From contig JAUCBJ010000648.1 in the NCBI GenBank assembly GCA_032718475.1, positions 1-64,000 of the forward strand: a DNA stretch of 64,000 nt, written 5' to 3'. The position numbers were made by a program, and so were the translations under genes. The notes under the pieces were generated by a model. The model searched no databases and had not been told where the DNA came from. It saw only the letters and a program-made list of their open reading frames with translations. Source of the DNA: Nemertoderma westbladi. Its lineage: Eukaryota; Animalia; Xenacoelomorpha. Below, one piece after another: positions 1 through 64,000 of this stretch (position 1 is the first letter of the stretch; the number at the start of each line of letters is the position of its first letter).

Positions 1-3000
1 TGGTCCTGTAGATATCTTTTAGTAGGCGTGTGTTGAGATGTGTGCAATAATCTGTGGTGCAATCGACCACAGTCAACGCACCCCTTACTTACGCTAGAGG
101 TGGTACAGTCCCGCCGCTTATGCCCAGTGCCTAAACACTTCCAGCAAGCGTCTAGCGACCGAATGGCTAAACGCCGTTTCTCTACATCGAGTTTGGAAAA
201 CAGGTTGCACCCTACCAGCTTGTGGTCATTTGATTTCTGAGTCAATTGATGACAATATTGACATCCACGAAAATCTGGTGGCAATTGTTGCACTGTAGTT
301 ACCTTGGGTCCAATGGGTGGTGCTACTTTAATTTTGGCGCTATATCCCGCAGCCGAATTCACCTTTGTCATTTCTTGGTCAGATAAGGAAGTGTATGATG
401 ATGCTGGGTTACCAGCACTTACCATTGTGCTCTTAAATTTGAGTTGCTGACGTCTTTCTACTCCTAAATACTCTTCAGGGTAATTAGACCTCAACTCGGC
501 ATCACCTTCTGCTGATATTACATCGTAAATATGTTTAATAGATAGTGATTCCCCCCTAGCTTCTACTCGGCTTTCTAGGCCCCTTACCTTTCGCCTATGG
601 CGCAGTGTAAGTCATTTCATAATGTCTCGTATAATATCCGGTCTGGATCCGTAATGCTCACACCCATATATTGGCAAAATCTTGATTGCTGATTTTATAG
701 CATCGGCTAGTTTCACTACTTCTATGGGTGTTACGGCTGGATTTCCCTTTGTCAATTCTTCAACTACTGAGCGAGCCATTCTAACATTACCACCATAGGT
801 GGTTACTAACCGCTCATAGGCAGATTCAAAGGCATTATCGTCTCCCACAAATGTACTTACTAGTTCTTTGGGTTCCCCTTTTAAGAATTGGTATAGATAA
901 CAAAATTTTTCATGTGATGTAAAATCCTGTGACGCTACACAGGAATCTATATAATGAATGAAACTTCTCCAGTGTTTCGGTAATCCAGTGAAACAAGGTG
1001 GTTGCTGTGGAGGGAGACTCTGTCTCGCACCAAATTTAGATAACTCTGATGCGATCACTGTTACTGGCGTTGAGCCACTCCCTTCTACATTTGAAGAACC
1101 TCGAATATTTCTTGGTTGTTGGTTCAACTTCATGCCGGGTTTAAATATTCTAGATTGAAAGTGCGGTCTCGATCCCGGATACATTCCTTTTGCAGTCGTT
1201 GAAGGATCATATACTTCCTCCGAATCTGTGTTACATTCCATCGCTTGAAATTGAACCTTGGATTTTGGTAGTGTGATTGGGTTTACTTCAGGGAGATTCT
1301 CGGATAATTCTCGAGTGTGAATATCTACCCTTTCACGCTCTCTTTGAGTACTATCTACTTTATCCTGCACTTCCTGAACCGACCACTTTACAGACTCAAA
1401 CTCTTGATTTACTTTACCTTCAATATGTTGAACCTGATCCTTAATGTCTCTTACCTCTTGCATCATCCTCTGGTTGCCTTCTTGGATGGCTTGTTGTAAT
1501 TGATACATTTCAACTTGACGTTGTTCTGTTGTTTCGTTCGGTCTAAAGTTACGGTTATCATGGGAACAGTCCCAATCCACCAGTTGTTCGTCCTCCTTCA
1601 TCCTAAAATTCTCGGGTGACTCACCATTATCTGCCGGATTTATAATGCTCCTTATAATGGGTGAAATGTGCTGGCATTCTATGCACTTACAACCTAACAA
1701 ATGGTGTGGAGATAACTGGTCCATGTGTTTGGGGTCACGAGGGTGTTGCGGGTAGTCAGGCCACTTACTATTGGTGGAGTTCAATATCCTCGCAGACCCA
1801 CTGGTCTGTCGTTGCTCCAAAATTACGCTGGGTGGAGAATCGTCTTCTGGGTTAACCCAGCCCTTCCCTGCAAACTGGCGATGAAAAGATTCAATAAAAT
1901 GGACTTTAGATTCCATTCCCTTCTTATCGTGAGTTTGATTGTATCGTTCTATGGAAGATGCAACATGGTCTATCCCACTTAACAATGACTCGGCGCGCTG
2001 ACATCGAAGAGCTGTCTTGGCTTCTTCTAACTGCATGGCTATGCGACGGCGATTATCCTCTAATTCATTCGCTTTGCGGTGGCGCTCCTGCTCCCCTAAT
2101 TTTCGACGTTGATCGATGATCAATGCCTCTTGTTTTTCCTTCAACTCTAATCTTTGGCGGGCAATCTCCCGTTCATGTGCGTGACGTTTATTCTCATCAG
2201 CAATACGCTGTAATTGAGCATTGGTGTCACGCTCAATTCGTCTCCGTTCAATGGCTGCAAGTTTATCCGCCTTGGTACGTTCTGCCTCTGCCCTGGCGTG
2301 TTCAATTTCGGCTTCCGCTCGGGCGCGTTGAGCCTCGCGTTCGGCACTTTCGCACTCGATTTCTAGCAAACGATCATTTGCTTCCCTCTCCCGCCTGGTG
2401 GCTTCATCTCGAGTTGTGGTGTCCAAAATATTACTGCCTCCTGCTAAACTTAAGCGCGAAATATCTTGGGTGATCGTCTGCAACTCAGCTTCCGCGAGCT
2501 CGGTGCTTATTCGTATCACTTCGCTCTGTTCAAAATGTAACTTCTCCATCTCGGCTCGGCGACCATCTTCGCTTAACCTTCTAACTGTGTCCAGCTGCGA
2601 TGCAGTTATTGACTGCGAACTTACTGACTCGCTATGTCGATACCACCTTCCACTTACCTGAGATGGTACACTATCATCGACATGAGCAGTTATCTTAACT
2701 GTTTTTTCGTTCTCCTTTGTTGGTAATGGTAGTCCAGGTACTACCACTCCCTTCTTATGAAGATATATCTCCAACTTACCCTTGAAACCCTGAAACCATT
2801 CATTTAGCTCAAAATCTTCAGAGTCAAATGTTTCGGTTTCGGGTCCCTCCTCCAAACTAGCGCGGTAATTTACTCTAAGCACATTTATACGCTTATTCAT
2901 ATCTATAAAATGGTTACGAATTACCTGCAACTTATCATATAGGGATGTCAGAGTTCTAAACTGTCTCTCTTTGGTCGCTATACTCACCAACTTCTGTAAA

Positions 3001-3395
3001 TTGATTGTTTGCACGTGTAACAGCTGATCATATTCATCTAGCATTCTGGCTAAATCTGCCGGGTCATATGATCCACTGTCTAGGCATTTGGTTAATTTAT
3101 TTGTCGCCTTGGTTACCTTACCCATGTAACCACCTGCACTTTTATTAATTGAAGGATGCCTCAAGGATGTGTTACTATCGTCACTGCTGTCAGCATCAGG
3201 GATTTCATCATCAGGGTGTCGAGCAGCACCCTGAACTATAAACCCAGAAGCAGGGACGATACCTACTGTCTGTGTGGTAGGGGCACTAATAGTCTCAATT
3301 ACGTCAGGTGTGGTGACGTTTAATTGCTGACTGGACTCGTCAGCAGTCTCATATTGTTCTGTTACCGGAACGTCGGTATTTGTTGTTTGACTCAT
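1..3395 (-). pseudogene. gag: E1 gag(-pol) ORF with an in-frame TGA at 612-614
   Basis: Past the stop the frame continues LTLRHRRKV..ISAEGDAELRSNY..CQYC..HKLVGC..CWKCLGTGHKRRDC..CVDCGRLHHRLLH, collinear with E3. The stop aligns to Arg in E3 (CGA>TGA). Confidence 0.85.
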
Positions 3396-4179
3396 TTTTG
3401 GGATTTTTATATTGATTAAAATTTTTTAATTTTAATTTTAATTTAATTTAATGAAATTCTTTGCTTGTAATAGTTTACAAATTATTACACCAATTCAAAT
3501 GTGAATTCAAATAAAACAACCTTTACAACTCAATTAATTTCAAATTCTCTTATATTTTATTTATTTCATAAATATAGCCTTGGCTCGACTTTAGGAGACA
3601 CTGGATGGTGGGACAATAAGACACAACAAAAGGAAGTATTTAAATTTTTTTTTTAAAAATTACAACACCAAATTTATTTTGTATGCACAAGTATGCCACA
3701 AATACTGTGCATAAGTATTTTAACAAACCTTCAAACAGCCACAAATAAACTATAGATCCCACAAGCACAATCCTATCGACACTACGACCAACCTGTGATT
3801 GCTGCTAAACGACGCCGTCCCACGTCCCAACCTCGTGAATGATCAGTTCACTTGCGTACCAAGTCAAACGTCCCCAGATCCCGGATTGGTTGCGGTGACG
3901 AAAGTGATGTTCCTGTAAGTTGTATTAGAGAATTAGATGGCTGTCTGGTAGATTTACCCTAATTTTATCCTAACAATTTCGAGCGAAATATAAATTTTTT
4001 AATTTCTTATAAATCTTATAATGCAGCCCTTTTGGCTCTACAAACTTTCAAACTCGATACAAACTTTACTCAACGGCGGCGCTATAGCAACTCTGTGATT
4101 TATTTATAATTTTTTACAACGCAAATCAGCTAAGAATTTGTTAAAAGGATTTCGCTAAAGCACATTGCAGATTTATTAA

Positions 4180-4191
4180 CATAATAACCAC
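4180..4191 (-). promoter_or_regulatory. E1 putative self-complementary primer-binding site (GTGGTTATTATG on minus strand)
   Basis: Plus 4180-4191 cataataaccac is followed by TG at 4192; its exact reverse complement gtggttattatg is at 4866-4877. Confidence 0.65.
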
Positions 4192-5140
4192 TGTAGAATA
4201 CGTATCAAATTATCGCAATACGTATCAGTTTCGAAAGAAAACAAAACAATAAACCGGTCTATATAAAGCTCAACAAGGAAACTCCAGTTGGTGAGGAATC
4301 CCTGCCTGCCTGCTAATATTATCAACCTTTAATACAATTTACTAGCGTGATGGCCCCTTATCCACCACGTATACTGCAAGCTAAACTGCCGATAGGTAAG
4401 GGTTGTATCGAGTACAATTTATAAAATATAAACAACAATTTATCTTAAATTTTCCCACAAAACAAATTCTGTATATTTCTATACACCGCACCGCTGTCGA
4501 CGGTAGTAAAAGGAAGGAAACTATACGCAATACTAAACCTGGTTATCTCGTGGATGAATTTGCCGATATTCTCTAATTTTCACTTCTACTCTGTAAAGTA
4601 ACTGTAAGAGTGTCAAACTAATGATTGTGAGAGAGAGATGATTAGCTATCTAAATACCCAAATACATTTATTTCTGGACAGTGGATAATGCTGTAGCTGA
4701 AACTTGGTATATAAGCTTACTCACCCCCAACAAAGTCAAAATAATTTAAGATGAAGTGAAATGAATATTAGTATCCCAATGAGACCCAAACGTAAGCCAA
4801 ACGATGAGCGCTGATACCAAATATATATCAACACTCTCCCCCCTTTGCACTTCCGTGCTGCCTGTGTGGTTATTATGATGGGGTATCCCGGTTCAATTTG
4901 GCCCAAACCCAAGTACAGGAAATAGTTAAAGCACCAGTTAACCTAATGGAATTGTGTACATCAACCTAATGAGACCCCCCTCCCCTTGTGGCTTGCCCAG
5001 TCCAACTTACTGCCCTTATGTTTCACTCGTGTTGTGTAACATCATCCATCCATTTTGGGCTCCTGCAGTCGGCCGGTACGGCTCGACCTCCTCACTCCAT
5101 AATTATATTAGACGGAGAATGCGCCTCTCATGTTAAAACA
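4192..5140 (-). repeat. E1 5' LTR (inferred; partner LTR outside the window)
   Basis: TG start at 4192 is defined by analogy with the E2/E3 PBS geometry; minus-strand AATAAA near 4666-4671; outer end uncertain. Confidence 0.5.
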
Positions 5141-6206
5141 ATGGGGTTTTAATTCCGAACCGATCACTGGATGTCTTTATCGCATACTGATTTGCAAAAT
5201 TACCAACACAAACAAATAATTGGGTTAATACATATCTATAGGTACGAATACATTTAACGGTACAAAAATCAGAACTTGGATATAAGATAAATTCAATACA
5301 ATAATCTGAAACAAAATTCAATATAAAATCTTGAAGAGTAATAAGAATATAGGTCTGTTTTGCAACCATATAATAACAAAACTGGTTTTTACCGGTTCCA
5401 GTAAGTTCTCGTTGACATTGCATAAAATTCAGTAAACCGGTTTTTACTTGGATATGAGTGATATGAGTAGCTACTAGCTTTCTTATTCGTCCAGCAAACA
5501 GATAAATGGCCTAATAAATAAATAAATAAATAAATAAATAAATGGCTAATAGACCATCTAGAATCCTCTAACCGTTAAACGGACATAAGAAATGGAATCA
5601 TAGACCAGGAAAACCTCTACAACAATATTTCCAGCTGTGTATTTCATTCATTACTTTTTGATTGACAGACAGACCAACAGACATAAAGACAGACAGGAAG
5701 ACAGATAGACAAGCAGGCAGGCAGTCACAATGACAGACAATCTAGAATACATGAAACGTTGAGACTGACATTATAAATGTGATCACTAAACAGGAAAATG
5801 ACTATGGAGAAAATTGTAGGCCTACATTGCATGTGTTTCTTAAATTTGTCAGACTGACCGACTGACAGACAAACAGACTGCTATAACTCGAGAACTAAAA
5901 GAGACCTCGATATGTCGTTTTCAGATTTGAAATCGCCATTAAATTTTGATCCAGAATCCGTAAAAAAAAATTTTTGATTTTTTAAATTTCGACCACAAAC
6001 ACGTGCCCTTAATATCACCTGGCATCAATACTCTAGCTGAATATTTATTTATTTGTACTTCCCTCCTGTTTCACTCTAGCACACTTGAGACCGTTAGGTC
6101 CGATGTTAGAGATAGAATATATGCAACATACTGTAAGACTGCCCGTTCAATAGAAGTGGATTAGGTGGGAGTGTGAGTGTCAGGGACAGGGGCTGCTGAG
6201 CTGGTT

Positions 6207-6252
6207 AGCGCTACTGATGAGGCCTGTTAGGCCGAAACGTACGTATAGCGCT
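6207..6252 (+). ncRNA. Minimal type I hammerhead ribozyme (Penelope-like element/retrozyme type)
   Basis: AGCGCTA-CTGATGA-GGCCT gtt AGGCC-GAAA-C GTAC G-TA-TAGCGCT: complete core, 7-bp stem I, 5-bp stem II, palindromic mini stem III, GUA cleavage triplet ending at 6245. Confidence 0.85.
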
Positions 6253-7013
6253 TGTTCAACCCACGGTGACTCATTTTTTTTCGCTTCCTCATTTTTTCCA
6301 CTTCCAAACAAACCCATAATATTAGGCTATGGCCGTTTTCTAAAAGTCTGGGGGAGGTGGTGGGGGCATAAGTGTACGGGAAACACTTCCACTGGGGGGG
6401 GGGGGGGGGGGGGTGGCAAAGCCCATATTTTCGCCATCTTTGCCAATTCCACCCCCCCCCCCCCCCCCCCCCCCCCAAAGAAAAAAATCAATTATATTTT
6501 AATAATTTTATAATTTGGGCATATATAGTGCGGTGTGGCGTAGGGGCCACCAAGAATATTAACTTACTCAAAACATTTATATGTCTTAGTGCAATTTCTA
6601 TAACTTTATTTCTTATTTAGCGGTTTATTTTATTGTTAGTAGGATAAACCATCAAGGTTAAAATGTATAAACATTAAAAATGACGTTGAAAAACGCAAAG
6701 CATGGTACACACACAAGTTGTTTTGTTCGCTAAGATGGATTGCAACTTTTGGTACATGATCCATGAAGGCCCCACTCGTGTACTTCTAACCGTAGAGACA
6801 CTACTTCTCGTTTTCTACTTCTCTCTACATTTAACTACCATTTCTTTCCCCATTTTGGACTTCACTTTATGTCATTTACCGGCTTGGCTTCCTCAGAATG
6901 CCTTCAGCCGTCTCAGAAACCCCAGTCTACAGTCTGCTGCTCACTGACACTGATCGTATGTAACTAAATATATTGTAACATAATGTAACCTTTAGTGCAT
7001 ATCTCAAACTTAC

Positions 7014-7866
7014 ATTGAACTACGATCGTAGTGGTACAGGGTTTATCCACTTCTATAGCTCTATTCCTCGCCTTACATATAAACTCTTCCCCATTATCTC
7101 CACGACTTAGATCTCTACTTATACTCAGTGTATCTTCTGGTTCAGTTACGACTCCACCAATAGCAACTCCGTTACTATACCAACTCCATCTAGAATCTCC
7201 TGATGTACTTCCAGCTACCGGTACCGGTACCCAATCCGATAACTTACAGTTTAATGTACCTGAACTGCCTTCTATATAAGTACAACTCGGTACATCGCAG
7301 CTACACTTTGGATGATTATCAGCTTTACATTGGGGTGGAAGAGTTATTATAAGTGGGTAAGTAGAGGTCTGATCGGGGAAGGCCGGGTTGTTTTGGAGAT
7401 TTTCCGTATGCGTACCGCTAGTATAATATTGTATTTGTATCTCAAATTCCTCCGGTATAGATTCAATTACAGGAGGATTCAACCCAACAGTTATATATCC
7501 TTCAGCTCCGGCTGTGTTGCTACTTATATATTCTATTGTATTCCATCCATCGCAATTGATTTTAATATTATTATTATTGTAGCAATCATCTCTATTGGCG
7601 TTGTTGACTTTATTCAGCACACGTACTATGTTATTACCTTTACCATAATTAGCAATAACCCTTGAATTTAATACATCAGTAATAGTTAATTCACTTTGTT
7701 GATTAATAATAAAATCAACTTGTACTCTAATACTATTTCTTTCTTCTTTAAATAAACATTCTCTAGTAAATTTAGATCCACCTTGTTCGACTAGTTTATA
7801 TCCATTATACTTGAACCCCAGAATAACATCAGTTAGAGTTAGTAATGTAATTATAAATAATTTCAT
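7014..7866 (-). CDS. Exon 1 of Ig-superfamily receptor paralogue A (signal peptide, N-terminal domain, Ig domain); remaining exons presumably left of the window
   Basis: MKLFIITLLTLTDVILG signal; Ig C..W..C pattern (LNCKL..WSWY..EFICKARN); phase-1 donor T/GTAAGT at 7014/7013; clear paralogue of 35991-36840. Confidence 0.8.
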
Positions 7867-8579
7867 TATAAGTATATTAAATAATTAATATCATATTTTA
7901 TATTATTATACATAGCGTATATATCTAATCACTGTCAGCGTTGTTCACTCTAAGTTCTCTATGTTAGTTTAAACATAATATTAAATTAATTGATGCACAT
8001 AATTATGAAGTTACATAATTTGCAACTTCATAGTTTTGATTTTATCGGATAGTGGAGACTTTGGGTTTTGATGACACATTGACATATAAATGTCAATTTG
8101 AAAATTAAATTTTGACAGTATGACATGTCTAAGTGTCAAAATTACTATTTTGAAATGACATTGAGACATTAATTATGACATGCCCATTTGTCAATATTTC
8201 AATTTGAAATGACATTAATTAAGACATTTCTAAATTTCATTTTGATAAAAATGACATCAGATTGTCAAATTTAAAGTCTGCCAAGTTTCTGTTTGAACGA
8301 TTGTATACAACAATGTTAGAAAACATATTAACTTTCAGATATTTTCCCTTTAGCGGCATACTGGTTAGCATCCAGTATGGTGAGCTACATACACTATGCC
8401 AAATTTTAGTTTGAACTGTTTTTGACATTATAGTATCACATGTTAAAATGTCATTTTCAGATCGTAATTTGGAAATGTCACAAAATAATTCATCAGACAA
8501 CAGGTTTTAAATCAACCAATAATATTAAGCAAAATAATATGCAGTTTTGAAACATTATTTAATTCGACTAATTTAAATG

Positions 8580-9790
8580 GACATGCTTTTAATGCTTCTT
8601 TGGAGTTCGGTAGGTGTGAAGTCCCCTGTTTCTATAGGTAGTGTCTTGTCATATATTTTCCTTGTAGGGCTGACCTCGATGTTTTGTGGCTGCCCAAGCA
8701 AGTTGCTGAAGTGATTTTTCCACTTACCAACACGTTCTCAGGACTATCGGCTTTGAGGCGGCCCTTTGCACAACTTTTCCGACCAGATACCTCATTTACA
8801 GTTTGCCAGGTAAGTCTTGATTGTTGCTGTATGTGAGCAGTTGTAATTGCTTCAATTTTATCCTGTATGTACTTTTCCTGGCTGATGTTGTAGGCCGATT
8901 TAAGATCGTCCTTAGCTTTCTCAACCTTGTTAATGTTTTCTGTTGTTGGTTGTTCGGTTTTAACTTTGTAGGCTATTTTAAGATCTTCTCTCTTACAAGT
9001 AACCTCAGAGTTTTGCCATGGCACATACTGTTTTCGTTTGGGTTTCTGGGGGATATGCCTCTTAGCTGATTCCTTGTGGGCTGTTATTATATTCTGGTAT
9101 ATTGAATCGGTGGACTGGTCTTCATCCATTGACTGAAGTGCTTCAAAGCGGTTTTGAACTTCTACTGTGTAAGCATCCTTTACTGCATTGTCAGTTCTGA
9201 GTTTCTCCCAGTCATAGTTGATTTGCTTGCTTGTCCTGGGTTTGCTGGCTCTCAAACTGAGTCTGATCTCTGCAGTCAAAATTCTGTGGTCCGAACCAAT
9301 TAGGTTGAATGAGTTGTATGCCTCGCAGTTGATCATGATGTTTCTCCACTTTTTGTTTATAAGGATGTAATCCAGTTGTGCTTTGGTTCCATTAGGGTAT
9401 TAAAAGGTCCATAGCTTTCCCTTACTCTTTTCGAATGTGTTGTTTGTTGGTATCAATTCACATTCTTCCATTAGGTCTAAAAGTAAGTACCCATTTCTGT
9501 TAGGACTGGTGTTATAGGTGTAACCCTTGATGTCTTCTGGGCCAATTTGCGCATTCAGGTCACCAGCAATGACCTTAACATTGTGTTTCGGAATGTCCAT
9601 TATAAGTCCAGTCAGATCTTCATAAAACTTGACAGCTTGTTCTGGCTCTGAGGCATTGGTTGAACTGTAGCAACATATTACTGTTGTCTTGGGATTCCCA
9701 TCAAATGTTGCGATCATAACCCTGGTATTTATAGATTCGATGTTGTTTAGTGTCTTGTGCAAATGGACTTAGCAGAATTCATACTCCACC
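8580..9790 (-). mobile_element. Degenerate non-LTR retrotransposon (RTE-like) fragment, APE endonuclease region
   Basis: APE motifs GDLNAQIG, NRNG..LL, WTF*YPNG..QLDYILIN, GSDHRIL; in-frame stop and frameshift. Confidence 0.85.
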
Positions 9791-10369
9791 ATAAATGAAT
9801 ATTTAATTTCGCGACAATTTTATTAAATATTTTCGGGAATTTTTTATAGAAAAGCAACGCGTGGCTAATTTTATCTAAAAGTTGGCACCCGGTGTTATTT
9901 TGTTGTGCTCTTTCTATTTTCGACTGTGTTCGATTGTGTTAGGCAGTTTTTGGAGTGTGTTCGGGTGTGTTCTATTGTGTTCGCTGGTGTTCTGTAAAAA
10001 GATCTATCCCAAAAAATGAGGCAAACTTAAAATTTTGAAAATAATATTTTTTGCATTACTTTTAATAGGGAACCGATTGGCAGTACAGTTTACGAAAAAA
10101 AAATTTTTGTCAGAAAGAAAACATGGAAAAAGCCTCCTTTTAATTAAAAAGATTTGATGTGTCTATGTTTGCAATTGTAGGGTAGGGGTGTCTGTTATCT
10201 ATTCTAAATAAAACAATTATTATTAAATGAGAGTTCATAGCAATAGTACTTAATACTGTTCATTGACCTGGTATGGGTAACATTACTAATTCTCTTTGGT
10301 TCGAGTGTGAAGGCTATCAGCTGTGTAAAATATTATACAGAAACACACAGTAATGCTAGTATGGCCGAT

Positions 10370-11370
10370 TCGACCATTAGAAACTAGTTGTTGAATAAAA
10401 AAGTTGGGAACGATTCGACGTGCGATATTCGAAATATTAGCATATTATCAACATTATACATTATGGAACGCGAAATTAAATACCCACAACTACACTTTTA
10501 CAGCTGAACAACATTTCACTACTTATTGTCAATTGGAGTTACGTACATTAATTATATCGTATTATATTGTATATCTGGGAAGTTTACAACAGCTGTCGAT
10601 TAAACTAACAAAATCCGAAAACTGAACCAGGGTGCCAGCCGGGTACCAACGGCTGTTGGGTAGACTTAATGGAAGATTTCACAAACTTTCATAGGAGGCT
10701 AGTACATGTACCTACATTATATTGTTTGCTCCGATGTTTACATTAGGCTAACTGAGAATGTATTAGGTATAAATAATTAGTGTTCTTTATTTTATTTCTC
10801 TAATACAGAAAGACCCCTCCGCAAAATGAACTACTCTTTGGGGCCGTTTCCCAGGTTGTGGATATGGATAACATTTCACACATCGCATTAATTGTGATCA
10901 TGATTTGTTTGCCTCGGTGAATGTTATATTACATTAGATGGGAGTCAGTTTTTTTGGTTGATGCAAGTCATTCTTGGTTTGCATCTTCCAATCACATCTA
11001 TTTCTTGGAGTCTGTGTAAGACAGGTTCGTTTAAAGAATTCCCCGTACTTAGTTCCAATTTAAGCCTCATGCGAATTTAGTTCCAATGGAAACGAATTTA
11101 GTTCCAATTTTGGCGAATTTAGTTCCAATTTAGGCGAACTTAGTTCCAATCCAATGGAAGCGAATTTAGTTCCAATGGAATCGAATTTAGTTCCAATGTT
11201 TCAGTTGTGGGGCGAGCCACGTAGTTGGTGAAGAATCTGTTTAATGACGCTATTAGGTGGATGGTTAAATAATAATTTTAAATAATTAACCCAAAACGCC
11301 CAACCTCTTAACCGAAACAATTCAATTTATATATTTAATAATTTAAAATGATATAATATGTATATATTAT
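10370..11370. repeat. Segmental-duplication block (intergenic), paralogous to about 39855-39943 + 41697-41910 + 42626-43350
   Basis: Near-identical sequence (ctagttgttgaataaa..gggaacgattcga..tagacttaatggaagatttcac..); the right-hand copy is interrupted by a LINE and a TTAA MITE. Confidence 0.85.
11050..11200. repeat. Left arm of a foldback-like element made of gcgaatttagttccaat subunits; inverted right arm at about 23355-23595, split by E2
   Basis: Tandem ttagttccaat units here and attggaactaa units at 23355-23595; an uninterrupted counterpart lies at about 43000-43697. Confidence 0.7.
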
Positions 11371-11453
11371 ATATAATATGTAATATGTAAAAAACAACAC
11401 CCATCATGCTCTTAACCCAAACTACGCCCATCCACCTAAACCGAAACATCTGG

Positions 11454-12652
11454 TGTTCACGCTTTTAAGACCTTTAGCAGTTTAACCTGCCAAATTTATA
11501 TGTCTTTTAGATTATAAATCGACTTTAGCCTATGACAAGTATTTGATACAATTAAACACTACATTAGCCGAAGCCAGCCTAGTGCGCGACCATTCACCCG
11601 CTGGATATACCCGGGAGACTGGATTCGGATGACTTGACCTTATTGCGTTGTAAGCCTACTGTATTATTCGATTGATCGTTAATATATAATCTCTGACAAA
11701 TATTATTCACTTTCGGGAAATATTAACAGTTCCTTTAGGACGTGGCGCTCTAATTATGTAAACAGAGTTATGACTTATACTAAACACAACGGTATGGCTT
11801 ATGATTCACGTATAAGGCGCATTCTTTAGGAGATGCTTAGTTACCAGTCACACTCATGCACACTATCGCACAATGCTGCATACCAATCTGCCGACCTTCA
11901 CTAATTTTAGTCACATATAAAGAGAACAGCAATTGACCCATGTAGTGCCTATGAAATAGCATTAGATTCACTCCAAAACCAATATAATATGAGTCGCAAT
12001 TGCTATATGTAACCTGTCTCTTACCTTCAGTATATCAAGAAGATGGGGTTTTATGATTCTTTTTCGATATTCTCCAAATATAATAATATTCCATCAACTG
12101 ATACAATTAATAACCGACAGTAAATAGCAGTAAAATAATGCGGTGAAAGGCCATAATGCATTGAGTGCACGGTGGTACCGTAAGGTACCGTACCGGTAAC
12201 AGTTATACGTTCCTGTAATCAAGCCGTTCTAATGTTTGGCTAAAGTCTGAAACACAGAATTATTCCACAGCCAATGTTGTGGCATCAGGAAAAAGGTAAA
12301 CATAAACCATAATGCATTGCGTGATTTCCCGGAGGCCCCTGCACAAAAGCAAGAGAATCGCTCTGATTGGTTGAGTGATTGCACAGAGTGGGCCTGAACA
12401 AAGAAAGTTCCACGAGTACACCAAATCAGCTGATAGATGTCGTAATCTAAACTACACTGTGTAGAGAGTATTATGGCGTATTGCGACATAGGATTGCTAG
12501 TTATGTCCGCCAAAGTACACATACAGAAAAATAGCTTTTTATGTCCACTAAAATACCGGTACAGTAAGGAAACGACTTTTATGTCCGTTAAAACATCTAA
12601 AGAGTACTTCGCTGGGAAAAAATGACTAGCCAATCCCGCAAAAGCCTTTACA
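11454..12652 (-). repeat. E2 3' LTR
   Basis: Direct repeat of 21878-23074, roughly 10 differences by eye. Confidence 0.95.
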
Positions 12653-12660
12653 CCGCTCCC
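12653..12660 (-). promoter_or_regulatory. E2 polypurine tract
   Basis: Minus-strand GGGAGCGG immediately before the TGTAAAG start of the 3' LTR. Confidence 0.8.
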
Positions 12661-12711
12661 AGAAAATGGGATTTAATTCTATAAAATATAAAAAATCACA
12701 GTTTCTAAAAT

Positions 12712-14256
12712 CTAAGAATACTCTAAACAGTTAGTTTTTCTTGCGAGGACGGCGTTTACACAGTTTTTTGAGACTAGCAAGAGTCCTTTTCTCTTTGGGG
12801 CGAGCCACTTTACTAGGAGGGCTATAACTCCTGTGGGAAGGGTGCAATACAATTGCATCAGAAGGTTTAGGGTTACGACCGGTGTCTCGTCCATTTCGAT
12901 ATGCTTCTCCTCGAGCTGATTTTCCTCTGCTCGTCGTTGGATACGTTCATCCAAAAACTCTCGCAGATAATAGGGTTGTCCAAGTTCGATATCGTCCTAG
13001 AGATTCTGGATTTCCCGATCGAACTGAGATAAAGCCAATTCGTTTACCGCTTGGACTTGCTGTTACAATTTAAGTTTATCTGAACAAACGTAGGTTTCTT
13101 TTCTGATCTTTTGTAGAATAGCGTCTAAAGCGTTTCGTACAACACTCTCCTCCACCTGGGTGACGGGTTGTATCGGTGTTAAGCCTGGATGGTTGTACGG
13201 GTTAAACGGCGATATTAGAAGACCGCGTTCTAATCCGGCCAGGTAGGGTTGGCGAATATCTAGCGAGCCCACTACCGGAGTGCCGCCGATTAATTGTTCG
13301 GGTAACACAAGATCTTTAAACAGTGAGTACAGCTTGGGAGGATCCGTCATACTAATAGGATCAAGAGTCTGAGGTCTCATTAGGGAATGAGGAGGTCTGA
13401 TCGAGTATTCCAGAACTCTGATCATTGGTTTATTTAAGGATCGTCTGAGTCGAACGAGCGTAGGTGATACGTCAAACAAATTTCGCTCGAAACTCCCGTA
13501 AGTATAGCGAGAAAAACCGTGTTTAGCGCAACGTCTCCGCGGATGTTTATGTCTTTCCGTTTGTTGGTTGGGTCTAGGGCATTCATCGCAATAATACCAA
13601 AGACGCACGTCTTGTAGGGGAAACGCGAGTGATCTTTCTCCAGTTTACAATATTCCTCCATCTGTTCGAAGCTATCCGGTACAACAAGTAACGGTCGATC
13701 GGCGGTATGATACATCATAGTGGAATAGAGCCGTTTGAGTTCTACCATGCGGTCATGATGTATACCTTGAGGATATCGAGTTTCTAGATTCTGTTGACTG
13801 GTAATATTGAGATATGTTTCTCTCAAGAATTCCAGATATTTGTTGAAGTCGCTGCGTTTATCCGGCTCTTCAACATCTTACACTTTCGAGTCGGTTTCGA
13901 ATAGAATTTTCGTGTTCGAGTCTCAGTTTATCGTTCCGCTTCCGCTGGGTATGATATTTAAATAAAACCATTTTCCTTTCGGTGTCGACATCGTCCGTAT
14001 CGTGTAGGTCGATAGGATGACCAGTAGTTAAGAAGTCCATATACGTACCATTACGATTCGTATAGCGCTCGGTGAATTTTCTATAGTCCAATTCACGCGT
14101 AAGTTGCTCCTGGGACATTGGCGGTTCGATATAACGACCATCGTCCTTCGTAGTAGTTGGACCAGCGTCGCCGCGTATCAAGATATCAACAAACGCTTGT
14201 AAAGGTAGAGTATATCGCTCCCTGATACCAAGATCATCTTCTATCTACTCAGTCAT
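12712..14256 (-). pseudogene. E2 accessory ORF (about 515 aa when reconstructed), unknown function, CxxC..CxxH motif
   Basis: ORF pieces 13870-14181, 13434-13826, 13063-13608 and 12712-12954 join via two frameshifts and three in-frame stops from ATG 14256; homologous to E3 51556-52413. Confidence 0.7.
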
Positions 14257-15974
14257 GTCTGCTATATGAGTTTATCAATGTTATAATGAGTTATAATTAG
14301 GCCAGCGAGCTTCGCCGCCTACCCCTCTCAGCCCCCGGACAGTGCAAGATCCTCAGCGCCGATATACCGTCGTCGCTGTGTTTTTCGCCAACGTAGTAGC
14401 TACACAACGACAACGACAACCGGCACGAGTCACTCCACTGTCCGTCCCAAGGGCGTAGATTTACTTCAGGTTCTTATTACAGAGTTAGGGTTACTTTCAC
14501 AACTGCGACTCGCTACTGTAAACACACCTTAGTAGTAACATTCACCTACAAACGCACAAATTCCTCGTAACTGTCACAAATTGTACACATTCTATCACAC
14601 ATTCGGGTCATTTGTCCGTTAGTCAAGTGCCTTCCAGAATGTCACGTTGTTATCGTGTATCCTTGGATACTAGCGGTGTGCTATTTATTCCGTATGCTAT
14701 TCAATGAGCAAGCCTTTTATTGTTCTGTTAACTCGCTTCTAATTCTAGCGTGGTTGTTGCTATGGTGACATTATGGAAAGCTAGCAGTAGAATTAGGGTA
14801 ATTCTCATGCATACAGATCTGGGATGCTATTTAATAGTAATTCTTTAATTGTCAATATCCCTCTTTATATATAATTTTATGAATATTATCGGCTATTGAC
14901 TATATATTGGAGATTCTCGCACACTCATACACTTAATAGGGTGAATCTCCGCTCCCATGATCTATTAATTAATGGAATTTTGGGAATATTATGAATTGTA
15001 TAAAATAACAATTTATCAAATTCATTAAAGAGATGAATTTAAATTTATTCCCGTAATTTTATTATTTAATATTAAATAGACACAATTTTATTCCAGAACA
15101 TGTCTGGGGACGAGGATCCATTATTTTAGGAATTTTGTCCTTTTAAGAGTATCGGTAAGTGCTACGATATCTTAATTGACTATAATTTCAAAGGATCTAT
15201 ATTTTAACAGATTTTGATTTATAGATTTTTATAAATATTAATTATATAATATTTAAGATGGGCACCGATTTATTCCAGAACTTGTCTGGGGACGTTAACC
15301 ACTGATTCTAGATTTTGTCTTTCAAGTATAACGGTGGGTGCCACGATATCTTAATCGACTAGAATTACAGATGGTCAAAGGGTTTAACAGATTTATTTTG
15401 CGCTTTACGCTACTGTTAAAGGGACATCACGCTACTATATGTATTATTTAATATACGGTATGAGAGCAATATCGCACGAAGCAATGTCAGTGTGAAGAGG
15501 CAAGTCGTTTCCAAGGTCTACCCAGAGCTTGGTTTAGCCGAGACACGAGGATCTGAACTTTGCATTCCTAATACTCTACTTACCAATAATACTTGAATAT
15601 AGTAGTGGCTTTATTGTACTTTAATAAGTACGGACATTTCATCTTACTGTAGTCACGTATTTATAATATGATACGGACAGTAAGGAAAGAGAAAAAGAAT
15701 TATTTCTCGCCGTCGCACTAAATATATAATATATAAGTACTTAAGTAATATATTGCACTAATCTACTAAATAATCGCTAAAATAACCTTCTACTAAATAA
15801 AATTAAAGAAAACGATTATAATAAAATTACATAATAATACGTACATAAATATAAAATAATAAAAAACAAATATAAAATAATATAGTCACACACCCACTCC
15901 GTATGTTGTTACGTTATGGAGACCCTAGATATTTGTCGGATTAGGGTGGTGGTCATAGGAAGAGTATCTTGCCT

Positions 15975-18900
15975 TCAATAGTTTCCGGACAGTTTTCGGT
16001 CACTTTCCAGTAAACATAAACGACCAGCTGGGCGATTGAGTTGTTGTGTTACTTTCTCCGCTCCCTTGGCCTGTCTAATCTCCACCGTGGTAAGATGAGG
16101 AGGCCATTCTTCTTCTTCTTTACTTAGGAAGTCGGGTCCACCTAGCCAACCTGGAGTATCTATCAGTTCTTGAGGAGTTGCTCCTCTGGAAGCGATGTCG
16201 GCTGGATTAATCGTCCCAAGGCAATGTCTCCATTGATCTACATTGGAGTTAATATCGTCATTATCTGAGGAGTATGGTATTCCCTCAGTTGGATCGTCCA
16301 CCTCACTGCTCTCCACTTCCCATTTACTTACGTGGTAGACCCGTTCTTTGGGCAACCTTTCCATGAGTGTTCTATGGGACGGACCAGTAAGGTACCAACC
16401 TACTCTAGTTCTTCCCGCATAAGTTTGTAGTGGTTGCGGTTGAGCAGGCCGTTTCTCCAATGTCTCAAGCGCTTCATGCGCGTTTTGACCGATGAGTATT
16501 TGCACTCCAGGGTAATCGGTGTCGAATCTAGGTATTTCAAGCTGCTGGGTGAAATCGTCCTCATCCCAGTTATAAGGTTCCACTTGGCTGGTAGCGAAGT
16601 TCTTTATCGCCACCATCTTTACTGACCTTATACTATGTTCTCCTAGTTCATCCTGGGGGGTGGACAACGCGCCTACATAATAATCAGCTATTACGGTAGA
16701 TTTCCAAACCTGCATAATTCCTGACAAGTTTAGCTTAGTTCGGAACTTGGGTTGTCCAGCAAAGATGTCTTCGGCTAGTTCTTTGTCGATGAATGTTCCT
16801 GTGCTACCGGAGTCAAGGAAGGCGTTCACTATATAACTCCTTTTAGGTCCGTGGACCCTTAACTGTACTACAGGAAATTCTCGGATTCCTACATTGGAAG
16901 TTGGCGCTTTCCAAGATGGTTGTCGATCAGAAGTAGTTAGGGTGAGGTTGCTGTCGGGGTCTCTTTCATACTTAAGTGCTCGATACACTGCGGTATTTAT
17001 TAGGTAACAGGATTCGTCTTGGTCGGAGAATTCGTCCGTATAGAATCCTTCCATCTCAGAACTTTGGTCAGTGTTGTTCACATCACTGAATTGGACATGC
17101 AGTTCGGACTCACTTACCTTACTCGGGCTGTTTCGTTCGAATTCAGTGTGCAACAAGATATGATGTTTTGCACCGCACTTTGCACACCTTGCGTCGGAGT
17201 AACAGGTTCGCCGTTGGTGTCCTCGTCTGAGGCAATTATAACACAACCGCTTATCCCACATGACTTCACGTCTATCTTTTAATGATTTCCTCAGGAATTC
17301 ATCACACGCACTTAAACGGTGGGGCCCGTCGCACAACACACATTTGGGCTTGATGTTACTTACTTTAACCTGTGCTGTGTGGTGCACACTTGTTCTTTCC
17401 TCGGGCTTTCTTCTATGAATTCTCTTAGGAGACGTAGGAGGAGTTGTTGTTATCTGTTCTCTCCTGTCATGGGTTCGAGACTTGAATTTACTTACCTGTT
17501 CTTTAGGCGTTTTATTGACATAATAAGATCTTTCAGTGTCTTTCCCGCTGTCCTCTCCTTGAGAAGTCTGGCTTTCGCCGTCGTCGGTATAACACACTGG
17601 TATTACCTTTCTCCTAGAAACGGGTTTCTCACTTACCTTATTTTCCGGTGTCTTCTCTCTGGACTGTTTTAGGAGCTGTAATTTTACCTCTCTATCTAAG
17701 AATGACATGAGATCAGCTATGGTAGGGTCTCTTCGTTGTTGTTCCATCATATATAACACTTTCTTGTCCCAGCGTGTACCTACTCCACCCTTGGGCAAAG
17801 TAGATGCTAAGGCTCCTACAACCATAGAATTCTGGTATTCATGAGACTTACCTAACCAATCTAGTTGTCTACAGATCTCCTGAATCTCGTCGGAAAACTC
17901 TATAATCCCGCTGCTAAGAAACTTTCGGGGCGCCATTAATTTCGCATATAAATACCTAGCTATGTTAGTCCTATTACCATACCTGATGTTTAGTGTATCC
18001 CAAACTTGTCTTAATCCATCTGGATGTCCAATAAACTTTAACGCCAGTAACTTGGGAGATCCTTCCAAGCACTCGATGAGGAATCTAAGTTTCTCTCCGT
18101 TAGATAGCACAGAGTTTTGTATGTTATCTTTGTAATATTCATTAAAAGGTAACCATTTCATCTCATCTCCATTGAACTTGACGATCTCTCCCACCTTTAC
18201 CGCTTGACAGGCTTCGGTTCTAGCCATTTGACGCGTAAAACTTTCTTAGGCCATCGTGTTATTTAATATCGAGTTATCGGTATATAAATTTCTCGGATTA
18301 TGATCAGGTCTATATAGAATATCATTATCAAAAGGTTTATAATTACCCTTAATAGGGTTTACTATAGGAGTTTCCACTTCGCTAGCAGTATAGATGCGTG
18401 TAGGCTCAACACCTTGCGCATGAAATACTTCAGACCTAACAGGTTGACACATTGTTACAGGGGGTGATGGTATACCCTTTTGTATATTTACTAATTTATC
18501 GCGTTCTAACGCGATATTTTGCTGCACCTCTTGCAACTCTAACCTACTTTCCCTTACTGTTCCCTTGAACTGTTGAACAGTCTCCTGCATCTGCCCGAGC
18601 AGGAGATCCATCCCCCGCTGTCTCTCATCCACCCAATCAACCGCCGAAGCAGGATTCGCCAACGTAGTAGCAGGCGGACGAGGGGCAACGGGCGACAAAT
18701 CATTGATAATTCGCTCGGAGCCCAGGACAGGGATTGTCTCAGGTGTTGTTCTACTGGGCACAGGTAGTTTTGCGCCGTGCAAAGGGAATTTAGAAGTAGA
18801 TTCCGGGAGTACAGGTGTCTCCATCACCGAAGGGGCGGCTTTGAGAACATGCCCAATTATTTCAGGTTCATCCACTATAGTAGGGAGTCTCTCTACGGTA

Positions 18901-19688
18901 ATAATTTGGTCTGTGGGTTCTGTACTACCTAAGTCTGTGCTAGCTAATTGTCTCTTAACAGCTGGGGGCAAATCAGGCAACTTGTGACGGTGGGACATTC
19001 TTCGACGTCTGCTGAGACGAGATCTATTTCCTCCACCTTCAGTATCGGTGGTATCGCCTTCCTCAGATGATGTATATCCCTGTCTTTTGGGAGTGGATCG
19101 ACTCATCATCTGCATTTGACTAGCTGTTAGCTGTTTATTTATGTAGTCTTGCGTCTCTTGAAGATTTTCCAACTCCATTTGGGTGGTCTCTTCAGACGCT
19201 CTCCGTTCTGCTTCTGCCACTGCTTCCGCCGCTGCTACAGCCGCTTTTCTTTCCGCTTCGGCCGCTGCTTCTGCCGCCTTTCTTTCCGCTTCGGCCGCTG
19301 CTTCTGCCGCCTTTCTTTCCGCTTCGGCCGCTGCTTCTGCTGCCTTTCTTTCCGCTTTGGCCGCTGCTACTGCTGCTGTCTTTCTGTCTTCTATTCGTTT
19401 TTTCTTTACTTGTTCCTCTTGAACCTTAGTGAGGCGGATGCTTTCATCGAATCTAGCTTGGTTCGCAGCTAACATATCTACATCGATTGCGTCCAACACA
19501 AGTTTGGCTCCTTCACTATTAGGGCTAAGTCCATCCAGCCGTCTCCTCAACTCTTCGTCCCCTACAAATCATTGATAGTCTGACAGATAGATGTCAATAG
19601 CGTCTCTCGTCCGCGGTTTCTCTGCTGTCACTTCGCTTTCGGTGGTCTCTAGTAGACTGTCTGACAGGTTCTGCTTTGCGTCAGACAT
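15975..19688 (-). pseudogene. gag: E2 gag-protease ORF fused in frame to RNase H and integrase C-terminal remnants; two in-frame stops (19569-19571, 18246-18248)
   Basis: ATG 19688 is in frame with 19550 and 18227; DUF1759-like KFNGD..W..F; three Cys/His knuckles; protease FLDSGS; then WRHC..NPADIASRG..WP and RPAGRLCLLE; no YxDD or DDE core. Confidence 0.85.
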
Positions 19689-21021
19689 GTTTGTTTATAC
19701 AGTTGAATGCCTACTGCTATATTACAGCTAAAGCAAGTCTAGTAATTCAGTATCACTGTTAGCCTAGTAATTAATTACCGATACTGCTACTCAATGTAGC
19801 GTGATATATATACAATATATTAGAATACCGGTATACTTATAATATATAAGTATTATTACAGACTAGATTTGTCATAGAATACCGGTATGTAATTCCAGCA
19901 CAAATATATATAAATATATAATAGGCCTATCGCGAATACCGGTATACAGCTTACACATATAGTATATATAAGTATAATTATGGACTAGAATTAATTACAG
20001 AATACCGGTATAATTTCAGCCTAAATTTATAGAAATAAATATAATAAGCCTATTGTAAATACCGGTATGTCAATTATTTTAAATAATTGAATTTCTGAAT
20101 TTTTAGGGGTTACTTGGTTACTTTACTTACTTTATTACCGTTATTTGAGCAGTAGTCCAACTGATATTGAGACCTAATTGTTGTATCGCAGGCCTACTAT
20201 TTATAAATCGTTTGAGTTGATTTATAATATATATATACCCGTTTAATGGGTTTTGTCAATATTTGAAATAAATGTTATTATTTCTGGGGGAAGTCACTAC
20301 AAAGAAGCTGTGCGCTCTCAGTGAAGTGCTACTTGTTGGACACTAAAACAAATAATTATAATTTACCTAAGTTACTTAATACTACAAATTACGTACAATT
20401 CGGTGTGAGATTACAATCTCTAAATAAACACAAAAATTACAAGTACGAATTTTTAGGGTAATTTTACAAGAAGTCTACAAACCAGCCTAACAAAGGGTTA
20501 GAATATCTGGTTATTACAACGGACAGGGTACTACGGTATTTGAAAATAATAAAGCAGTAGTAAATATACTGCGTTGTCCAGATAGGAAAAATACCACCGT
20601 CTGACGACTTATAGCCGTATCGCTATAAGTACTACATTATGTTTCACGGAGTGTCCCTACCTAGAAGTTAATTACCACGGTCTACCAGAACCAACGTGCC
20701 TATTAACCACTTTACAACACAAATATACTGCCTACGCACTAATTACCTTCGGAAAGCACTGTACACTAAACCCTAGATTAGGTACAAGTACTTGTACAAC
20801 AAATAATCAGTAGTAGTTAAAAATACTTGAACAGCTAAAAGAACCACGGTATCTGCTGGAGTGACCAAAGCACAAAATCTCCAGTCTTTACCTACGCCGA
20901 GCAGCCCTGATGTAGTACCGGGGTTAATTTAACTATAACGGTATGTATAACAAGCACAATTACTGTAGGAATAAACTTGGGTTTATGAATGTTGCGAATA
21001 ATCGCATAAACTCTGAATAAT

Positions 21022-21594
21022 AAATATTACGCTACGCGTACAGACTACTCAAACAAAATGCAGATCAAATACTGACAGACTACTATCAAGCCTAAACAAA
21101 CTACGGTATATGCAGACTCCGAAATGGTTAGTTAGTATGCGTTCTAACCGAGTAGTACGACTTATTCTTTCGAGGGGGTTTACCTCACAACACTGGAAGC
21201 CCCTACGTTCCTAACCGGCACTTTATCGGACATACACTCTACACACACCACAATCTCTTCAGACCTAACAACAGCCAGACAGCAATCCAGCCTACAAATT
21301 ATCTAAATAAGAAATATTACGCTACCCGTACAGACTACACAAACAAAATACAAACCAAACGCTGGCAGACCACTATCAAGCCTAAACAAACTACAGTATA
21401 TGCAGACTCCGAAATGGTTAGTTAGTATGCGTTCTAACCGAGTAGTACGACTTATTCTTTCGAGGGGGTTTACCTCACAGCACTGGAAGCCCCTACATTC
21501 ATAACCGGCACTTTATCGGACATACACTCTACACACACCGCAATCCGTTCAGGCCTAACAACAGTCAGACAACAGTCCAGCCTACAAATTATCT
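21022..21594. repeat. 290-bp tandem duplication in the E2 5' leader
   Basis: aaatattacgctac..cctacaaattatct occurs at 21022 and 21312. Confidence 0.9.
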
Positions 21595-21865
21595 GTACAA
21601 TCTGAGCAGGCTTACACGTCTTCTGCTCAATATTAGCCTACAATTAAATAAAACTGACAGAAATAAATAAGCTCCAAAAGAAACAAGGGGTGTACAGTCC
21701 CTAATTTCTTAAGCAGCCTACCACTATACAATATCACAATCGAAATAATACTGATGTACGGTACCTGTACTGTATGTACCGGTTCCGGTGGTTAGGTAGT
21801 TAGGTCTACAGGTTACCGGTTGACCGGTACTTCTCTCTTTATTGCCTACGCCGCAATAAAAAAGC

Positions 21866-21877
21866 TATAACTGTTAC
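21866..21877 (-). promoter_or_regulatory. E2 self-complementary primer-binding site (GTAACAGTTATA on minus strand)
   Basis: Abuts the 5' LTR end at 21878; no TGG; plus tataactgttac is the reverse complement of LTR segment 22618-22629. Confidence 0.8.
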
Positions 21878-23074
21878 TGTTCGCGCTTTTAAGACCTTTA
21901 GCAGTTTAACCTGCCAAATTTATATGTCTTTTAGATTATAAATCGACTTTAGCCTATGACAAGTATTTGATACAAATAAACACTACATTAGCCGAAGCCA
22001 GCCTAGTGCGCGACCATTCACCCGCTGGATATACCCGGGAAAGGATTCGGATGACTTGACCTTATTGCGTTGTAAGCCTACTGTATTATTCGATTGATCG
22101 TTAATATATAATCTCTGACAAATATTATTCACTTTCGGGAAATATTAACAGTTCCTTTAGGACGTGGCGCTCTAATTATGTAAACAGAGTTATGACTTAT
22201 ACTAAACACAACGGTATGGCTTATGATTCACGTATAAGGCGCATTCTTTAGGAGATGCTTAGTTACCAGTCACACTCATGCACACTATCGCACAATGCTG
22301 CATACCAATCTGCCGACCTTCACTAATTTTAGTCACATATAAAGAGAACAGCAATTGACCCATGTAGTGCCTATGAAATAGCATTAGATTCACTCCAAAA
22401 CCAATATAATATGAGTCGCAATTGCTATATGTAACCTGTCTCTTACCTTCAGTATATCAAGAAGATGGGGTTTTATGATTCTTTCTCGATATTCTCCAAA
22501 TATAATAATATTCCATCAACTGATACAATTAATAACCGACAGTAAATAGCAGTAAAATAATGCGGTGAAAGGCCATAATGCATTGAGTGCACGGTGGTAC
22601 CGTAAGGTACCGTACCGGTAACAGTTATACGTTCCTGTAATCAAGCCGTTCTAATGTTTGGCTAAAGTCTGAAACACAGAATTATTCCACAGCCGATGTT
22701 GTGGCATCAGGAAAAAGGTAAACATAAACCATAATGCTTTGCGCGATTTCCCGGAGGCCCCTGCACAAAAGCAAGAGAATCGCTCTGATTGGTTGAGTGA
22801 TTGCACAGAGTGGGCCTGAACAAAGAAAGTTCCACGAGTACACCAAATCAGCTGATAGATGTCGTAATCTAAACTACACTGTGTAGAGAGTATTATGGCG
22901 TATTGCGACATAGGATTGCTAGTTATGTCCGCCAAAGTACACATACATAAAAATAGCTTTTTATGTCCACTAAAATACCGGTACAGTAAGGAAACGACTT
23001 TTATGTCCGTTAAAACATCTAAAGAGTACTTCGCGGGGAAAAAATGACTAGCCAATCCCGCAAAAGCCTTTACA
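21878..23074 (-). repeat. E2 5' LTR
   Basis: Direct repeat of 11454-12652; followed by TSD TCTGG. Confidence 0.95.
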
Positions 23075-24219
23075 TCTGGTAAATATTGTATTTGGTGTAA
23101 AAATGGCACAATGTGCATGACTTGAGTATATAATACTACAGACTCAGTCAGTCAGTATCAGTATACTCATGATTAATATATATTATTTCAAAGTGTGTAA
23201 TTATACATTTAATTCATTAATAATAATTCGTTTTTTAAAAATGACAGAAGGATTTTACAATTTATTACAATTATTGTTGACCCTGACCCACCCTGAATAG
23301 TGGCAATACGCAATAGGGTTCGCCTACTACGTGGCTATATCACCGCGATTGAAACATTGGAACTAAATTCGCTTCCATTGGAACTAAATTCGCTTCCATT
23401 GGAACTAAATTCGCATGCATTGGAGCTAAATTCGCATCCATTGGAACTAAGTTCGTTTTGATATTCTGGGATTGGAACTAAGTTCGCCTCGATTGGAACT
23501 AAGTTCGCTTTGTAAAATTTATTTTGGAACTAAATTCGTTTCAATTGGAACTAAGTTCGCATTTGAAAATGTGCGATTGGAACTAAGTTCGTGCTGCCCA
23601 CGTGGCGATCACGTGACGTTTAAAGACATATCGATGGCGTTCTATTAATAACATACAAAAATTAATGCTTTGCTGTTAAAAAGCTTTCTCACCAACAACC
23701 ACGCAAATATATGTTGGTTGAATTCTGGAGTACATTTTACTTTTGTTATTAAATTTCAATGGTCTGGTTGTGCGATCAAAAGTGGATGGATACCATGGTT
23801 AAATTTGCACTGAAATGTAAACATATTTTATTTAAGTGCCAAAGTAGTCAGTACAGCAGTAGACCCATTACAAATTCAATAAAAATGTTTTAATGTTATA
23901 AACATGTTATAACAAAATATATTAATCAAAATTCAAAAAAAATCTATATAAACAGTAAACACGGATACTATAATATATTGTTATATATGAACTTTTGTTT
24001 GCCAAGTTTTATTTTAAATTCTGGGGCCAAATGTAACTTCCTCTTTGGCATCAATGGCAGGGAAATAGTAACAATATGGTAGATTTATGTTGAGTCCCCG
24101 ATTGGGGAAAATCCCTAATATTCTACAACTTCGGCGATTTGAAAGAAATAATGAGAGAGAAAATATGTTACAAAATAATAATTTTCAAATAAAAAAGATA
24201 CCAAATATAATACAAATAA

Positions 24220-25457
24220 GGATAGTAATATTTACTGACAGTTGTTACCCGTTATTAACAGTTATCCAATTTTTGCACAGACTATCCAACAGTTATCCAA
24301 TTATTGCACAGGCTATCCAACAGTTATCCAATCTTTGCACAGGCTATCCAACAGTTATCCAATCTTTGCACAGGCTATCCAACAGTTATCCAATCTTTGC
24401 ACAGGCTATCCAACAGTTATCCAATTTTTGCACAGGCTATCCAACAGTTATCCAATTTTTGCAGAGGCTATCCAACAGTTATCCAATCTTTGCACAGGCT
24501 ATCCAACAGTTATCCAATCTTTGCACAGGCTATCCAACAGTTATCCAATCTTTGCACAGGCTATCCAACAGTTATCCAATCTTTGCACAGGCTATCCAAC
24601 AGTTATCCAATTTTTGCAGAGGCTATCCAACAATTATCGAAAATGTATTTAAAAAGGCAAAGGTCTCACGGCTGTCTGGGATTTCAAGCATTTCAATTTA
24701 TTAAGAGCAGGTCTCCTTGAAATAATTTTATAGTTGTACCAGTACCATATACTATAACTAAACTGAGATCAGGATAGCATCCTTTGTTATAGTATTGTCT
24801 TTATGGGCTGAACGATTTTTAATTAATTAGGCCTAATTAATCCTCATCATTTAAGAAATTAATCCCGCCTTCCAGTAGTTAGTGGCGTTGTTCTTTCGAA
24901 GCTCTACAGTTCACTGAGCGACTGGACTGGATCTTTTCTCTTGGCTCATCTAGTCATCCCCAATAATACACCGATTGTCATGGCGAGTAACAACCATCTC
25001 CATTGTTGTACCAAATTCACAACAGTGACTGGGATGAGGTAGGCCTATGGAGAGGGGACGACGGACATCGGTATGTCGGGAAACATTGACGGAGGATGGG
25101 GACGAACGAACGACTTTCATCACTCAATACTTTCGATATACGCCAATGTTCTTTGTTACACAGGCAACAATGTTAGGAAGCGCCAACAGGCACGCATTTG
25201 ATTCTACGTCGTCAGAAGGAAATCCGAAGACAAGACGGAAACCATTCCAGGGTTCGGTTCCAGTATAATCGGTCAGCCCATAAATACAATACTGGTACTA
25301 TAACAAAGGCTGCATATCCTGATATCAGTACGTGGTACTGGTACAAAACTTTTTTCGCCATTTTAAATTCATATTCGATAACTGTTGGATAGCCAGTGCA
25401 AAGATTGGATAACTGTTAATAACCACCGGTAACAACTGTCAGTAAATATTACTATCC
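24220..25457. mobile_element. Non-autonomous DNA transposon (PIF/Harbinger-like MITE) containing a 31-bp minisatellite (about 24258-24630)
   Basis: TIR ggatagtaatatttactgacagttgttacc / ggtaacaactgtcagtaaatattactatcc, TAA on both flanks; about 12 copies of tatccaacagttatccaatctttgcacaggc. A paralogous copy starts at 45801 and is the E3 target. Confidence 0.8.
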
Positions 25458-25642
25458 TAAATATAACACCAATGGAATACTAAATATAGACGAAACTGCA
25501 AAATTTCATCAATATTTTTGGACACGAAATAATTTTTCAGCTATACTTAGTATAAACAATTTATTCAACCATATAAATATATTTTAGAATACTAAATAGA
25601 AAAGTCAGACAAGTTGTATAGTATATCTCGTTCGACCCATTA

Positions 25643-26565
25643 CTAGATTCCATAGACTTCCTTAGCATTTAAATAGTCCAGATTGTCCTCATTCAATGCG
25701 GATTGGTTGATTATTCCAGCTCCGGTAACTTCTGATTGGTTGACATATATTGGGGATACTGACTTACTCATGCATGCACGGCTATCTGATTGGTTGTTCA
25801 TTGAGGCTTCCGCTACTTGTGATTGGTTCACATAAACTCTTCCCACCATTGTGTTGCTATTCTCTTGTCCTTTCTCCTCCACTGTGTTGCTATTCTCTTG
25901 TCCTCTCCCCACCACTACTGTGTTGTTATTCTCTTGTCCTCTCTCCTCCACTGTGTTACTATTATCTCGCCCTCTCTCATCCACTGTGTTGCTATTCTCT
26001 GGCCCTCTCCCCTCCCCTGTGTTGGTACTCTCCACAGTGTTGGAGTTCCGGCAATTTGTATCAGTAATATGTCTTTCTGTAGTTACCTTGTTTCTACCAA
26101 CTTTAGATTCATCGATAGTATCATAGGGATGCTCTTCACTTATTATCTGATCATCTCGACTACTGGAGGTGAGCGGAGTAAGATTGACAGGTGACCGATT
26201 GGTTGATGGGTGATTTATAGCTCTCTCATTGGCTGTTTTATTTATAGTTATCCCATTGGATGGTGGATTTAGATAGGTCTCATTGGCTGGGTGATTACGA
26301 AAACTCTCAGTGGCTAATGACCGATTGTTTGAAGCTCGAATGACTTGTATCTCTAATTCTTCATAGGGGTGACTCGGGATGCTAGCTGGACCATCCAGCC
26401 CATATACAACTGTGTCATCGTAGACAGGACTACGAGGTTTTCTATTCCGATATCTTTTGAGTAAAATGATTGCCAATACGACTATAACAATCACTGCAAA
26501 TCCACCTCCAACCACCCCACCTATCAGCGGTATAGTAGGATCATAATTGTCTACAATTTGTTGAC
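25643..26565 (-). CDS. Receptor copy B exon 4: transmembrane helix and Tyr-motif-rich cytoplasmic tail
   Basis: Acceptor cttccag/G at 26565; TM IGGVVGGGFAVIVIVVLAIILL then KRYRNRK; motifs VYGL, PYEEL, PYDTI, YVNQ x2, EVYGI-stop. Confidence 0.85.
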
Positions 26566-26719
26566 CTGGAAGATTGAATAAGAAATTTTATATATTTATA
26601 TCAAACAAACGTCCGCAACCGTCACCTACAAACTGAAGTAACAATCGCAGTTATTCTGTTTATATTTCTAGGTTCGTTTAATTATATTTATTTTATTATT
26701 AAATTTAATTGCAGCCGTG

Positions 26720-26975
26720 GAAATGTAATATAACATCGACATCATCTGTATCCAAGAACTTCGGATTAGTCATGAAGACAGTGCCATGAAGTATAATGAC
26801 ATTGGAAATGGTTGGACATTAGTAACAACCTCAGGAGAAAGAAATTCGGCCAATGTTTCAATTGGTAGAGTAGGAATTCGGCTAAGCCCATTTGCACTTT
26901 AGACACTAAACAACATCGAATCTATAATTTCCAGGGTCATTCATGATTGCAACATTAGATTGGAATTCCAAGACA
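26720..26975 (+). mobile_element. Intronic fragment of an RTE-like LINE endonuclease, same family as 8580-9790
   Basis: NIDIICIQE motif; DNA matches the reverse complement of about 9690-9775. Confidence 0.7.
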
Positions 26976-27479
26976 CTGCATGTTGAAATTTTGTTTTGAA
27001 CCTCTGAGTTGGGTTAAAGTACCGGTACGCCTAGAGAGAGACCTACAGAAAGATGAAATACTTTGTTTCCATTTGGTAATAAGATTTCAGTCGATCTTTT
27101 GACGAGAAGCAAATTGAGCCAAATTAAAAAAGAAGTTATTCTAATTTTATATGCTATACAATATATAGTTAATATTATAGTAATATATATAAATAGATAT
27201 AATAAATATAATAAAATATATGTATAGTAAAAATTACAGAAATAGCATTTTAGATTCAGCCTATATTATAGTATCCCAACCAAATACGTTATAATATAGA
27301 CTTCTAATTCTGGCGTTCAATTCACACCATATTATATCTATCTATAATGGTTGGAAACAATTTGAGCCACCACCATGCAGCAATCTACAATAATTAAATT
27401 GCTATAAAGCAGCGTGCTTTAAGAATGCTGTGGCGGTTTATCAACAAAACCGCGCCGCCAAAACTTCCTATCCCCCGCT

Positions 27480-27660
27480 CAAAATAGTCGAACCTCTAGA
27501 ATTCCAATGAATTCTATTTGACTTCAAAATCCTGGCGATCCCATTCAACGCTGCCTATGCCTCCCCTACGAATTAGAAAGCACCTGACTTCCGGACCCAT
27601 GATCCCAGGTAGCAGAAGTTATTCACATGCTTAAGTATACCATCCTTTGAGCTTATGCTT
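27480..27660 (-). mobile_element. Short LINE RT C-terminal remnant
   Basis: Minus strand reads LKHVNNFCYLGSW (FxYLGS motif). Confidence 0.55.
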
Positions 27661-28011
27661 TATACGTTCAGACATTATCTGGAGACTGTCGAAGTGTTCA
27701 CACCATGGATCAGTTTTGTTACAGTTCAACATTAATCTCTCTCAAATGACACGGTTTCAGTAACAGACCAGACAGGTTATTCTATATTTATAAGAGTAAC
27801 ATGATAAAATAAAGTAATAGTAACGCATTTTAAGCAACCATGTTCAGCATGATCCGGTCTCTTGAATATAATCTTAAGTTGAACGAAATACATTTTTGAC
27901 AGACCAATCAATATCAAGCAAATTAAATAATATATGTTTTTTTTTTATATTATGCAAAAAAAAATATCATGGATCATTGTTCAACCCAAGATTGTATAAA
28001 AGTTAACATAC

Positions 28012-28638
28012 CTGATGCTGGTTCACCTTCTATTACAGGAGTTGGATCCTGACAACCGATCTTATTACAGGCCACCACCGAGAAATAATGACGTTCATTG
28101 GGTAATTCTGGGACGATTATGTATGAATCATTTGTAATTCCTGTTGTTTTAGAATCAATTTTTTGGTTACTATTGGTGTACTCAACTCTAAACCATTGAT
28201 TAGATCCACCATTGAATCCTGGTGTCCAACTAACTTTTACACTAGAAGAGTCAACAGCTTCTACTTTAACTCCAGTCGGCATATGTGGAGGTCCTATAGG
28301 TTCCAACCTAACGTCACATTCAACCTCAGTATTACTGCTAGGGATACCATTTCCAACCCTCCCAAAGTAGGTTAAATTAAGATCATCACTGGTTACATTA
28401 TATATAGTTAGCCTTAAAACAGCTGTACTTTTATACTCAGAGTTCTCCACTACAACTGATGTTCTGTATTTATCACCATCGGGCAGCTTTTCATTAACGT
28501 CATTTTGACTAACCCAATAGACACTCGATTCAATAACAGCTGGATAACTTTCCATTGTACATGTTAGGTTAACCTCCTTTCCAAAAACTCCTATAACAGT
28601 TCGCTCTGTTGTGTCATTGTGAATCCAATGTGGTTTGT
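28012..28638 (-). CDS. Receptor copy B exon 3: Ig domain plus fibronectin type III domain
   Basis: Acceptor ttctttag and donor G/GTATGT, phase 1; NLTC..SYPA..YW; GPPHMPTGV..VSWTPGFNGGSNQWF..Y..VVACNKIG (nephrin-type FN3 signature). Confidence 0.88.
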
Positions 28639-29164
28639 CTAAAGAAAAAAATGTGTTTGTATTGTAATTATATTTATTATGTGGGAAATGTGAATTCAAT
28701 GCAACCACTACACCAAGGTGGAACCTTGGAATCAGAGTCGGGAAGTTATCAATAGTCCAAACACGACTGAAAGATGAAATGGTAAATTATAACATTGCGA
28801 GCTTCGAGCTTGATATTTTATCTAGACACGTTGCAATCAAGCAGCAAAATCTTAAAGTAGCCAGATTCTGGAATAGTTACTGTGTTACTGGTCGTATTGA
28901 TGTAGATTATATCATTAATATGATTTATAAATAATGACCTGAAGTTCGTATTGTTTGTTTTGTTTGTATTGAATTCTTATACATGCCTGGTCTGGGTTGT
29001 GTAGTTCAGTTCACCGTCTCAAAGTTGCACAAAACATTAAGTTTTAACAAAACGAGACGGGGGTTGGGTAACTTACGCCAATCCCATCAATGAAAATTGA
29101 AAATTAAATAAAAAAATGAAAATTGTAAATATATTGTGTGGAAGCGTTGACATGGAATTATATA

Positions 29165-29489
29165 GGGTAATATTTACAGTAGTTTATTGTTACTTACACT
29201 GAACTATTAACTCAATAGTGAATGACTCCAGTTCTACTAACAGTGATGGAGGGTAATATTTACAGTAGTTTATTGTTACTTACACTGAACTATTAACTCA
29301 ATACTGAATGACTCCTGTTCTACTAACAGTGATGGAGGGTAATATTTACAGTAGTTTATTGTTACTTACACTGAACTATTAACTCAATAGTGAATGACTC
29401 CTGTTCTACTAACAGTGATGGAGGGTAATATTTACAGTAGTTTAATGTTACTTACACTGAACTATTAACTCAATATTGAATGACTCCGT
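29165..29489. repeat. 86-bp tandem repeat duplicating the exon 2 3' end and splice donor (three extra copies in the intron)
   Basis: gggtaatatttacagtag..cttacactgaactattaactcaata at 29165, 29251, 29337 and 29423. Confidence 0.9.
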
Positions 29490-30058
29490 AATAGTTGATG
29501 AATCATAAAACGTATATTCGGCTGTAGTTGTGTAAATCCCTGAAGATCTTTTATTTATATCGATATTCCTAACTTCATCTCCACCGGTTACGAAGTCGCC
29601 ACTCCAATTATAATCAACACCTATATTGCATCCATCTCCATCTGGAATCCACTTTACCTCTATTGGGTCGTTATGAACTTCTAAACTTCTATTTAATTGT
29701 ATTGAATCACCTCCATTATAAGAAGTACCAGAAACTTTCAGTTCCAGATCACAATATTCTACAGTTACCGGTACCGCTGGGCTTTCTTTTCTCCCTTCCC
29801 CACCGTTGCTGTAACTACCGGTAAACTCGCACTTATAATCACCTCCATCGTCTGCGCGTAAAGGGTCTAGTGTAAATGTTGATGAATATGGTTCAGTAAC
29901 TATAGCTGCATCACCAGTAACATCTTTAGTACCATCAACATACCAGGACCAAGATGGATTCACATTGTAATCGTCTGCCGAACATTTTAATTCCAATGTT
30001 TCGCCTTTTTTCTTTTTAATCGCATCGTTGGGGTTAATGTTTATCCAAGACGGCAAAT
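29456..30058 (-). CDS. Receptor copy B exon 2: two Ig-like domains
   Basis: Acceptor gttccag and donor T/GTAAGT, 603 bp, phase 1; LELKCSA..WSWY..DDGGDYKC; second domain YNW..SGIYT. Confidence 0.88.
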
Positions 30059-33000
30059 CTGGAACAATAAAATTAATATTAATAATAATAATATAACTTA
30101 GATGTAAAACTTTCAGATTCATAACAATGTAATGTTAATTGTTATATATTGTAATGGCGAGTTTTTTAAACGCCAATGTTGGCCAATGCTTGGAACTAGT
30201 TTAGTGGAAACAAATGCAATTTTAGCTGACAGATTGCCTCGATTGTCGACTACGGCCGTTTCCGTAATTGCATATCGGTTTACATTTTTAACAAGAACCT
30301 TGCAGTGGTTGGTGGTGATCCGTAATATTTAAAATCAGTGAAAATCATAATTGTTTTTTATTCACGTTTTGTAATATTAACCCTATTTGGCCCATTTTAA
30401 AATTTTTTTGTAGGTAGGTTTTTTGTAATTCATCTGTATCTTTGAGTCAGGTTTGTTGGCAAAATTGTAATTTATGAGCCAAGATCTAAAACATTTCTTT
30501 AATGACCCCCCCCCCCCCCCCCCCTGGGCTAATTACGTTGTTAAATAGACCGTGCCAGATAGAGTTAAACCAATTGAATAACGTTTCCAATGAAATTATA
30601 TGTCTGTATGTTTAGTACGTTTGTGGAGTTTAAATGATAATGGTATTAACGTGAATGTCACTAATTTCGATCACAAAACAGCTATTCTTGAATTTAATAA
30701 TACAGTATCATTATTATTGTGATCATACTGTATACGTACCAATGTAGTAGGCCCCTATAGTATGTACTTCACAAGATTGCCTTTGAATCAAAACCACGTG
30801 CATTTAGCAGGAAACTACCTGTTTATGTAGAACCAAGGCCATCATCGTTATATGCAGTGGAGGTGGGGTGTGCCTAGGTTAAAATCTGCATTAAATAAGT
30901 TACATAAAAACCCAGACTTCCTAGTCCAATTAAGGGGGGTGTGGGGGGGGGGGGGGGTACCCACAAATAGCCACTTATTTTTAAATGGCCATTACTTTGG
31001 GTTATAACTTAATATAACAATTTTATCGTCGCTAGCATGAAATATGTGAATTTTTATGTATGTAAATTTTTGGAATAAAAATTCAATTATATTTTATATT
31101 AAAGTTTTGGCCTCCCCCTAGCAGCTGGCGGAAAAATGAGAATTTAACTAAATACACTAACTAGTCCCTCAATCTTGGTCCAAATTTCTTGAAATCAACT
31201 TTTTTGGAATCAGCACGATCAACTCTACAAAATGTATCTATAAATAGTATAGAATGTATAGAATTTTTAATTAGCTAATTTAAAAAATATTATTAATTTA
31301 ATTAATTGCTATTAAAGTTTGAACATTACCGCGCAAAATCTCTCTGTTAATATGTAAGAATGTCTGTCATTTATATCTAGCAACAAAAAAGCACAAAACC
31401 ATACTAAGATTTTTGCCATGGGGGTTTTCCTGGCTGTCTGTCTGTCGGTCTATCTGACAATCCGACAATCTGTTAGTCAAATATAAGGAAAGGTCATAAA
31501 ATCTAGCTTAAATTTAGTTATAAGGGTTTTCCTCGCTGAATTCATTTCGAGTGTCAGTTTTAACATGTCAAATGTCTGTTTGGCTGTCAAGCTGTCGGTT
31601 ATGTTTTGACGTTCAGACTGACAGGCATACAGACAGAAACGACGATGCCAAATTTAAATAATGACATCACAAATTACGTCATCGACTCCGAAAACCCAAA
31701 ACCGGCATTTTTTAGACAGATATGCTTTTTATTGACGGACAGAAATACTGACGGACAGACCGTCAGTCAAACGGACAGACAGCCATAGCTCAATAAGTAT
31801 GATAGATATTGCTAAACGGTTTTTAAATTTGGAATCTAGATAAAAAACTGCTCCAGATTAAATAATAAAAACAATTAAAAAAAAATTTGTAAGGGTGGGG
31901 GTAAGTATCATATTTGCCACCCAAAGTAGTAAACCATATAGGCAACCTGATAATTCACATATACATGAAATAGCAATTTTAAAGCAAAAAGAGGCAACTT
32001 TTGACGCAATTTGAAAAATAACCCAACAAATCTCGTGATAGACGGCAAAACAAGCAGTGAGCTTTCCAGTTGAGAAGGTTGTCGATGATGAGGCCAAGGT
32101 ATCTTACATTATCACAATGGTCAAGCATGGAGTCTTTGATTATAACTTTGGGTAAAGGTGGAATATTGCGAGGATTGTTAGAATAGATACAGTAAACTAA
32201 CGAGAGGCGATTCGAATCAAACCATTCAGAAAGATCTTCTAGTTCAATGTTAACAATATTTACAAGGTGAGTTTATGAGTGGTGTAAGCTAAACAAGTTA
32301 GTTTCGTCGGTGAAGTGTAGAGTTTTCAGATATGTTGCAAGAGGGAGGTCGTTAATGTACGGGATGAAAAGTGTCAAGGGTGGGACCTTGGGTGATATGT
32401 TATGCTTAATAGTCTAACTTTAAGAAAATAGGCCTATAAGTAATACTGTAGATACCAAATAATTATATATGGTGGTACTGTAGTCTTTGGTGTTTCAATC
32501 TATGGTTTTTGGTATACAGATATATAAAGTTGTTAAAGTTAGAATTAATTCCGAAATTGTAAATCAGTTTACATTTTTAGCATCACATTGCTGTGGTATT
32601 TGATATCCAATATTTGTTTACATATTGGTAGTATTGGTAGTGATGAGTATTTCAACTTTGTTTGGTTTATAATGATAATGTTATAAACCACATTAAAGTA
32701 TTACCGTAAAATTTTGGTATATAATACAGTAGTACCCCTAGTAGGAAATCTACATTCTATTAGGATTTCAGATACATAATTTCTGTTGTTCAATTTGACA
32801 TTAGTGTAAATCATGATTTTGAGTATTGTAATATTAAACTACTGTAATTGAATACGTCTCCCAAGTAATCAAATTTCTGTCTGTATGTTTAGAATGTTTC
32901 TGTAGTTTAGCTGAAATTGGTATTAACTTGAATGTCAGCAAATTCGATAAAGAATCAGCTTTTCTTGAATTTAATAATAGGGATAGCTTTGATTAACGTG

Positions 33001-33559
33001 ACGGTATGTACTATGTACGTCACAAAGGTTGCGATGGTTACAAAACCTCGCGTATTTAGCACTAAACTACAGTTTATATGTAGAACTCGGATAGAATCTA
33101 CATTAAATAACTTATGTAGAAACCCAGACATTCTATCTTCATATAATAATTAGTTTAATGAAAAATTAACTAGGAATTATATTGAATTAGTTTCTGCTGA
33201 TTATATTTTTATGGGGCGAGCCACGAAGTCCAGTTGAGCCTTAGTATAGCAGTACAATTAGTGAGCCGTCCGTCGTCGTCGTTGTTGTTGTTGTCGTCGG
33301 AAATGTGTGAACGCCAATAAGTCGGTCAATCATGGATGAAATGGAACCAAACTTGGTACACATGTAGTCTATCAAAAGTTTAGAAATTCTACAAAGAAAC
33401 AGACTTTTGTAGTGCATATGTCTGCCGCTAGAGGGCGAATTGACAGAAACGCAGAGGCAGCTGTACTTATAGAACCAACAATCAGATTGATCTGAAATTT
33501 GTTAGGAGTGACCTATGAGCATTGCTTAATTATAAATTCTGCATAAAGACAAACGTTTG

Positions 33560-35236
33560 TTCTTTTGACTCTGGTGTATTAATTAATGGTGGCCCCGTTT
33601 TAGAAAGTCATTTAGCAAAGTTGTTTAATTTTTTTCTATTGCACGGTTTTGTGTCTAATGGTTTACTGTCAATTTCGTTTGTTCCTATAGTTAAAAATAA
33701 TCTTGGTGATTTATCTGATGATAACAATTATAGAGCTATTGCTATCTGTGCATTATTGTTGAAAGTTTTTGAATGGTTAATGCTTATCAGTCAAGGAGAC
33801 AAGTTGCGTCTTGACGATTTGCAATTTGGTTTCCGCATAAAGTCATGTGCACCTGGTCCGCCTCTGAAGTGATAAATTATTATTCTCGTAATTCTTTACC
33901 GGTGTTTGGCTGCCTTTTAGATTTCACGAAGGCCTTTCATTTAGTCGAATGGCCAAAACTATTCCTAGAGCTAATTAAAAAGGGATTTTCTGTCTTATAT
34001 TTGAGATGTCTGTTATTTTTTTATAAAAACTAAATTTGTTCAGTTAAATGGTTAAACGCTCTCTCTTTTCAATTTAATACTTCGAATGGAGTGTGTCAGG
34101 GTTCAGTTTGTTCCCCGATTTTGTTTTGTTTGGTATTGAATATATTAATTAAGTCACTGCGATCTTGTAGGGTGGGGTGTTTTGTAGGAGGGCATTATTT
34201 TGGTGTTTTGGCGTACGCTGATGATGTTCTTCTTTTGTGGCCATCAGTGTCCGGTCTGCAGTTTATGGTTAATATATGCCAAAGGTTTTGTAGAGAATTT
34301 GGTTTGCGACTTAGTGTAAGTAGTGACCAATCCAAAAGTAAATGTAAGTGTATCCCTTTTAGCAAATGTTTGAACCCGCCAACTGCGTTAATTGTTATAG
34401 GTAACTGTGTTTTGCCTTGGGTTAAAAAGGCAACCCATTTGGGCAATGTGCTAGATTATAAGTGCTGTTTTTCAGATGACATTTTGTTGAAACGGGGTAA
34501 ATTAATAGGTAAACTTATTAATAATCTTAAACAATAATTTTATTACTGTCACCCGGCAAATATAACTTACATTCAACGTTTATATGCTTTAGATTTGTAT
34601 GGTAGTAGTTTATGAAATTTTCAATCAATGGAATGTAAGAAGTTTTTCAATAGTTGGAATACTAACGTTCAAATTATTTGTGGTTTACCTTATAACTCGC
34701 ATAGGTTTATAGTAGAAGGTTTGGTTAATTTTCCTCATCCTTGGATCTCAATGTGTAAAAATTTTATTAACTTTACTAATTCCATTATTTCTTCAGATAG
34801 ATTGTGTCTGCGGTTCCTAGGCTACCGATTGCTATACGACTGTAGCTACAAGTGGGTGTAATTTACGGTATATTGCAAATCGCATTGGCATATCTGATAT
34901 TACGCAATTAACTGCTAATTTGGTAGCTAGAAAACTTAAGTACTCTATTTGTGCAGTTGAAGATGAGTGGAGAATTACCTTGTGCAGAGAATTAATTGAT
35001 GCGATCTCCAATGTTGCTTCTGCAGATTTTTTTTCAAATATTAAGCTGAAATCTATATTGGATTACGTTCCATCTGTCTAATTTTGTGGTTTTTGTGTTT
35101 TTGTTTGGTGTTCCTTCATTTACTGCCGTTTATTATTACAAATTGTGCTCTATCTACACCATGTATCTATGTAAGAACAGTGCATACTTTGTTCCCAGGT
35201 AACTGGTGTACGTGAATAATAATAATAATAATAATA
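33560..35236 (+). mobile_element. 5'-truncated degenerate LINE (RT domain) with (AAT)n tail, in intron 1
   Basis: NYRAIAI, QFGFR, LLDFTKAF, QGSVCSP, YADD motifs across frameshifts; aataataat tail at 35215-35236. Confidence 0.9.
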
Positions 35237-35990
35237 GTTCCTTTGTCTGCCGCTAGAGGGCGAATTGACAGAAACGTAGAAGTACTGTAGCTGTACTTAT
35301 AGAACTAACCATCAGATTCATCTGAAATTTGTTAGGAGTGACCTATGAGCATTGCTTAAGTAGAAATTATACACAAAGACAGATTGAAATAAACGTAGAA
35401 GTAGCTGTACTTATAGAACTAACCATCAGATTCATTTGAAATTTGTTAGGAGTGACCTACAGGGTATGAGCATTGCTGAATAAGAAATAATTCTAAATAA
35501 GTACAGACTTCTACAGTTCCTCTGTCTGCCGCTACGGGGCGAATTCGCAGAAACATAATAGTAGCTATAATAGAACCAATCAGATTCAACTGAAAGTTGG
35601 AGTAGTGACCTACGATAATTGCTTAAATAGAACTGGTAGAGACAAGCTAACGAAGTAGTATACCAAATTTCGAGTACTCGGATTACATCTTTCTCGGGTT
35701 AACCTAGGTTAACCGAGTCTCGTGCTGCGCGAAGGCCCCACGAACGTGTATCCAATGGAATCACTTGAAACGTTAACCATAATGGCCGTGGAGTCTCTCT
35801 ACATTTAATACCCTTTCTTTCCCCATTTTGGACTTCACTCTTTGTCATTTACCGGCTTGGCTTCCTCCCTCAGAATGCCTCCAGCCGTCTCAGAAACCCA
35901 AGTCTACAGTCTGATGCTAACTGTGACTGATCGTATGTAACTAAATATATTGTAACATAATGTAACCTTTAGTGGATATCTCAAACTTAC

Positions 35991-36840
35991 ATTCAACTAC
36001 GATCGTAGTGGTACAGGATTTATCATCTTCTATAGCTCTATTCCTCGCCTTACATATAAACTCTGACCCATTATCTCCACGACTTAGATCTTTATTTATC
36101 CTCAGTGTATCTCCTGGTTCAGTTACGACTCCACCAATAGGAACTCCGATACTATCGTTACTATACCAACTCCATCTAGAATCTCCTGATGTACTTCCAG
36201 CTACCGGTGCCGGTACCCAATCCGATAACTTACAGTTTAATGTAGCTGAACTGCCTTCTATATAAGTACAACTCGGTAAGCAGCTACACTTTGGTTTAGT
36301 ATCAGCTTTACATTGGGTAAGAGGTATTATAAGTGGGTAAGTAGTCTGATCGGATATGGCCGGGTTGATTTGGAGTTCCACTACTCTATTCTCTTTAATC
36401 CAATATTTTATATTTATCTCAAATTCCTCCGGTATAGATTCAATAACAGGAGGATTCAACCCAACAGTTATATATCCTTCAGCTCCGGCTGTGTTGCTAC
36501 TTATATATTCTGTTGTATTCCATCTAACGCAAGGGATTTTAGTTTTATTGATGTTACAAACATCTCCGTTGGAGTTCGCTACATTATTCACACGTATGCT
36601 GTTACTATTATCATCCGTAGCAGTAACAGATAATTCCATTACATCGGAAATAGTTTCCGTTATTAATTCGCTAACCTCTTCAATAACAAAATCAACTTTT
36701 ACTCTAATACTATTTCTTTCTTCTTTAAATAAACATTCTCTAGTAAATTTAGATCCATCTGGTTCAACTAGTTTATATCCATTATACTTGAACCCCAAAA
36801 TAACATCAGTTAGTATCAGTAATATCAGTAATGATTTCAT
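35991..36840 (-). CDS. Receptor copy B exon 1: signal peptide, N-terminal domain, Ig domain (the four exons total 3003 nt = 1000 aa)
   Basis: MKSLLILLILTDVILG signal; donor T/GTAAGT; all four exons splice in frame via GT-AG phase-1 introns. Confidence 0.88.
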
Positions 36841-37000
36841 TGTTATTGGGGCAAAGTTTGTTGTTGAATTATAACAACTTATGTTTAAAATTGTGTCGGC
36901 ATTACAAAATTTATAGATTGAGTGCCGTTTTTAATCAATACAAAATATAAAATTATATATAAAAGATATTTAAATTATAAACTCAAACTCTATAATCCAC

Positions 37001-39531
37001 GGTAATGGTGAAAAATATCGAGACTTGAAAAATATCGAGAGTAAAAATAACGAGAGTAAAAATATCGAGAGTAAAAATAACGAGAGTAAAAATATCGAGA
37101 GTAAAAATAACGAGTGTTGAAAATTAACGTGATTAAAAAATATCGAGAGTAAAAATAACGCGAGATGAAAAATATCGAAAATAACGAGTGTTGAAAAATA
37201 TCGAGTGTTGAAAAATATCGAGAGTAAAAATATCGAGTGTTGAAAAATATCGAGAGTAAAAATATCGAGTGTTGAAAAATATCCAGAGTAAAAATATCGA
37301 GTGTTGAAAAATGTCGAGTGTTGAAAAATATCGAGAGTTGAAAAATATCGAGTGTTGAAAAATATCGAGAGTAAAAATATCGAGTGTTGAAAAATATCGA
37401 GAGGAAAAATATCGAGTGTTGAAAAATATCGAGTGTTGAAAAATATCGAGTGTTGAAAAATATCGAGAGTAAAAATATAGAGAGTAAAAATATCGAGTGT
37501 TGAAAAATATCGAGAGTAAAAATATCGAGAGTAAAAATATCGAGTGTTGAAAAATATCGAGAGTAAAAATAACGAGTGTTGAAAAATATCGAGAGTTGAA
37601 AAATATCGAGTGTTGAAAAATATCGAGAGTAAAAATATCGAGTGTTGAAAAATATCGAGAGGAAAAATATCGAGTGTTGAAAAATATCGAGTGTTGAAAA
37701 ATATCGAGAGTAAAAATATAGAGAGTAAAAATATCGAGTGTTGAAAAATATCGAGAGGAAAAATATCGAGTGTTGAAAAATATCGAGTGTTGAAAAATAT
37801 CGAGAGTAAAAATATCGAGAGTAAAAATATAGAGAGTAAAAATATCGAGTGTTGAAAAATATCGAGAGTAAAAATATCGAGAGTAAAAATATCGAGTGTT
37901 GAAAAATATCGAGAGTAAAAATAACGAGTGTTGAAAAATATCGAGAGTTGAAAAATATCGAGTGTTGAAAAATATCGAGAGTAAAAATATAGAGAGTAAA
38001 AATATCGAGTGTTGAAAAATATCGAGAGTAAAAATATCGAGAGTAAAAATATCGAGTGTTGAAAAATATCGAGAGTAAAAATATAGAGAGTGAAAATATC
38101 GAGTGTTGAAAAATATCGAGAGTAAAAATATAGAATGTTGAAAAATATCGAGTGTTGAAAAATATCGAGAGTAAAAATATCGAGTGTTGAAAAATATCGA
38201 GAGTAAAAATATCGAGTGTTGAAAAATATCGAGAGTAAAAATATCGAGTGTTGAAAAATATCGAGAGTAAAAATATCGAGTGTTGAAAAATATCGAGAGT
38301 AAAAATATCGAGTGTTGAAAAATATCGAGAGTAAAAATATCGAGTGTTGAAAAATATCGAGTGTTGAAAAATATCGAGAGTAAAAATATTGAGAGTAAAA
38401 ATATCGAGTGTTGAAAAATATCGAGAGTAAAAATATCGAGAGTAAAAATATCGACTGTTGAAAAATATCGAGAGTAAAAATAACGAGTGTTGAAAAATAT
38501 CGAGAGTAAAAATATCGAGTGTTGAAAAATATCGAGAGTAAAAATATCGAGTGTTGAAAAATATCGAGAGTAAAAATATCGAGTGTTGAAAAATATCGAG
38601 TGTTGAAAAATATCGAGAGTAAAAATATAGAGAGTGAAAATATAGAGTGTTGAAAAATATCGAGAGTAAAAATATAGAATGTTGAAAAATATCGAGTGTT
38701 GAAAAATATCGAGAGTAAAAATATCGAGAGTAAAAATATTGCATTTTGCTTGAGCATTTTATTTAGAATTATGGAACAATATTGCAGTGCATGGGTTACA
38801 ACAGTGCAAGTGCAAGTGAATGGCATTATGTAATACACCTTGGGTACCCATTTACCAGATTTATTATACTAGCTAGTTTTTGCTATTTTTTTTAATAAAT
38901 ATTATAAATGAAGTGCTAGCTATAAATTTTGATAAATATTATAAATATTGTTAAATATTATATTAGAACACTTATAAGCTACCAAATGTTGATAAATATT
39001 GTTGTTCTAGAACATTTTTAGTAAAAAAAATTATCATAAAACCCTTATTTAAAAAAATTGTTACTATCGATATTTTTACTCTCGATATTTTTCAACATTC
39101 TATATTTTTTTCAACACTCGATATTTTTACTCTCGATATTTTCATCACTCGATATTTTTCAACACTCTATATTTTTCAACACTCGATATTTTTTAACACT
39201 CGATATTTTTACTCTCGATATTTTTCAACACTCGATATTTTTACTCTCGATATTTTTCAACACTCGATATTTTTACTCTCGATATTTTTCAACACTCGAT
39301 ATTTTTACTCTCGATATTTTTCAACACTCGATATTTTTACTCTCGATATTTTTACTCTCGATATTTTTACTCTCGATATTTTTACCCTCGATATTTTTAC
39401 TCTCGATATTTTTTGAACTCTCGATATTATCGTTATTTTTCAACACTCGATGTTTTTACTCGCGTTATTTTTACTCTCGATATTTTTCATGTCTCGATAT
39501 TTTTCATGTCTCGATATTTTTCAATATAACC
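37001..39531. mobile_element. Foldback-type element: long inverted arms built from 14/16-bp aaaaatatcgag subunits (37010-38740 forward, 39065-39525 reverse)
   Basis: Mixed subunits aaaaatatcgagagt and aaaaatatcgagtgttg, mirrored on the opposite strand; termini ggtaatggtgaaaaa / tttttcaatataacc; no clean TSD seen. Confidence 0.75.
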
Positions 39532-39959
39532 AATAATACTTATTATTAACAATATAATATTAATTATTAACCAACAATTGACAGCAGGATTTTGATAGCA
39601 TTGGTGTATGTTTCGAGGGCCGCCACTCTTTTTCTGAATATTGTTGCTCTATGTATATCCATGGCTAACTTATAACGAACCTGTCTTTAGACTGGGTAGT
39701 TTTTGTCAAGAGTTGAGCCGTTAAAAAACTCATTGTGGTAGGGGAGGGGGGGGGGGGGGGGGGTGTGAGTGGGTGTGTCTGTGTGTGTGTATAGTCATCC
39801 AATATCCTAAAAACTCACGTAGGTACGCAAAAATGTTTAACTCGACCCTCGACCATTTATCAATTAGAATCTAGTTGTTGAATAAACAAGTTGGGAACGA
39901 TTCGATGTGCGATATTCGAAATATTAGCATATTATCAACATTATGTATTTATCATCATG

Positions 39960-41700
39960 ATATCATGATATCATGTGCAATAGGCTTACCAACTGGTTAA
40001 AAATACCTTCGAACTTCGAATACCTTCGAAGTTGCCTGATTCATGTGCTAACCGTGAAGCTACTTCTAGATTACTCAAGAACTCATAAAACGCGTCTTTA
40101 TATTATTCTTACGGATTTTACAGCTGCTTTCCATCGAATTAGTCGGAGACAACTGTTTGTAAAGCTTGCTTCAATGGGATGTGGAATAGTACTTTTGTTT
40201 GCATTGATCGGTATGTATATGAACTCTAAAGTGGTTGTTGAATTTGGCTCAGAATATTCTGAGATCTTCTAAATTATGTGTGGAATAAGACAAGGTGGCC
40301 CATCGAGTCCAATCTTATTTGTAGCCTATACTATTGGCCTAATATCATTATTTAATAACTTGGATCATGATGACTACTTAAACAATATCCACGCCGGCGA
40401 TTCCACCATCTGGTGCTACAGAATCTCGCTATACTGGAATCGTTTTGTAATCACAATTTCATCACACTTAATCCAACAAAATGTTCATTTCTGTGCACAA
40501 ACGCCAGTAGGGAAGACAAGCAGCCAATACAGCTGAAATGTGGAAGTGTTGAATATTCATCGTGTGAAGTCTACTTGGGGTCCAGTCTGCACTCCTCTGG
40601 TAATCTCAAAGATATGTTTGCCGACGACATCAACCGCAATCAAAAACATTTCGCAAAGTACTTTGCATTCTTCCGAGAAAATTGTAATGCGCCGCTTAAA
40701 ATTAAGGAATTGGTGCTGGATGCTTGTCTTATGCCAGCGCCATATTGTATAACTGCGAAGCATTGGGTAATATAAACCTAAATCAGTTAGAAATCAAATA
40801 CCGCAAAGTTCTTAAAACTATACTTGGGGTCAAAGCATCAACTCCAAACGAGATGATATATATCGAACTCAACCGACCAATGCTAAAAGATTTTGTCAAG
40901 GCGCGGGCTGCGAAAGCTATTCAACATATTTAACCGAATAACGATTTTTGTGGTTCACCACTACATCACGTTATGCAACTAATGTCTCCTTTCTGTAACT
41001 ATATTAACGAATTAACCTCCTTGACATACAAGGACGTTATTGAATCGTCAATGAATTATCTTCGTAATTCTATCAAGGATAAAGCGGCGCAAGGCCGGTC
41101 TAAATATGTAACGTATCTCCAGCTAAACCCCACCCTATCAAGACCTGACGCATACAATTGCATGCACCAGTCTGTCGATCTCATAAACTATGCACGACTA
41201 AGGCTCAGCGCTCATGACCTCGCAGTTGAAAAGGGAAGATATCTCCGCATACCTCATGAGCTCCGTTTGTGTTCCTGTGGTGAGGTTGAGGATGAGCAAC
41301 ATTTCCTCTGCATGTGCCCACTCTCGAAAATATTCGTAAAGAGTTTACTGGGGAAACGGTTCTCAGCGCACCTGCACATATTCTTCTAAAAATTAAGAAC
41401 GCACCAACCTTCGTATCTAAGATGCTTCGCCATCGTAAAACTAACCCTAACACAAAATGTTGATAATTTAATCATTAGTTTTTGAACTTTTTTGTCAGTT
41501 TGCTGTCTAACCCCCGGCCCCCGCTCTACACTTAATGCATCTTTGGATCGTGTTTTTTTTGTAAGTTTGTTTTTGCTTTGTATTGTTTTTTACTACTTAG
41601 AGCGTTATATTCCCTGGACTAAATTGTTATATATTTTGTGTAATCGGTAATGTTTGTTTATTTATTTCTTCCTTTGGTCTATAAATACATACATATACAT
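39960..41700 (+). mobile_element. 5'-truncated degenerate LINE (RT and C-terminal Cys/His), with (ACAT)n-like tail
   Basis: DFTAAF, GIRQGGPSSPILF, YLGS, RLRLSAHDLAVEKGRY..CSCGEVEDEQHFLCMCP; absent from the paralogous site near 10455. Confidence 0.88.
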
Positions 41701-41910
41701 TTTGGAACGCGAAATTAAATACCCACAACTACACTTTTACAGCTGAACAACATTTCACTACTTATTGTCAATTGGAGTTACGTACATTAATTATATCGTA
41801 TTGTATTGTATATCTGGGACGTTTACAACAGCTGTCGATTAAAAACTAACAAAATCAGAAAACTGAACCAGGGTGCCAGCTGGGTATCAACTGCTGTTGG
41901 GTAGACTTAA

Positions 41911-42625
41911 GGGGGGGGGGGGTACACCATTTTGGTCCAAAATATGTCGAAATTTTTTTTATGGTCTATTGTAATGCACCATTGAATGGTGTTTCCAAAT
42001 CTGAAAACCGCTATTTAATAGCTCTTTTAGTTTTCAAGTTATGTAAATTTCCATTTACGGAATCCTATTGAAATTACTATTACTATGTATAATGAAAGGT
42101 CGATTATCTCCAAATATTTTTTTCATGAAATTGTCAACTTCAAAACCCTACTACTTCTACAATTTTTGAGTAATTAGTCTGAAACTTCCTGTGGGTGTCT
42201 AGATAGCCACCCTGCATAAAAGTATCACGCAACTTTTCGAAATTTTTTGTGAATAAAATTTAATACTATTTATAAAAAACCTAAAAATTTGCATAAATTT
42301 GCAGCGCCACCTAGCGGTGCAGAATTATTTTAACAAAATTTCGCCTGATAGTTATGTTGCCCCATCTTTGATCTATCATATAAAAAAACTTTCATGTAAT
42401 TAGGTTCAAAACTGTAAAAGCCTTAGGGTTTTAAGCGCAACCAAGTTTTTTTTGTTGTTAACTAGTATTAACTAATATTAAATAGCGAAAAAAAAAAATT
42501 TTCTGACCTGTCATGTAGAATAGCATCTTAGGCACCTATATGCCAAATTATAGCCAAAAACAAAAAATTTTGAAACGCTGAGAGTGATAAATCGAAGAGT
42601 TGTCCGAAAATAGTGTACCCCCCCC
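41911..42625. mobile_element. TTAA-targeting non-autonomous DNA transposon (Kolobok-like GG..CC termini)
   Basis: TSD TTAA (41907-41910, 42626-42629); TIR G-run+GTACAC(C/T)ATTTT; empty site tagacttaatggaag at 10661-10675. Confidence 0.85.
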
Positions 42626-42999
42626 TTAATGGAAGATTTCACAAACTTTCATAGGATGCTTGTACATGTACATTATATTGGTTGCTCCGATGTTTGTATT
42701 AGGCTAACTGAGAATGTATTAGGTATAAATAATTCGTGTTCTTTATTTTATTTATCTAATACAGAAAGACTCCTCCGCAGAATAAACTACTCTTTGGAGC
42801 CGTTTCCCAGGTTGTGGATATGGATAACATTTCACACATCGCATTAATTGTGATCATGATTTGTTTGCCTCGGCGAATGTTATATTACATTAGATGGGGC
42901 AGTTTGTTGGTTGATGCAAGTTATTCTTGGTTTGCATCTTCCAATCACATCTACTTCTTTGAGTCTGTTTAAGACAGGTTCGTTTAAAGAATTCCCCGT

Positions 43000-43697
43000 A
43001 CTTAGTTCCAATTTAAGCCTCATGCGAATTTAGTTCCAATGGAAACGAATTTAGTTCCAATATTGGCGAATTTAGTTCCAATTTAGGCGAACTTAGTTCC
43101 AATAACTAGAGAAAAACGAAAACGAATTTAGTTCCAATGCATGCGAACTTAGTTCCAATAGATGCGAATTTAGTTACAATGGATGCGAATTTAGTTCCAA
43201 TTTTGGCGAATTTAGTTCCAATGGAAGCGAATTTAGTTCCAATGTTTCAGGTGTGGGGCGAGCCACGTAGTTGGCGAAGAATCTGTTTATTGACACTATT
43301 AGGTGGATGGTTAAATAATAATTGTAATTAACCAACCCAAAACGCCCAAGCTCCTAACCAAAACAATCTTATCCCAAAATACGCCGTTCGTTTTGATATT
43401 CTGAGATTGTAACTAAGTTCGCCTCGATTGGAACTAAGTTCGCTTTGTAAAATTTATTTTGGAACTAAATTCGTTTCAATTGGAACTAAGTTCGCCTTTG
43501 AAAATGTGCGATTGGAACTAAGTTCGTGCTACCATTGGAACTAAGTTCGTGCTACCATTGGAACTAAGTGCGATTGGAACTAAGTTCGTGCTACCATTGG
43601 AACTATGTGCGATTGGAACTAAGTTCGTGCTACCATTGGAACTAAGTTCGTGCTACCATTGGAACTAAGTGCGATTGGAACTAAGTTCGTGCTACCG
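43000..43697. repeat. Second copy of the ttagttccaat foldback-like element (inverted subunit arms)
   Basis: Forward units at 43000-43245, reverse units at 43400-43697. Confidence 0.75.
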
Positions 43698-44844
43698 TTT
43701 AAAGACATCTTGATGGCGTTCTATTACTAACATACAAAAATTAATGCTTTGCTGTTAAAAAGCTTTCTCACCAACCACGCAAATATTACGAGATTGAATT
43801 AAAGAATTCTGTGGTACATTTTACTTTTGTTATTAAATTTCAATGCTCTGGTTGTTCGATTAGAAGTGGATACCATGGTTAAATTTGCGCTGAAATGTAA
43901 ACATATTTTATTTAAGGGCCAAAGTAGTCAGTACAGCAGTAGACCCATCACAAATTCAATAAAAATAGTTTAATTTTACATGTTATAACAAAATATATTA
44001 ATCAAAATTCAAAAAATATCTATATAAACAGTAAACTCGGATACTAGAAAATATCTTAAAGTTGAACGTTTGTTTGCCAAGTTTTATTTTAAATTCTGGG
44101 GCCAAATGTAACTTCCGCTTTGGCATGAATGGCAGGGAAATATTATTAACAATTAGAAAGTAGTAGTACAGTAGCTTTCTAGTGCATGTTCAGATGGTAA
44201 GTGAATATGTGAAGAAATGTGTGGCAAATTGGAGAACTGCATACAGAACAGGTCCAAACCATAACAAAACACCGCAGGAGATAACTGTCAAGTTTCAGAA
44301 TTCAGCTTAAACTAAGTGTAAATAACAAAGTTGGAGGACGTGGTCACTTTCAGAAATTTAGCCCTCTAGCGGTAGACTGGGGAACGCATACGACTCCGTA
44401 AAGATACAGCCTACTTAAAATAAATAACACCCCCATTAGACGCAATGATAAGAGCGCCAGCTGGTGCTAATGCAAAATGAATAAAAATGGCCAAGTAATG
44501 CTATTGAAGGGATAGGCCCAAACTGCACAGAAGTATTATACTTTCCAAGTTTAGAAAGGTTGTGTTTACTCAGTCACTCTATCCCAGCCGTATAAATCCT
44601 AATTGGAAATTTCATTTCTGATAACCGTCTCCATCAGTTTTACTAGAAGGGACGTCAGTGATATAGGCCGATAGTTACTGGCAACAGATCGTGAACCTTT
44701 GTTTTTATACAATGGGATCACATGGGCAAGCCGCCAATAAGCAGCCGGGACAATACCGAGGTCAAAAGACTGCTGAAATTATTTTGACAGCGACGAGGCT
44801 AACCAGGTACAAAGATTGCGTAGAAACACAGCAGGAATTTTATA

Positions 44845-45001
44845 TAATAAAATCAACTTGTACTCTAATACTATTTATTTCTTCTTTAAATAAACATTCT
44901 CTAGTAAATTTAGATCCATCTCGTTCCACTAGTTTATATCCATTATACTTGAACCCCAAAATAACATCAGTTAGAATCAGTAATATCAGTAATGATTTCA
45001 T
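44845..45001 (-). pseudogene. Truncated third copy of receptor exon 1 (first ~52 codons)
   Basis: MKSLLILLILTDVILGFKYNGYKLVERDGSKFTRECLFKEEINSIRVQVDFII, then homology stops. Confidence 0.85.
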
Positions 45002-45849
45002 TGTTATTGAGACTAACACTTACAGATTAAATATCCTCACGACATTTTAACCTGTTTTTATATGATCAACTTCATACGCTGTATTTTCTTTGGACTAATT
45101 AATTATTATGTAAACTAAATTACTTAACATATCATTATTATCTTACGTATTTATTCACAATCTCTATATAATCTACTAATAGTCAATAAATACATACATA
45201 TCCATGGCTGACTTGTAGTAACATATAAAGATGAACTGTTGAATAGACATCTTTCTAATAGATCACATCTTACTACTTACTATATTGGGTGAATTCTGTG
45301 GTATTTCTGTGATTAAATGTCAATGCTGAGATTGGACGATAAAAAGTGGATGTTATGGATATATTTAAGCTGAAATGTGAAAGTTGCCTTGTGGACAACA
45401 GATTTGATTTAAAGGCCGAAGTAGTCAGTACATTAGTATACCCATTATATGCTTCACTAATTAAATAAAAATACTTTATTTTTAAATGTTTTAACAAAAT
45501 ATTTCAACCAAAATACAACAAGTAATATAAACAATAAACACGGAAGCTATAAAATATATTATAGATGAACTTTTGTTTGCCAAGTTTTATATTAAATTCT
45601 GGGGCCGAATGTAACTTCCTCTTTGGCATGAATGGCAGGGAAATAGTAACAATATGGTAGATTTATGTTGAGTCCCCGATTGGAAGAAATCCCTAATGTT
45701 CTACAACTTCGGCGATTTGAAAGAAATAATGAGAGAGAAAATATTATGTTACAGAATAATAATTTTAAAATAAAAAAGATACCAAATATAATACAAATAA
45801 GGATAGTAATATTTACTGACAGTTGTTACCCGTTATTAACAGTTGTCCA

Positions 45850-47753
45850 TGAAGCGAAGAGACGTACCTGATATCCTGCAATATCCTACTGTAAAGTTTG
45901 TGAATCAAAACATAATCCGACCTTCTCACCAAAACAGTAAACTCTAAGTAAGCAAATCTATTGCAGTATCGGTCTCTTATAACCGGTGAGGCAGAAAACA
46001 GTCTACGAACGGACAAACTTCGATAAAACAAAATCCCGCGCAGCGAATCCTAAAATCGGGCTGACTCACTGACGGACTAAGGGCGCTCGTATACTTTGCC
46101 GCGGTGTGATTTATATGTGGGTGAGAGATAGAGGCGCTAGCTAGGTGTCTAACTAGCGGGCAAAGTGCAGTACGGACAAAAATTATTTTATATATTTTGA
46201 GGTGTAAATAATTCCTAACGCGTGTGTGTCTTGATTCTAACAGTCAAAATCAGTTTTAGATCCTTCATATATATAATTACTGGGTCCGGTGTACATTTTA
46301 CAAATATTCTAATTTTGTAGCTTGTAGGTCCAATACTCACGAATGACAAGGCTCCTTCCCCTTTTGTGTATTTCCAGGACTCAAATTCAGGCATAAGGTT
46401 AATACTACGCCCAGAATTCGGCAATTTAATTTACCAGGTCCCTAATACTAAGAAGAAATGTGTTAGTTTACTACAGTAGGCGTACAGTTACAAAATAGCT
46501 AGCCTGGCGTCCTATCTAGAATTTTGGTTGCCTAGGTGGGCACGGCAACTTCCTATCAGAATGTCGGCGGGGACACGGTAGATGTTAGTATCCCTAATAG
46601 CCTCAATTTATATGCGCCCAGCAGTAAACTGCCCTACCGCCTGAACGGTACAATCCCAATTCAGGTAAAAACACAGTAACCCTTCCTGGCCTACAAGTTC
46701 TAATGCAAATGGACACCGTTGTACTACAAACGGCCACCGACGCACCTATACCTGGCAAATGAGTTAGGCGTACAGCTTGCTGCACCCTACTAATGTGTAT
46801 GCCTTGTACTGGTGTGCCTGCGTTCTATCTGTGTACTAGTATCTCTCTGCCTGATCTCTTCCTCCCCCCGTAGGAATATGAAGGTCTACTGTGGGTTTTT
46901 CTGAATTAAGACAGTACAGTCCCTAAATGTAATTTTTAGCGCACAGCGTGTCAGTACCTCTACCTTCGATCTTAGGTCTTACACTTAGGTAACGAGGCAT
47001 CGAATGCTGTCTAACCTTTCAGGCGATGGGCGAATAACTAAGAATGGGTATTGCGGGTTGTCTCCTTCTACATTCCTCCGATGTTCCCGTCTATTGCCGC
47101 GGTCCGATGTCTAGCCTGCCATCTGTCTCTCAGTTGTGTTCACCGTGGTGAAACATAGTAAAAGCAGATGTAACAAATACTTTCTAACTTTATTACAAAT
47201 AAACAATAACTAATATACAATAAATGTAACAAGACGTAGTAAGAAGTGAATGATAATTGAAGTTTAAGATAAGTTTAAGTTTAAGATTGAAGAGTGAAGA
47301 TTAAGATAACTAATGAACAAATCGCACCCTTTTATAGCAAATTAGTGCTGCTAACAATCTAGATAAATCTCGATTGTTCTATGAGTTCTACTAGGTTTTT
47401 AAAGATAATCATTGGTCCAGCAAACACGTATCTTGCACGACATTGGTTACTATCTAATGACTGCAATCGCATTGGTTAATCTACCTTAAGCAGATACAAT
47501 TAAATCGTAGCGGTTAATTCAAATGAGTTGAAACTTAGCACAAAAAATAATTCACACTTGCTAGGATTCGAACTCGATACCTACTACACGATTTTCTAAC
47601 GCATAACCGACTGAGCTACTGAACCACTTAAACAATGTTACACAAATAGATATAGTAAATGCAAATGAGGACTTAATGTAATCTTTATAGCAAATTAATT
47701 CGAACAAAATAAAATTTTGAAAATCCACGGCTTTATGGGGATATAATTCTATA
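45850..47753 (-). repeat. E3 3' LTR (inner boundary inferred from the PPT)
   Basis: Matches 62644-64000 up to 47206; PPT-like GGAGCGG (plus ccgctcc 47754-47760, as in E2) marks the likely start, where TG appears mutated to TA; CCAAT boxes, TATAAAA (47331-47337) and AATAAA (about 47189) on the minus strand. Confidence 0.75.
47542..47625 (-). ncRNA. tRNA-like Pol III cassette (A box, B box, T6 terminator) in the probable U3 of E3
   Basis: GGTTCAG-TAGCTCAGTCGG-..-GAGTTCGAATCC-..TTTTTT; no intact cloverleaf seen. Confidence 0.6.
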
Positions 47754-48339
47754 CCGCTCCATGAAAACAGGATATTATCGTGAATAAAATATACGGTTTT
47801 CACCAATACTAAATCAAATTATGGAATACTTGGGACGTACTTACATATTTACAAATTAAATCTCAACAATAATACCTTTACATAATAATTCGATACAAAT
47901 AATTACAAATTCAAACTTTACGTATTTAAGGCTTTATTAAGTAGGTACAATATAAATCTAAATTAAATTCACCAATATAAATCTATTGCATCTCAAATAT
48001 TGCATAAACTCAAACAATCACAAGTACAAATGCTACTTAAATATAAAACAAATTGCATAAGTTCGGAATAATTTCGAATGAAATCACAAGAAAGGCTCAC
48101 AAGTCTTCCATCTGCTCTTGCCTTTTATTTACTGCGAATACCAGTACTGCTTCTTTATAAAATATAAATTGCATAATATTCGAAACAATAAATTGCGTAA
48201 GTTTGGAATGACTACAAATATAACACTTTCTAAATATAAATCTTTCTAAATATAAATTCCTTCTAAATATAAATTCCTTCTAAATATAAATTCCTTTTAA
48301 ATTTCATAAAATTGGAACAATACAAAATACATAAATTTG

Positions 48340-48575
48340 GAACAATATAAATTGCATAAATTTGGAACAATATAAATTGCATAAATTTAGAACAATATAA
48401 ATTGCATAAATTTAGAACAATATAAATTGCATAAATTTAGAACAATATAAATTGCATAAATTTAGAACAATATAAATTGCATAAATTTAGAACAATATAA
48501 ATTGCATAAATTTAGAACAATATAAATTGCATAAATTTAGAACAATATAAACTGCATAAATTTAGAACAATATAA
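48340..48575. repeat. 25-bp minisatellite in the E3 3' UTR
   Basis: About 9 copies of aacaatataaattgcataaatttag. Confidence 0.9.
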
Positions 48576-48691
48576 ACTTTAAATTTAATCATAAGAAAGG
48601 CTCACGAGTCTTCCGTCCATTCCTTCCTTCCCACTTTACATAAGTTCTTACGAGTTTGGAATAATTAGTCCTTTCAAGTATAACACTTTAT

Positions 48692-51496
48692 TTATCGTTT
48701 TGTGGATTGAGCACGGCCGCGCCCTCGAAAACTGCGTACAGGCGACTTGGCTCGTACTACAGGGCTTATGGGGCGAGTCCCTGGTTTACCTTGGACGTTG
48801 GGAGACGGTGCGACCATTTCCTCACAAGCTCGCCTTCTAGTAATCCCAAATCCTCGTCCGACTCCTCGTGACCGACTAGTTGTATCCACTGTTGGCAAAA
48901 CGTCTGGGAACGCGCGGGAAGCGGACGACGCAGACCCAAGAGAAACTTGCGCCCCCCTTTGATCGACTGGTATGTGTCCTAATCCTACTTGCGGTTCTCT
49001 GGGAAGTGACACCGTATCCCGAGTAACGCGAATGGTCGGTTCATATCCCCTTCGTTCTTCAACATTTATAGTTCTCTTTAGTTGTTGGCTCACTTTCTGA
49101 ACCCTTATAATCCTATTCTGTCCGTCCTCCCGAGGGTGACGTGCAGACGGCGCAACCGGAGTAGCTGGTATGTTGGTCGCCTCTAGGATCTCCTCTTCCT
49201 CGAATACGCTCGCTCGTATACGTTTGTGATAGAATGCGGCTCGGTATGCCCATGCGAAGGTTAACCAAGCTCCCTTGTTCCGCTTTTCTGTTCGGAAACG
49301 ATCGAATTCACCATATGGGATACGATTGACGACTTTCTGGAAGTTCCATGTATTCTTATTATCGGGATGAATCTGTAGCAAATATTCGCGCACAACTCTG
49401 AATCCACTATCATGACGCAAAATATCGACTACCTCGATTAGTTCGTCATATTGTGGCATAGCGGAGATATATCCTTCCGACATCATAGTTTGAGGGTTTA
49501 CCGCCCAAAAATCCAAGATGTGCCCTCATTGGGAATCGTCTTCTTTGCGCCGATACATGTTCGTCAGCCAAATCTTCCCAATCATCAAACAGTTTTCGCA
49601 TTAATTTTACAGATTCGTGTTCGTATGGTATGTCTCGCAGTTGGCATTCAGATGCTCGATGTCCCTTTATATTGCAATATGTGCATTGAGCCATAAATCT
49701 CCAGCAAGTATAAAATGTATGGAACCCTTGATCTCCACACCATCCACAAATCAGTTGAGTCGTAGTAATGTGTTTTCCACTGCATTTCGTCGAATGATGT
49801 CCAGCGATGCCACATTTACCACACATCGTATTGGCAGGGTACCACACTCGCTCATATATGAGATCTCCAATGGGTCGAGCGCTTCCTCCCACACTATAGT
49901 CATAATCGTCTGGATCAATAGGTTGGTATGTTTCAGAAGGTTGTATGCAAACTACAGCATCTGTTGCTTCAAGTTGACGAATCTCCGTCTGAGATTTCTT
50001 CGGGAGGTTCCTTTCAATCTCAAGAAGTTCCTCTAGAGGATCATCGATGGTCGTCGTTACGTCGGAATCATCACCTAAGTGACCGATAGGCGCGCGCGTC
50101 TGCCGTGATTCGTCGATAACCTCCACGATACGTTCTCCTTCATAAGGTAACATTGTAAACATAGATGGTCTTTCGATAAGAGATCCCGCACAGCGAAGAT
50201 ACACGTCTCGAAATATACTAAATCCTGCCCGAGTAAAGGCGTTGCACTGAGCGTCGGAATTGTAGAAGGGTTCGAGAAATCGTCTAAACATGTCGGTGTG
50301 AATTCTCCCTTCCGCGTAGAACGTATGATCTTCTCCGAGGCAAAGTGGATGTCGTTTTAGAGTCCGAGACACAATGTCGGCGATCAAGCAAACATTCACC
50401 GATGACTCTATCGCTAAATAATATTGTAGTACTGCTCTTGGAGGTGAAGTAATAGCCCAATATACGCATCCTCTCCATTTAAGCTGTGATTCAAACTCAT
50501 TTATATCTGGAGTATCACCTTCTCCATACGTTTCGATATACTTTGTTCTTTTACTTTCCTTGTAATCCCAATTGAACAATAAGTAGGAAATGTATCCAGT
50601 TCCGGTCTTCTGAGTATCATACTCCCGGAAATATCCTTGTTCTATAGACCATAGTATAAGAGGTCGGGTGTCGACGTAAGGTGTCGGTAATCGGTCGTCA
50701 CTGTCCGACATGCCAGCAAAGTTGCTAAGTAAATCCTCTCTAACTCCTGATCCAATCTTTACAACGGTTTTATCTAAAATGATATTTCTGACCATCTTCG
50801 GTAACATCCTAGCGTCGATGTTGCAGGCTTGGTCCATCTTCTTTACTATATTAGTGATGAGATGGTGCCGCTTGGTATTTCCTGGAGGTATCGGCATTCG
50901 CTTGTCGCTCCTTTGTCTACTGAAACGTGCAAAACTCCGTCTGCCGCTCTAATTTGTATAGTCTTGGAAGTCAGACTCTGTTGATGGCTGCCGCCCTCGT
51001 TGTCATAAAACATGTAACCGTTTTCCTGAAACGATCTAAACGTTCTGTTCCATTCGTCCAATAATTCTTCCGAAGGTTGCCAAATCTTCTCTATGTCCTT
51101 CTCGTCCTCGAAGCGAATGATTTTACCTTGCCAGTTCGTAGCGATGTCTGTATCCGACTCAAAGGTTCCTGTTCCGATCCACAAACGAATTGTTCTGGTC
51201 AGATATCCTCTTAAGTTACTCGGAGCTATATCAGCGCCAGCTCTATCCAGTTCCCTAAAGTCTTGAATATGAGGCGGAACATTATGCAGGACCTTTTGCG
51301 TAATATGTCTACGTAAATCATATATCTTAACCATATTGCTTAGAACAACTGCAGGAAGAAACTCTAAGTTTGAAATGATTTCCGGATGATCCACAATAGG
51401 TATTTCATACGTCGTATCTTGTCGAACTGGTATACTAATAGGGAAATTGAGTGTCGTACTCAATGGTTTCGTAGTCGAAGTACTATGTGGTTGCAT
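48692..51496 (-). pseudogene. E3 accessory ORF: DEDDy-type 3'-5' exonuclease, three CCHC zinc knuckles and a basic/RG tail (two 1-bp frameshifts)
   Basis: ExoI MFYDNEG, TIQIR..LHVF, ExoII LPKMVRNIILDKTVVKIGSGVREDL, YVDT, ExoIII YLAIE; knuckles CGKCGIAGHHSTKC, CGWCGDQGFHTFYTC, CTYCNIKGHRASEC; indels in T-runs at about 50924 and 49509. Confidence 0.75.
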
Positions 51497-51555
51497 TTCT
51501 CTTGTCCTTTCCGGGGATGCAATCTGTAGCCTCTGAATAACGTTTTGGGCAAAGT

Positions 51556-52413
51556 TTATACTTTCGAAACTTCCGGTGTCATCTCCTTAGCTGAAGTTTG
51601 GTCGTGTGACGTCCAATGGTAAGGTAGGCTCGCGAGTCTTCCGCCCCATTCTTCCATCTCACCTTCCTCGAAAGCCTTATAGGCTCTGTATAGGCTAAGA
51701 GCTTCTTTCTTTTCGCGGGTTGACTGAGTCACCTCTTCCAGCGAAAGTTCAAACGCATCGGGTTCAACAATCTTAGGTGGACAAACGACAATTTCTCCCG
51801 CCTTTGGTCCACACATAGCAAATGAATGATACGGATTCGATAAAGGATACCCTCCTTTGTGGTAGCGTAGTTGTTGATGGTTCGAACACCTCGCCAATAT
51901 CGGTTCGGGATTTTCCTTAATCAAACGCATCGGAATCGCCTTTTGTTGTTCGCGCATACAAGCACCACATTGATAATAAAGTTTGTAAACTGAAAAGGCT
52001 TCCTTCGTTTCTCTATCGTCTCCTCGAGTTCGTCTGTAAAGATGCATTCCATCGAATTCATCGCGTACCGCAGGCATAGGTTCATGTGCCTTCAGGTATT
52101 GCATGGTATGATACAAACGACTAATTTCGGTGTCGGGGTCTTCACTGATATCTCCCGTATCACATAAAGCATCGTACGGATAAAGTTCATTGAAGGTTTT
52201 ACGCAAACTTTCGATTCTTTGGTTTAGAGCGTTCTGCCTCCTCTTTAATACTGTCGAGTCGTATTTAGTTTTAGCAAGTTTTGCTGTACTTTCTGATAAA
52301 TCCTTTATTCCGAATATGGTGTATTCCTTTGCACCGAATCTTTCGAATGGAGCTGCTGCTTCCTCTTGAATATCGTATCCCCATCTCGGCTCTCCATGTA
52401 TCCCTTTCGCCAT
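51556..52413 (-). CDS. E3 accessory ORF of unknown function with a CxxC..CxxH motif; possibly the N-terminus of the exonuclease polyprotein
   Basis: ATG 52413 (MAKGIHG); RLYHTMQY..YYQCGAC..RCSNH aligns with E2 RLYSTMMY..YYCDEC..RCAKH. Confidence 0.7.
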   Translation of the reverse strand: MAKGIHGEPRWGYDIQEEAAAPFERFGAKEYTIFGIKDLSESTAKLAKTKYDSTVLKRRQNALNQRIESLRKTFNELYPYDALCDTGDISEDPDTEISRLYHTMQYLKAHEPMPAVRDEFDGMHLYRRTRGDDRETKEAFSVYKLYYQCGACMREQQKAIPMRLIKENPEPILARCSNHQQLRYHKGGYPLSNPYHSFAMCGPKAGEIVVCPPKIVEPDAFELSLEEVTQSTREKKEALSLYRAYKAFEEGEMEEWGGRLASLPYHWTSHDQTSAKEMTPEVSKV

Positions 52414-53046
52414 TATTGGAAGTATAGTTACATAATAATTACTACTAGAGGGAATACAACAGAGTTTATTGTTAGTTGTGAGGAGATGTGAGAGTTTTCG
52501 TCTGCCCTTTTGGCTCGACAACGCTCTAACCTCCTACCCATAGCCTAAGATCTAGGGTTTCTTTAATGACATACTGTTTCTTATCTAAAATTTTTTGCCG
52601 AAATAAAAACGAATTTGGGCTAAACTGGGCTAACTTTGATCCCAAACTATTATCAGAAAATAAGCAATCGAGAGTTAGTAATAAATATAGGGAAGTCTAT
52701 TTGTTGACGTAACTTTTGAAACAAGACCGTGTAAAATTTTAATTTTAAAAAGAAAGGCTCGCGAGTCTTCCGTTCTCTTGTTTCTTTAATTTTAAGTCCC
52801 ACCCGACTGTACCCTGAAATCTATTCACTGGAGAAAATTTTTAAAAATTTTTCAAATCCAAATGGATTGTCTAAAATTTCGAAAATGTCTCAATATTGTG
52901 AGTTCCAAGTAGAATTCCATTTCTTATACCTACAAATCCCGCTCCTATGTGACACATAAGGGTACTACCCTCAATGTTCACATATAAAGACAATGGAATT
53001 CTACCGCTGTGTACAGGTACGTGGAAATCTATTTGTAAACTCCTTA

Positions 53047-56000
53047 CTATTTACTAACATTAGTTGGAGACTTGTAATCTCCAGACTCGTTTCGAGTCTC
53101 TTCAAGAAGTACGAGACATTGGGTCGGTATGTCTACTGTACGACCGTCAATTGCCCGTACCGTCACAGTTCTTGTCACTCCATCCATAGATGGATGTGTG
53201 TCTAAAATAACACCTGTTATCCAGAAGTGTCTTTTTAAATTCACTTCTGCCAACAGCACGTGATCTCCCGCTCTTAAAGCGCGAGTATTGTTGTACCAAG
53301 TAGTTCTGGCAGAAATAGAGGGCAAATAATGATTTTGCCATATTTCCCAGAATTTGTTAGCCAGTAGTTGCGTGATTTTCCACGCTTTTCTACCATAGCT
53401 GTCGCCTTCTATTGGAATAGAAATAGGCATTAATGAAGTCGGTGCCTGCATTAGCAGGTGTGCAGGTGTTAAAGCAAACTGGGATTGTTTGTCATCGGGT
53501 ACTAATACTATTGGTCTAGTATTTAGTATTGCCTCGATTTCAACAAACAATGTTGTCAGTTGGTCGTCTGTCAAGATGTGGTTTACTGGAATTACTTTCG
53601 CCATGGCTGTTTTTATAGATCTAATCAATCTCTCCCAGACTCCGCCTCTCCATGGACTATCTGGAGGATTAAACTTCCAAACAATTTTGTAAGGACATAG
53701 TTCGTTTGAGATTTGATCATGATCTAATTTCTTAAAGGCTCTAGCAATTTCATTTCGAGCACCAACAAAGTTTGTACCTTGGTCTGAGTACAAGCATTTT
53801 ACTAGTCCGCGTCTAGCGATAAATCGCCGCAATGCTAGTATAAAAGCGTTGGTGGAAAGATCCATCACACGTTCAATATGAACTGCCCTACTGGACATGC
53901 ATGTGAAAATCAGTCCCCAGCGTTTTACTAGTATACGTCCACGTTTCGTATGTATGGGACCAAAGCAGTCAATTCCAGTCTCTGTGAAAGGTGGTCTGAA
54001 TGCTTGTAGTCGTGCTTGTGGAAGTTCACTCATTTCTTGGGTACTTATTCTAGAATGTACCTTTTTACAAATAATACACATGCGCGTCACCGAACTTAGC
54101 GCTTTACTGGGTCTAATTAATACAAATCTTGTACGTAAGTAGGAAAGACAGTGGTGTCTTCCAGCGTGTTTCAGATGTAAATGTGCGTCCAGTATCATTG
54201 CACGTTGTAATTCGTGATGTTGTGGTATTATTATTGGGTACCTAAAATCAGTATTAAAGTCTATGTTTTGAAGCCGAGATTTATGACAAATTAAGCCATT
54301 ATAAATTATCGGACTCCAACTCAATATTGGTGGCGACTTGATTGGTTGACCTTGACTTATGGATGTGAATTCGTGTGCGAAATATTCCAATTGGTAATGG
54401 CGAATTAATTTAATTTCACATCTGTCAATCTCAGTCAATGTGAGTCGACGTATAAAGTCGCGTTTGCCTTTAACGTATTGTACAAAACGTACAATCCACG
54501 CTAATTTTCGGCACTCATTTGTCCAAGAATCTGTCAGATGTACAATACGGTCGACGTAAGTATTTATGACGTCATCAGGTAAGTCAATGATGAATTTTGA
54601 AGGTTTTGTTTTACTAGATGGGCCCACGGGTCCGCCGGTAGGTATTCCCTTGTTGACTGTTGATCCGTCCGGGTCTACGAGTAATTTGTCCCTCTTCGTC
54701 TTCTTACCTTGATTGTCAGTATCTTGTGAGTCGATCCCAGGTCTCACCGTAGGTTGTATGGTTGGTATGTCTCTTGAGCGTAAAGTAACACCTGTATTTA
54801 CATTTGCGTAGGTACTACCCACATCTGTAATACATGAGGTTTCACTGTGCTTATGGTTACTCAAGAGTGTCAAATTTGGTATTTTGTCAATAGAAGGCCG
54901 CTCCATTAGGGAAACTGCGGCTTTACTATGTGTTAGTATGTTACTAGTGTCCGGTAGAACATCTTGTGAAATGTCTGGTAAAATGTTTCGCAGAACATCC
55001 GGCGAAACGTCTAGTGACAGTCTGACAAAACGTCTGGTTGACAGTCTGGTAATGTGTCTGGTTTATCGTCTGGCGATACATCTGGTTGACCGTCTGGTAA
55101 CGTGTCTGGTTGACCGTCTGGCGATACGTCTGGTGTAGAAAGGCTCGCAAGTCTTCCGGCCTTAACTTTGTAAGTTATATTTTTCCATTTCGCCTTTGGT
55201 TTTTTCTTGAGTTTCGCCGTTGTCTTTTTCTTTGCTTTCCCTTTCTTTGGCTTTTTAATTTCGGCGTCCTTAGGGATAGTGTTAGACTTGTTATCGTATA
55301 GTGGCGGCCAATGTTGTGTTGCTCTTTGTAAGAATTGTGGTCCGTGTTGCCAAAATTTCTTGTTCTCCGGTTTACAGAATTCCTCGGGCATCATTCCTCG
55401 CGACGCAATATCAGCTGGATTTTGTGGTCCGGGACAATGTCGCCAATCTTCTTTTATTGAACGGTCTAGTATTTCTGCACGACGATTAGCTACAAATGTC
55501 TTAAATTCAAGTGTGTCGTTGTTTATATAAAATAAAACTAACGTCGCGTCAGTCCAATAAAATATCTGTAAACTTGACTGTAGTTCCGTCTGTATAAGGT
55601 TTACAATGGTGGTTGACAGAGTTGCGGCTTGTAGCTCAGCGCGTGGTGTCGTCATGTACTTAGTAGGCATGGTCTTAGCCTTGGAAGTAATGAGCGAAAC
55701 ATCAAACTCATCTGAGTCTACTTGTCTGCGCAAATACGCATGTCACTCCAAAGCCGTTGTCACTGGCGTCGGAAAAACAATGTAATTCTAAGTTGTCAGG
55801 AAATGTCGTCTGTAATGGAAAGTACACCCGGGGTATGGAATAATCCTCTAGCGAAGATAATTGCGCCTCCCAAGTTTTCCATAAGACTACTTGTTCTGAT
55901 GAGATCGGTTCGTCCCATGTCAGTCCATCTTTCCAAATACTGCGCATGTATATTCTTGCTTGCAGTATTATTGGGCTGATAAAACCTAATGGATCGAACA

Positions 56001-59000
56001 GTCTACTTAGTTTTGACAAGCAAGACCTCTTTGTCAGAGAATCTCCTTGAGCGTCCAGTCTTACCTTCACTCGAAAGTTGTCTGTGTTCGGGTCCCAAAA
56101 TAGTCCCAACACCTTTGTCGTCGGTAGTGGTTCAAATTCCAAGTCAATGTCACCACCCCCACGTTCAGTCGTTTCGAATTAATTTACTAATTCGGTACTG
56201 TTCGAAGCAAACTTGGTGAGGTTAAAACCTCCGCCAGCTAAACAGTCCCGTAATTGATGTGCTACTGTAATGGCACGTTCTACTGTGTCGCAAATTTGTA
56301 ATCCATCATCAACGTAAAAGTCTCGTTCTATTACTTGGATTACCTCTGGGTCATACTTATGTTTCTGATCCCTAGCGGTCTGCTTTAGGGTGTACATAGT
56401 GCAATTTGGGCTGTCTCTGGTACCGAATACGCGAACTTGCATTTGGTAAGTCGCCGGTGGTTGACTTAAATCTCCATCCGGGTACCAGAGGAACCTCAAA
56501 CTGTCTCTGTCTCGCTCTAACGCTCGCACCTGGTGAAACATGGCTTCGACGTCGCAAGTAAATGCTACTTGGCGTTGACGGAAGCGCATAATCACCCCCA
56601 TGAGATAATTATTCATGTTTGGTCCATCCATCAACTCCGTATTGAGAGACATTCCCTCAAACAGAGCCGCGCAGTCATTTACTACACATACCTTGTCTGG
56701 TTTGTCGGGGTGTCTCACGTAGTGATGTGGCAAATAGTATGTCTGGTCTGTCACAATCTCTGGGTTTGTCATCCTGATAGCGTACCCTTTCGTCAAATAC
56801 GTCTCCATCTGAGTATTATACTGCAGATGGGCTTTCTCGTCCTTTAATAAACGTTGTCGTATTGAGTTTAAACGTCTTAAGGCTAGCGGATAATTGTTTA
56901 TAAGTTTAGGACGTTGGTTACGCCATAACATCCCTACCTCATAATGTCCGTCTTTAGTCTGATGGATAGTATCTTCCATGATCTTTAAGGATTGTTTTTC
57001 TTGTTCCGACATGCATGGTTCGTAACTACCAGGTTCGGCTGTGTCTTGTTCCAACCACTTGATAGTTTTCTCTGTTAATTCTTTGTCCAAAGCAGCTTGT
57101 TCCACTTGACAATTTCTTAATGTGTCGACATCGACAGGTGTTGATAAGGTTATTGGTTGAGGTAGACTCGCAAGCCTTCCGGCGTTATCATCTATCGTTG
57201 ATGGATCCTCTGCCTGATGTGTCTCCTTCTTAATCTCTAAACTTACCTCTTTGTACAGTGGTTTCTGCTCCCTTTGACTTGTTGTACTTGCCACACATGT
57301 CGTACTTGTCACTTTGTCGTGTTTTGTCGAGTTTCGGCGTGTAGTATAGTCAATGTCGTTCGAAAAAGAATGAGTCAAAGTTGTAGTTAATAAACTACAT
57401 GTACTTTGCACATCATCTTCCTCGTCACTTATATCTAGTGTGCGCACAGGCGCTCGAGTATACCACCCTATCGGCGTTCTGCAGGCGTATGCGTTTCCTG
57501 CTACGACTACCGATGGTCTGGTTTCCCACACTTGATGTAAGTTGAATTGGTCTGTCCCAATCAGCATTGCTACTGACCTATAATTAACAGGACATTCAGG
57601 TACACCAAGGTGCCTAAAATACTTACGGTCCTCTAAGGATTGTTCTGGCACTGGACCCAGTAGGTTACTAAAGTCCTTAGTGGCTGCAAAGGTTAAATCC
57701 TTAAAGGGTAACAAAGACCTCTCCTTTTCGCTATGTTGCGATTTCGGAAGAAGTGTGTCTAAGTTCAACTTAACTCGTGTCACTGGTATTGCACGTTGTC
57801 CATGCATACTACTTACAGTATATCTGACGTTCTTACCTTGTCGAAGATCCGTCACGACGTCAGCTACCTTCTCATCCACATAGCTGTGAGATGAGGCTGA
57901 ATCTAAAATAGCGTAGATCCGTTTGCTCCCTTTGGTGCCCGTAATCTTAACAGGAATTACGCTAAATCCCTTCAGCTGATCAGGCGTCAGAAGTGCAATC
58001 GATGGTTGTTCGTCTCCATCTAAGTATGTGTCATCGTCTTCTGATTCTTCATCTGAAGACCCGGATTGTTCTGGGAAACAATCCCAAATATGCGTCACAA
58101 AGGTTGGTGTTGTTTTTGGTTCTCGCGTCTTGTACGCAGTGTTGCACTTCGCTGCTGCTTCTGGGTGTTCCCTGGTGAAGCATTTTGTCGGTGTATGACT
58201 ATCGGTGTGGAGCAAACCGTCATGGTTGCGTCTACAGGAAGGACAGGTGTCCGTATTTGTGCAATCTTTACGGACATGTCCGTGTTGAGTACACCTCCAA
58301 CAAGAATCCAATGATCGTATCTGTAGTCTTCGTTCTTCTGAGTTCAACTCACGAAATAGTCGACATCCCCTTAACTTGTGACTAGTGTGTCGCTTACCTA
58401 TCCGCTCGCAGTATTGACAACCGCTGAAGTCGGCATTTAGTTGCTGCCTAGTCTGTTTGATTCCAATGGGTGCGGACACGTTATAACCATCAGAAAATTG
58501 TCGGGTTTCCGTCGGTGTAGCGTATGTGACCGTCCTCGTGGATGTCGTCTGTGGTTTTTGTCGGTTGGTCGATGGCAAAGTTATTCTTTCGGCTATAATG
58601 TGTTGATCCGTGTAGTTCGAACGAGTCTCCACTACTGCCTCCCTAGATATTAATAGGTACACATCTTCCAATCTTAAAAATCCACCTGTTTCTTCTCGCT
58701 GATACTCGATCTTTCTCCACTCCCTACGAAGTCGATGGTGTAATCTCCCTATTATTTTTAATAGGACTGTAGGAGTGTTTCCGTAATCAAGTTGTCCAAT
58801 CGACCGTAATGTCTTAATAGCGTTCTTGATTTCGTCAGCTAATTTAAGTAAGTCCACGGGTTTCGTAATGGCCCCTCCTTTACAGAGTTCCTCTATTACT
58901 GACTTGGCCATACTTACTGTACCTCCATAAATGGAAGTTAAGCGATCGTGTTCTAATTCGAAGGCGTCTGGTACACCGACGAAAGTCTCTGCTAGACGTT

Positions 59001-61791
59001 TTGGTTCTCCCGTCAGCATTTGAAGCAGGTAGTTAAACTTTTCCCTCGATGTAAAAGCGCATGCCGCAATTTGAGATTCGATGTAATCCACGAAGGTATG
59101 CTAATGTTTTGAGTTTCCGGAGAACTTTGGTGGTTGCTGCGCCGGTAATCCTTGTCTGGCTGCGAACTTAGCTATCTCTTCTGCAACATTCAAAGTTTCG
59201 CGTCCCTGGGTAACAATAGAGTTCGTTTTTCCCTGTCCAGGACGTCTTTTCTCATACTCTACATTCCCTGAAAGTACCATCCTTTGCGGATGCTTCGGGT
59301 GTCTAGTATGTTCGAATTCCGTGTTTCTCGAACTATCAGTTTGAACTTCCTCTAAGCGTTCCTTGATCTGGGCCAACTTGTTGACAACTGGTCGCATTAT
59401 GTCGGCTAATTGTTGCGTACTAATTGCGTCCGTTGGTTGTAACGCTTTCTGTGTTGGTGTATTTTGTGGAGGATTATCTATAAAGGAATTAGTTGAACGC
59501 TCGCGTTTGCATTCATCGGCCGCTCCTGTTCTAAACACCTCGCGTTCCGGGTAATCCGATTCGCTCAAAGTACTACTATCACCTGGATACGGTGGCCGAC
59601 GTGCTCGCGTCCGTTGGGTTGTCCGAATTCTAACATTCCGTTTCGAAACATCGTCTACTGGTCTCCGTTGTTCGGTAGGCTCACAAGTCTTCCTTGAAGT
59701 CGTAGATTGCGATGTAAACTGATTAAACGGTCGCGTGTCTACTGGTCTCCGTTGTTCGGTAGGCTCACAAGTCTTCCTCGAAGTCGTAGATTGCAATGTA
59801 AACTGATTAAACGGTCGCGTGTCTACTGGTCTCCGTTGTTCGGTAGGCTCACAAGTCTTCCTCGAAGTCGTAGATTGCGATGTAAACTGATTAAACGGTC
59901 GCGTGTCTACTGGTCTCCGTTGTTCGGTAGGCTCACAAGTCTTCCTCGAAGTCGTAGATTGCGATGTAAACTGATTAAACGGTCGCGTGTCTACTGGTCT
60001 CCGTTGTTCGGTAGGCTCACAAGTCTTCCTCGAAGTCGTAGATTGCGATGTAAACTGAATTTGTGGTCGTGTGTTGGCGTTTGAGTCTAACGGCCTTGAA
60101 GGCCTGAATACGATTGGGTTTGCGTAGTGTGTCACAGGTTTAGGTGTCGAAGGTTGACTCACCTGTTTAGTCGTCATTAATGTAGGTCCGACTAATAAAC
60201 TACTACGATCCGTTATTGGCGGATTACTTACCTTGACCTTTGGAATAGGCGATGACGTTGCTCTTGGCGGTACAAACTTGTCCGGAATAACATACCTGTG
60301 TTCCGTCGCATTGTGTATAGGAGATATACTGCTACTACCAGCAATCGAAACAGGTCCTTTATTCGTAATTGGTGCGAACATCGGAGTTACTTGAGGAAAT
60401 CGTTGACATAAGTCTTTAACCAATTCCTGTTCTCGCTCAGGTGCTCCTACGCTTCCTTCCTTCATTCGTTCCTGAATTTGACGATGTCTTACCTCTATCC
60501 GGTCTAGATCGTGTCCGTCTTGAAGATCCAGATCTTCTTTGGCATTGGCTAATTCCCTCGCCTTCTTTTCGAGTTCGAAATGAAGTTTAACTTCCTTCTC
60601 GCGTTGTTCCGTCTGTTGTTGTTGCGCCTCGAACTCTGCTAGTCGTATAGCTGATTGAGCCTTTATCTGCCGTTTTCTCAACTCGGCTCGGGCTTCCGAA
60701 ACTCGCTTTTGTTCTTCTAACTCTGCTGCTTGTCGTTCCAACTCAGCTGTTGCTGCTCGTTGCGCTAACTCAGCTGCCGCTGTTTGCTGTGCTATTTCTA
60801 GCTCTAGCCTTTCCATCTCAGCTGCTTCTAGTTCGGCTGCTTCTTGTAGATGAGAGATTCTCGCAACATTTGCGACGCGTAGTTTCTCTTCCTCTACAGC
60901 TGCTTGTACAGTTAATAATTGAGTTTGTTCCTCAATTTCTCGTTGTTGTCTGTAGTACTGTTGTTGCTGTCGAGAAATTTCTGACGTTACCATACTTACC
61001 TCGCCAATTTCGCTGCGAATACTCACCAATGATTGATCCAGTATTCCCGGTGCCAGTTCGATTTGTACGGGTGAAGTTTCCCTCGTATCTTCCGGCACGG
61101 TTTCCAAATCGCCGACGTCTTCGCCGCACATACGTAAGTGATCTGTCAGATGTTTCAATTGTCCATCCAGTCTGTACAGTTCCTGTTCTTCCTCGGGTTG
61201 TAATAATTCGTCAGAAACTGACTCACCTAACAACTGGTCCGCTTGTTCTTGTTGTATCAATCTAACGGCCGTCTTAAACTGAATTAATTTCTCCCTGGCG
61301 ATTATTAATTTCTCGAGGATTCTGAACTGAGTGTCCGCGTCCTGCCTTTGTCTAGCTAGATCTTGTAGACTGATCAGGTTATCTACGGACTTATGTACTT
61401 TACTTTTTACTCTAACCTGTAAGGTGTAGAACTCGAACCGGGACATCGGAGCGGTCAACTCGTTTAATATGCGTTGGCCTTCTCCAATACTCCTGGTGAT
61501 ATGCGCCATGTATCCTCCGACGCTTCTAACTACGCTCTCTTGGCTTCCTACTGAACTTACCATGTCCGTTTCCCTGTGTCTAGGTTGCGGGACCGTTAGA
61601 AAATCCTCAGTCCTGCCGTCGCCTCGTACTACGGCATCCGGTACTCCCGTTAGATGTACTGGTGACGCGCACGGTGTAGGTTCGGTAGGCTCGCGAGTCT
61701 TCCCCTGTGGTTCTTCCGCTACTGACTTATCCGCGTCACATGAGTCATAGTCGGTAGGTGTATTCTTCGTATAGTCCTGTTTGTCACTCAT
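53047..61791 (-). pseudogene. pol: E3 gag-pol polyprotein (BEL/Pao) with 2 nonsense codons (59101, 56179) and 2 frameshifts (about 55740, 55013)
   Basis: DUF1759-like gag and triple knuckle; protease ILDSAS; RT YYLPHH..DVEAMFHQV..FG..FYVDD; RNase H FSDAS, PRAEL, WTD, NPADIASRG; integrase HH-CC, IDCFGP, SDQGTNF, WERLI; DUF5641-like tail. Confidence 0.95.
59650..60070. repeat. 84-bp coding tandem repeat (5 copies) in E3 gag
   Basis: Encodes FTSQSTTSRKTCEPTEQRRPVDTRPFNQ. Confidence 0.95.
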
Positions 61792-62556
61792 TTCGGTAGT
61801 TGTAAGTCAAGTAAAGTGAGTGTCAAAGTATCAAACTTACCGTATTTATATCTAAACGGTATTAATTACAGTCATATAAAATTAGCCTACCGGCCGATTT
61901 TATAGCAAATAGATAAAATTAGCCTAGCGGCCAATTTTACAACAAATAAATGTCACGGAGTCGGTATATAATAAAATTAGCCTACCAGCCAATTTTATAA
62001 CAAATAAAATCGGATAACGATATACGTTATCAAAAGGTAAATCAAACACAAATAATACGGACTAATTCAGCAATAAACAAAGAAATCGTACGGAATGCAT
62101 AAATACTTGAGACAGTGGAACCCACAATAATTTTAACTAATACGGTAATGCCTAACTGATTTATGCAACTTTTCGAACTCACCCCCTCCAATAATTCTCC
62201 AGAAAAACAGATTCCCAGATACAAACCGGATGTGAACCTTTCCGTTTCCAGCGTTGCGGACGAAGTGCGATTTTCCCAACCAAAATTGTTGAGTTATCTA
62301 TCTCCCAAACTTGCGAAACACGGTCTTGCTCTCGTTACAGTCTAGAAATGAGCTCTGAATCCTGAAAAACAAAAGAGTTAGCACCGGTATTTTACCGGTT
62401 TTTTAAACACCGGTATTCAATTCCAAATATTTTACACGCGGTTCAAATCAAAATTTTATTTCAAAAATTAGCACTTAGCTAATCAAATACAAATTTTTAC
62501 CTCAAAATACAAATTTTCAAATAACTTAAGTCCTACTGAACCGTAGTTCAGTAAAA

Positions 62557-62643
62557 CATATTCCTACTGAATTAGGAAATATGTTAAATAATACCATATT
62601 CCTACTGAATTAGGAAATATGTTAAATAATACCATATTCCTAC
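62557..62643 (-). promoter_or_regulatory. E3 self-complementary PBS (GTAGGAATATG, 62633-62643), triplicated by a 38-bp tandem repeat
   Basis: catattcctactgaa at 62557, 62595 and 62633; exact reverse complement at 63664-63674 (and 46870-46880). Confidence 0.8.
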
Positions 62644-64000
62644 TGAAGCGAAGAGACGTACCTGATATCCTGCAATATCCTACTGTAAAGTTTGTGAATC
62701 AAAACATAATCCGACCTTCTCACCAAAACAGTAAACTCTAAGTAAGCAAATCTATTGCAGTATCGGTCTCTTATAACCGGTGAGGCAGAAAACAGTCTAC
62801 GAACAGACAAACTTCGATAAAACAAAATCCCGCGCAGCGAATCCTAAAATCGGGCTGACTCACTGACGGACTAAGGGCGCTCGTATACTTTGCCGCGGTG
62901 TGATTTATATGTGGGTGAGAGATAGAGGCGCTAGCTAGGTGTCTAACTAGCGGGCAAAGTGCAGTACGGACAAAAATTATTTTATATATTTTGAGGTGTA
63001 AATAATTCCTAACGCATGTGTGTTTTGATTCTAACAGTCAAAATCAGTTTTAGATCCTTCATATATATAATTACTGGGTCCGGTGTACATTTTACAAATA
63101 TTCTAATTTTATAGCTTGTAGGTCCAATACTCACGAATGACAAGGCTCCTTCCCCTTTTGTGTATTTCCAGGACTCAAATTCAGGCATAAGGTTAATACT
63201 ACGCCCAGAATTCGGCAATTTAATTTACCAGGTCCCTAATACTAAGAAGAAATGTGTTAGTTTACTACAGTAGGCGTACAGTTACAAAATAGCTAGCCTG
63301 GTGTCCTATCTAGAATTTTGGTTGCCTAGGTGGGCACGGCAACTTCCTATCAGAATGTCGGCGGGGACACGGTAGATGTTAGTATCCCTAATAGCCTCAA
63401 TTTATATGCGCCTAGCAGTAAACTGCCCTACCGCCTGAACGGTACAATCCCAATTCAGGTAAAAACACAGTAACCCTTCCTGGCCTACAAGTTCTAATGC
63501 AAATGGACACCGTTGTACTACAAACGGCCACCGACGCACCTATACCTGGCAAATGAGTTAGGCGTACAGCTTGCTGCACCCTACTAATGTGTATGCCTTG
63601 TACTGGTGTGCCTGCGTTCTATCTGTGTACTAGTATCTCTCTGCCTGATCTCTTCCTCCCCCCGTAGGAATATGAAGGTCTACTGTGGGTTTTTCTGAAT
63701 TAAGACAGTACAGTCCCTAAATGTAATTTTTAGCGCACAGCGTGTCAGTACCTCTACCTTCGATCTTAGGTCTTACACTTAGGTAACGAGGCATCGAACG
63801 CTGTCTAACCTTTCAGGCGATGGGCGAATAACTAAGAATGGGTATTGCGGGTTGTCTCCTTCTACATTCCTCCGATGTTCCCGTCTATTGCCGCGGTCCG
63901 ATGTCTAGCCTGCCATCTGTCTCTCAGTTGTGTTCACCGTGGTGAAACATAGTAAAAGCAGATGTAACAAATACTTTCTAACTTTATTACAAATAAACAA
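62644..64000 (-). repeat. E3 5' LTR (truncated by the window edge)
   Basis: Direct repeat of 45850-47206. Confidence 0.95.

Follow-up and report, generated by a model that had tools for sequence, protein, structure and literature searches.

The locus described here raises the question of how a BEL/Pao retrotransposon starts reverse transcription when the nucleotides next to its 5' LTR mirror a segment of that same LTR. According to ICTV, the Belpaoviridae possess an 18-nt primer-binding site (PBS) for the 3' end of a host tRNA and are primed by tRNA-Arg or tRNA-Gly (PMC8742986). Three elements, E1, E2 and E3, are located on the minus strand of the window, that is, the whole 64-kb (64,000-nt) stretch of DNA analysed. 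Judging from sequence comparison, it is highly probable that these elements and their relatives prime reverse transcription with RNA derived from their own LTRs and not with tRNA, similarly to Tf1.

As the sequence-only reading had claimed, the LTR limits of E2 are fixed independently by its two LTR copies and by the target-site duplication TCTGG (11449-11453 and 23075-23079). Two-copy alignment delimits a 5' LTR of 1197 nt (21878-23074, TG...CA) and a 3' LTR at 11454-12652, which differ in 11 of 1199 columns (99.1% identity). The 12-nt PBS (21866-21877, sense GTAACAGTTATA) adjoins the 5' LTR, and direct inspection confirmed the further claims of that reading: the PBS is devoid of TGG, forms (read 21877-21866) a perfect complement of 22629-22618 inside the LTR, and its pairing ends at the LTR terminal CA. 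This predicted self-primer (22618-22629) is located 445 nt into the LTR and 740 nt upstream of the LTR end, and an identical copy occurs in the 3' LTR at 12196-12207. The gag (DUF1759, zinc knuckles) and protease region at 15975-19568 contains one in-frame stop; the protease is followed by a post-RNase H remnant, while RT, RNase H and integrase are lost, so E2 is non-autonomous. The 99.1% identity of its LTRs and the intact target-site duplication, retained despite this loss, suggest that E2 was recently mobilised in trans; since it has no RT, its primer would be made by the enzyme of a helper element.

Two other pairings were considered for E2 and rejected: a second 10-nt inverted match near the PBS (21859-21868 with 22953-22962), which has no splice sites and was attributed to low-complexity chance, and a spliced partner of equal length, which was dropped for its non-consensus donor. 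The long 5' leader of E2 also carries two 290-nt tandem copies, 92% identical, at 21012-21591, and broken extra reading frames, to which no family was assigned, are situated upstream of the 3' LTR (12715-14244).

The earlier reading had also attributed the same geometry, with different sequences, to E3 (11 nt) and E1 (12 nt); this holds for both, with the qualification that the LTR end of E1 is defined by the match alone. In E3, the 5' LTR (62644-64000, at least 1357 nt) runs off the window edge, and two copies establish its 3' end (62644 and 45850); the portion of the 3' LTR aligned to the 5' copy (45850-47206, covering the matched part only) shows 7 differences in 1357 positions. The 11-nt PBS (62633-62643, read 62643-62633) complements 63674-63664, a predicted self-primer located 1020 nt upstream of the LTR end. 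Together with the preceding TCA, this PBS is present in three copies within a 38-bp tandem (62557-62643; copies two and three at 62595-62605 and 62557-62567). An incomplete fourth copy, located in a small hairpin, comes next, and the array might have been left by slippage or by the primer having been copied several times. In E1, the putative 12-nt PBS (4180-4191, read 4191-4180) follows a CA, holds TGG one base in, and complements the predicted self-primer at 4877-4866. Since only one E1 LTR lies in the window, its end is deduced from the pairing itself; both limits of the putative 5' LTR (4192-5500) are predicted, the second copy being outside the window. Direct reading confirmed that all three PBSs begin with GT and that all three partners read Y-ATA...AC, as had been proposed.

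The elements are BEL/Pao by their coding domains. E3 carries the full domain set in order: gag-pol at 53047-61806, interrupted by stops and frameshifts, encodes Gag (DUF1759 with zinc knuckles), protease, RT, the Pao-type Peptidase_A17/RNase H region, integrase and DUF5641. DUF1759 is present in E2 and in E1 too, where gag (DUF1759, zinc knuckle; 3-3425) runs off the window. Paired TG...CA LTRs with a target-site duplication are seen in full in E2, at the 3' ends only in E3, and as one LTR only in E1. The elements depart from the family's listed trait of an 18-nt tRNA-Arg or tRNA-Gly site (PMC8742986), TGG being absent in E2 and E3 and its status ambiguous in E1. Against BEL/Pao proteins from molluscs, corals, hemichordates, a crustacean and Schistosoma, the E3 RT shows 40-50% identity, and these nearest relatives suggest a Sinbad/Sailor-like lineage, as far as the cited parts of PMC554778, PMC6238403 and PMC8556966 characterise it. 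Like the Sinbad/Sailor-like elements of aquatic animals, those of the window share gene order, domains, TG...CA LTRs and a 5-bp target-site duplication. The same domains and nearest relatives place them outside the Tf1/Sushi group, which has a Ty3/gypsy chromovirus Pol. E3 also contains extra 3' reading frames (48692-52533), for which Pfam and PDB searches returned nothing useful. In a 500-aa frame among them, residues 1-270 score 0.87 to 3'-5' exonuclease (PF01612) clusters of the ESM Atlas and are followed by zinc knuckles, a likeness which we treat as a lead only.

How often such complementarity would arise by chance was estimated with LTRs simulated by an order-1 Markov model. An exact match at offset 0 was obtained in 7 (E2), 9 (E3) and 2 (E1) of 20,000 simulations; with offsets of 0-6 nt allowed, the numbers rose to 29, 47 and 52. 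E1, E2 and E3 have no mutual blastn match and only 26-41% identity in their longest gag alignments, and therefore represent three independent cases. Each PBS/partner motif is absent from the rest of the window beyond the LTR and PBS copies of its own element.

The comparison was extended to relatives retrieved by RT alignment, for which we took the best 80 of at least 505 confirmed metagenome loci, drawn from 25 of 64 parts of the metagenome data; the viral contigs searched contained none. Together with E3, these loci formed 57 clusters at 85% RT identity, from which 39 relative families with a readable LTR and PBS were obtained, one representative each. The 17 uncounted clusters comprise three with an acceptor-side match only, their donor being off the contig or missing (L001-4, L068, L079), four without a settled match (L035, L036, L045 and L072, the last with a donor-like site at the contig end that is inconsistent with its PBS) and ten without an LTR or PBS; we also dropped the degraded L054, which belongs to the cluster of L033, and the repeat of L053, which is another element. 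In 16 families (14 relatives, E2 and E3), hereafter the boundary-fixed set, the LTR end was set by two copies and the PBS was not scanned for. For the other 25 (held-out) families we found the PBS with the help of scans and visual inspection; some of these scans demanded a GT or AT start and some favoured consensus splice sites.

In the boundary-fixed relatives, the sequence after the LTR seldom starts with TGG, and its uninterrupted matches to the LTR are mostly short. The clue came from these same LTRs, where a GTAAG donor, a pyrimidine tract and an AG acceptor right before the short matches were found; the intron pattern was thus noticed on the boundary-fixed set before being tested. When any GT...AG segment may be removed from the LTR, 15 of the 16 boundary-fixed families reach 10-15 nt of complementarity, 12 of them only across an intron and three contiguously. 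Among the controls for this set, none of 15 host flanks following the 3' LTR had a match of 10 nt (maximum 8), and 10 of 240 cross pairs had one.

A uniform rerun on the full set gave a match of 10-16 nt to the family's own LTR in 41 of 42 families (38 of 39 relatives plus E1-E3), 32 of which are spliced and nine contiguous (six relatives and E1-E3). Control matches reaching 10 nt occurred in 105 of 1722 cross-family pairs and in 28 of 840 shuffled PBSs; 28 of the 105 cross-family matches use the partner family's own junction, mostly between kin with a shared primer. The 41 paired PBSs comprise 34 distinct 10-mers, each matching its own LTR, which represents covariation across families. The proposal of self-priming in this BEL/Pao lineage, made originally from the three window elements, is therefore supported: PBS and LTR partner change together, and the loss of complementarity in related elements, named in advance as evidence against the proposal, was not seen, 38 of the 39 readable relatives retaining at least 10 nt. 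We conclude that the complementarity is genuine and holds generally in this lineage.

In 32 of the 38 matching relative families, the partner exists only after a GT-AG intron is removed from the LTR. The junctions were picked by complementarity in a search requiring only GT and AG; nevertheless, the donors are GTRAG in 28 of 32, compared with 54 of the 1444 GT sites that these LTRs contain, and the acceptors are YAG (CAG or TAG) in all 32, with 8-14 pyrimidines in 15. The introns are 66-426 nt long, and 4-10 paired bases precede the donor and 3-8 follow the acceptor; unspliced, the same 32 families show a longest match of only 5-9 nt. The L020 element, compared with its RT-cluster kin L018 and L022, is devoid of exactly their predicted 168-nt intron (L020:6915-7206 versus L018:6830-7379), and it may represent either spliced RNA or an intron-lost DNA copy. 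No acceptor AG was found in any of the E1-E3 partners, and the distance from partner to LTR end is 674-1020 nt in these elements versus 23-360 nt in the relatives. In a tree that places 283-aa RT pieces alongside proteins of Schistosoma, molluscs and corals, the contiguous forms fall on several separate branches amid intron-type families; since this tree is midpoint-rooted and the RT alignment is short, we can only infer the direction of the intron change.

These data indicate that the primer is likely to be built by splicing in most families, with the window's elements being putative intron-less forms. In a broader scenario, which we consider fairly probable, a large animal BEL/Pao lineage would build its RT primer via the host spliceosome, a first exon of 4-10 nt being joined to the next one and a capped piece of about 11 nt then being released by a cut to serve as the primer; splicing would then license replication, the intron-bearing LTR would be the common state, and the intron-less type of E1-E3 would have arisen repeatedly from spliced 3' LTR copies. 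Transcription would begin at the partner or just upstream of it, and in the intron-type families the spliceosome would join the 4-10 nt upstream piece to the 3-8 nt past the acceptor. The resulting RNA 5' end of about 11 nt could fold onto the PBS and be cut at the duplex edge, in the conserved A-Y|S context, probably by RT/RNase H as in Tf1, after which RT would start from the released 3' end and proceed through U5 and R. The primer would later be copied during plus-strand synthesis and the PBS thereby regenerated, which would automatically keep PBS and primer matched. This copying back is the simplest account of how a PBS in DNA may mirror an exon-exon junction that is absent from DNA. Since the intron is situated upstream of the predicted cut, progeny LTRs would inherit it from the unspliced 3' LTR, and splicing of the 3' LTR copy would yield intron-less LTRs like those of E1-E3.

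Several features of the pairing are those expected of a primer. Pairing spans 10-12 nt in 34 of 41 families, with a sharp peak at 11 nt, and the PBS starts 0-6 nt after the LTR end. At the end of pairing, the partner carries A at position -2 in 40 of 41 families and C at position -1 in 37, with C or G directly after the paired segment in 37, although in the held-out families this conservation was partly selected because some scans required a GT or AT start. In the boundary-fixed set, the paired ends are AC in 12, AT in two and CT in one of 15, and the context of E2, AC|CG, is the commonest. The 5' limit of pairing coincides with a pyrimidine-purine step in 31 of 41 families (background 0.48, p=0.0003), the other ten being without such a step, and AT content peaks 21-30 nt upstream of the partner (0.68). 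The length peak, the pyrimidine-purine limit and the AT peak suggest, indirectly, that the partner may be the 5' end of the RNA, namely its first 10-11 nt.

The primer might, alternatively, be LTR-derived without being the 5'-terminal 11 nt, if it were the 3' end of a longer 5' fragment with its start further upstream, or were supplied in trans, either by another copy of the genome or by a short transcript of the LTR. We regard this as rather unlikely. A TATA-like box at -31 is found in only two of 41 families, and in three such boxes are located at -95 to -138; L020 joins upstream LTR sequence to the spliced junction; and the loop in E1-E3 measures 674-1020 nt, all of which speak for a longer or separate primer. 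The peak of pairing length at 11 nt, the pyrimidine-purine limit and the position of the AT peak speak against it. Predicted folding bears on the same question: when RNA is folded from the partner onward, the helix has a probability of 0.98-1.0 in E1-E3 and exceeds 0.5 in 28 of 32 spliced leaders (at most 0.5 in the other four) versus 6 of 32 unspliced ones, which is weak evidence because pairing is generally to be expected of a perfect 11-mer. Including a further 150 nt of LTR upstream lowers the probability to 0.21 in E2 and 0.0 in E3 and leaves it at 0.99 in E1. The fold therefore depends on the assumed RNA start, and the loss of the helix in E2 and E3 counts against an extended primer. Such a primer would in any case alter the source of the priming RNA and not its identity, and it overlaps with self-priming.

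It is improbable that the helix is a regulatory or packaging structure masking the PBS and that a host RNA (a tRNA half, an internal tRNA fragment or another small RNA) is the true primer. This explanation would agree with the described tRNA priming of BEL/Pao (PMC8742986) and with the half-tRNA priming that exists in Copia lineages, according to the cited part of PMC6317226. It is also favoured by E1 and L047, the two exceptions among 41 matched cases in which TGG occurs within the first 9 nt; with TGG near the LTR end these two are the most open to tRNA priming, and L047 also has a weak donor. The only failing family, L043, has a tRNA-type TGG PBS after a 5-nt spacer (L043:56-80) and a short LTR of 194 nt, and in the RT tree it is placed, with weak support, among the self-complementary families. 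Against a host primer stand the absence of TGG from the first 9 nt in 39 of 41 cases and the diversity of the PBSs, 34 different 10-mers in 41 families. The distance of the helix from the LTR end (0-6 nt) and its conserved 3' end are as required of a primer, and a PBS that tracks an exon-exon junction would be explained simply by RNA copied back. Within the 64-kb window, no tRNA or Rfam RNA was detected.

Chance, or a functionless inverted duplication of DNA, is hardly conceivable: matches of 10 nt do turn up under the permissive junction search, in 6% of the cross-family pairs and 3% of the shuffled PBSs, and the LTR end of E1 was derived from its match, but own pairs succeed in 41 of 42 families, which refutes chance at the family level, consensus splice sites emerge unrequested, the intron of L020 is absent exactly, and a DNA inversion cannot copy a junction existing only after splicing.

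Self-priming with LTR-derived RNA, as we propose it for E1-E3 and their relatives, is closest to that of Tf1, whose first 11 bases pair with the PBS and are separated by an RNase H cut between bases 11 and 12 (PMC7175516); about half of Tf1 cDNA retains a PBS copied from the primer (PMC11042837). The cited parts of the literature name Tf1/Sushi, Tcn1 and the Copia TAR lineage as self-priming (PMC6317226, PMC6934838, PMC3601003). Tf1/Tf2 of Schizosaccharomyces pombe and the Tf1/Sushi and Tcn1 chromoviruses share with E1-E3 the absence of a tRNA site and a PBS of about 11 nt by the 5' LTR that complements their own LTR RNA, as described in the cited parts of PMC7175516 and PMC6317226. The elements studied here differ from the Tf1 group (Ty3/gypsy) in belonging to another superfamily, with DUF1759, Peptidase_A17 and DUF5641, and in the PBS offset of 0-6 nt and the loop of 0.7-1 kb in the window; cleavage, demonstrated for Tf1, is presumed here. 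The primer is split by an intron in most of the BEL/Pao relatives, whereas the cited parts of the Tf1 papers describe no such intron. The TAR lineage of plant Ty1/copia (Houba, Osr-1) is similar in that self-priming outside gypsy was predicted from sequence; it differs in being a Copia lineage of plants, and the cited part of PMC6317226 mentions no LTR intron for it.

In the BEL/Pao surveys PMC3118150, PMC554778, PMC6238403 and PMC8556966, words for PBS or tRNA are absent from the main text. No description of self-priming or of a spliced primer in BEL/Pao was found in the openly accessible literature searched. Provisionally, we consider both self-priming in a superfamily described as tRNA-primed and the splice-built primer to be new. 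If the proposed self-priming is true, the textbook tRNA priming of BEL/Pao fails for what is perhaps the dominant lineage in aquatic animals, and self-priming is found in all three LTR superfamilies. With a splice-built primer, retroelement replication would be tied to host splicing in a new way, and the failure of DNA-level searches to find a primer for these elements would be explained. The very short first exons that it predicts would bear on the recognition of cap-proximal splice sites, and tRNA-fragment defences targeting the PBS may be suggested to miss these elements.

Finally, the window contains duplicated host exons with Ig and fibronectin type III domains on the minus strand (6820-7867 and 35794-36841; 25643-30134), which appear to form a tandem cluster of receptor genes where all three elements were inserted in the same orientation. 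An AT-rich minisatellite of 15/17-nt units with an inverted block occupies 36970-39550, and short tandem arrays occur at 24164-24721, 10665-11321, 23261-23600 and 42625-43700.

Follow-up and report, generated by a model that had tools for sequence, protein, structure and literature searches.

Exonuclease genes carried as cargo by retroelements are known from bdelloid rotifers, where the LTR retrotransposons Juno and Vesta as well as Terminons encode a DEDDy-type exonuclease in their ORF3 (Rodriguez et al. 2017, PMC5408684; also PMC6431247 and PMC6338049, all available in part). The accessible part of the first of these reports bears out what a first-pass annotation of the DNA analyzed here had stated, namely that DEDDy ORFs occur in gypsy-type and Penelope-type elements. 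It describes an Asp-to-Glu change in the rotifer proteins, resulting in the motif DEED, and reports neither a clear departure from neutrality nor a link to copy number; EXD1 and Maelstrom are treated there as inactive DEDD derivatives. A combination of a DEDD domain with zinc fingers has been described for the RNase D of Trypanosoma brucei (TbRND), in which, according to the available part of the study, four zinc fingers are needed for cleavage and the CCHC fingers bind single-stranded RNA and feed its 3' end to the DEDD site (PMC7797062). The corresponding structures (PDB 7C42/7C45) are entered as CCHC-type domain protein.

For BEL/Pao retrotransposons, the ICTV profile of the Belpaoviridae gives a length of 4.2-10 kb, LTRs of 0.2-1.2 kb, an 18-nt tRNA primer site and an env-like gene as the only third gene; an exonuclease is absent from this profile (PMC8742986). 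Self-priming is described for Tf1 and Tj1 of the Ty3/gypsy group, where the 5' end of the mRNA serves as primer and, in Tf1, the primer cut is made by RNase H (PMC4600332, available in part). In line with the first-pass annotation, which knew of no BEL/Pao case, the paper searches, with Repbase, GyDB and subscription journals lying outside their scope, returned no BEL/Pao exonuclease, and a term search for 'exonuclease' gave 0 occurrences in PMC3118150 and PMC12440569. Among the paper titles in the literature search, none concerned BEL/Pao self-priming. A Repbase annotation of such BEL/Pao cargo could exist.

The BEL/Pao-type host element and its primer site

The window, i.e., the whole analyzed stretch of 64,000 nt from Nemertoderma westbladi (GCA_032718475.1 JAUCBJ010000648.1:1-64000), bears on its minus strand an LTR retrotransposon of which more than 18 kb are visible. 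The 5' LTR (62644..64000) is truncated by the window edge and matches a part of the 3' LTR (45850..47206, with CA at the minus-strand end) with 7 mismatches in 1357 nt (99.5% identity). For the remaining 3' LTR, i.e., the U3 region (47207..48619), we infer a start with TG at 48619, the partner of which in the 5' LTR falls beyond the window. Between ORF-B, the gene under study, and the matched LTR, the sole purine tract followed by TG is located at 48632-48618 (polypurine-tract candidate at 48620..48632), and contigs from one DNA run show a loose end at 48619. Accepting this start, the LTR would measure about 2.77 kb and the whole element about 19.6 kb. The putative U3 contains tandem arrays, CCAAT boxes, a TATA box near 47335 and a pyrimidine-rich initiator-like start near 47300, besides two copies of a 17-nt motif and a tRNA-like segment. 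The latter, with A and B boxes recognized by eye at 47555-47625 (minus strand), was not called by ARAGORN and Rfam, and its bin shows raised summed depth, as for a SINE; throughout the element, ARAGORN found no tRNA genes and Rfam no families. The 17-nt motif, GGAAGACTYGYGAGCCT, is present in 11 copies between 48093 and 61703 on the minus strand, all on the coding strand and confined to the element, in coding as well as non-coding parts (7 sites if an 84-bp gag tandem is counted once). It was found 0 times in 100 shuffles, a comparison in which the pattern itself had been derived from the data. Its near-palindromic core might, as a guess, be a packaging or protein-binding signal.

Pfam matches in the gag-pol region (53047..61791, minus strand) comprise DUF1759 (E 1e-6), Peptidase_A17 (E 7e-27 and 1e-9), Integrase_H2C2 (E 3e-4) and DUF5641 (E 7e-19), whereas RVT_1 is weak (E 0.13) with the YVDD motif being present. 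Together with knuckles, protease and a Pao-type RNase H region, Gag and the Pol order PR-RT-RH-IN are those of Belpaoviridae, and the flanking TG...CA repeats plus polypurine tract, with the LTR start as deduced above, agree as well. Because of the DUF1759, Peptidase_A17, Integrase_H2C2 and DUF5641 matches and YVDD, the element is BEL/Pao-type by its proteins, as the first-pass annotation had proposed. It is nevertheless atypical compared with the ICTV profile: Gag-Pol domains and their order, LTRs, purine tract and the position of a third gene are shared, but the element exceeds 18 kb, lacks a tRNA-type primer site and carries two non-env ORFs. The copy in the window is dead, its gag-pol being interrupted by two stops in frame and by two frameshifts. 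Sixteen metagenome loci match the integrase core at 38-55% identity, and in 2 of them pol runs directly into a terminal repeat.

Directly after the 5' LTR, at the primer-binding position (62633..62643, minus strand), a TGG is missing. Instead, its 11 nt are flush and complementary to a segment of the element's own LTR (63664..63674 in the 5' LTR; 46880-46870 in the 3' LTR copy), a match found in 0 of 1000 shuffled LTRs. Transcription from the TATA/initiator-like site would place this candidate self-primer segment about 420 nt inside the transcript. The complementarity of the primer-binding position to the own LTR is shared with Tf1 and Tj1, as the available part of PMC4600332 describes them, whereas the segment seems not to be at the 5' end as in these elements. 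An AATAAA (47194) precedes the segment and an ATTAAA follows it. The primer-site sequence recurs in three tandem 39-nt leader units (62544-62643), which are able to self-fold and could form a competing structure.

Two further BEL-type elements are found in the window. One of them (11454-23074; LTRs 11454-12652 and 21878-23074) lacks RT and contains, at about 12700-14250, a degraded stretch of ORF sequence that is unrelated. Its primer site is flush and self-complementary over 12 nt, pairing with 22629-22618 (0 of 1000 shuffles); with both LTRs visible, no exonuclease was recognizable in this element, the HMM being insensitive. The other (1-4900, gag 612-3425) continues with its 3' part beyond the window; its junction is at 4191, and 4877-4866 provides a complement of 12 nt, chosen from three candidates, of which the other two are of low complexity. 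Flush self-complementary primer sites of differing letters thus occur in all three BEL families of the window. Outside these elements, exons of receptor-like host genes (6964-7884, 25643-30134 and 35941-36930) are partly duplicated with about 86% identity over 1 kb; from their ORF translations, we take them to be of Ig/FN3 type.

ORF-B as a conserved accessory gene

Between integrase and purine tract, two orphan ORFs are encoded. ORF-A (51556..52413, minus strand) is unbroken, comprises 285 aa with several Cys and His residues and gave no useful match in Pfam and NCBIfam. Just downstream, ORF-B (48692..51496, minus strand) extends over about 934 codons from Met at 51496 to the stop at 48692 in three frame pieces. 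As this stop is about 60 nt ahead of the purine tract, ORF-B occupies the env slot. The minus-strand stop-free frames form a chain of overlaps (51586-50846, 246 aa; 50948-49446, 500 aa; 49525-48692, 277 aa), the first and third piece being in one frame with two frameshifts in all, and their stop-free runs have chance probabilities of 1e-7 to 1e-13 given the composition. Each overlap contains one homopolymer run of at least four (50931-50934 and 49507-49511), which fits the earlier proposal of two single-T indels splitting one ORF.

From its N-terminus, ORF-B consists of an N-terminal region, the DEDDy-like domain, an acidic linker, three CCHC knuckles, a further domain and a basic tail. The knuckles (49644..49823, minus strand) are present where they had been predicted, at 49823-49782, 49748-49704 and 49685-49644, with the spacing CX2CX4HX4C in two and CX2CX5HX4C in one of them, and are matched by Pfam zf-CCHC at E 0.0029 and 18.1 bits, below the cut-off of 20.8. 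The R/S/G/P-rich tail ending in RGRG (48695..49050, minus strand) had been called RG-rich; the tail exists, but its enrichment is moderate, with 28% R+G in the richest 40-aa block and 6 RG dipeptides. Since hydropathy over 19 residues peaks at 1.39, ORF-B has no TM-like segment, and inspection by eye of the N-terminus revealed no hydrophobic stretch that could be a signal peptide, in agreement with the previous statement that this is not an env gene.

The family was traced in four DNA runs from three studies; contigs from three of these runs reach every one of the 30 bins, those from the remaining run 29, the ORF-A/ORF-B cargo bins included. For comparing frame conservation, gaps were counted in the longest 32 of more than 34,000 pieces, of which two share a sample and some overlap, with one mixed piece excluded from the tally. 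In these, ORF-B (7 pieces) shows 226 substitutions and 2 gaps, similar to gag-pol (12 pieces; 327 and 3) and ORF-A (5 pieces; 132 and 2), whereas 141 substitutions are accompanied by 41 gaps in non-coding parts (6 pieces). Among these longest 32 pieces, the gap ratio of ORF-B differs from that of non-coding DNA at P 7e-14. A single 1885-nt contig spanning both ORFs has 200 substitutions and 2 gaps. Related copies of about 88% identity thus keep the frame of ORF-B as pol does, a conservation that is evident from indels and not from dN/dS. This argues against the ORF being absent from the family or decaying neutrally, the outcome that the first-pass annotation had named as speaking against its proposal. 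ORF-B is a real, family-wide accessory gene. Among the 37 listed near-fixed coding differences, third codon positions are not overrepresented in pol, gag or cargo (2 of 10 in ORF-B); these differences look private to the dead copy and uninformative on selection.

A HMMER search of 1.84 billion representatives left ORF-B without a homologue at E<=0.001, and none of the 489 and 3110 candidates from a word-indexed search proved to be one. Likewise, PDB sequences gave nothing beyond MAD2 (E 0.3) and phages a single row at E 9, while three scans of viral contigs and 22 metagenome contig stretches were without any match. In the 16 distant BEL metagenome loci, no exonuclease was detected (best E 0.68), a weak null as the same HMM scores ORF-B itself at E 0.058 and most loci are too short. 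A long post-pol ORF in one metagenome contig (L157:3773-6706) was considered as cargo and rejected as being a second gag, the contig consisting of two BEL elements in tandem.

The DEDDy-like domain

On the minus strand at 50340..51133, a DEDDy-like exonuclease domain can be deduced, with an N-terminal strand block at 51133 and broken once near 50931-50934. The YDNEG motif assigned to ExoI (D 51004, E 50998), the LP..L..I..D block of ExoII, LPKMVRNIILDKTVVKIGSGVREDL (D 50735), and the YxxxE variant of ExoIII, YLAIE (Y 50420, E 50408), were all located where the first-pass annotation had placed them. For evaluating this assignment, profiles were built from bacterial EXD2-like, RNase D and Pol I domains, the first break of ORF-B being read through with X, and a model of eight ordered blocks with flexible spacers was scored against shuffled sequences. 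The N-terminal block had been added after being noticed in ORF-B, making this test partly post hoc. The model reached 49.5 bits on ORF-B versus 5.8±5.5 in shuffles (0 of 400 as high), compared with 2.9 bits for the reversed sequence and -7 to 21 bits for seven other ORFs of the window, and it set ExoI on YDNEG and ExoIII on YLAIE unaided. Much of the score comes from the ExoII block (23.7-26.6 bits), whereas the ExoI and ExoIII blocks are near zero (ExoI about -1 bit); omitting ExoII still resulted in 25.8 bits versus 11.4±4.5, with 1 of 400 shuffles as high. Tests of half domains are weak alone (51/400 and 26/400 on the N side, 15/400 and 178/400 on the C side). An EXD2-only profile gave 34.9 bits (0/400), a score such as full-length domains of Pol I and RNase D reach (28-67 bits), but misplaced ExoIII.

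Independently, K, D, Y and E of ORF-B align by MAFFT with conserved family columns of ExoII and ExoIII, the ExoII Asp of the K.G....D block falling into an invariant column. With HMMER and hhalign, the ExoII stretch alone was aligned at single-test E values of 6e-5 to 1e-3, and when the 1030 ORFs from all six frames of the window were searched with the two local HMMs, this piece came out on top each time (E 0.058 and 0.2). In the ESM Atlas, the best matches of the second ORF-B piece carry PF01612 at 0.88, which is a lead only, and the N-terminal piece leads to unrelated phage clusters. Pfam and NCBIfam assign no exonuclease family, including PF01612, to any of the separate ORF-B pieces.

Structure prediction for the domain gave a pLDDT of 31.5 from the unguided single sequence. 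Guided modeling of a half domain improved this to pLDDT 61 and pTM 0.57, yet the fold is circular, being driven by 12 bacterial DEDDy rows, and the model was therefore discounted as support. With the guided model, Foldseek gave no match at E<=0.001. VIA, likewise using this circular model, listed exonuclease domains at Z 3.9-4.5, with the EXO domain of Nibbler at Z 4.5 (rmsd 4.2, 121 aligned) and Exd1 among the tied rows. Going by titles, the first 24 of the 50 rows are presumably DnaQ-like-domain proteins.

Taken together, the exonuclease reading is likely, resting on motif order, and the ORF-B domain is very probably DEDDy/DnaQ-like, of a diverged WRN/Mut-7/EXD type. The ExoI D-x-E of DEDDy enzymes is present in YDNEG and the ExoII Asp in its K.G....D block, whereas ExoIII reads YxxxE instead of YxxxD. 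On account of this Glu, ORF-B is filed as DEDDy-like and not as a canonical member, although the four metal-ligand positions are all acidic (D-E-D-E) and the ExoIII Tyr is kept. The earlier proposal of a DEDDy cargo with knuckles in the env slot is thus partly supported, by motif order, knuckles and frame.

Compared with WRN, EXD2 and Mut-7 (Nibbler) of PF01612, the N-terminal strand block, D-x-E, LP..L..IL.D..I.K.G....D, the D strand after ExoII, a W and the Tyr helix of ExoIII are found in the same order, the differences being two insertions of about 30-40 aa, the ExoIII Glu and the sub-Pfam score. With the rotifer ORF3s, as far as the available parts of their descriptions extend, ORF-B shares being a non-env gene after pol, RNase D-like and free of TM segments, with one Asp-to-Glu change. 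The rotifer hosts, however, are gypsy-type and Penelope-type elements, the motif is DEED as opposed to D-E-D-E in a BEL/Pao element and a triple knuckle is not described in these parts; the likeness is one of description. The order of a DEDD exonuclease followed by a CCHC finger array is also that of TbRND, which, going by the accessible portion of its description, is a cellular mitochondrial enzyme with canonical D-E-D-D and four fingers nearer to the domain. Here, the likeness concerns layout, without direct sequence match.

Possible roles of ORF-B

As a tentative proposal, ORF-B may be a trimmer of single-stranded RNA 3' ends blunting host RNA defence. This is preferred because the four ligands are acidic, the knuckles suit single-stranded RNA and the self-complementary primer sites seem untied to ORF-B. 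By analogy to TbRND, knuckles and basic tail would bind RNA and the knuckles would feed its 3' end to the DEDD site for trimming. Given a DnaQ fold, D-E-D-E plus Tyr would, slightly on the favorable side of even, still bind two metals. The substrates would be met in a cytoplasmic RNP and could be small-RNA guides of the host or 3' tails that mark the element RNA for decay, this being the least certain step. Counter-silencing, one of the two roles suggested in the first-pass annotation, is not contradicted and is most plausibly the putative function.

The same features could also belong to an RNA-binding adaptor with little or no catalysis left, which would package, transport or shield the element RNA, perhaps by acting at the 17-nt motif; we regard this as rather unlikely. 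EXD1, Maelstrom and Egalitarian provide parallels for such an adaptor, the former two as the inactive DEDD derivatives introduced above, and Exd1 appears among the tied rows of the circular structural comparison. The Glu in place of the ExoIII Asp, the poorly scoring ExoI and ExoIII blocks, the three knuckles with basic tail and the 11 motif copies on one strand within the element only would also be in line with it. However, with acidic residues at each of the four positions and the Tyr in place, ORF-B departs from the usual decay pattern of pseudo-nucleases, and no observed link joins the motif and ORF-B. Decidedly unlikely is that the exonuclease likeness is due to chance or a remnant, ORF-B being a selected protein of other fold or passenger host sequence. 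The absence of a library match and of any homologue among the 1.84 billion representatives would fit, as would the failure of Foldseek at E<=0.001 even with the guided model and a best VIA Z of 4.5, but the correct order of eight blocks (0 of 400 shuffles) and the independent placement of K, D, Y and E in conserved columns by MAFFT argue against it, and frame conservation speaks against a neutral passenger.

The other role suggested previously, maturation of a primer, would require ORF-B to trim the 3' overhang of an LTR RNA back to the 11-bp duplex for producing a flush primer, which appears unlikely. The flush 11-nt site without TGG (0 of 1000 shuffles) is what this idea predicts, and, unlike in Tf1, the segment is situated about 420 nt past the TATA/initiator-like site (47335-47300), so that extra processing is needed as it is not at the predicted 5' end; the downstream ATTAAA would set a copy near the RNA 3' end. 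On the other hand, the segment comes after the AATAAA at 47194, and Tf1 relies on RNase H for this cut (PMC4600332, available part). The two other BEL families share the arrangement with other letters and 12 nt each, and the one visible with both LTRs (11454-23074) has no recognizable exonuclease, though, being without RT, it could borrow in trans. The predicted co-occurrence of exonuclease and self-priming is hence seen in the ORF-B element but not recognizably in this RT-less family. As self-complementary sites are not confined to the exonuclease family and a 3'-5' exonuclease makes no internal cut, primer trimming is weakened, even though the flush complement itself was found. It is accordingly quite unlikely that the element stands for a BEL/Pao lineage of exceptional size (about 19.6 kb) and independent of tRNA that would, as the first such retroelement, mature its primer with its own exonuclease-knuckle enzyme.

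Leaving primer maturation aside and returning to RNA trimming against host defence as the preferred role, the function of nuclease cargo in LTR retrotransposons is a question standing since the rotifer report. A BEL/Pao case would be an independent use of nuclease cargo in another superfamily, with pol-like frame conservation, and the layout of RNase D plus CCHC predicted for ORF-B is known from a guide-RNA trimmer. If active, ORF-B would either add to the few known counter-measures encoded by animal transposons against defences based on small RNAs or RNA tails, or take part in priming that needs no tRNA.

Follow-up and report, generated by a model that had tools for sequence, protein, structure and literature searches.

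In a 64-kb stretch of Nemertoderma westbladi DNA (contig JAUCBJ010000648.1, positions 1 to 64,000; hereafter the window), two LTR retrotransposons carry a third gene behind pol, and the locus raises the question of what these genes encode and what their products might do for the elements that carry them. A first-pass annotation had read them as a conserved accessory protein with an unrecognised zinc-type motif, possibly fused to an exonuclease in one of the two elements. We examined the elements, the similarity between their third genes (ORF3), the continuity of the longer gene and a repeated DNA motif that accompanies it.

Results

Three BEL/Pao elements in the window

The window holds three BEL/Pao elements, E1, E2 and E3, all located on the minus strand. 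The LTRs of E3 flank gag and pol in the order PR-RT-RH-IN, as read from the translations and from Pfam. DUF1759, Peptidase_A17 and DUF5641 were above the Pfam cut-off in its gag-pol and Integrase_H2C2 below it; the reverse transcriptase, for which Pfam gave zero matches in E3, was read by eye. DUF1759 was also above the cut-off in E1 and E2. We take DUF1759, Peptidase_A17 and DUF5641 to be marker families of BEL/Pao. From the direct LTRs, the domain order and these marker families, E3 is a BEL/Pao LTR retrotransposon (Belpaoviridae). BEL/Pao elements are metazoan, and the Belpaoviridae are described with genomes of 4.2-10 kb and LTRs of 0.2-1.2 kb (PMC8742986), ranges which E3 exceeds well with more than 18 kb and LTRs of more than 1.35 kb. 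E2 is without RT and nearly all of the integrase and keeps gag-protease, a spacer and ORF3. Only the 5' part of E1 is inside the window, its 3' end being beyond it; its C-terminal gag region matches that of E3 at 42% over 189 aa and that of E2 at 34% over 101 aa.

The N-terminal gag regions of all three elements are very long, charged and repeat-rich (59101-61806, 18246-19568 and 612-3425), with tandem arrays of 84 bp inside the gag of E3 and of 33 bp inside that of E2. Right behind both 5' LTRs (62640-62560 and 21877-21860, minus strand) the sequence begins with GTA, where a tRNA primer site would usually have TGG, and the GTA-starting stretch of E3 is tandemly repeated. No tRNA genes were found in the window. 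At 6820-7884, 25643-30134 and 35794-36930 lie exons of the host, which encode Ig and fn3 domains and probably a membrane segment; identity between 6820-7867 and 35794-36841 is 85%, which suggests that the elements inserted into a family of tandemly duplicated receptor-like genes. A 15/17-bp satellite forms two inverted blocks at 36970-39520, and its long open frames probably arise from the repeat itself. Two neighbouring frames at 8632-9768 resemble a LINE endonuclease region by eye; one of them was scanned and had no Pfam match.

Table 1 Coordinates of the features of E2 and E3 in the window.
Feature	Position	Strand	Basis or remark
E2 element	11454-23074	-	LTR pair; 5-bp target-site duplication
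E2 3' LTR	11454-12652	-	99.1% identical to 21878-23074
E2 ORF3 region	12712-14257	-	about 515 codons; two frame changes and in-frame stops in the window copy
E2 copy of the shared core	13489-13859	-	C-x2-C-x16-C-x2-H at 13590-13519
E2 gag-protease, short RNase H stub and last integrase residues	15975-19568	-	
E2 5' LTR	21878-23074	-	LTR pair match and 5-bp target-site duplication
E3 element	45850 to past the window end	-	>18 kb; LTRs >1.35 kb
E3 3' LTR	45850-47206	-	99.5% identical to 62644-64000; minimum length, inner end not fixed
E3 ORF3 piece D	48692-49525	-	Arg/Pro-rich tail; no significant family match
E3 ORF3 piece C	49449-50948	-	rest of the exonuclease-like domain and CCHC knuckles
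E3 ORF3 piece B	50849-51586	-	linker, then exonuclease-like start (DxE-type motif, by eye against WRN-like bacterial exonucleases)
E3 ORF3 piece A	51556-52413	-	285 aa from ATG; open frame
E3 core common to E2	51847-52239	-	helical stretch, RLYxTMxY, DxFxxMxxY, LxYxCxxC, RCxxH
C-x2-C-x23-C-x2-H, putative single zinc site	51877-51969	-	residue pattern
Non-coding spacer behind E3 pol	52414-53046	-	0.63 kb
E3 gag-pol, BEL/Pao type	53047-61806	-	broken by one stop and frame changes
E3 5' LTR	62644-64000	-	LTR pair match; cut by the window end
Near-palindrome, 12 copies in 8 places	48094, 48599, 51627, 52756, 55142, 57161, 59678-60029, 61688	- (element)	

A cysteine/histidine core common to two third genes

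Both peptide strings that had been quoted as similar exist, one in the E3 frame 52413-51556 and the other behind the pol of E2, where it spans a frame change with its first half in 13877-13632 and its second half in 13617-13066. Their alignment holds: with the break read as X, the joined E2 pieces gave a local BLOSUM62 score of 111 against E3, which none of 2000 shuffles reached (shuffle maximum 61, Gumbel p ~5e-9). Scored in the same way against the E3 protein, the first E2 piece gave 80 (0 of 2000 shuffles) and the second 50 (7 of 2000), and among the 213 stop-free window frames of at least 60 aa (26,601 aa in total) these two pieces rank right after the self match, the next score being 45. 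The upstream E2 piece, 14244-13873, has no similarity to E3 (score 33, reached by 718 of 2000 shuffles). The core comprises E3 residues 59-189, with 37 of 116 aligned residues identical (32%), and the pattern C..C{10-30}C..H occurs twice among the 213 frames, once per element, with a spacer of 23 residues in E3 and 16 in E2.

The wide distance between the two elements was also borne out. Their LTRs do not resemble each other in DNA sequence (E 0.087 at best, over 18 nt), and their gag-proteases are 24% identical over 540 aa, so that the core is roughly as conserved as gag-protease; at the DNA level the cores of E2 and E3 show no similarity. Both ORFs lie in sense orientation behind pol, as described before, after spacers of 0.63 kb in E3 and about 1.7 kb in E2. 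Pieces B, C and D of the E3 gene have no match in E2. Of the conserved accessory protein proposed by the first-pass annotation there stands a shared domain of about 130 aa behind pol, and not the whole protein, the two ORFs being otherwise unrelated. The annotation further took the gene to be lineage-defining; the window offers two carriers of the domain, E2 and E3, and the term stands as a conjecture. Judged by these comparisons, the cores are almost certainly homologous, and the homology is real and old; protein similarity kept without DNA similarity would point to long-term selection on the core. Three Cys and one His, kept as two pairs across a variable loop, suggest a single zinc site, and this residue pattern makes zinc binding by the core fairly probable.

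The two frame changes of the E2 ORF3 are near 13.87-13.88 kb and 13.62-13.64 kb. In contigs of other copies, a length difference at the upstream change is found in most of the depth and one at the break inside the core in 0-30% of it, and further indels and deletions of 167-172 nt occur within the ORF. The low depth at the core break together with these additional lesions indicates that ORF3 may be decaying in much of the E2 family. In run X1, 31,688 contigs aligned to a 3.4-kb stretch of E2 and 2,872 to a 4.5-kb stretch of E3; these figures are not copy numbers, but they suggest that the E2 family is heavily amplified and possibly non-autonomous.

The E3 third gene as a probable single frame

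From an overlapping frame at 51586, the ORF with the core in E3 had been suggested to be possibly fused to the exonuclease, with about 1240 aa in total. This frame is real and extends to 50849, and four successive overlapping frames (A to D) span 52413-48692, about 1240 codons. Other copies were compared in contigs from four DNA runs, representing at most three samples. Of the best 12 of 17 length differences, 9 belong to the spacer of 0.63 kb, and the 3.7 kb of coding sequence has the other 3, each at a different frame change. The length difference at A/B accounted for the greater part of the depth in every one of the four runs, that at B/C for a minority in three of them and that at C/D for a minority in all four; contigs with loose ends at B/C and C/D may conceal more such cases. 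A 1.9-kb contig that reaches from A through B into the start of C shows 200 substitutions but only 2 gaps.

Length differences in other copies coincide with all three frame changes of the window copy, and the E3 family therefore probably encodes one continuous ORF of about 1240 aa. The frame breaks probably belong to the window copy or to its assembly, and piece A is probably not a free-standing gene. Fusion of the core to downstream sequence is thus the probable part of the earlier proposal, and the exonuclease is a ranked lead and not a significant match. In the best-supported rows, differences at codon positions 3/1/2 numbered 17/16/5 of 38 in E3 (p 0.10) and 7/5/2 of 14 in E2 (p 0.15); substitutions are scarce at second positions, and third positions are not significantly enriched.

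Exonuclease-like stretch, knuckles and hydropathy

Piece C contains two strict CCHC knuckles (49823-49782 and 49685-49644) with one longer-spaced knuckle between them, and zf-CCHC was found there by Pfam below the cut-off (E 0.0016). The top ESM Atlas matches of piece C were PF01612 clusters at 0.87-0.88, scores below 0.9 being treated as leads only. In a set of 716 sequences, 500 of them shuffles, WRN-like profiles from 12 bacterial sequences ranked the B-X-C and C frames highest, with E values of 0.19-0.38. A local hhalign of the exonuclease-like stretch scored 27.4 against 18.0 for the best of 40 shuffles, with one wrong-frame row in the profile, and a global hhalign with the corrected WRN-like profile scored 2.5, below the shuffles. 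The mixed RNase D/Pol I profile (11 sequences) gave no signal (E 13 or worse), and no exonuclease family of Pfam matched the E3 pieces. In the alignment, ExoI DxE-like and ExoII D-like motifs are matched, and the ExoIII YxxxD candidate, placed by eye, has E for D. Taken together, a DnaQ/WRN-like exonuclease fold downstream of the core is likely. Neither exonuclease-like nor knuckle matches were found in the E2 ORF3.

In a 19-residue Kyte-Doolittle scan, the four E3 pieces peaked at 0.54-1.39, with no value above 1.4 and a hydrophilic N-terminus; the E2 ORF3 peaked at 1.59, in its last piece.

Searches for the family of the core

The domain had been called unrecognised, and it matched no family of Pfam, NCBIfam or PHROGs. 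The large protein searches for the core used E3 piece A or the joint E3+E2 alignment as queries. With piece A, phmmer returned 0 hits at E<=0.001 from 1.84 billion representatives, and a word search among proteins of 156-499 aa found no homologue; the joint alignment, searched at 259-2000 aa, gave none at E<=1. A search with piece C at 876-2500 aa found no homologue. Pieces A and C found nothing in phages, and among PDB sequences there was no credible match, the best (E 0.009) being a designed protein. Metagenome contigs searched with piece A also gave nothing; these blanks say nothing of the range of the domain, because an E3 integrase control found nothing there either.

In the ESM Atlas, piece A reached unnamed clusters at up to 0.82 and FLYWCH and GCM clusters at 0.76-0.77. 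Single-sequence AlphaFold models had pLDDT values of 35.6 and 31.1 and were unusable, and a fold search with the first gave nothing; the first half of the core is predicted to be helical in such a low-confidence model. Several known families were considered and set aside. FLYWCH, GCM and WRKY have the Atlas level of 0.76-0.77 only, no Pfam match and no HxH after the motif common to E2 and E3. THAP is a C2CH domain with a spacer of 35-50 residues, against 16 and 23 here, and no THAP match was given by Pfam. Resemblances to SBP, coronavirus nsp14, B-box and KDZ CxC were without Pfam support and were dropped. In the literature searched, which consisted mostly of titles and abstract openings outside subscription journals and Repbase reports, such a domain is undescribed for BEL/Pao elements, and no discussion of ORF3 was found in the accessible part of PMC8556966. 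The shared domain is apparently undescribed, in a gene slot that is itself already known.

A repeated near-palindrome in E3

A 16-nt motif has 12 matches at up to 2 mismatches in E3, all between 48094 and 61703, and none elsewhere in the window; 0.01 were expected by chance and none of 100 shuffles reached 12. With its flanks the motif is an imperfect palindrome of 20 nt with a CpG-rich core. Its coding sites are the gag N-terminus, the gag array, the protease-RT and RNase H-integrase stretches and the tail of piece A after the core, and its non-coding sites are the spacer behind pol and, twice, the 3' non-coding region. Five copies sit in the 84-bp tandem array of gag (59678-60029). The sense strand carries eleven of the 12 matches, and the remaining one has its inner asymmetry swapped; where the two central CpGs have changed, it is always from C to T on the sense strand. 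This strand bias and these changes would suit a strand-specific signal. The motif folds as its own hairpin at 5 of 13 sites, with weak energies. The near-palindrome is a candidate packaging, export or protein-binding signal.

De novo scans recovered the motif in E3 at 9-11 places against 3-4 in shuffles, and in E1 and the internally deleted E2 they gave no dispersed motif above shuffles (2-3 shuffles each). The observed/expected CpG ratio in the elements is 0.8-1.35; with CpG undepleted, there is no sign of heavy DNA methylation. A search of nine supplementary files of PMC3118150, the longer of which may be cut short, did not find the motif. As E2 gave no match to the exonuclease or the knuckles and no dispersed motif above shuffles, the shared domain is tied to none of these.

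Discussion

How the core may act

We tentatively favour a reading of the core as an RNA-binding adaptor. The domain of about 130 residues in the third genes of the two BEL/Pao elements would fold around one zinc ion and bind the element's own RNA, tethering the ORF3 protein to it. In E3 the core would be the N-terminal part of a protein of about 1240 residues and bring the exonuclease-like domain and the knuckles onto the RNA, which these may trim, shield or help to export. That RNA is the ligand, in the service of export, trimming or shielding of transcripts from small-RNA silencing, is a possibility that we hold with the same reserve. That ORF3 is expressed by way of a spliced subgenomic mRNA, like env or CERV, has in our view about even chances; a branch-point-like CTAAC (52475-52471) and, 32 nt before the ATG, the AG (52446-52445) that closes a pyrimidine-rich tract were picked out by eye and are unscored. 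The near-palindrome would be a candidate response element, whose reader could be the core, the knuckles or Gag.

The core could instead be a zinc-stabilised scaffold for self-assembly or for binding of a host protein or Gag, with nucleic-acid binding left to other modules. It is the sole module common to E2 and E3, its first half is predicted to be helical in the low-confidence model, and the cysteine domain of CERV is predicted to form rings (available part of PMC10309623). The conserved Arg, Tyr and His round the zinc site would fit nucleic-acid contacts equally, and we consider a pure scaffold rather unlikely.

Still less probable is a sequence-specific DNA-binding anti-silencing factor, VANC-like, that keeps its own element transcribed through the multiplied motif. 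Twelve near-palindromes, which in the window are confined to E3, would suit such a factor: they lie in the spacer, in coding linkers and in the 3' non-coding region, and a tandem array holds five. The palindromic form of the target would also suit it, being apt for a dimeric DNA binder. The FLYWCH and GCM clusters of the Atlas point in the same direction at lead level only (0.76-0.77). The layout recalls VANC targets as far as the available part of PMC5735166 describes them, namely short, in one orientation and multiplied by tandem repeats. However, E2 carries the domain without such a motif, undepleted CpG (0.8-1.35) gives no sign of heavy methylation, and the strand-biased C-to-T changes, in motif copies which are not independent where duplicated, are unexpected from symmetric CpG decay. 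No sequence link to VANC was found either, the two being compared by description.

ORF3 is very unlikely to be captured cargo or a relic that plays no role today, even though both window copies are broken, contigs of the E2 family have indels and deletions in the ORF and the codon-position skew is not significant (p 0.10 in E3, 0.15 in E2). For rotifer ORF3s, too, no significant deviation from neutrality was seen inside the genome, according to the accessible part of PMC5408684. Against a relic, the protein similarity of the core has outlasted the DNA similarity, the length differences between E3 copies (12 of 17 listed) avoid the coding stretch except at the breaks of the window copy, no host or viral donor appeared among 1.84 billion representatives, and the gag-pol of E3 is likewise broken. 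An env or env substitute is largely excluded: ORF3 occupies the env position and some belpaovirids have env-like genes (PMC8742986; PMC554778, as far as accessible), but no 19-residue window exceeds 1.4 in the hydrophilic-starting E3 pieces, which thus have no membrane-length hydrophobic stretch, the E2 maximum is 1.59 and Pfam gave zero env family matches.

Comparison with known accessory genes

The RNA-binding adaptor that we favour would have its nearest precedent in CERV, and the comparisons below draw on the accessible parts of the cited papers, with the exception of PMC8742986. CERV is the product of a non-env 3' ORF of the C. elegans element Cer1, made from a spliced mRNA, and its cysteine loop is required to concentrate on the element RNA and to export it (PMC10309623). 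It has 517 aa, gag-frame exons and a C4 loop of C193, C195, C200 and C269 (PMC10309623), whereas the core has C-x2-C-x16/23-C-x2-H and E3 likely an exonuclease and knuckles; compared by description, the likeness is an analogy only.

Also comparable are the ORF3s with a DEDDy exonuclease in the bdelloid rotifer LTR retrotransposons Juno and Vesta and in the Athena/Terminon elements (PMC5408684). Compared by description, they are like E3 in being non-env and in having an RNase D-like exonuclease, no TM domain and an altered DEDD motif, and they sometimes carry a zinc motif (PMC5408684). They differ in their host elements, in that no N-terminal domain like the E3 core is described in what was accessible of that account, and in the exonuclease assignment, which is weaker in E3; a BEL/Pao context was not found there either (PMC5408684). 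A DnaQ-like exonuclease is a known accessory domain of LTR elements (PMC6338049). The third genes of the BEL/Pao elements Tas, Cer7 and Atlas are described as env-like (PMC8742986; PMC554778; PMC9094657); E3 shares with them the element class and the gene slot, but its ORF3 is soluble and not env-like. Extra ORFs behind pol are also known in plant LTR elements, where their role is unknown; they are family-wide and in the same place and orientation as the E3 ORF3, with no common domain shown in the accessible text (PMC7264820).

Within BEL/Pao, the novelty of the two parts of the E3 protein may differ. Some Cer BEL elements of C. elegans may have an exonuclease-like extra ORF, for which the literature search gave no confirmation; if so, the exonuclease would be less novel and the novelty of the core unaffected. 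VANDALs, the hosts of VANC, are plant DNA transposons. Like E3, they combine an element-encoded accessory protein with a short motif in one orientation, multiplied in part by tandem repeats, and in the Arabidopsis VANDALs the targets are of 9 nt, non-palindromic and mainly in non-coding DNA (PMC5735166). The E3 motif, in contrast, has 16-20 nt, is near-palindromic, lies also in coding linkers and is missing from E2.

Significance

Interest in this locus is tempered by the fact that extra ORFs without an assigned role are common in LTR elements (accessible part of PMC7264820) and that the evidence consists of two broken copies from one genome. The domain is nevertheless kept across elements merely 24% identical in gag-protease, and in E3 a candidate protein comes with a candidate cis motif. 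A protein-plus-response-element system in an animal BEL/Pao element, in which the zinc domain reads the motif and in E3 carries the exonuclease to it, is improbable at present. If true, it would amount to a Rev- or VANC-like counter-defence, acting by RNA export or by blunting piRNA silencing, of a kind undescribed for BEL/Pao in the literature searched. Among animal LTR elements, well-understood regulators of such kind are few, CERV being one of them, and an ORF3 that is soluble and modular and holds an undescribed zinc domain would be a new accessory family for BEL/Pao.

Follow-up and report, generated by a model that had tools for sequence, protein, structure and literature searches.

The question raised by this locus is what primes reverse transcription in a long terminal repeat (LTR) retrotransposon whose primer-binding site (PBS) lacks the TGG of a tRNA-type site and instead matches a segment of the element's own LTR. 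The locus lies in a 64,000-nucleotide stretch of the Nemertoderma westbladi genome (contig JAUCBJ010000648.1, positions 1 to 64,000; hereafter the window), which carries the elements E1, E2 and E3. The element in question is E3.

A BEL/Pao element with an atypical primer site

62644..64000, minus strand: 5′ LTR of E3, from LTR-pair comparison; continues past the window end
45850..47753, minus strand: 3′ LTR of E3, about 1.9 kb; end from LTR-pair comparison, start at 47753 putative
47754..47767, minus strand: candidate polypurine tract (PPT) of E3, TTTTCATGGAGCGG, proposed from its likeness to the PPT of E2
53047..61806, minus strand: broken BEL/Pao gag-pol of E3 in five frames (59101-61806, 56179-59100, 55708-56178, 55011-55742, 53047-55062), from Pfam domains
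62633..62643, minus strand: PBS of E3, GTAGGAATATG, flush with the LTR end, no TGG
63664..63674, minus strand: partner of the PBS in the 5′ LTR (candidate self-primer), CATATTCCTAC, 1,020 nt before the LTR end; exact complement, duplex of -13.7 kcal/mol
46870..46880, minus strand: the partner segment in the 3′ LTR, exact complement of GTAGGAATATG

Judged by its predicted polyprotein, E3 is a young BEL/Pao (Belpaoviridae) LTR retrotransposon of at least 18 kb on the minus strand. Its frames encode, in this order, DUF1759, Peptidase_A17 (twice; E 7e-27), Integrase_H2C2 and DUF5641 (E 7e-19), which is the BEL/Pao set; E3 shares this domain order with the described Belpaoviridae, as well as an animal host and, in its neighbor E2, a 5-bp target site duplication (TSD). 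For the integrase region there are 1,482 homologues; the top-ranking ones are 35-40% identical and carry the same Pfam families, and those with a named source are mostly animal. A search of viral contigs found no relative. The aligned LTR segments (45850-47206 and 62644-64000) are 99.5% identical, with 7 differences in 1,357 nt, all of them transitions. Because the coding region contains stops and frame breaks, this particular copy is unlikely to be autonomous. Contigs from four DNA runs (X1-X4; three samples, three studies) fill 29-30 of 30 bins across E3 and contain many variants, and the E3 family is therefore a large, high-copy one.

The upstream boundary of the LTR, and with it the length of about 1.9 kb, is suggested by likeness to E2: TTTTCATGGAGCGG (47767-47754) agrees in 12 of 14 letters with TTTTCTGGGAGCGG, which abuts the TGT start of the E2 LTR. 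The E3 LTR start placed in this way reads TA, and the left end of the element lies beyond the window, whereas E2 shows TGT..ACA and a 5-bp TSD. Several U5 ends of the family, too, appear to finish in TA rather than CA in contigs over 62500-62720. A G-rich run after the partner was considered as the true PPT and start of the E3 LTR and was set aside, although not firmly: the E2 partner lies 445 nt inside a TSD-fixed LTR, the run pairs with U5, and 47767 is the better PPT match.

According to the ICTV profile, members of the family have an 18-nt PBS that matches tRNA-Arg or tRNA-Gly, LTRs between 0.2 and 1.2 kb long and genomes between 4.2 and 10 kb; the profile describes BEL/Pao replication as poorly understood and tRNA-primed (PMC8742986). 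The BEL/Pao element Achilles of the olive fly has a PBS for tRNA-Tyr (available part of PMC4580426). E3 differs from these described elements in its size and LTR length (at least 1,357 nt, probably about 1.9 kb), both outside the ICTV ranges, in four additional 3′ frames and in its primer site, a self-complementary 11-mer that starts with GTAGG and has no TGG at or near the LTR end, in place of the 18-nt site complementary to a host tRNA 3′ end. This site is a departure from the profile and not a loss of BEL/Pao membership, since membership rests on the polyprotein.

The additional frames (48692-52533, minus strand; 246-500 aa) lie 3′ of the integrase and have no Pfam match. The 500-aa frame (49446-50948) contains three CX2CX4HX4C-like knuckles by eye and matches nothing in Pfam or the PDB; for the 325-aa frame, the Atlas leads all score below 0.9. 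A single 1,887-nt contig of run X4 spans 50470-52354. The in-frame stops of E1-E3 were also considered as one conserved read-through site, an idea that was dropped because the stop follows DUF1759 in E1 and precedes it in E2 and E3.

Self-complementary primer sites in E3, its neighbors and outside relatives

According to the original prediction, GTAGGAATATG directly follows the LTR and pairs with 63674-63664, and the exact 11-nt match bears this out. In the window, the 11-mer occurs exactly five times, three times in sense orientation on the minus strand (62643-62633, 62605-62595 and 62567-62557) and twice as its complement, once per LTR (63674-63664 and 46880-46870). The first sense copy abuts the LTR end (...CGCTTCA at 62644) with zero gap; the match is 11 nt long at offset 0 and at most 7 nt when shifted into the LTR, and when the LTR is shuffled with its dinucleotides preserved, only 6 of 20,000 rounds reach 11 nt. 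Across the four DNA runs, no PBS variant at 3% or more is listed, the sole substitution at this level within 62500-62720 being at 62528. A contig joint 63642-63727 in X1 and X2 shows that some copies lack the partner.

The neighboring elements offer the same layout in different letters.

11454-12652 and 21878-23074, minus strand: LTRs of E2, TGT..ACA, with CCAGA on both outer sides (5-bp TSD)
21866..21877, minus strand: PBS of E2, GTAACAGTTATA, flush with the end of the E2 5′ LTR; 6 of 20,000 shuffles reach 12 nt
22618..22629, minus strand: partner of the E2 PBS, TATAACTGTTAC, 445 nt inside the fully defined LTR; exact 12-nt complement
21860-21838, minus strand: 8-bp leader hairpin just 3′ of the E2 PBS
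4180..4191, minus strand: candidate PBS of E1, GTGGTTATTATG, after ...TCTACA; LTR end not independently fixed
4866..4877, minus strand: candidate partner of the E1 PBS, CATAATAACCAC, with AATAAA 194 nt further on

E2 and E3 are only 21% identical in protein over 607 aa of Gag-protease, E1 and E3 44% over 316 aa. In none of 6 comparisons do the LTRs of E1, E2 and E3 align better than shuffles, for which reason short motifs common to them were dropped. Their primer sites all begin with GT. The E1 layout is suggestive only, because its LTR end is not independently fixed and the site is one of 27 candidates, chosen after the fact. E2 (11454-23074) is itself young, with LTRs 99.1% identical; it is probably internally deleted, since it has no match to the integrase of E3, and its leader contains a 290-bp duplication (21012-21594). 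An AG dinucleotide stands exactly 5 nt before the partner in both E3 (63669-63684) and E2 (22624-22637).

Could such complementarity arise by chance? The unmasked window-wide null is lax, with 184 of 8,944 positions giving inverted matches of at least 11 nt, but this reflects the inverted satellites left in it; after masking of satellites, 5 of 3,018 CA-positions reach 11 nt, and two of these five are the E1 and E2 primer sites (the E3 site lies outside the scan range). Although the E1 site was picked afterwards, those of E3 and E2 each reach 6 in 20,000 at ends fixed beforehand, and the outside relatives described below exceed their decoys. We regard chance as a negligible explanation.

Rather, the matches point to the mode of priming used by the yeast element Tf1, in which the RNA's initial 11 bases anneal to the PBS and cleavage by RNase H falls between bases 11 and 12 (PMC7175516, in part). 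We propose, at a probability of roughly 0.68, that E3 primes itself in cis in a Tf1-like manner, with its own RNA and no tRNA. The E3 RNA would fold back so that the 11-nt PBS pairs exactly with the segment of its own LTR, presumably within the particle; it would be cut just 3′ of the partner, probably by the reverse transcriptase/RNase H of the element, and the cut piece would then prime minus-strand DNA as in Tf1. Polyadenylation would have to occur downstream of the partner, because strand transfer after a cut in cis needs it.

Among 80 metagenomic BEL/Pao loci, 44 have enough upstream DNA to be scanned for the same arrangement. A complement of at least 11 nt is present in 10 of the 44, versus 3 and 6 for two decoy strands. 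The separation is clearer for complements that form only across a canonical GT..YAG junction with a pyrimidine tract in the LTR: nine of the 44 loci have one of 11-14 nt (two of them, L050 and L052, being one family), whereas decoys give 0-3 loci over 20 shuffle rounds. Similar to E1-E3, eight of these nine sites start with GT. The first exon supplies just 4-9 nt of the primer, which makes an internal primer likely in these spliced relatives, as read from their sequence. Consistent with the cis model, A(A/T)TAAA follows 8-51 nt past the partner in 8 of 10 spliced rows, where the model needs it. One further locus, L002, has a contiguous 11-mer partner. A second class of sites begins with TTCA rather than GT and comprises L002 as well as L033 and L045, in which an intron splits the partner. 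In E1 and E2, a strong donor-like GT(A/G)AG 154-184 nt past the start of the partner hints at possible splicing around the primer. Self-priming of E3, as originally proposed, is thus supported by a pairing that recurs with other letters in E2, probably in E1, and in these nine relatives.

Not every relative fits. L012 and L028 have defined LTR ends with neither a flush TGG nor a contiguous or spliced partner, which counts against the cis model, and L007, L023, L040 and L058 yielded nothing. Eight loci read as tRNA-type from the motif TGGTCC..GA(G/A)CCGG, which we take to be the label of tRNA-Tyr. A quick tree of 80 integrase rows separates the 11 loci labelled self-complementary from 8 of the 9 rows labelled tRNA-type, with labels assigned in this analysis, two of them doubtful, 59 rows unlabelled and E2 absent for want of an integrase match. 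The E3 integrase forms a long branch of unsure placement that is drawn with the tRNA-type rows, which leaves any link of E3 to the spliced relatives tentative; this, like the stops and frame breaks of E3 and the copies without a partner, speaks against self-priming.

The pairing might instead be structural, serving packaging, dimerization or translation control, while the actual primer is a host RNA that has escaped recognition, for instance an internal fragment of a tRNA. The description of the family as tRNA-primed (PMC8742986) and half-tRNA priming in copia lineages (PMC6317226, in part) would fit this reading. However, the helix ends exactly at the first base after the LTR in E3, in E2 and in L050, whose LTR end is likewise fixed independently, and a structural helix need not do so; moreover, the letters of the site change from family to family and the self-match persists, something that a fixed host RNA would not call for. 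We consider this explanation improbable.

How E3 compares with known self-primers can be stated more closely. The 11-nt PBS flush with the LTR, exactly complementary to an LTR segment, is one of the marks of Tf1-type priming, and E3 shares it with Tf1 and Tf2 of Schizosaccharomyces pombe, Tj1 of S. japonicus and the Tf1/sushi and Tcn1 groups, which have an 11-12 nt PBS of this kind and use no tRNA (PMC7175516 and PMC4600332, in the parts available). Tj1 and Tf2 resemble Tf1 in self-priming (PMC4600332 and PMC5341516, likewise in part). Unlike these Ty3/gypsy chromoviruses, E3 has BEL/Pao-specific domains and belongs to another superfamily; it would work like Tf1 but is not a member of the Tf1/sushi group. 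The distance also differs, in that 675-1,020 nt separate primer and PBS in E1-E3, and the spliced relatives build the primer across a junction. Outside the Tf1 group, the plant Tcn1 and TAR lineages are predicted self-primers, and self-priming in the TAR/Houba/Osr-1 copia lineage is, as for E3, a prediction from sequence, although these are Ty1/copia elements of plants (PMC6317226, as excerpted). Because this lineage lies outside the Tf1 group, self-priming can arise more than once. Titles and abstract openings, with subscription journals, older papers, GyDB and Repbase mostly uncovered, contained no report of self-priming in BEL/Pao; the accessible portions of PMC554778 and PMC3118150 hold no PBS passage and that of PMC8220671 a generic one only. 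If the proposal is true, BEL/Pao would add a third LTR superfamily to those that prime without a tRNA. It would also explain why many animal BEL/Pao elements have no recognisable PBS, and would affect tools that require one.

The start of the RNA and the release of the primer

47327..47477, minus strand: three CCAAT boxes (595-535 nt upstream of the partner) and TATAAAA (456 nt upstream), motif matches only
47189..47194, minus strand (also 63988-63983): AATAAA, 314 nt upstream of the partner
63649..63656, minus strand: purine run directly 3′ of the partner, which may form a second helix with the U5 end (duplex fold; P about 0.39 in the full fold)
62650..62656, minus strand: TCTCTTC near the U5 end, possible mate in the second helix; core kept in 11 of 22 loose ends (22 of 33 listed)
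62534..62553, minus strand: leader hairpin TACTGAAC-TACG-GTTCAGTA, an 8-bp stem with a UNCG-type loop, located 3′ of the innermost PBS

In Tf1 the primer is the 5′ end of the RNA, whereas in E3 two lines of evidence diverge: the motifs suggest a start upstream of the partner, and folding favors one at the partner itself. A CCAAT/TATAAAA/AATAAA set had been noted about 300-600 nt upstream of the partner, and it is indeed present, at 595-535, 456 and 314 nt. As sequence motifs, these elements argue for an RNA start near 47305. They weigh against the cis model, as do the 440 nt that separate the E3 partner from the nearest canonical poly(A) hexamer on its downstream side and the lack of any AATAAA or ATTAAA in the E2 LTR.

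Folding, which over 800-1,500 nt is rough, gives the opposite indication. For an E3 RNA starting at the partner, the partner is predicted to pair with the three PBS copies with P 0.75, 0.04 and 0.19 (0.98 summed), the flush copy taking the 0.75; the corresponding values are 0.98 in E2 and 1.00 in E1. With additional upstream RNA, the flush pair of E3 holds at 0.86-0.91 for 5-20 nt; 40 nt lower it to 0.11, and 80, 160 and 326 nt each bring it down to 0.00. A start one base inside the partner moves the pairing to the innermost PBS copy (0.95). The E2 pair tolerates more, at 0.95-0.99 with 10-160 nt, but drops to 0.17 at 300 nt, 0.07 from the LTR start and 0.22 one base inside; in E1 the pair stays at 0.90 or above in 7 of 7 start positions. 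The model thus predicts the E3 pair only for RNA starts no more than about 20 nt from the primer, and the loss of the pair with longer RNAs, together with the sensitivity to trimming by one base, counts against cis priming. We lean towards a 5′ end at the partner or a few tens of bases from it; a 5′ end about 425 nt upstream, which would leave a 5′ flap or an intron, has somewhat less than an even chance.

An upstream start would suit priming by the element's own RNA in trans. Here the RNA would begin near 47305 and R would end after the upstream AATAAA, placing the partner within a 1.3-kb U5; the primer would come by cleavage from one of the two packaged RNAs, or from a separate processed RNA, and the second, uncut RNA would serve as template. 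The textbook order of the three CCAAT boxes, TATAAAA and AATAAA agrees with this arrangement, in which it also matters that a cis cut in the long RNA would sever the new DNA from R and that the cis pair is not predicted for such an RNA. Against it, the E2 LTR lacks the hexamer and E1 has its AATAAA 194 nt downstream of the partner; 8 of 10 spliced rows likewise carry the signal just downstream, and two of these relatives (L018 and L076) have an upstream AATAAA as well, so that an upstream hexamer need not be used. We judge priming in trans unlikely, and self-priming by the element's own RNA, cis and trans taken together, highly probable.

A wider reading, tentative and on balance doubtful, is that a broad animal branch of BEL/Pao has replaced the tRNA by a primer from the element's own RNA, one other than the RNA 5′ end. 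Small elements would splice this primer together in the LTR, and giants such as E3 would have it preformed, hundreds of bases into the transcript, where its release would need a cut (leaving a long 5′ flap if made in cis, or else made in the dimer partner RNA) unlike any described priming route.

Cis self-priming, the reading we prefer, may involve more than the primer duplex. Pairing of the purine run with TCTCTTC could give E3 a further helix next to this duplex; the kept core could reflect such pairing or, equally, recognition by the integrase. Leader hairpins next to the PBS are present in E3 and E2 and not clear in E1. Judging by titles of Lin and Levin from 1997/1998, Tf1 is said to have a further helix beside its primer duplex. 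For E3, self-priming makes a base-exact prediction, namely an RNA end at 63664 and cDNA bearing CAUAUUCCUAC, in a family that is high-copy and young.

The BEL-type element Cer7 of C. elegans has been proposed to supply its own primer through a self-encoded tRNA-like gene. In the presumed U3 of E3, a tRNA-like stretch (47564-47625, minus strand) has A-box/B-box-like motifs followed by a T run; it does not end in a complement of the PBS. ARAGORN called no tRNA in the window, and Rfam returned for 45800-48800 only a chance U6 match (E 0.68). The stretch may be what remains of a SINE, or may be a Pol III promoter.

The 38-bp array at the PBS/U5 junction

62557..62647, minus strand: 38-bp array, 2.4 copies, 100% match, with three PBS copies (62643-62633, 62605-62595, 62567-62557), each after TTCA; rare variant in the family
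62573..62621, minus strand: two imperfect local anti-PBS copies, CATATTTCCTA (62621-62611 and 62583-62573), one per full unit

The original prediction described a 38-bp repeat that triplicates the PBS together with the last 4 nt of the LTR, each unit holding an imperfect complement, and suggested that alternative folds could expose or hide the primer site. The description is accurate: the repeat occupies 62557-62647, each PBS follows TTCA, and each full unit contains CATATTTCCTA and folds to a hairpin of -8.0 kcal/mol. The array is also real, since contigs of runs X1 and X3, from two studies, match it exactly.

The proposed switch, however, finds no support when repeat number is compared among E3 copies in contigs of the DNA runs. 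In X1-X3, contig depths add up to about 14,000-89,000 across the leader and the innermost PBS and to about 32,000-202,000 across 62668-62707, but to only 39-605 across 62588-62643; such depth is no copy number, yet the step of about 100-fold recurs in three runs. A joint 62556-62633, which skips the 76 extra bases and leaves a single PBS, occurs in X2 and X3. With the array spacer about 100-fold under its flanks and such joints present, most copies in the E3 family have one PBS and a variable U5 tip, the triplicate is rare, and triplication does not characterize the family. At the end of the E3 LTR, the last 24 nt (62644-62667; summed depth 129-2,377) vary far more than the sequence on either side.

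Neither E1 nor E2 carries such an array, and in 4 of 4 folds of an E3 RNA starting 0-20 nt before the partner, the flush PBS prefers the long-range partner to the local hairpin (P 0.75-0.91), while the two extra copies mostly pair with the local anti-PBS units. Although the units do fold and short PBS duplications recur, a selected switch is very unlikely. Among loose ends (22 of 33 listed), 6 of 22 run from the innermost PBS straight into other U5 ends, and three of these six carry a different, shorter PBS duplication. We infer that PBS/U5 duplications arise repeatedly as copying errors, and the triplication is probably a by-product of error-prone copying at this junction in a few copies and not a regulatory device. 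[quoted passage not shown] The triplication carries little weight for the finding of self-priming.

Elsewhere in the window, frames with Ig and fn3 domains (6964-7884, 27974-28786 and 29448-30134, all minus strand) are probably host-gene exons or repeated host-gene fragments; 6820-7867 is 85% like 35794-36841. A 15/17-bp satellite forms a large inverted repeat at 36970-39521.
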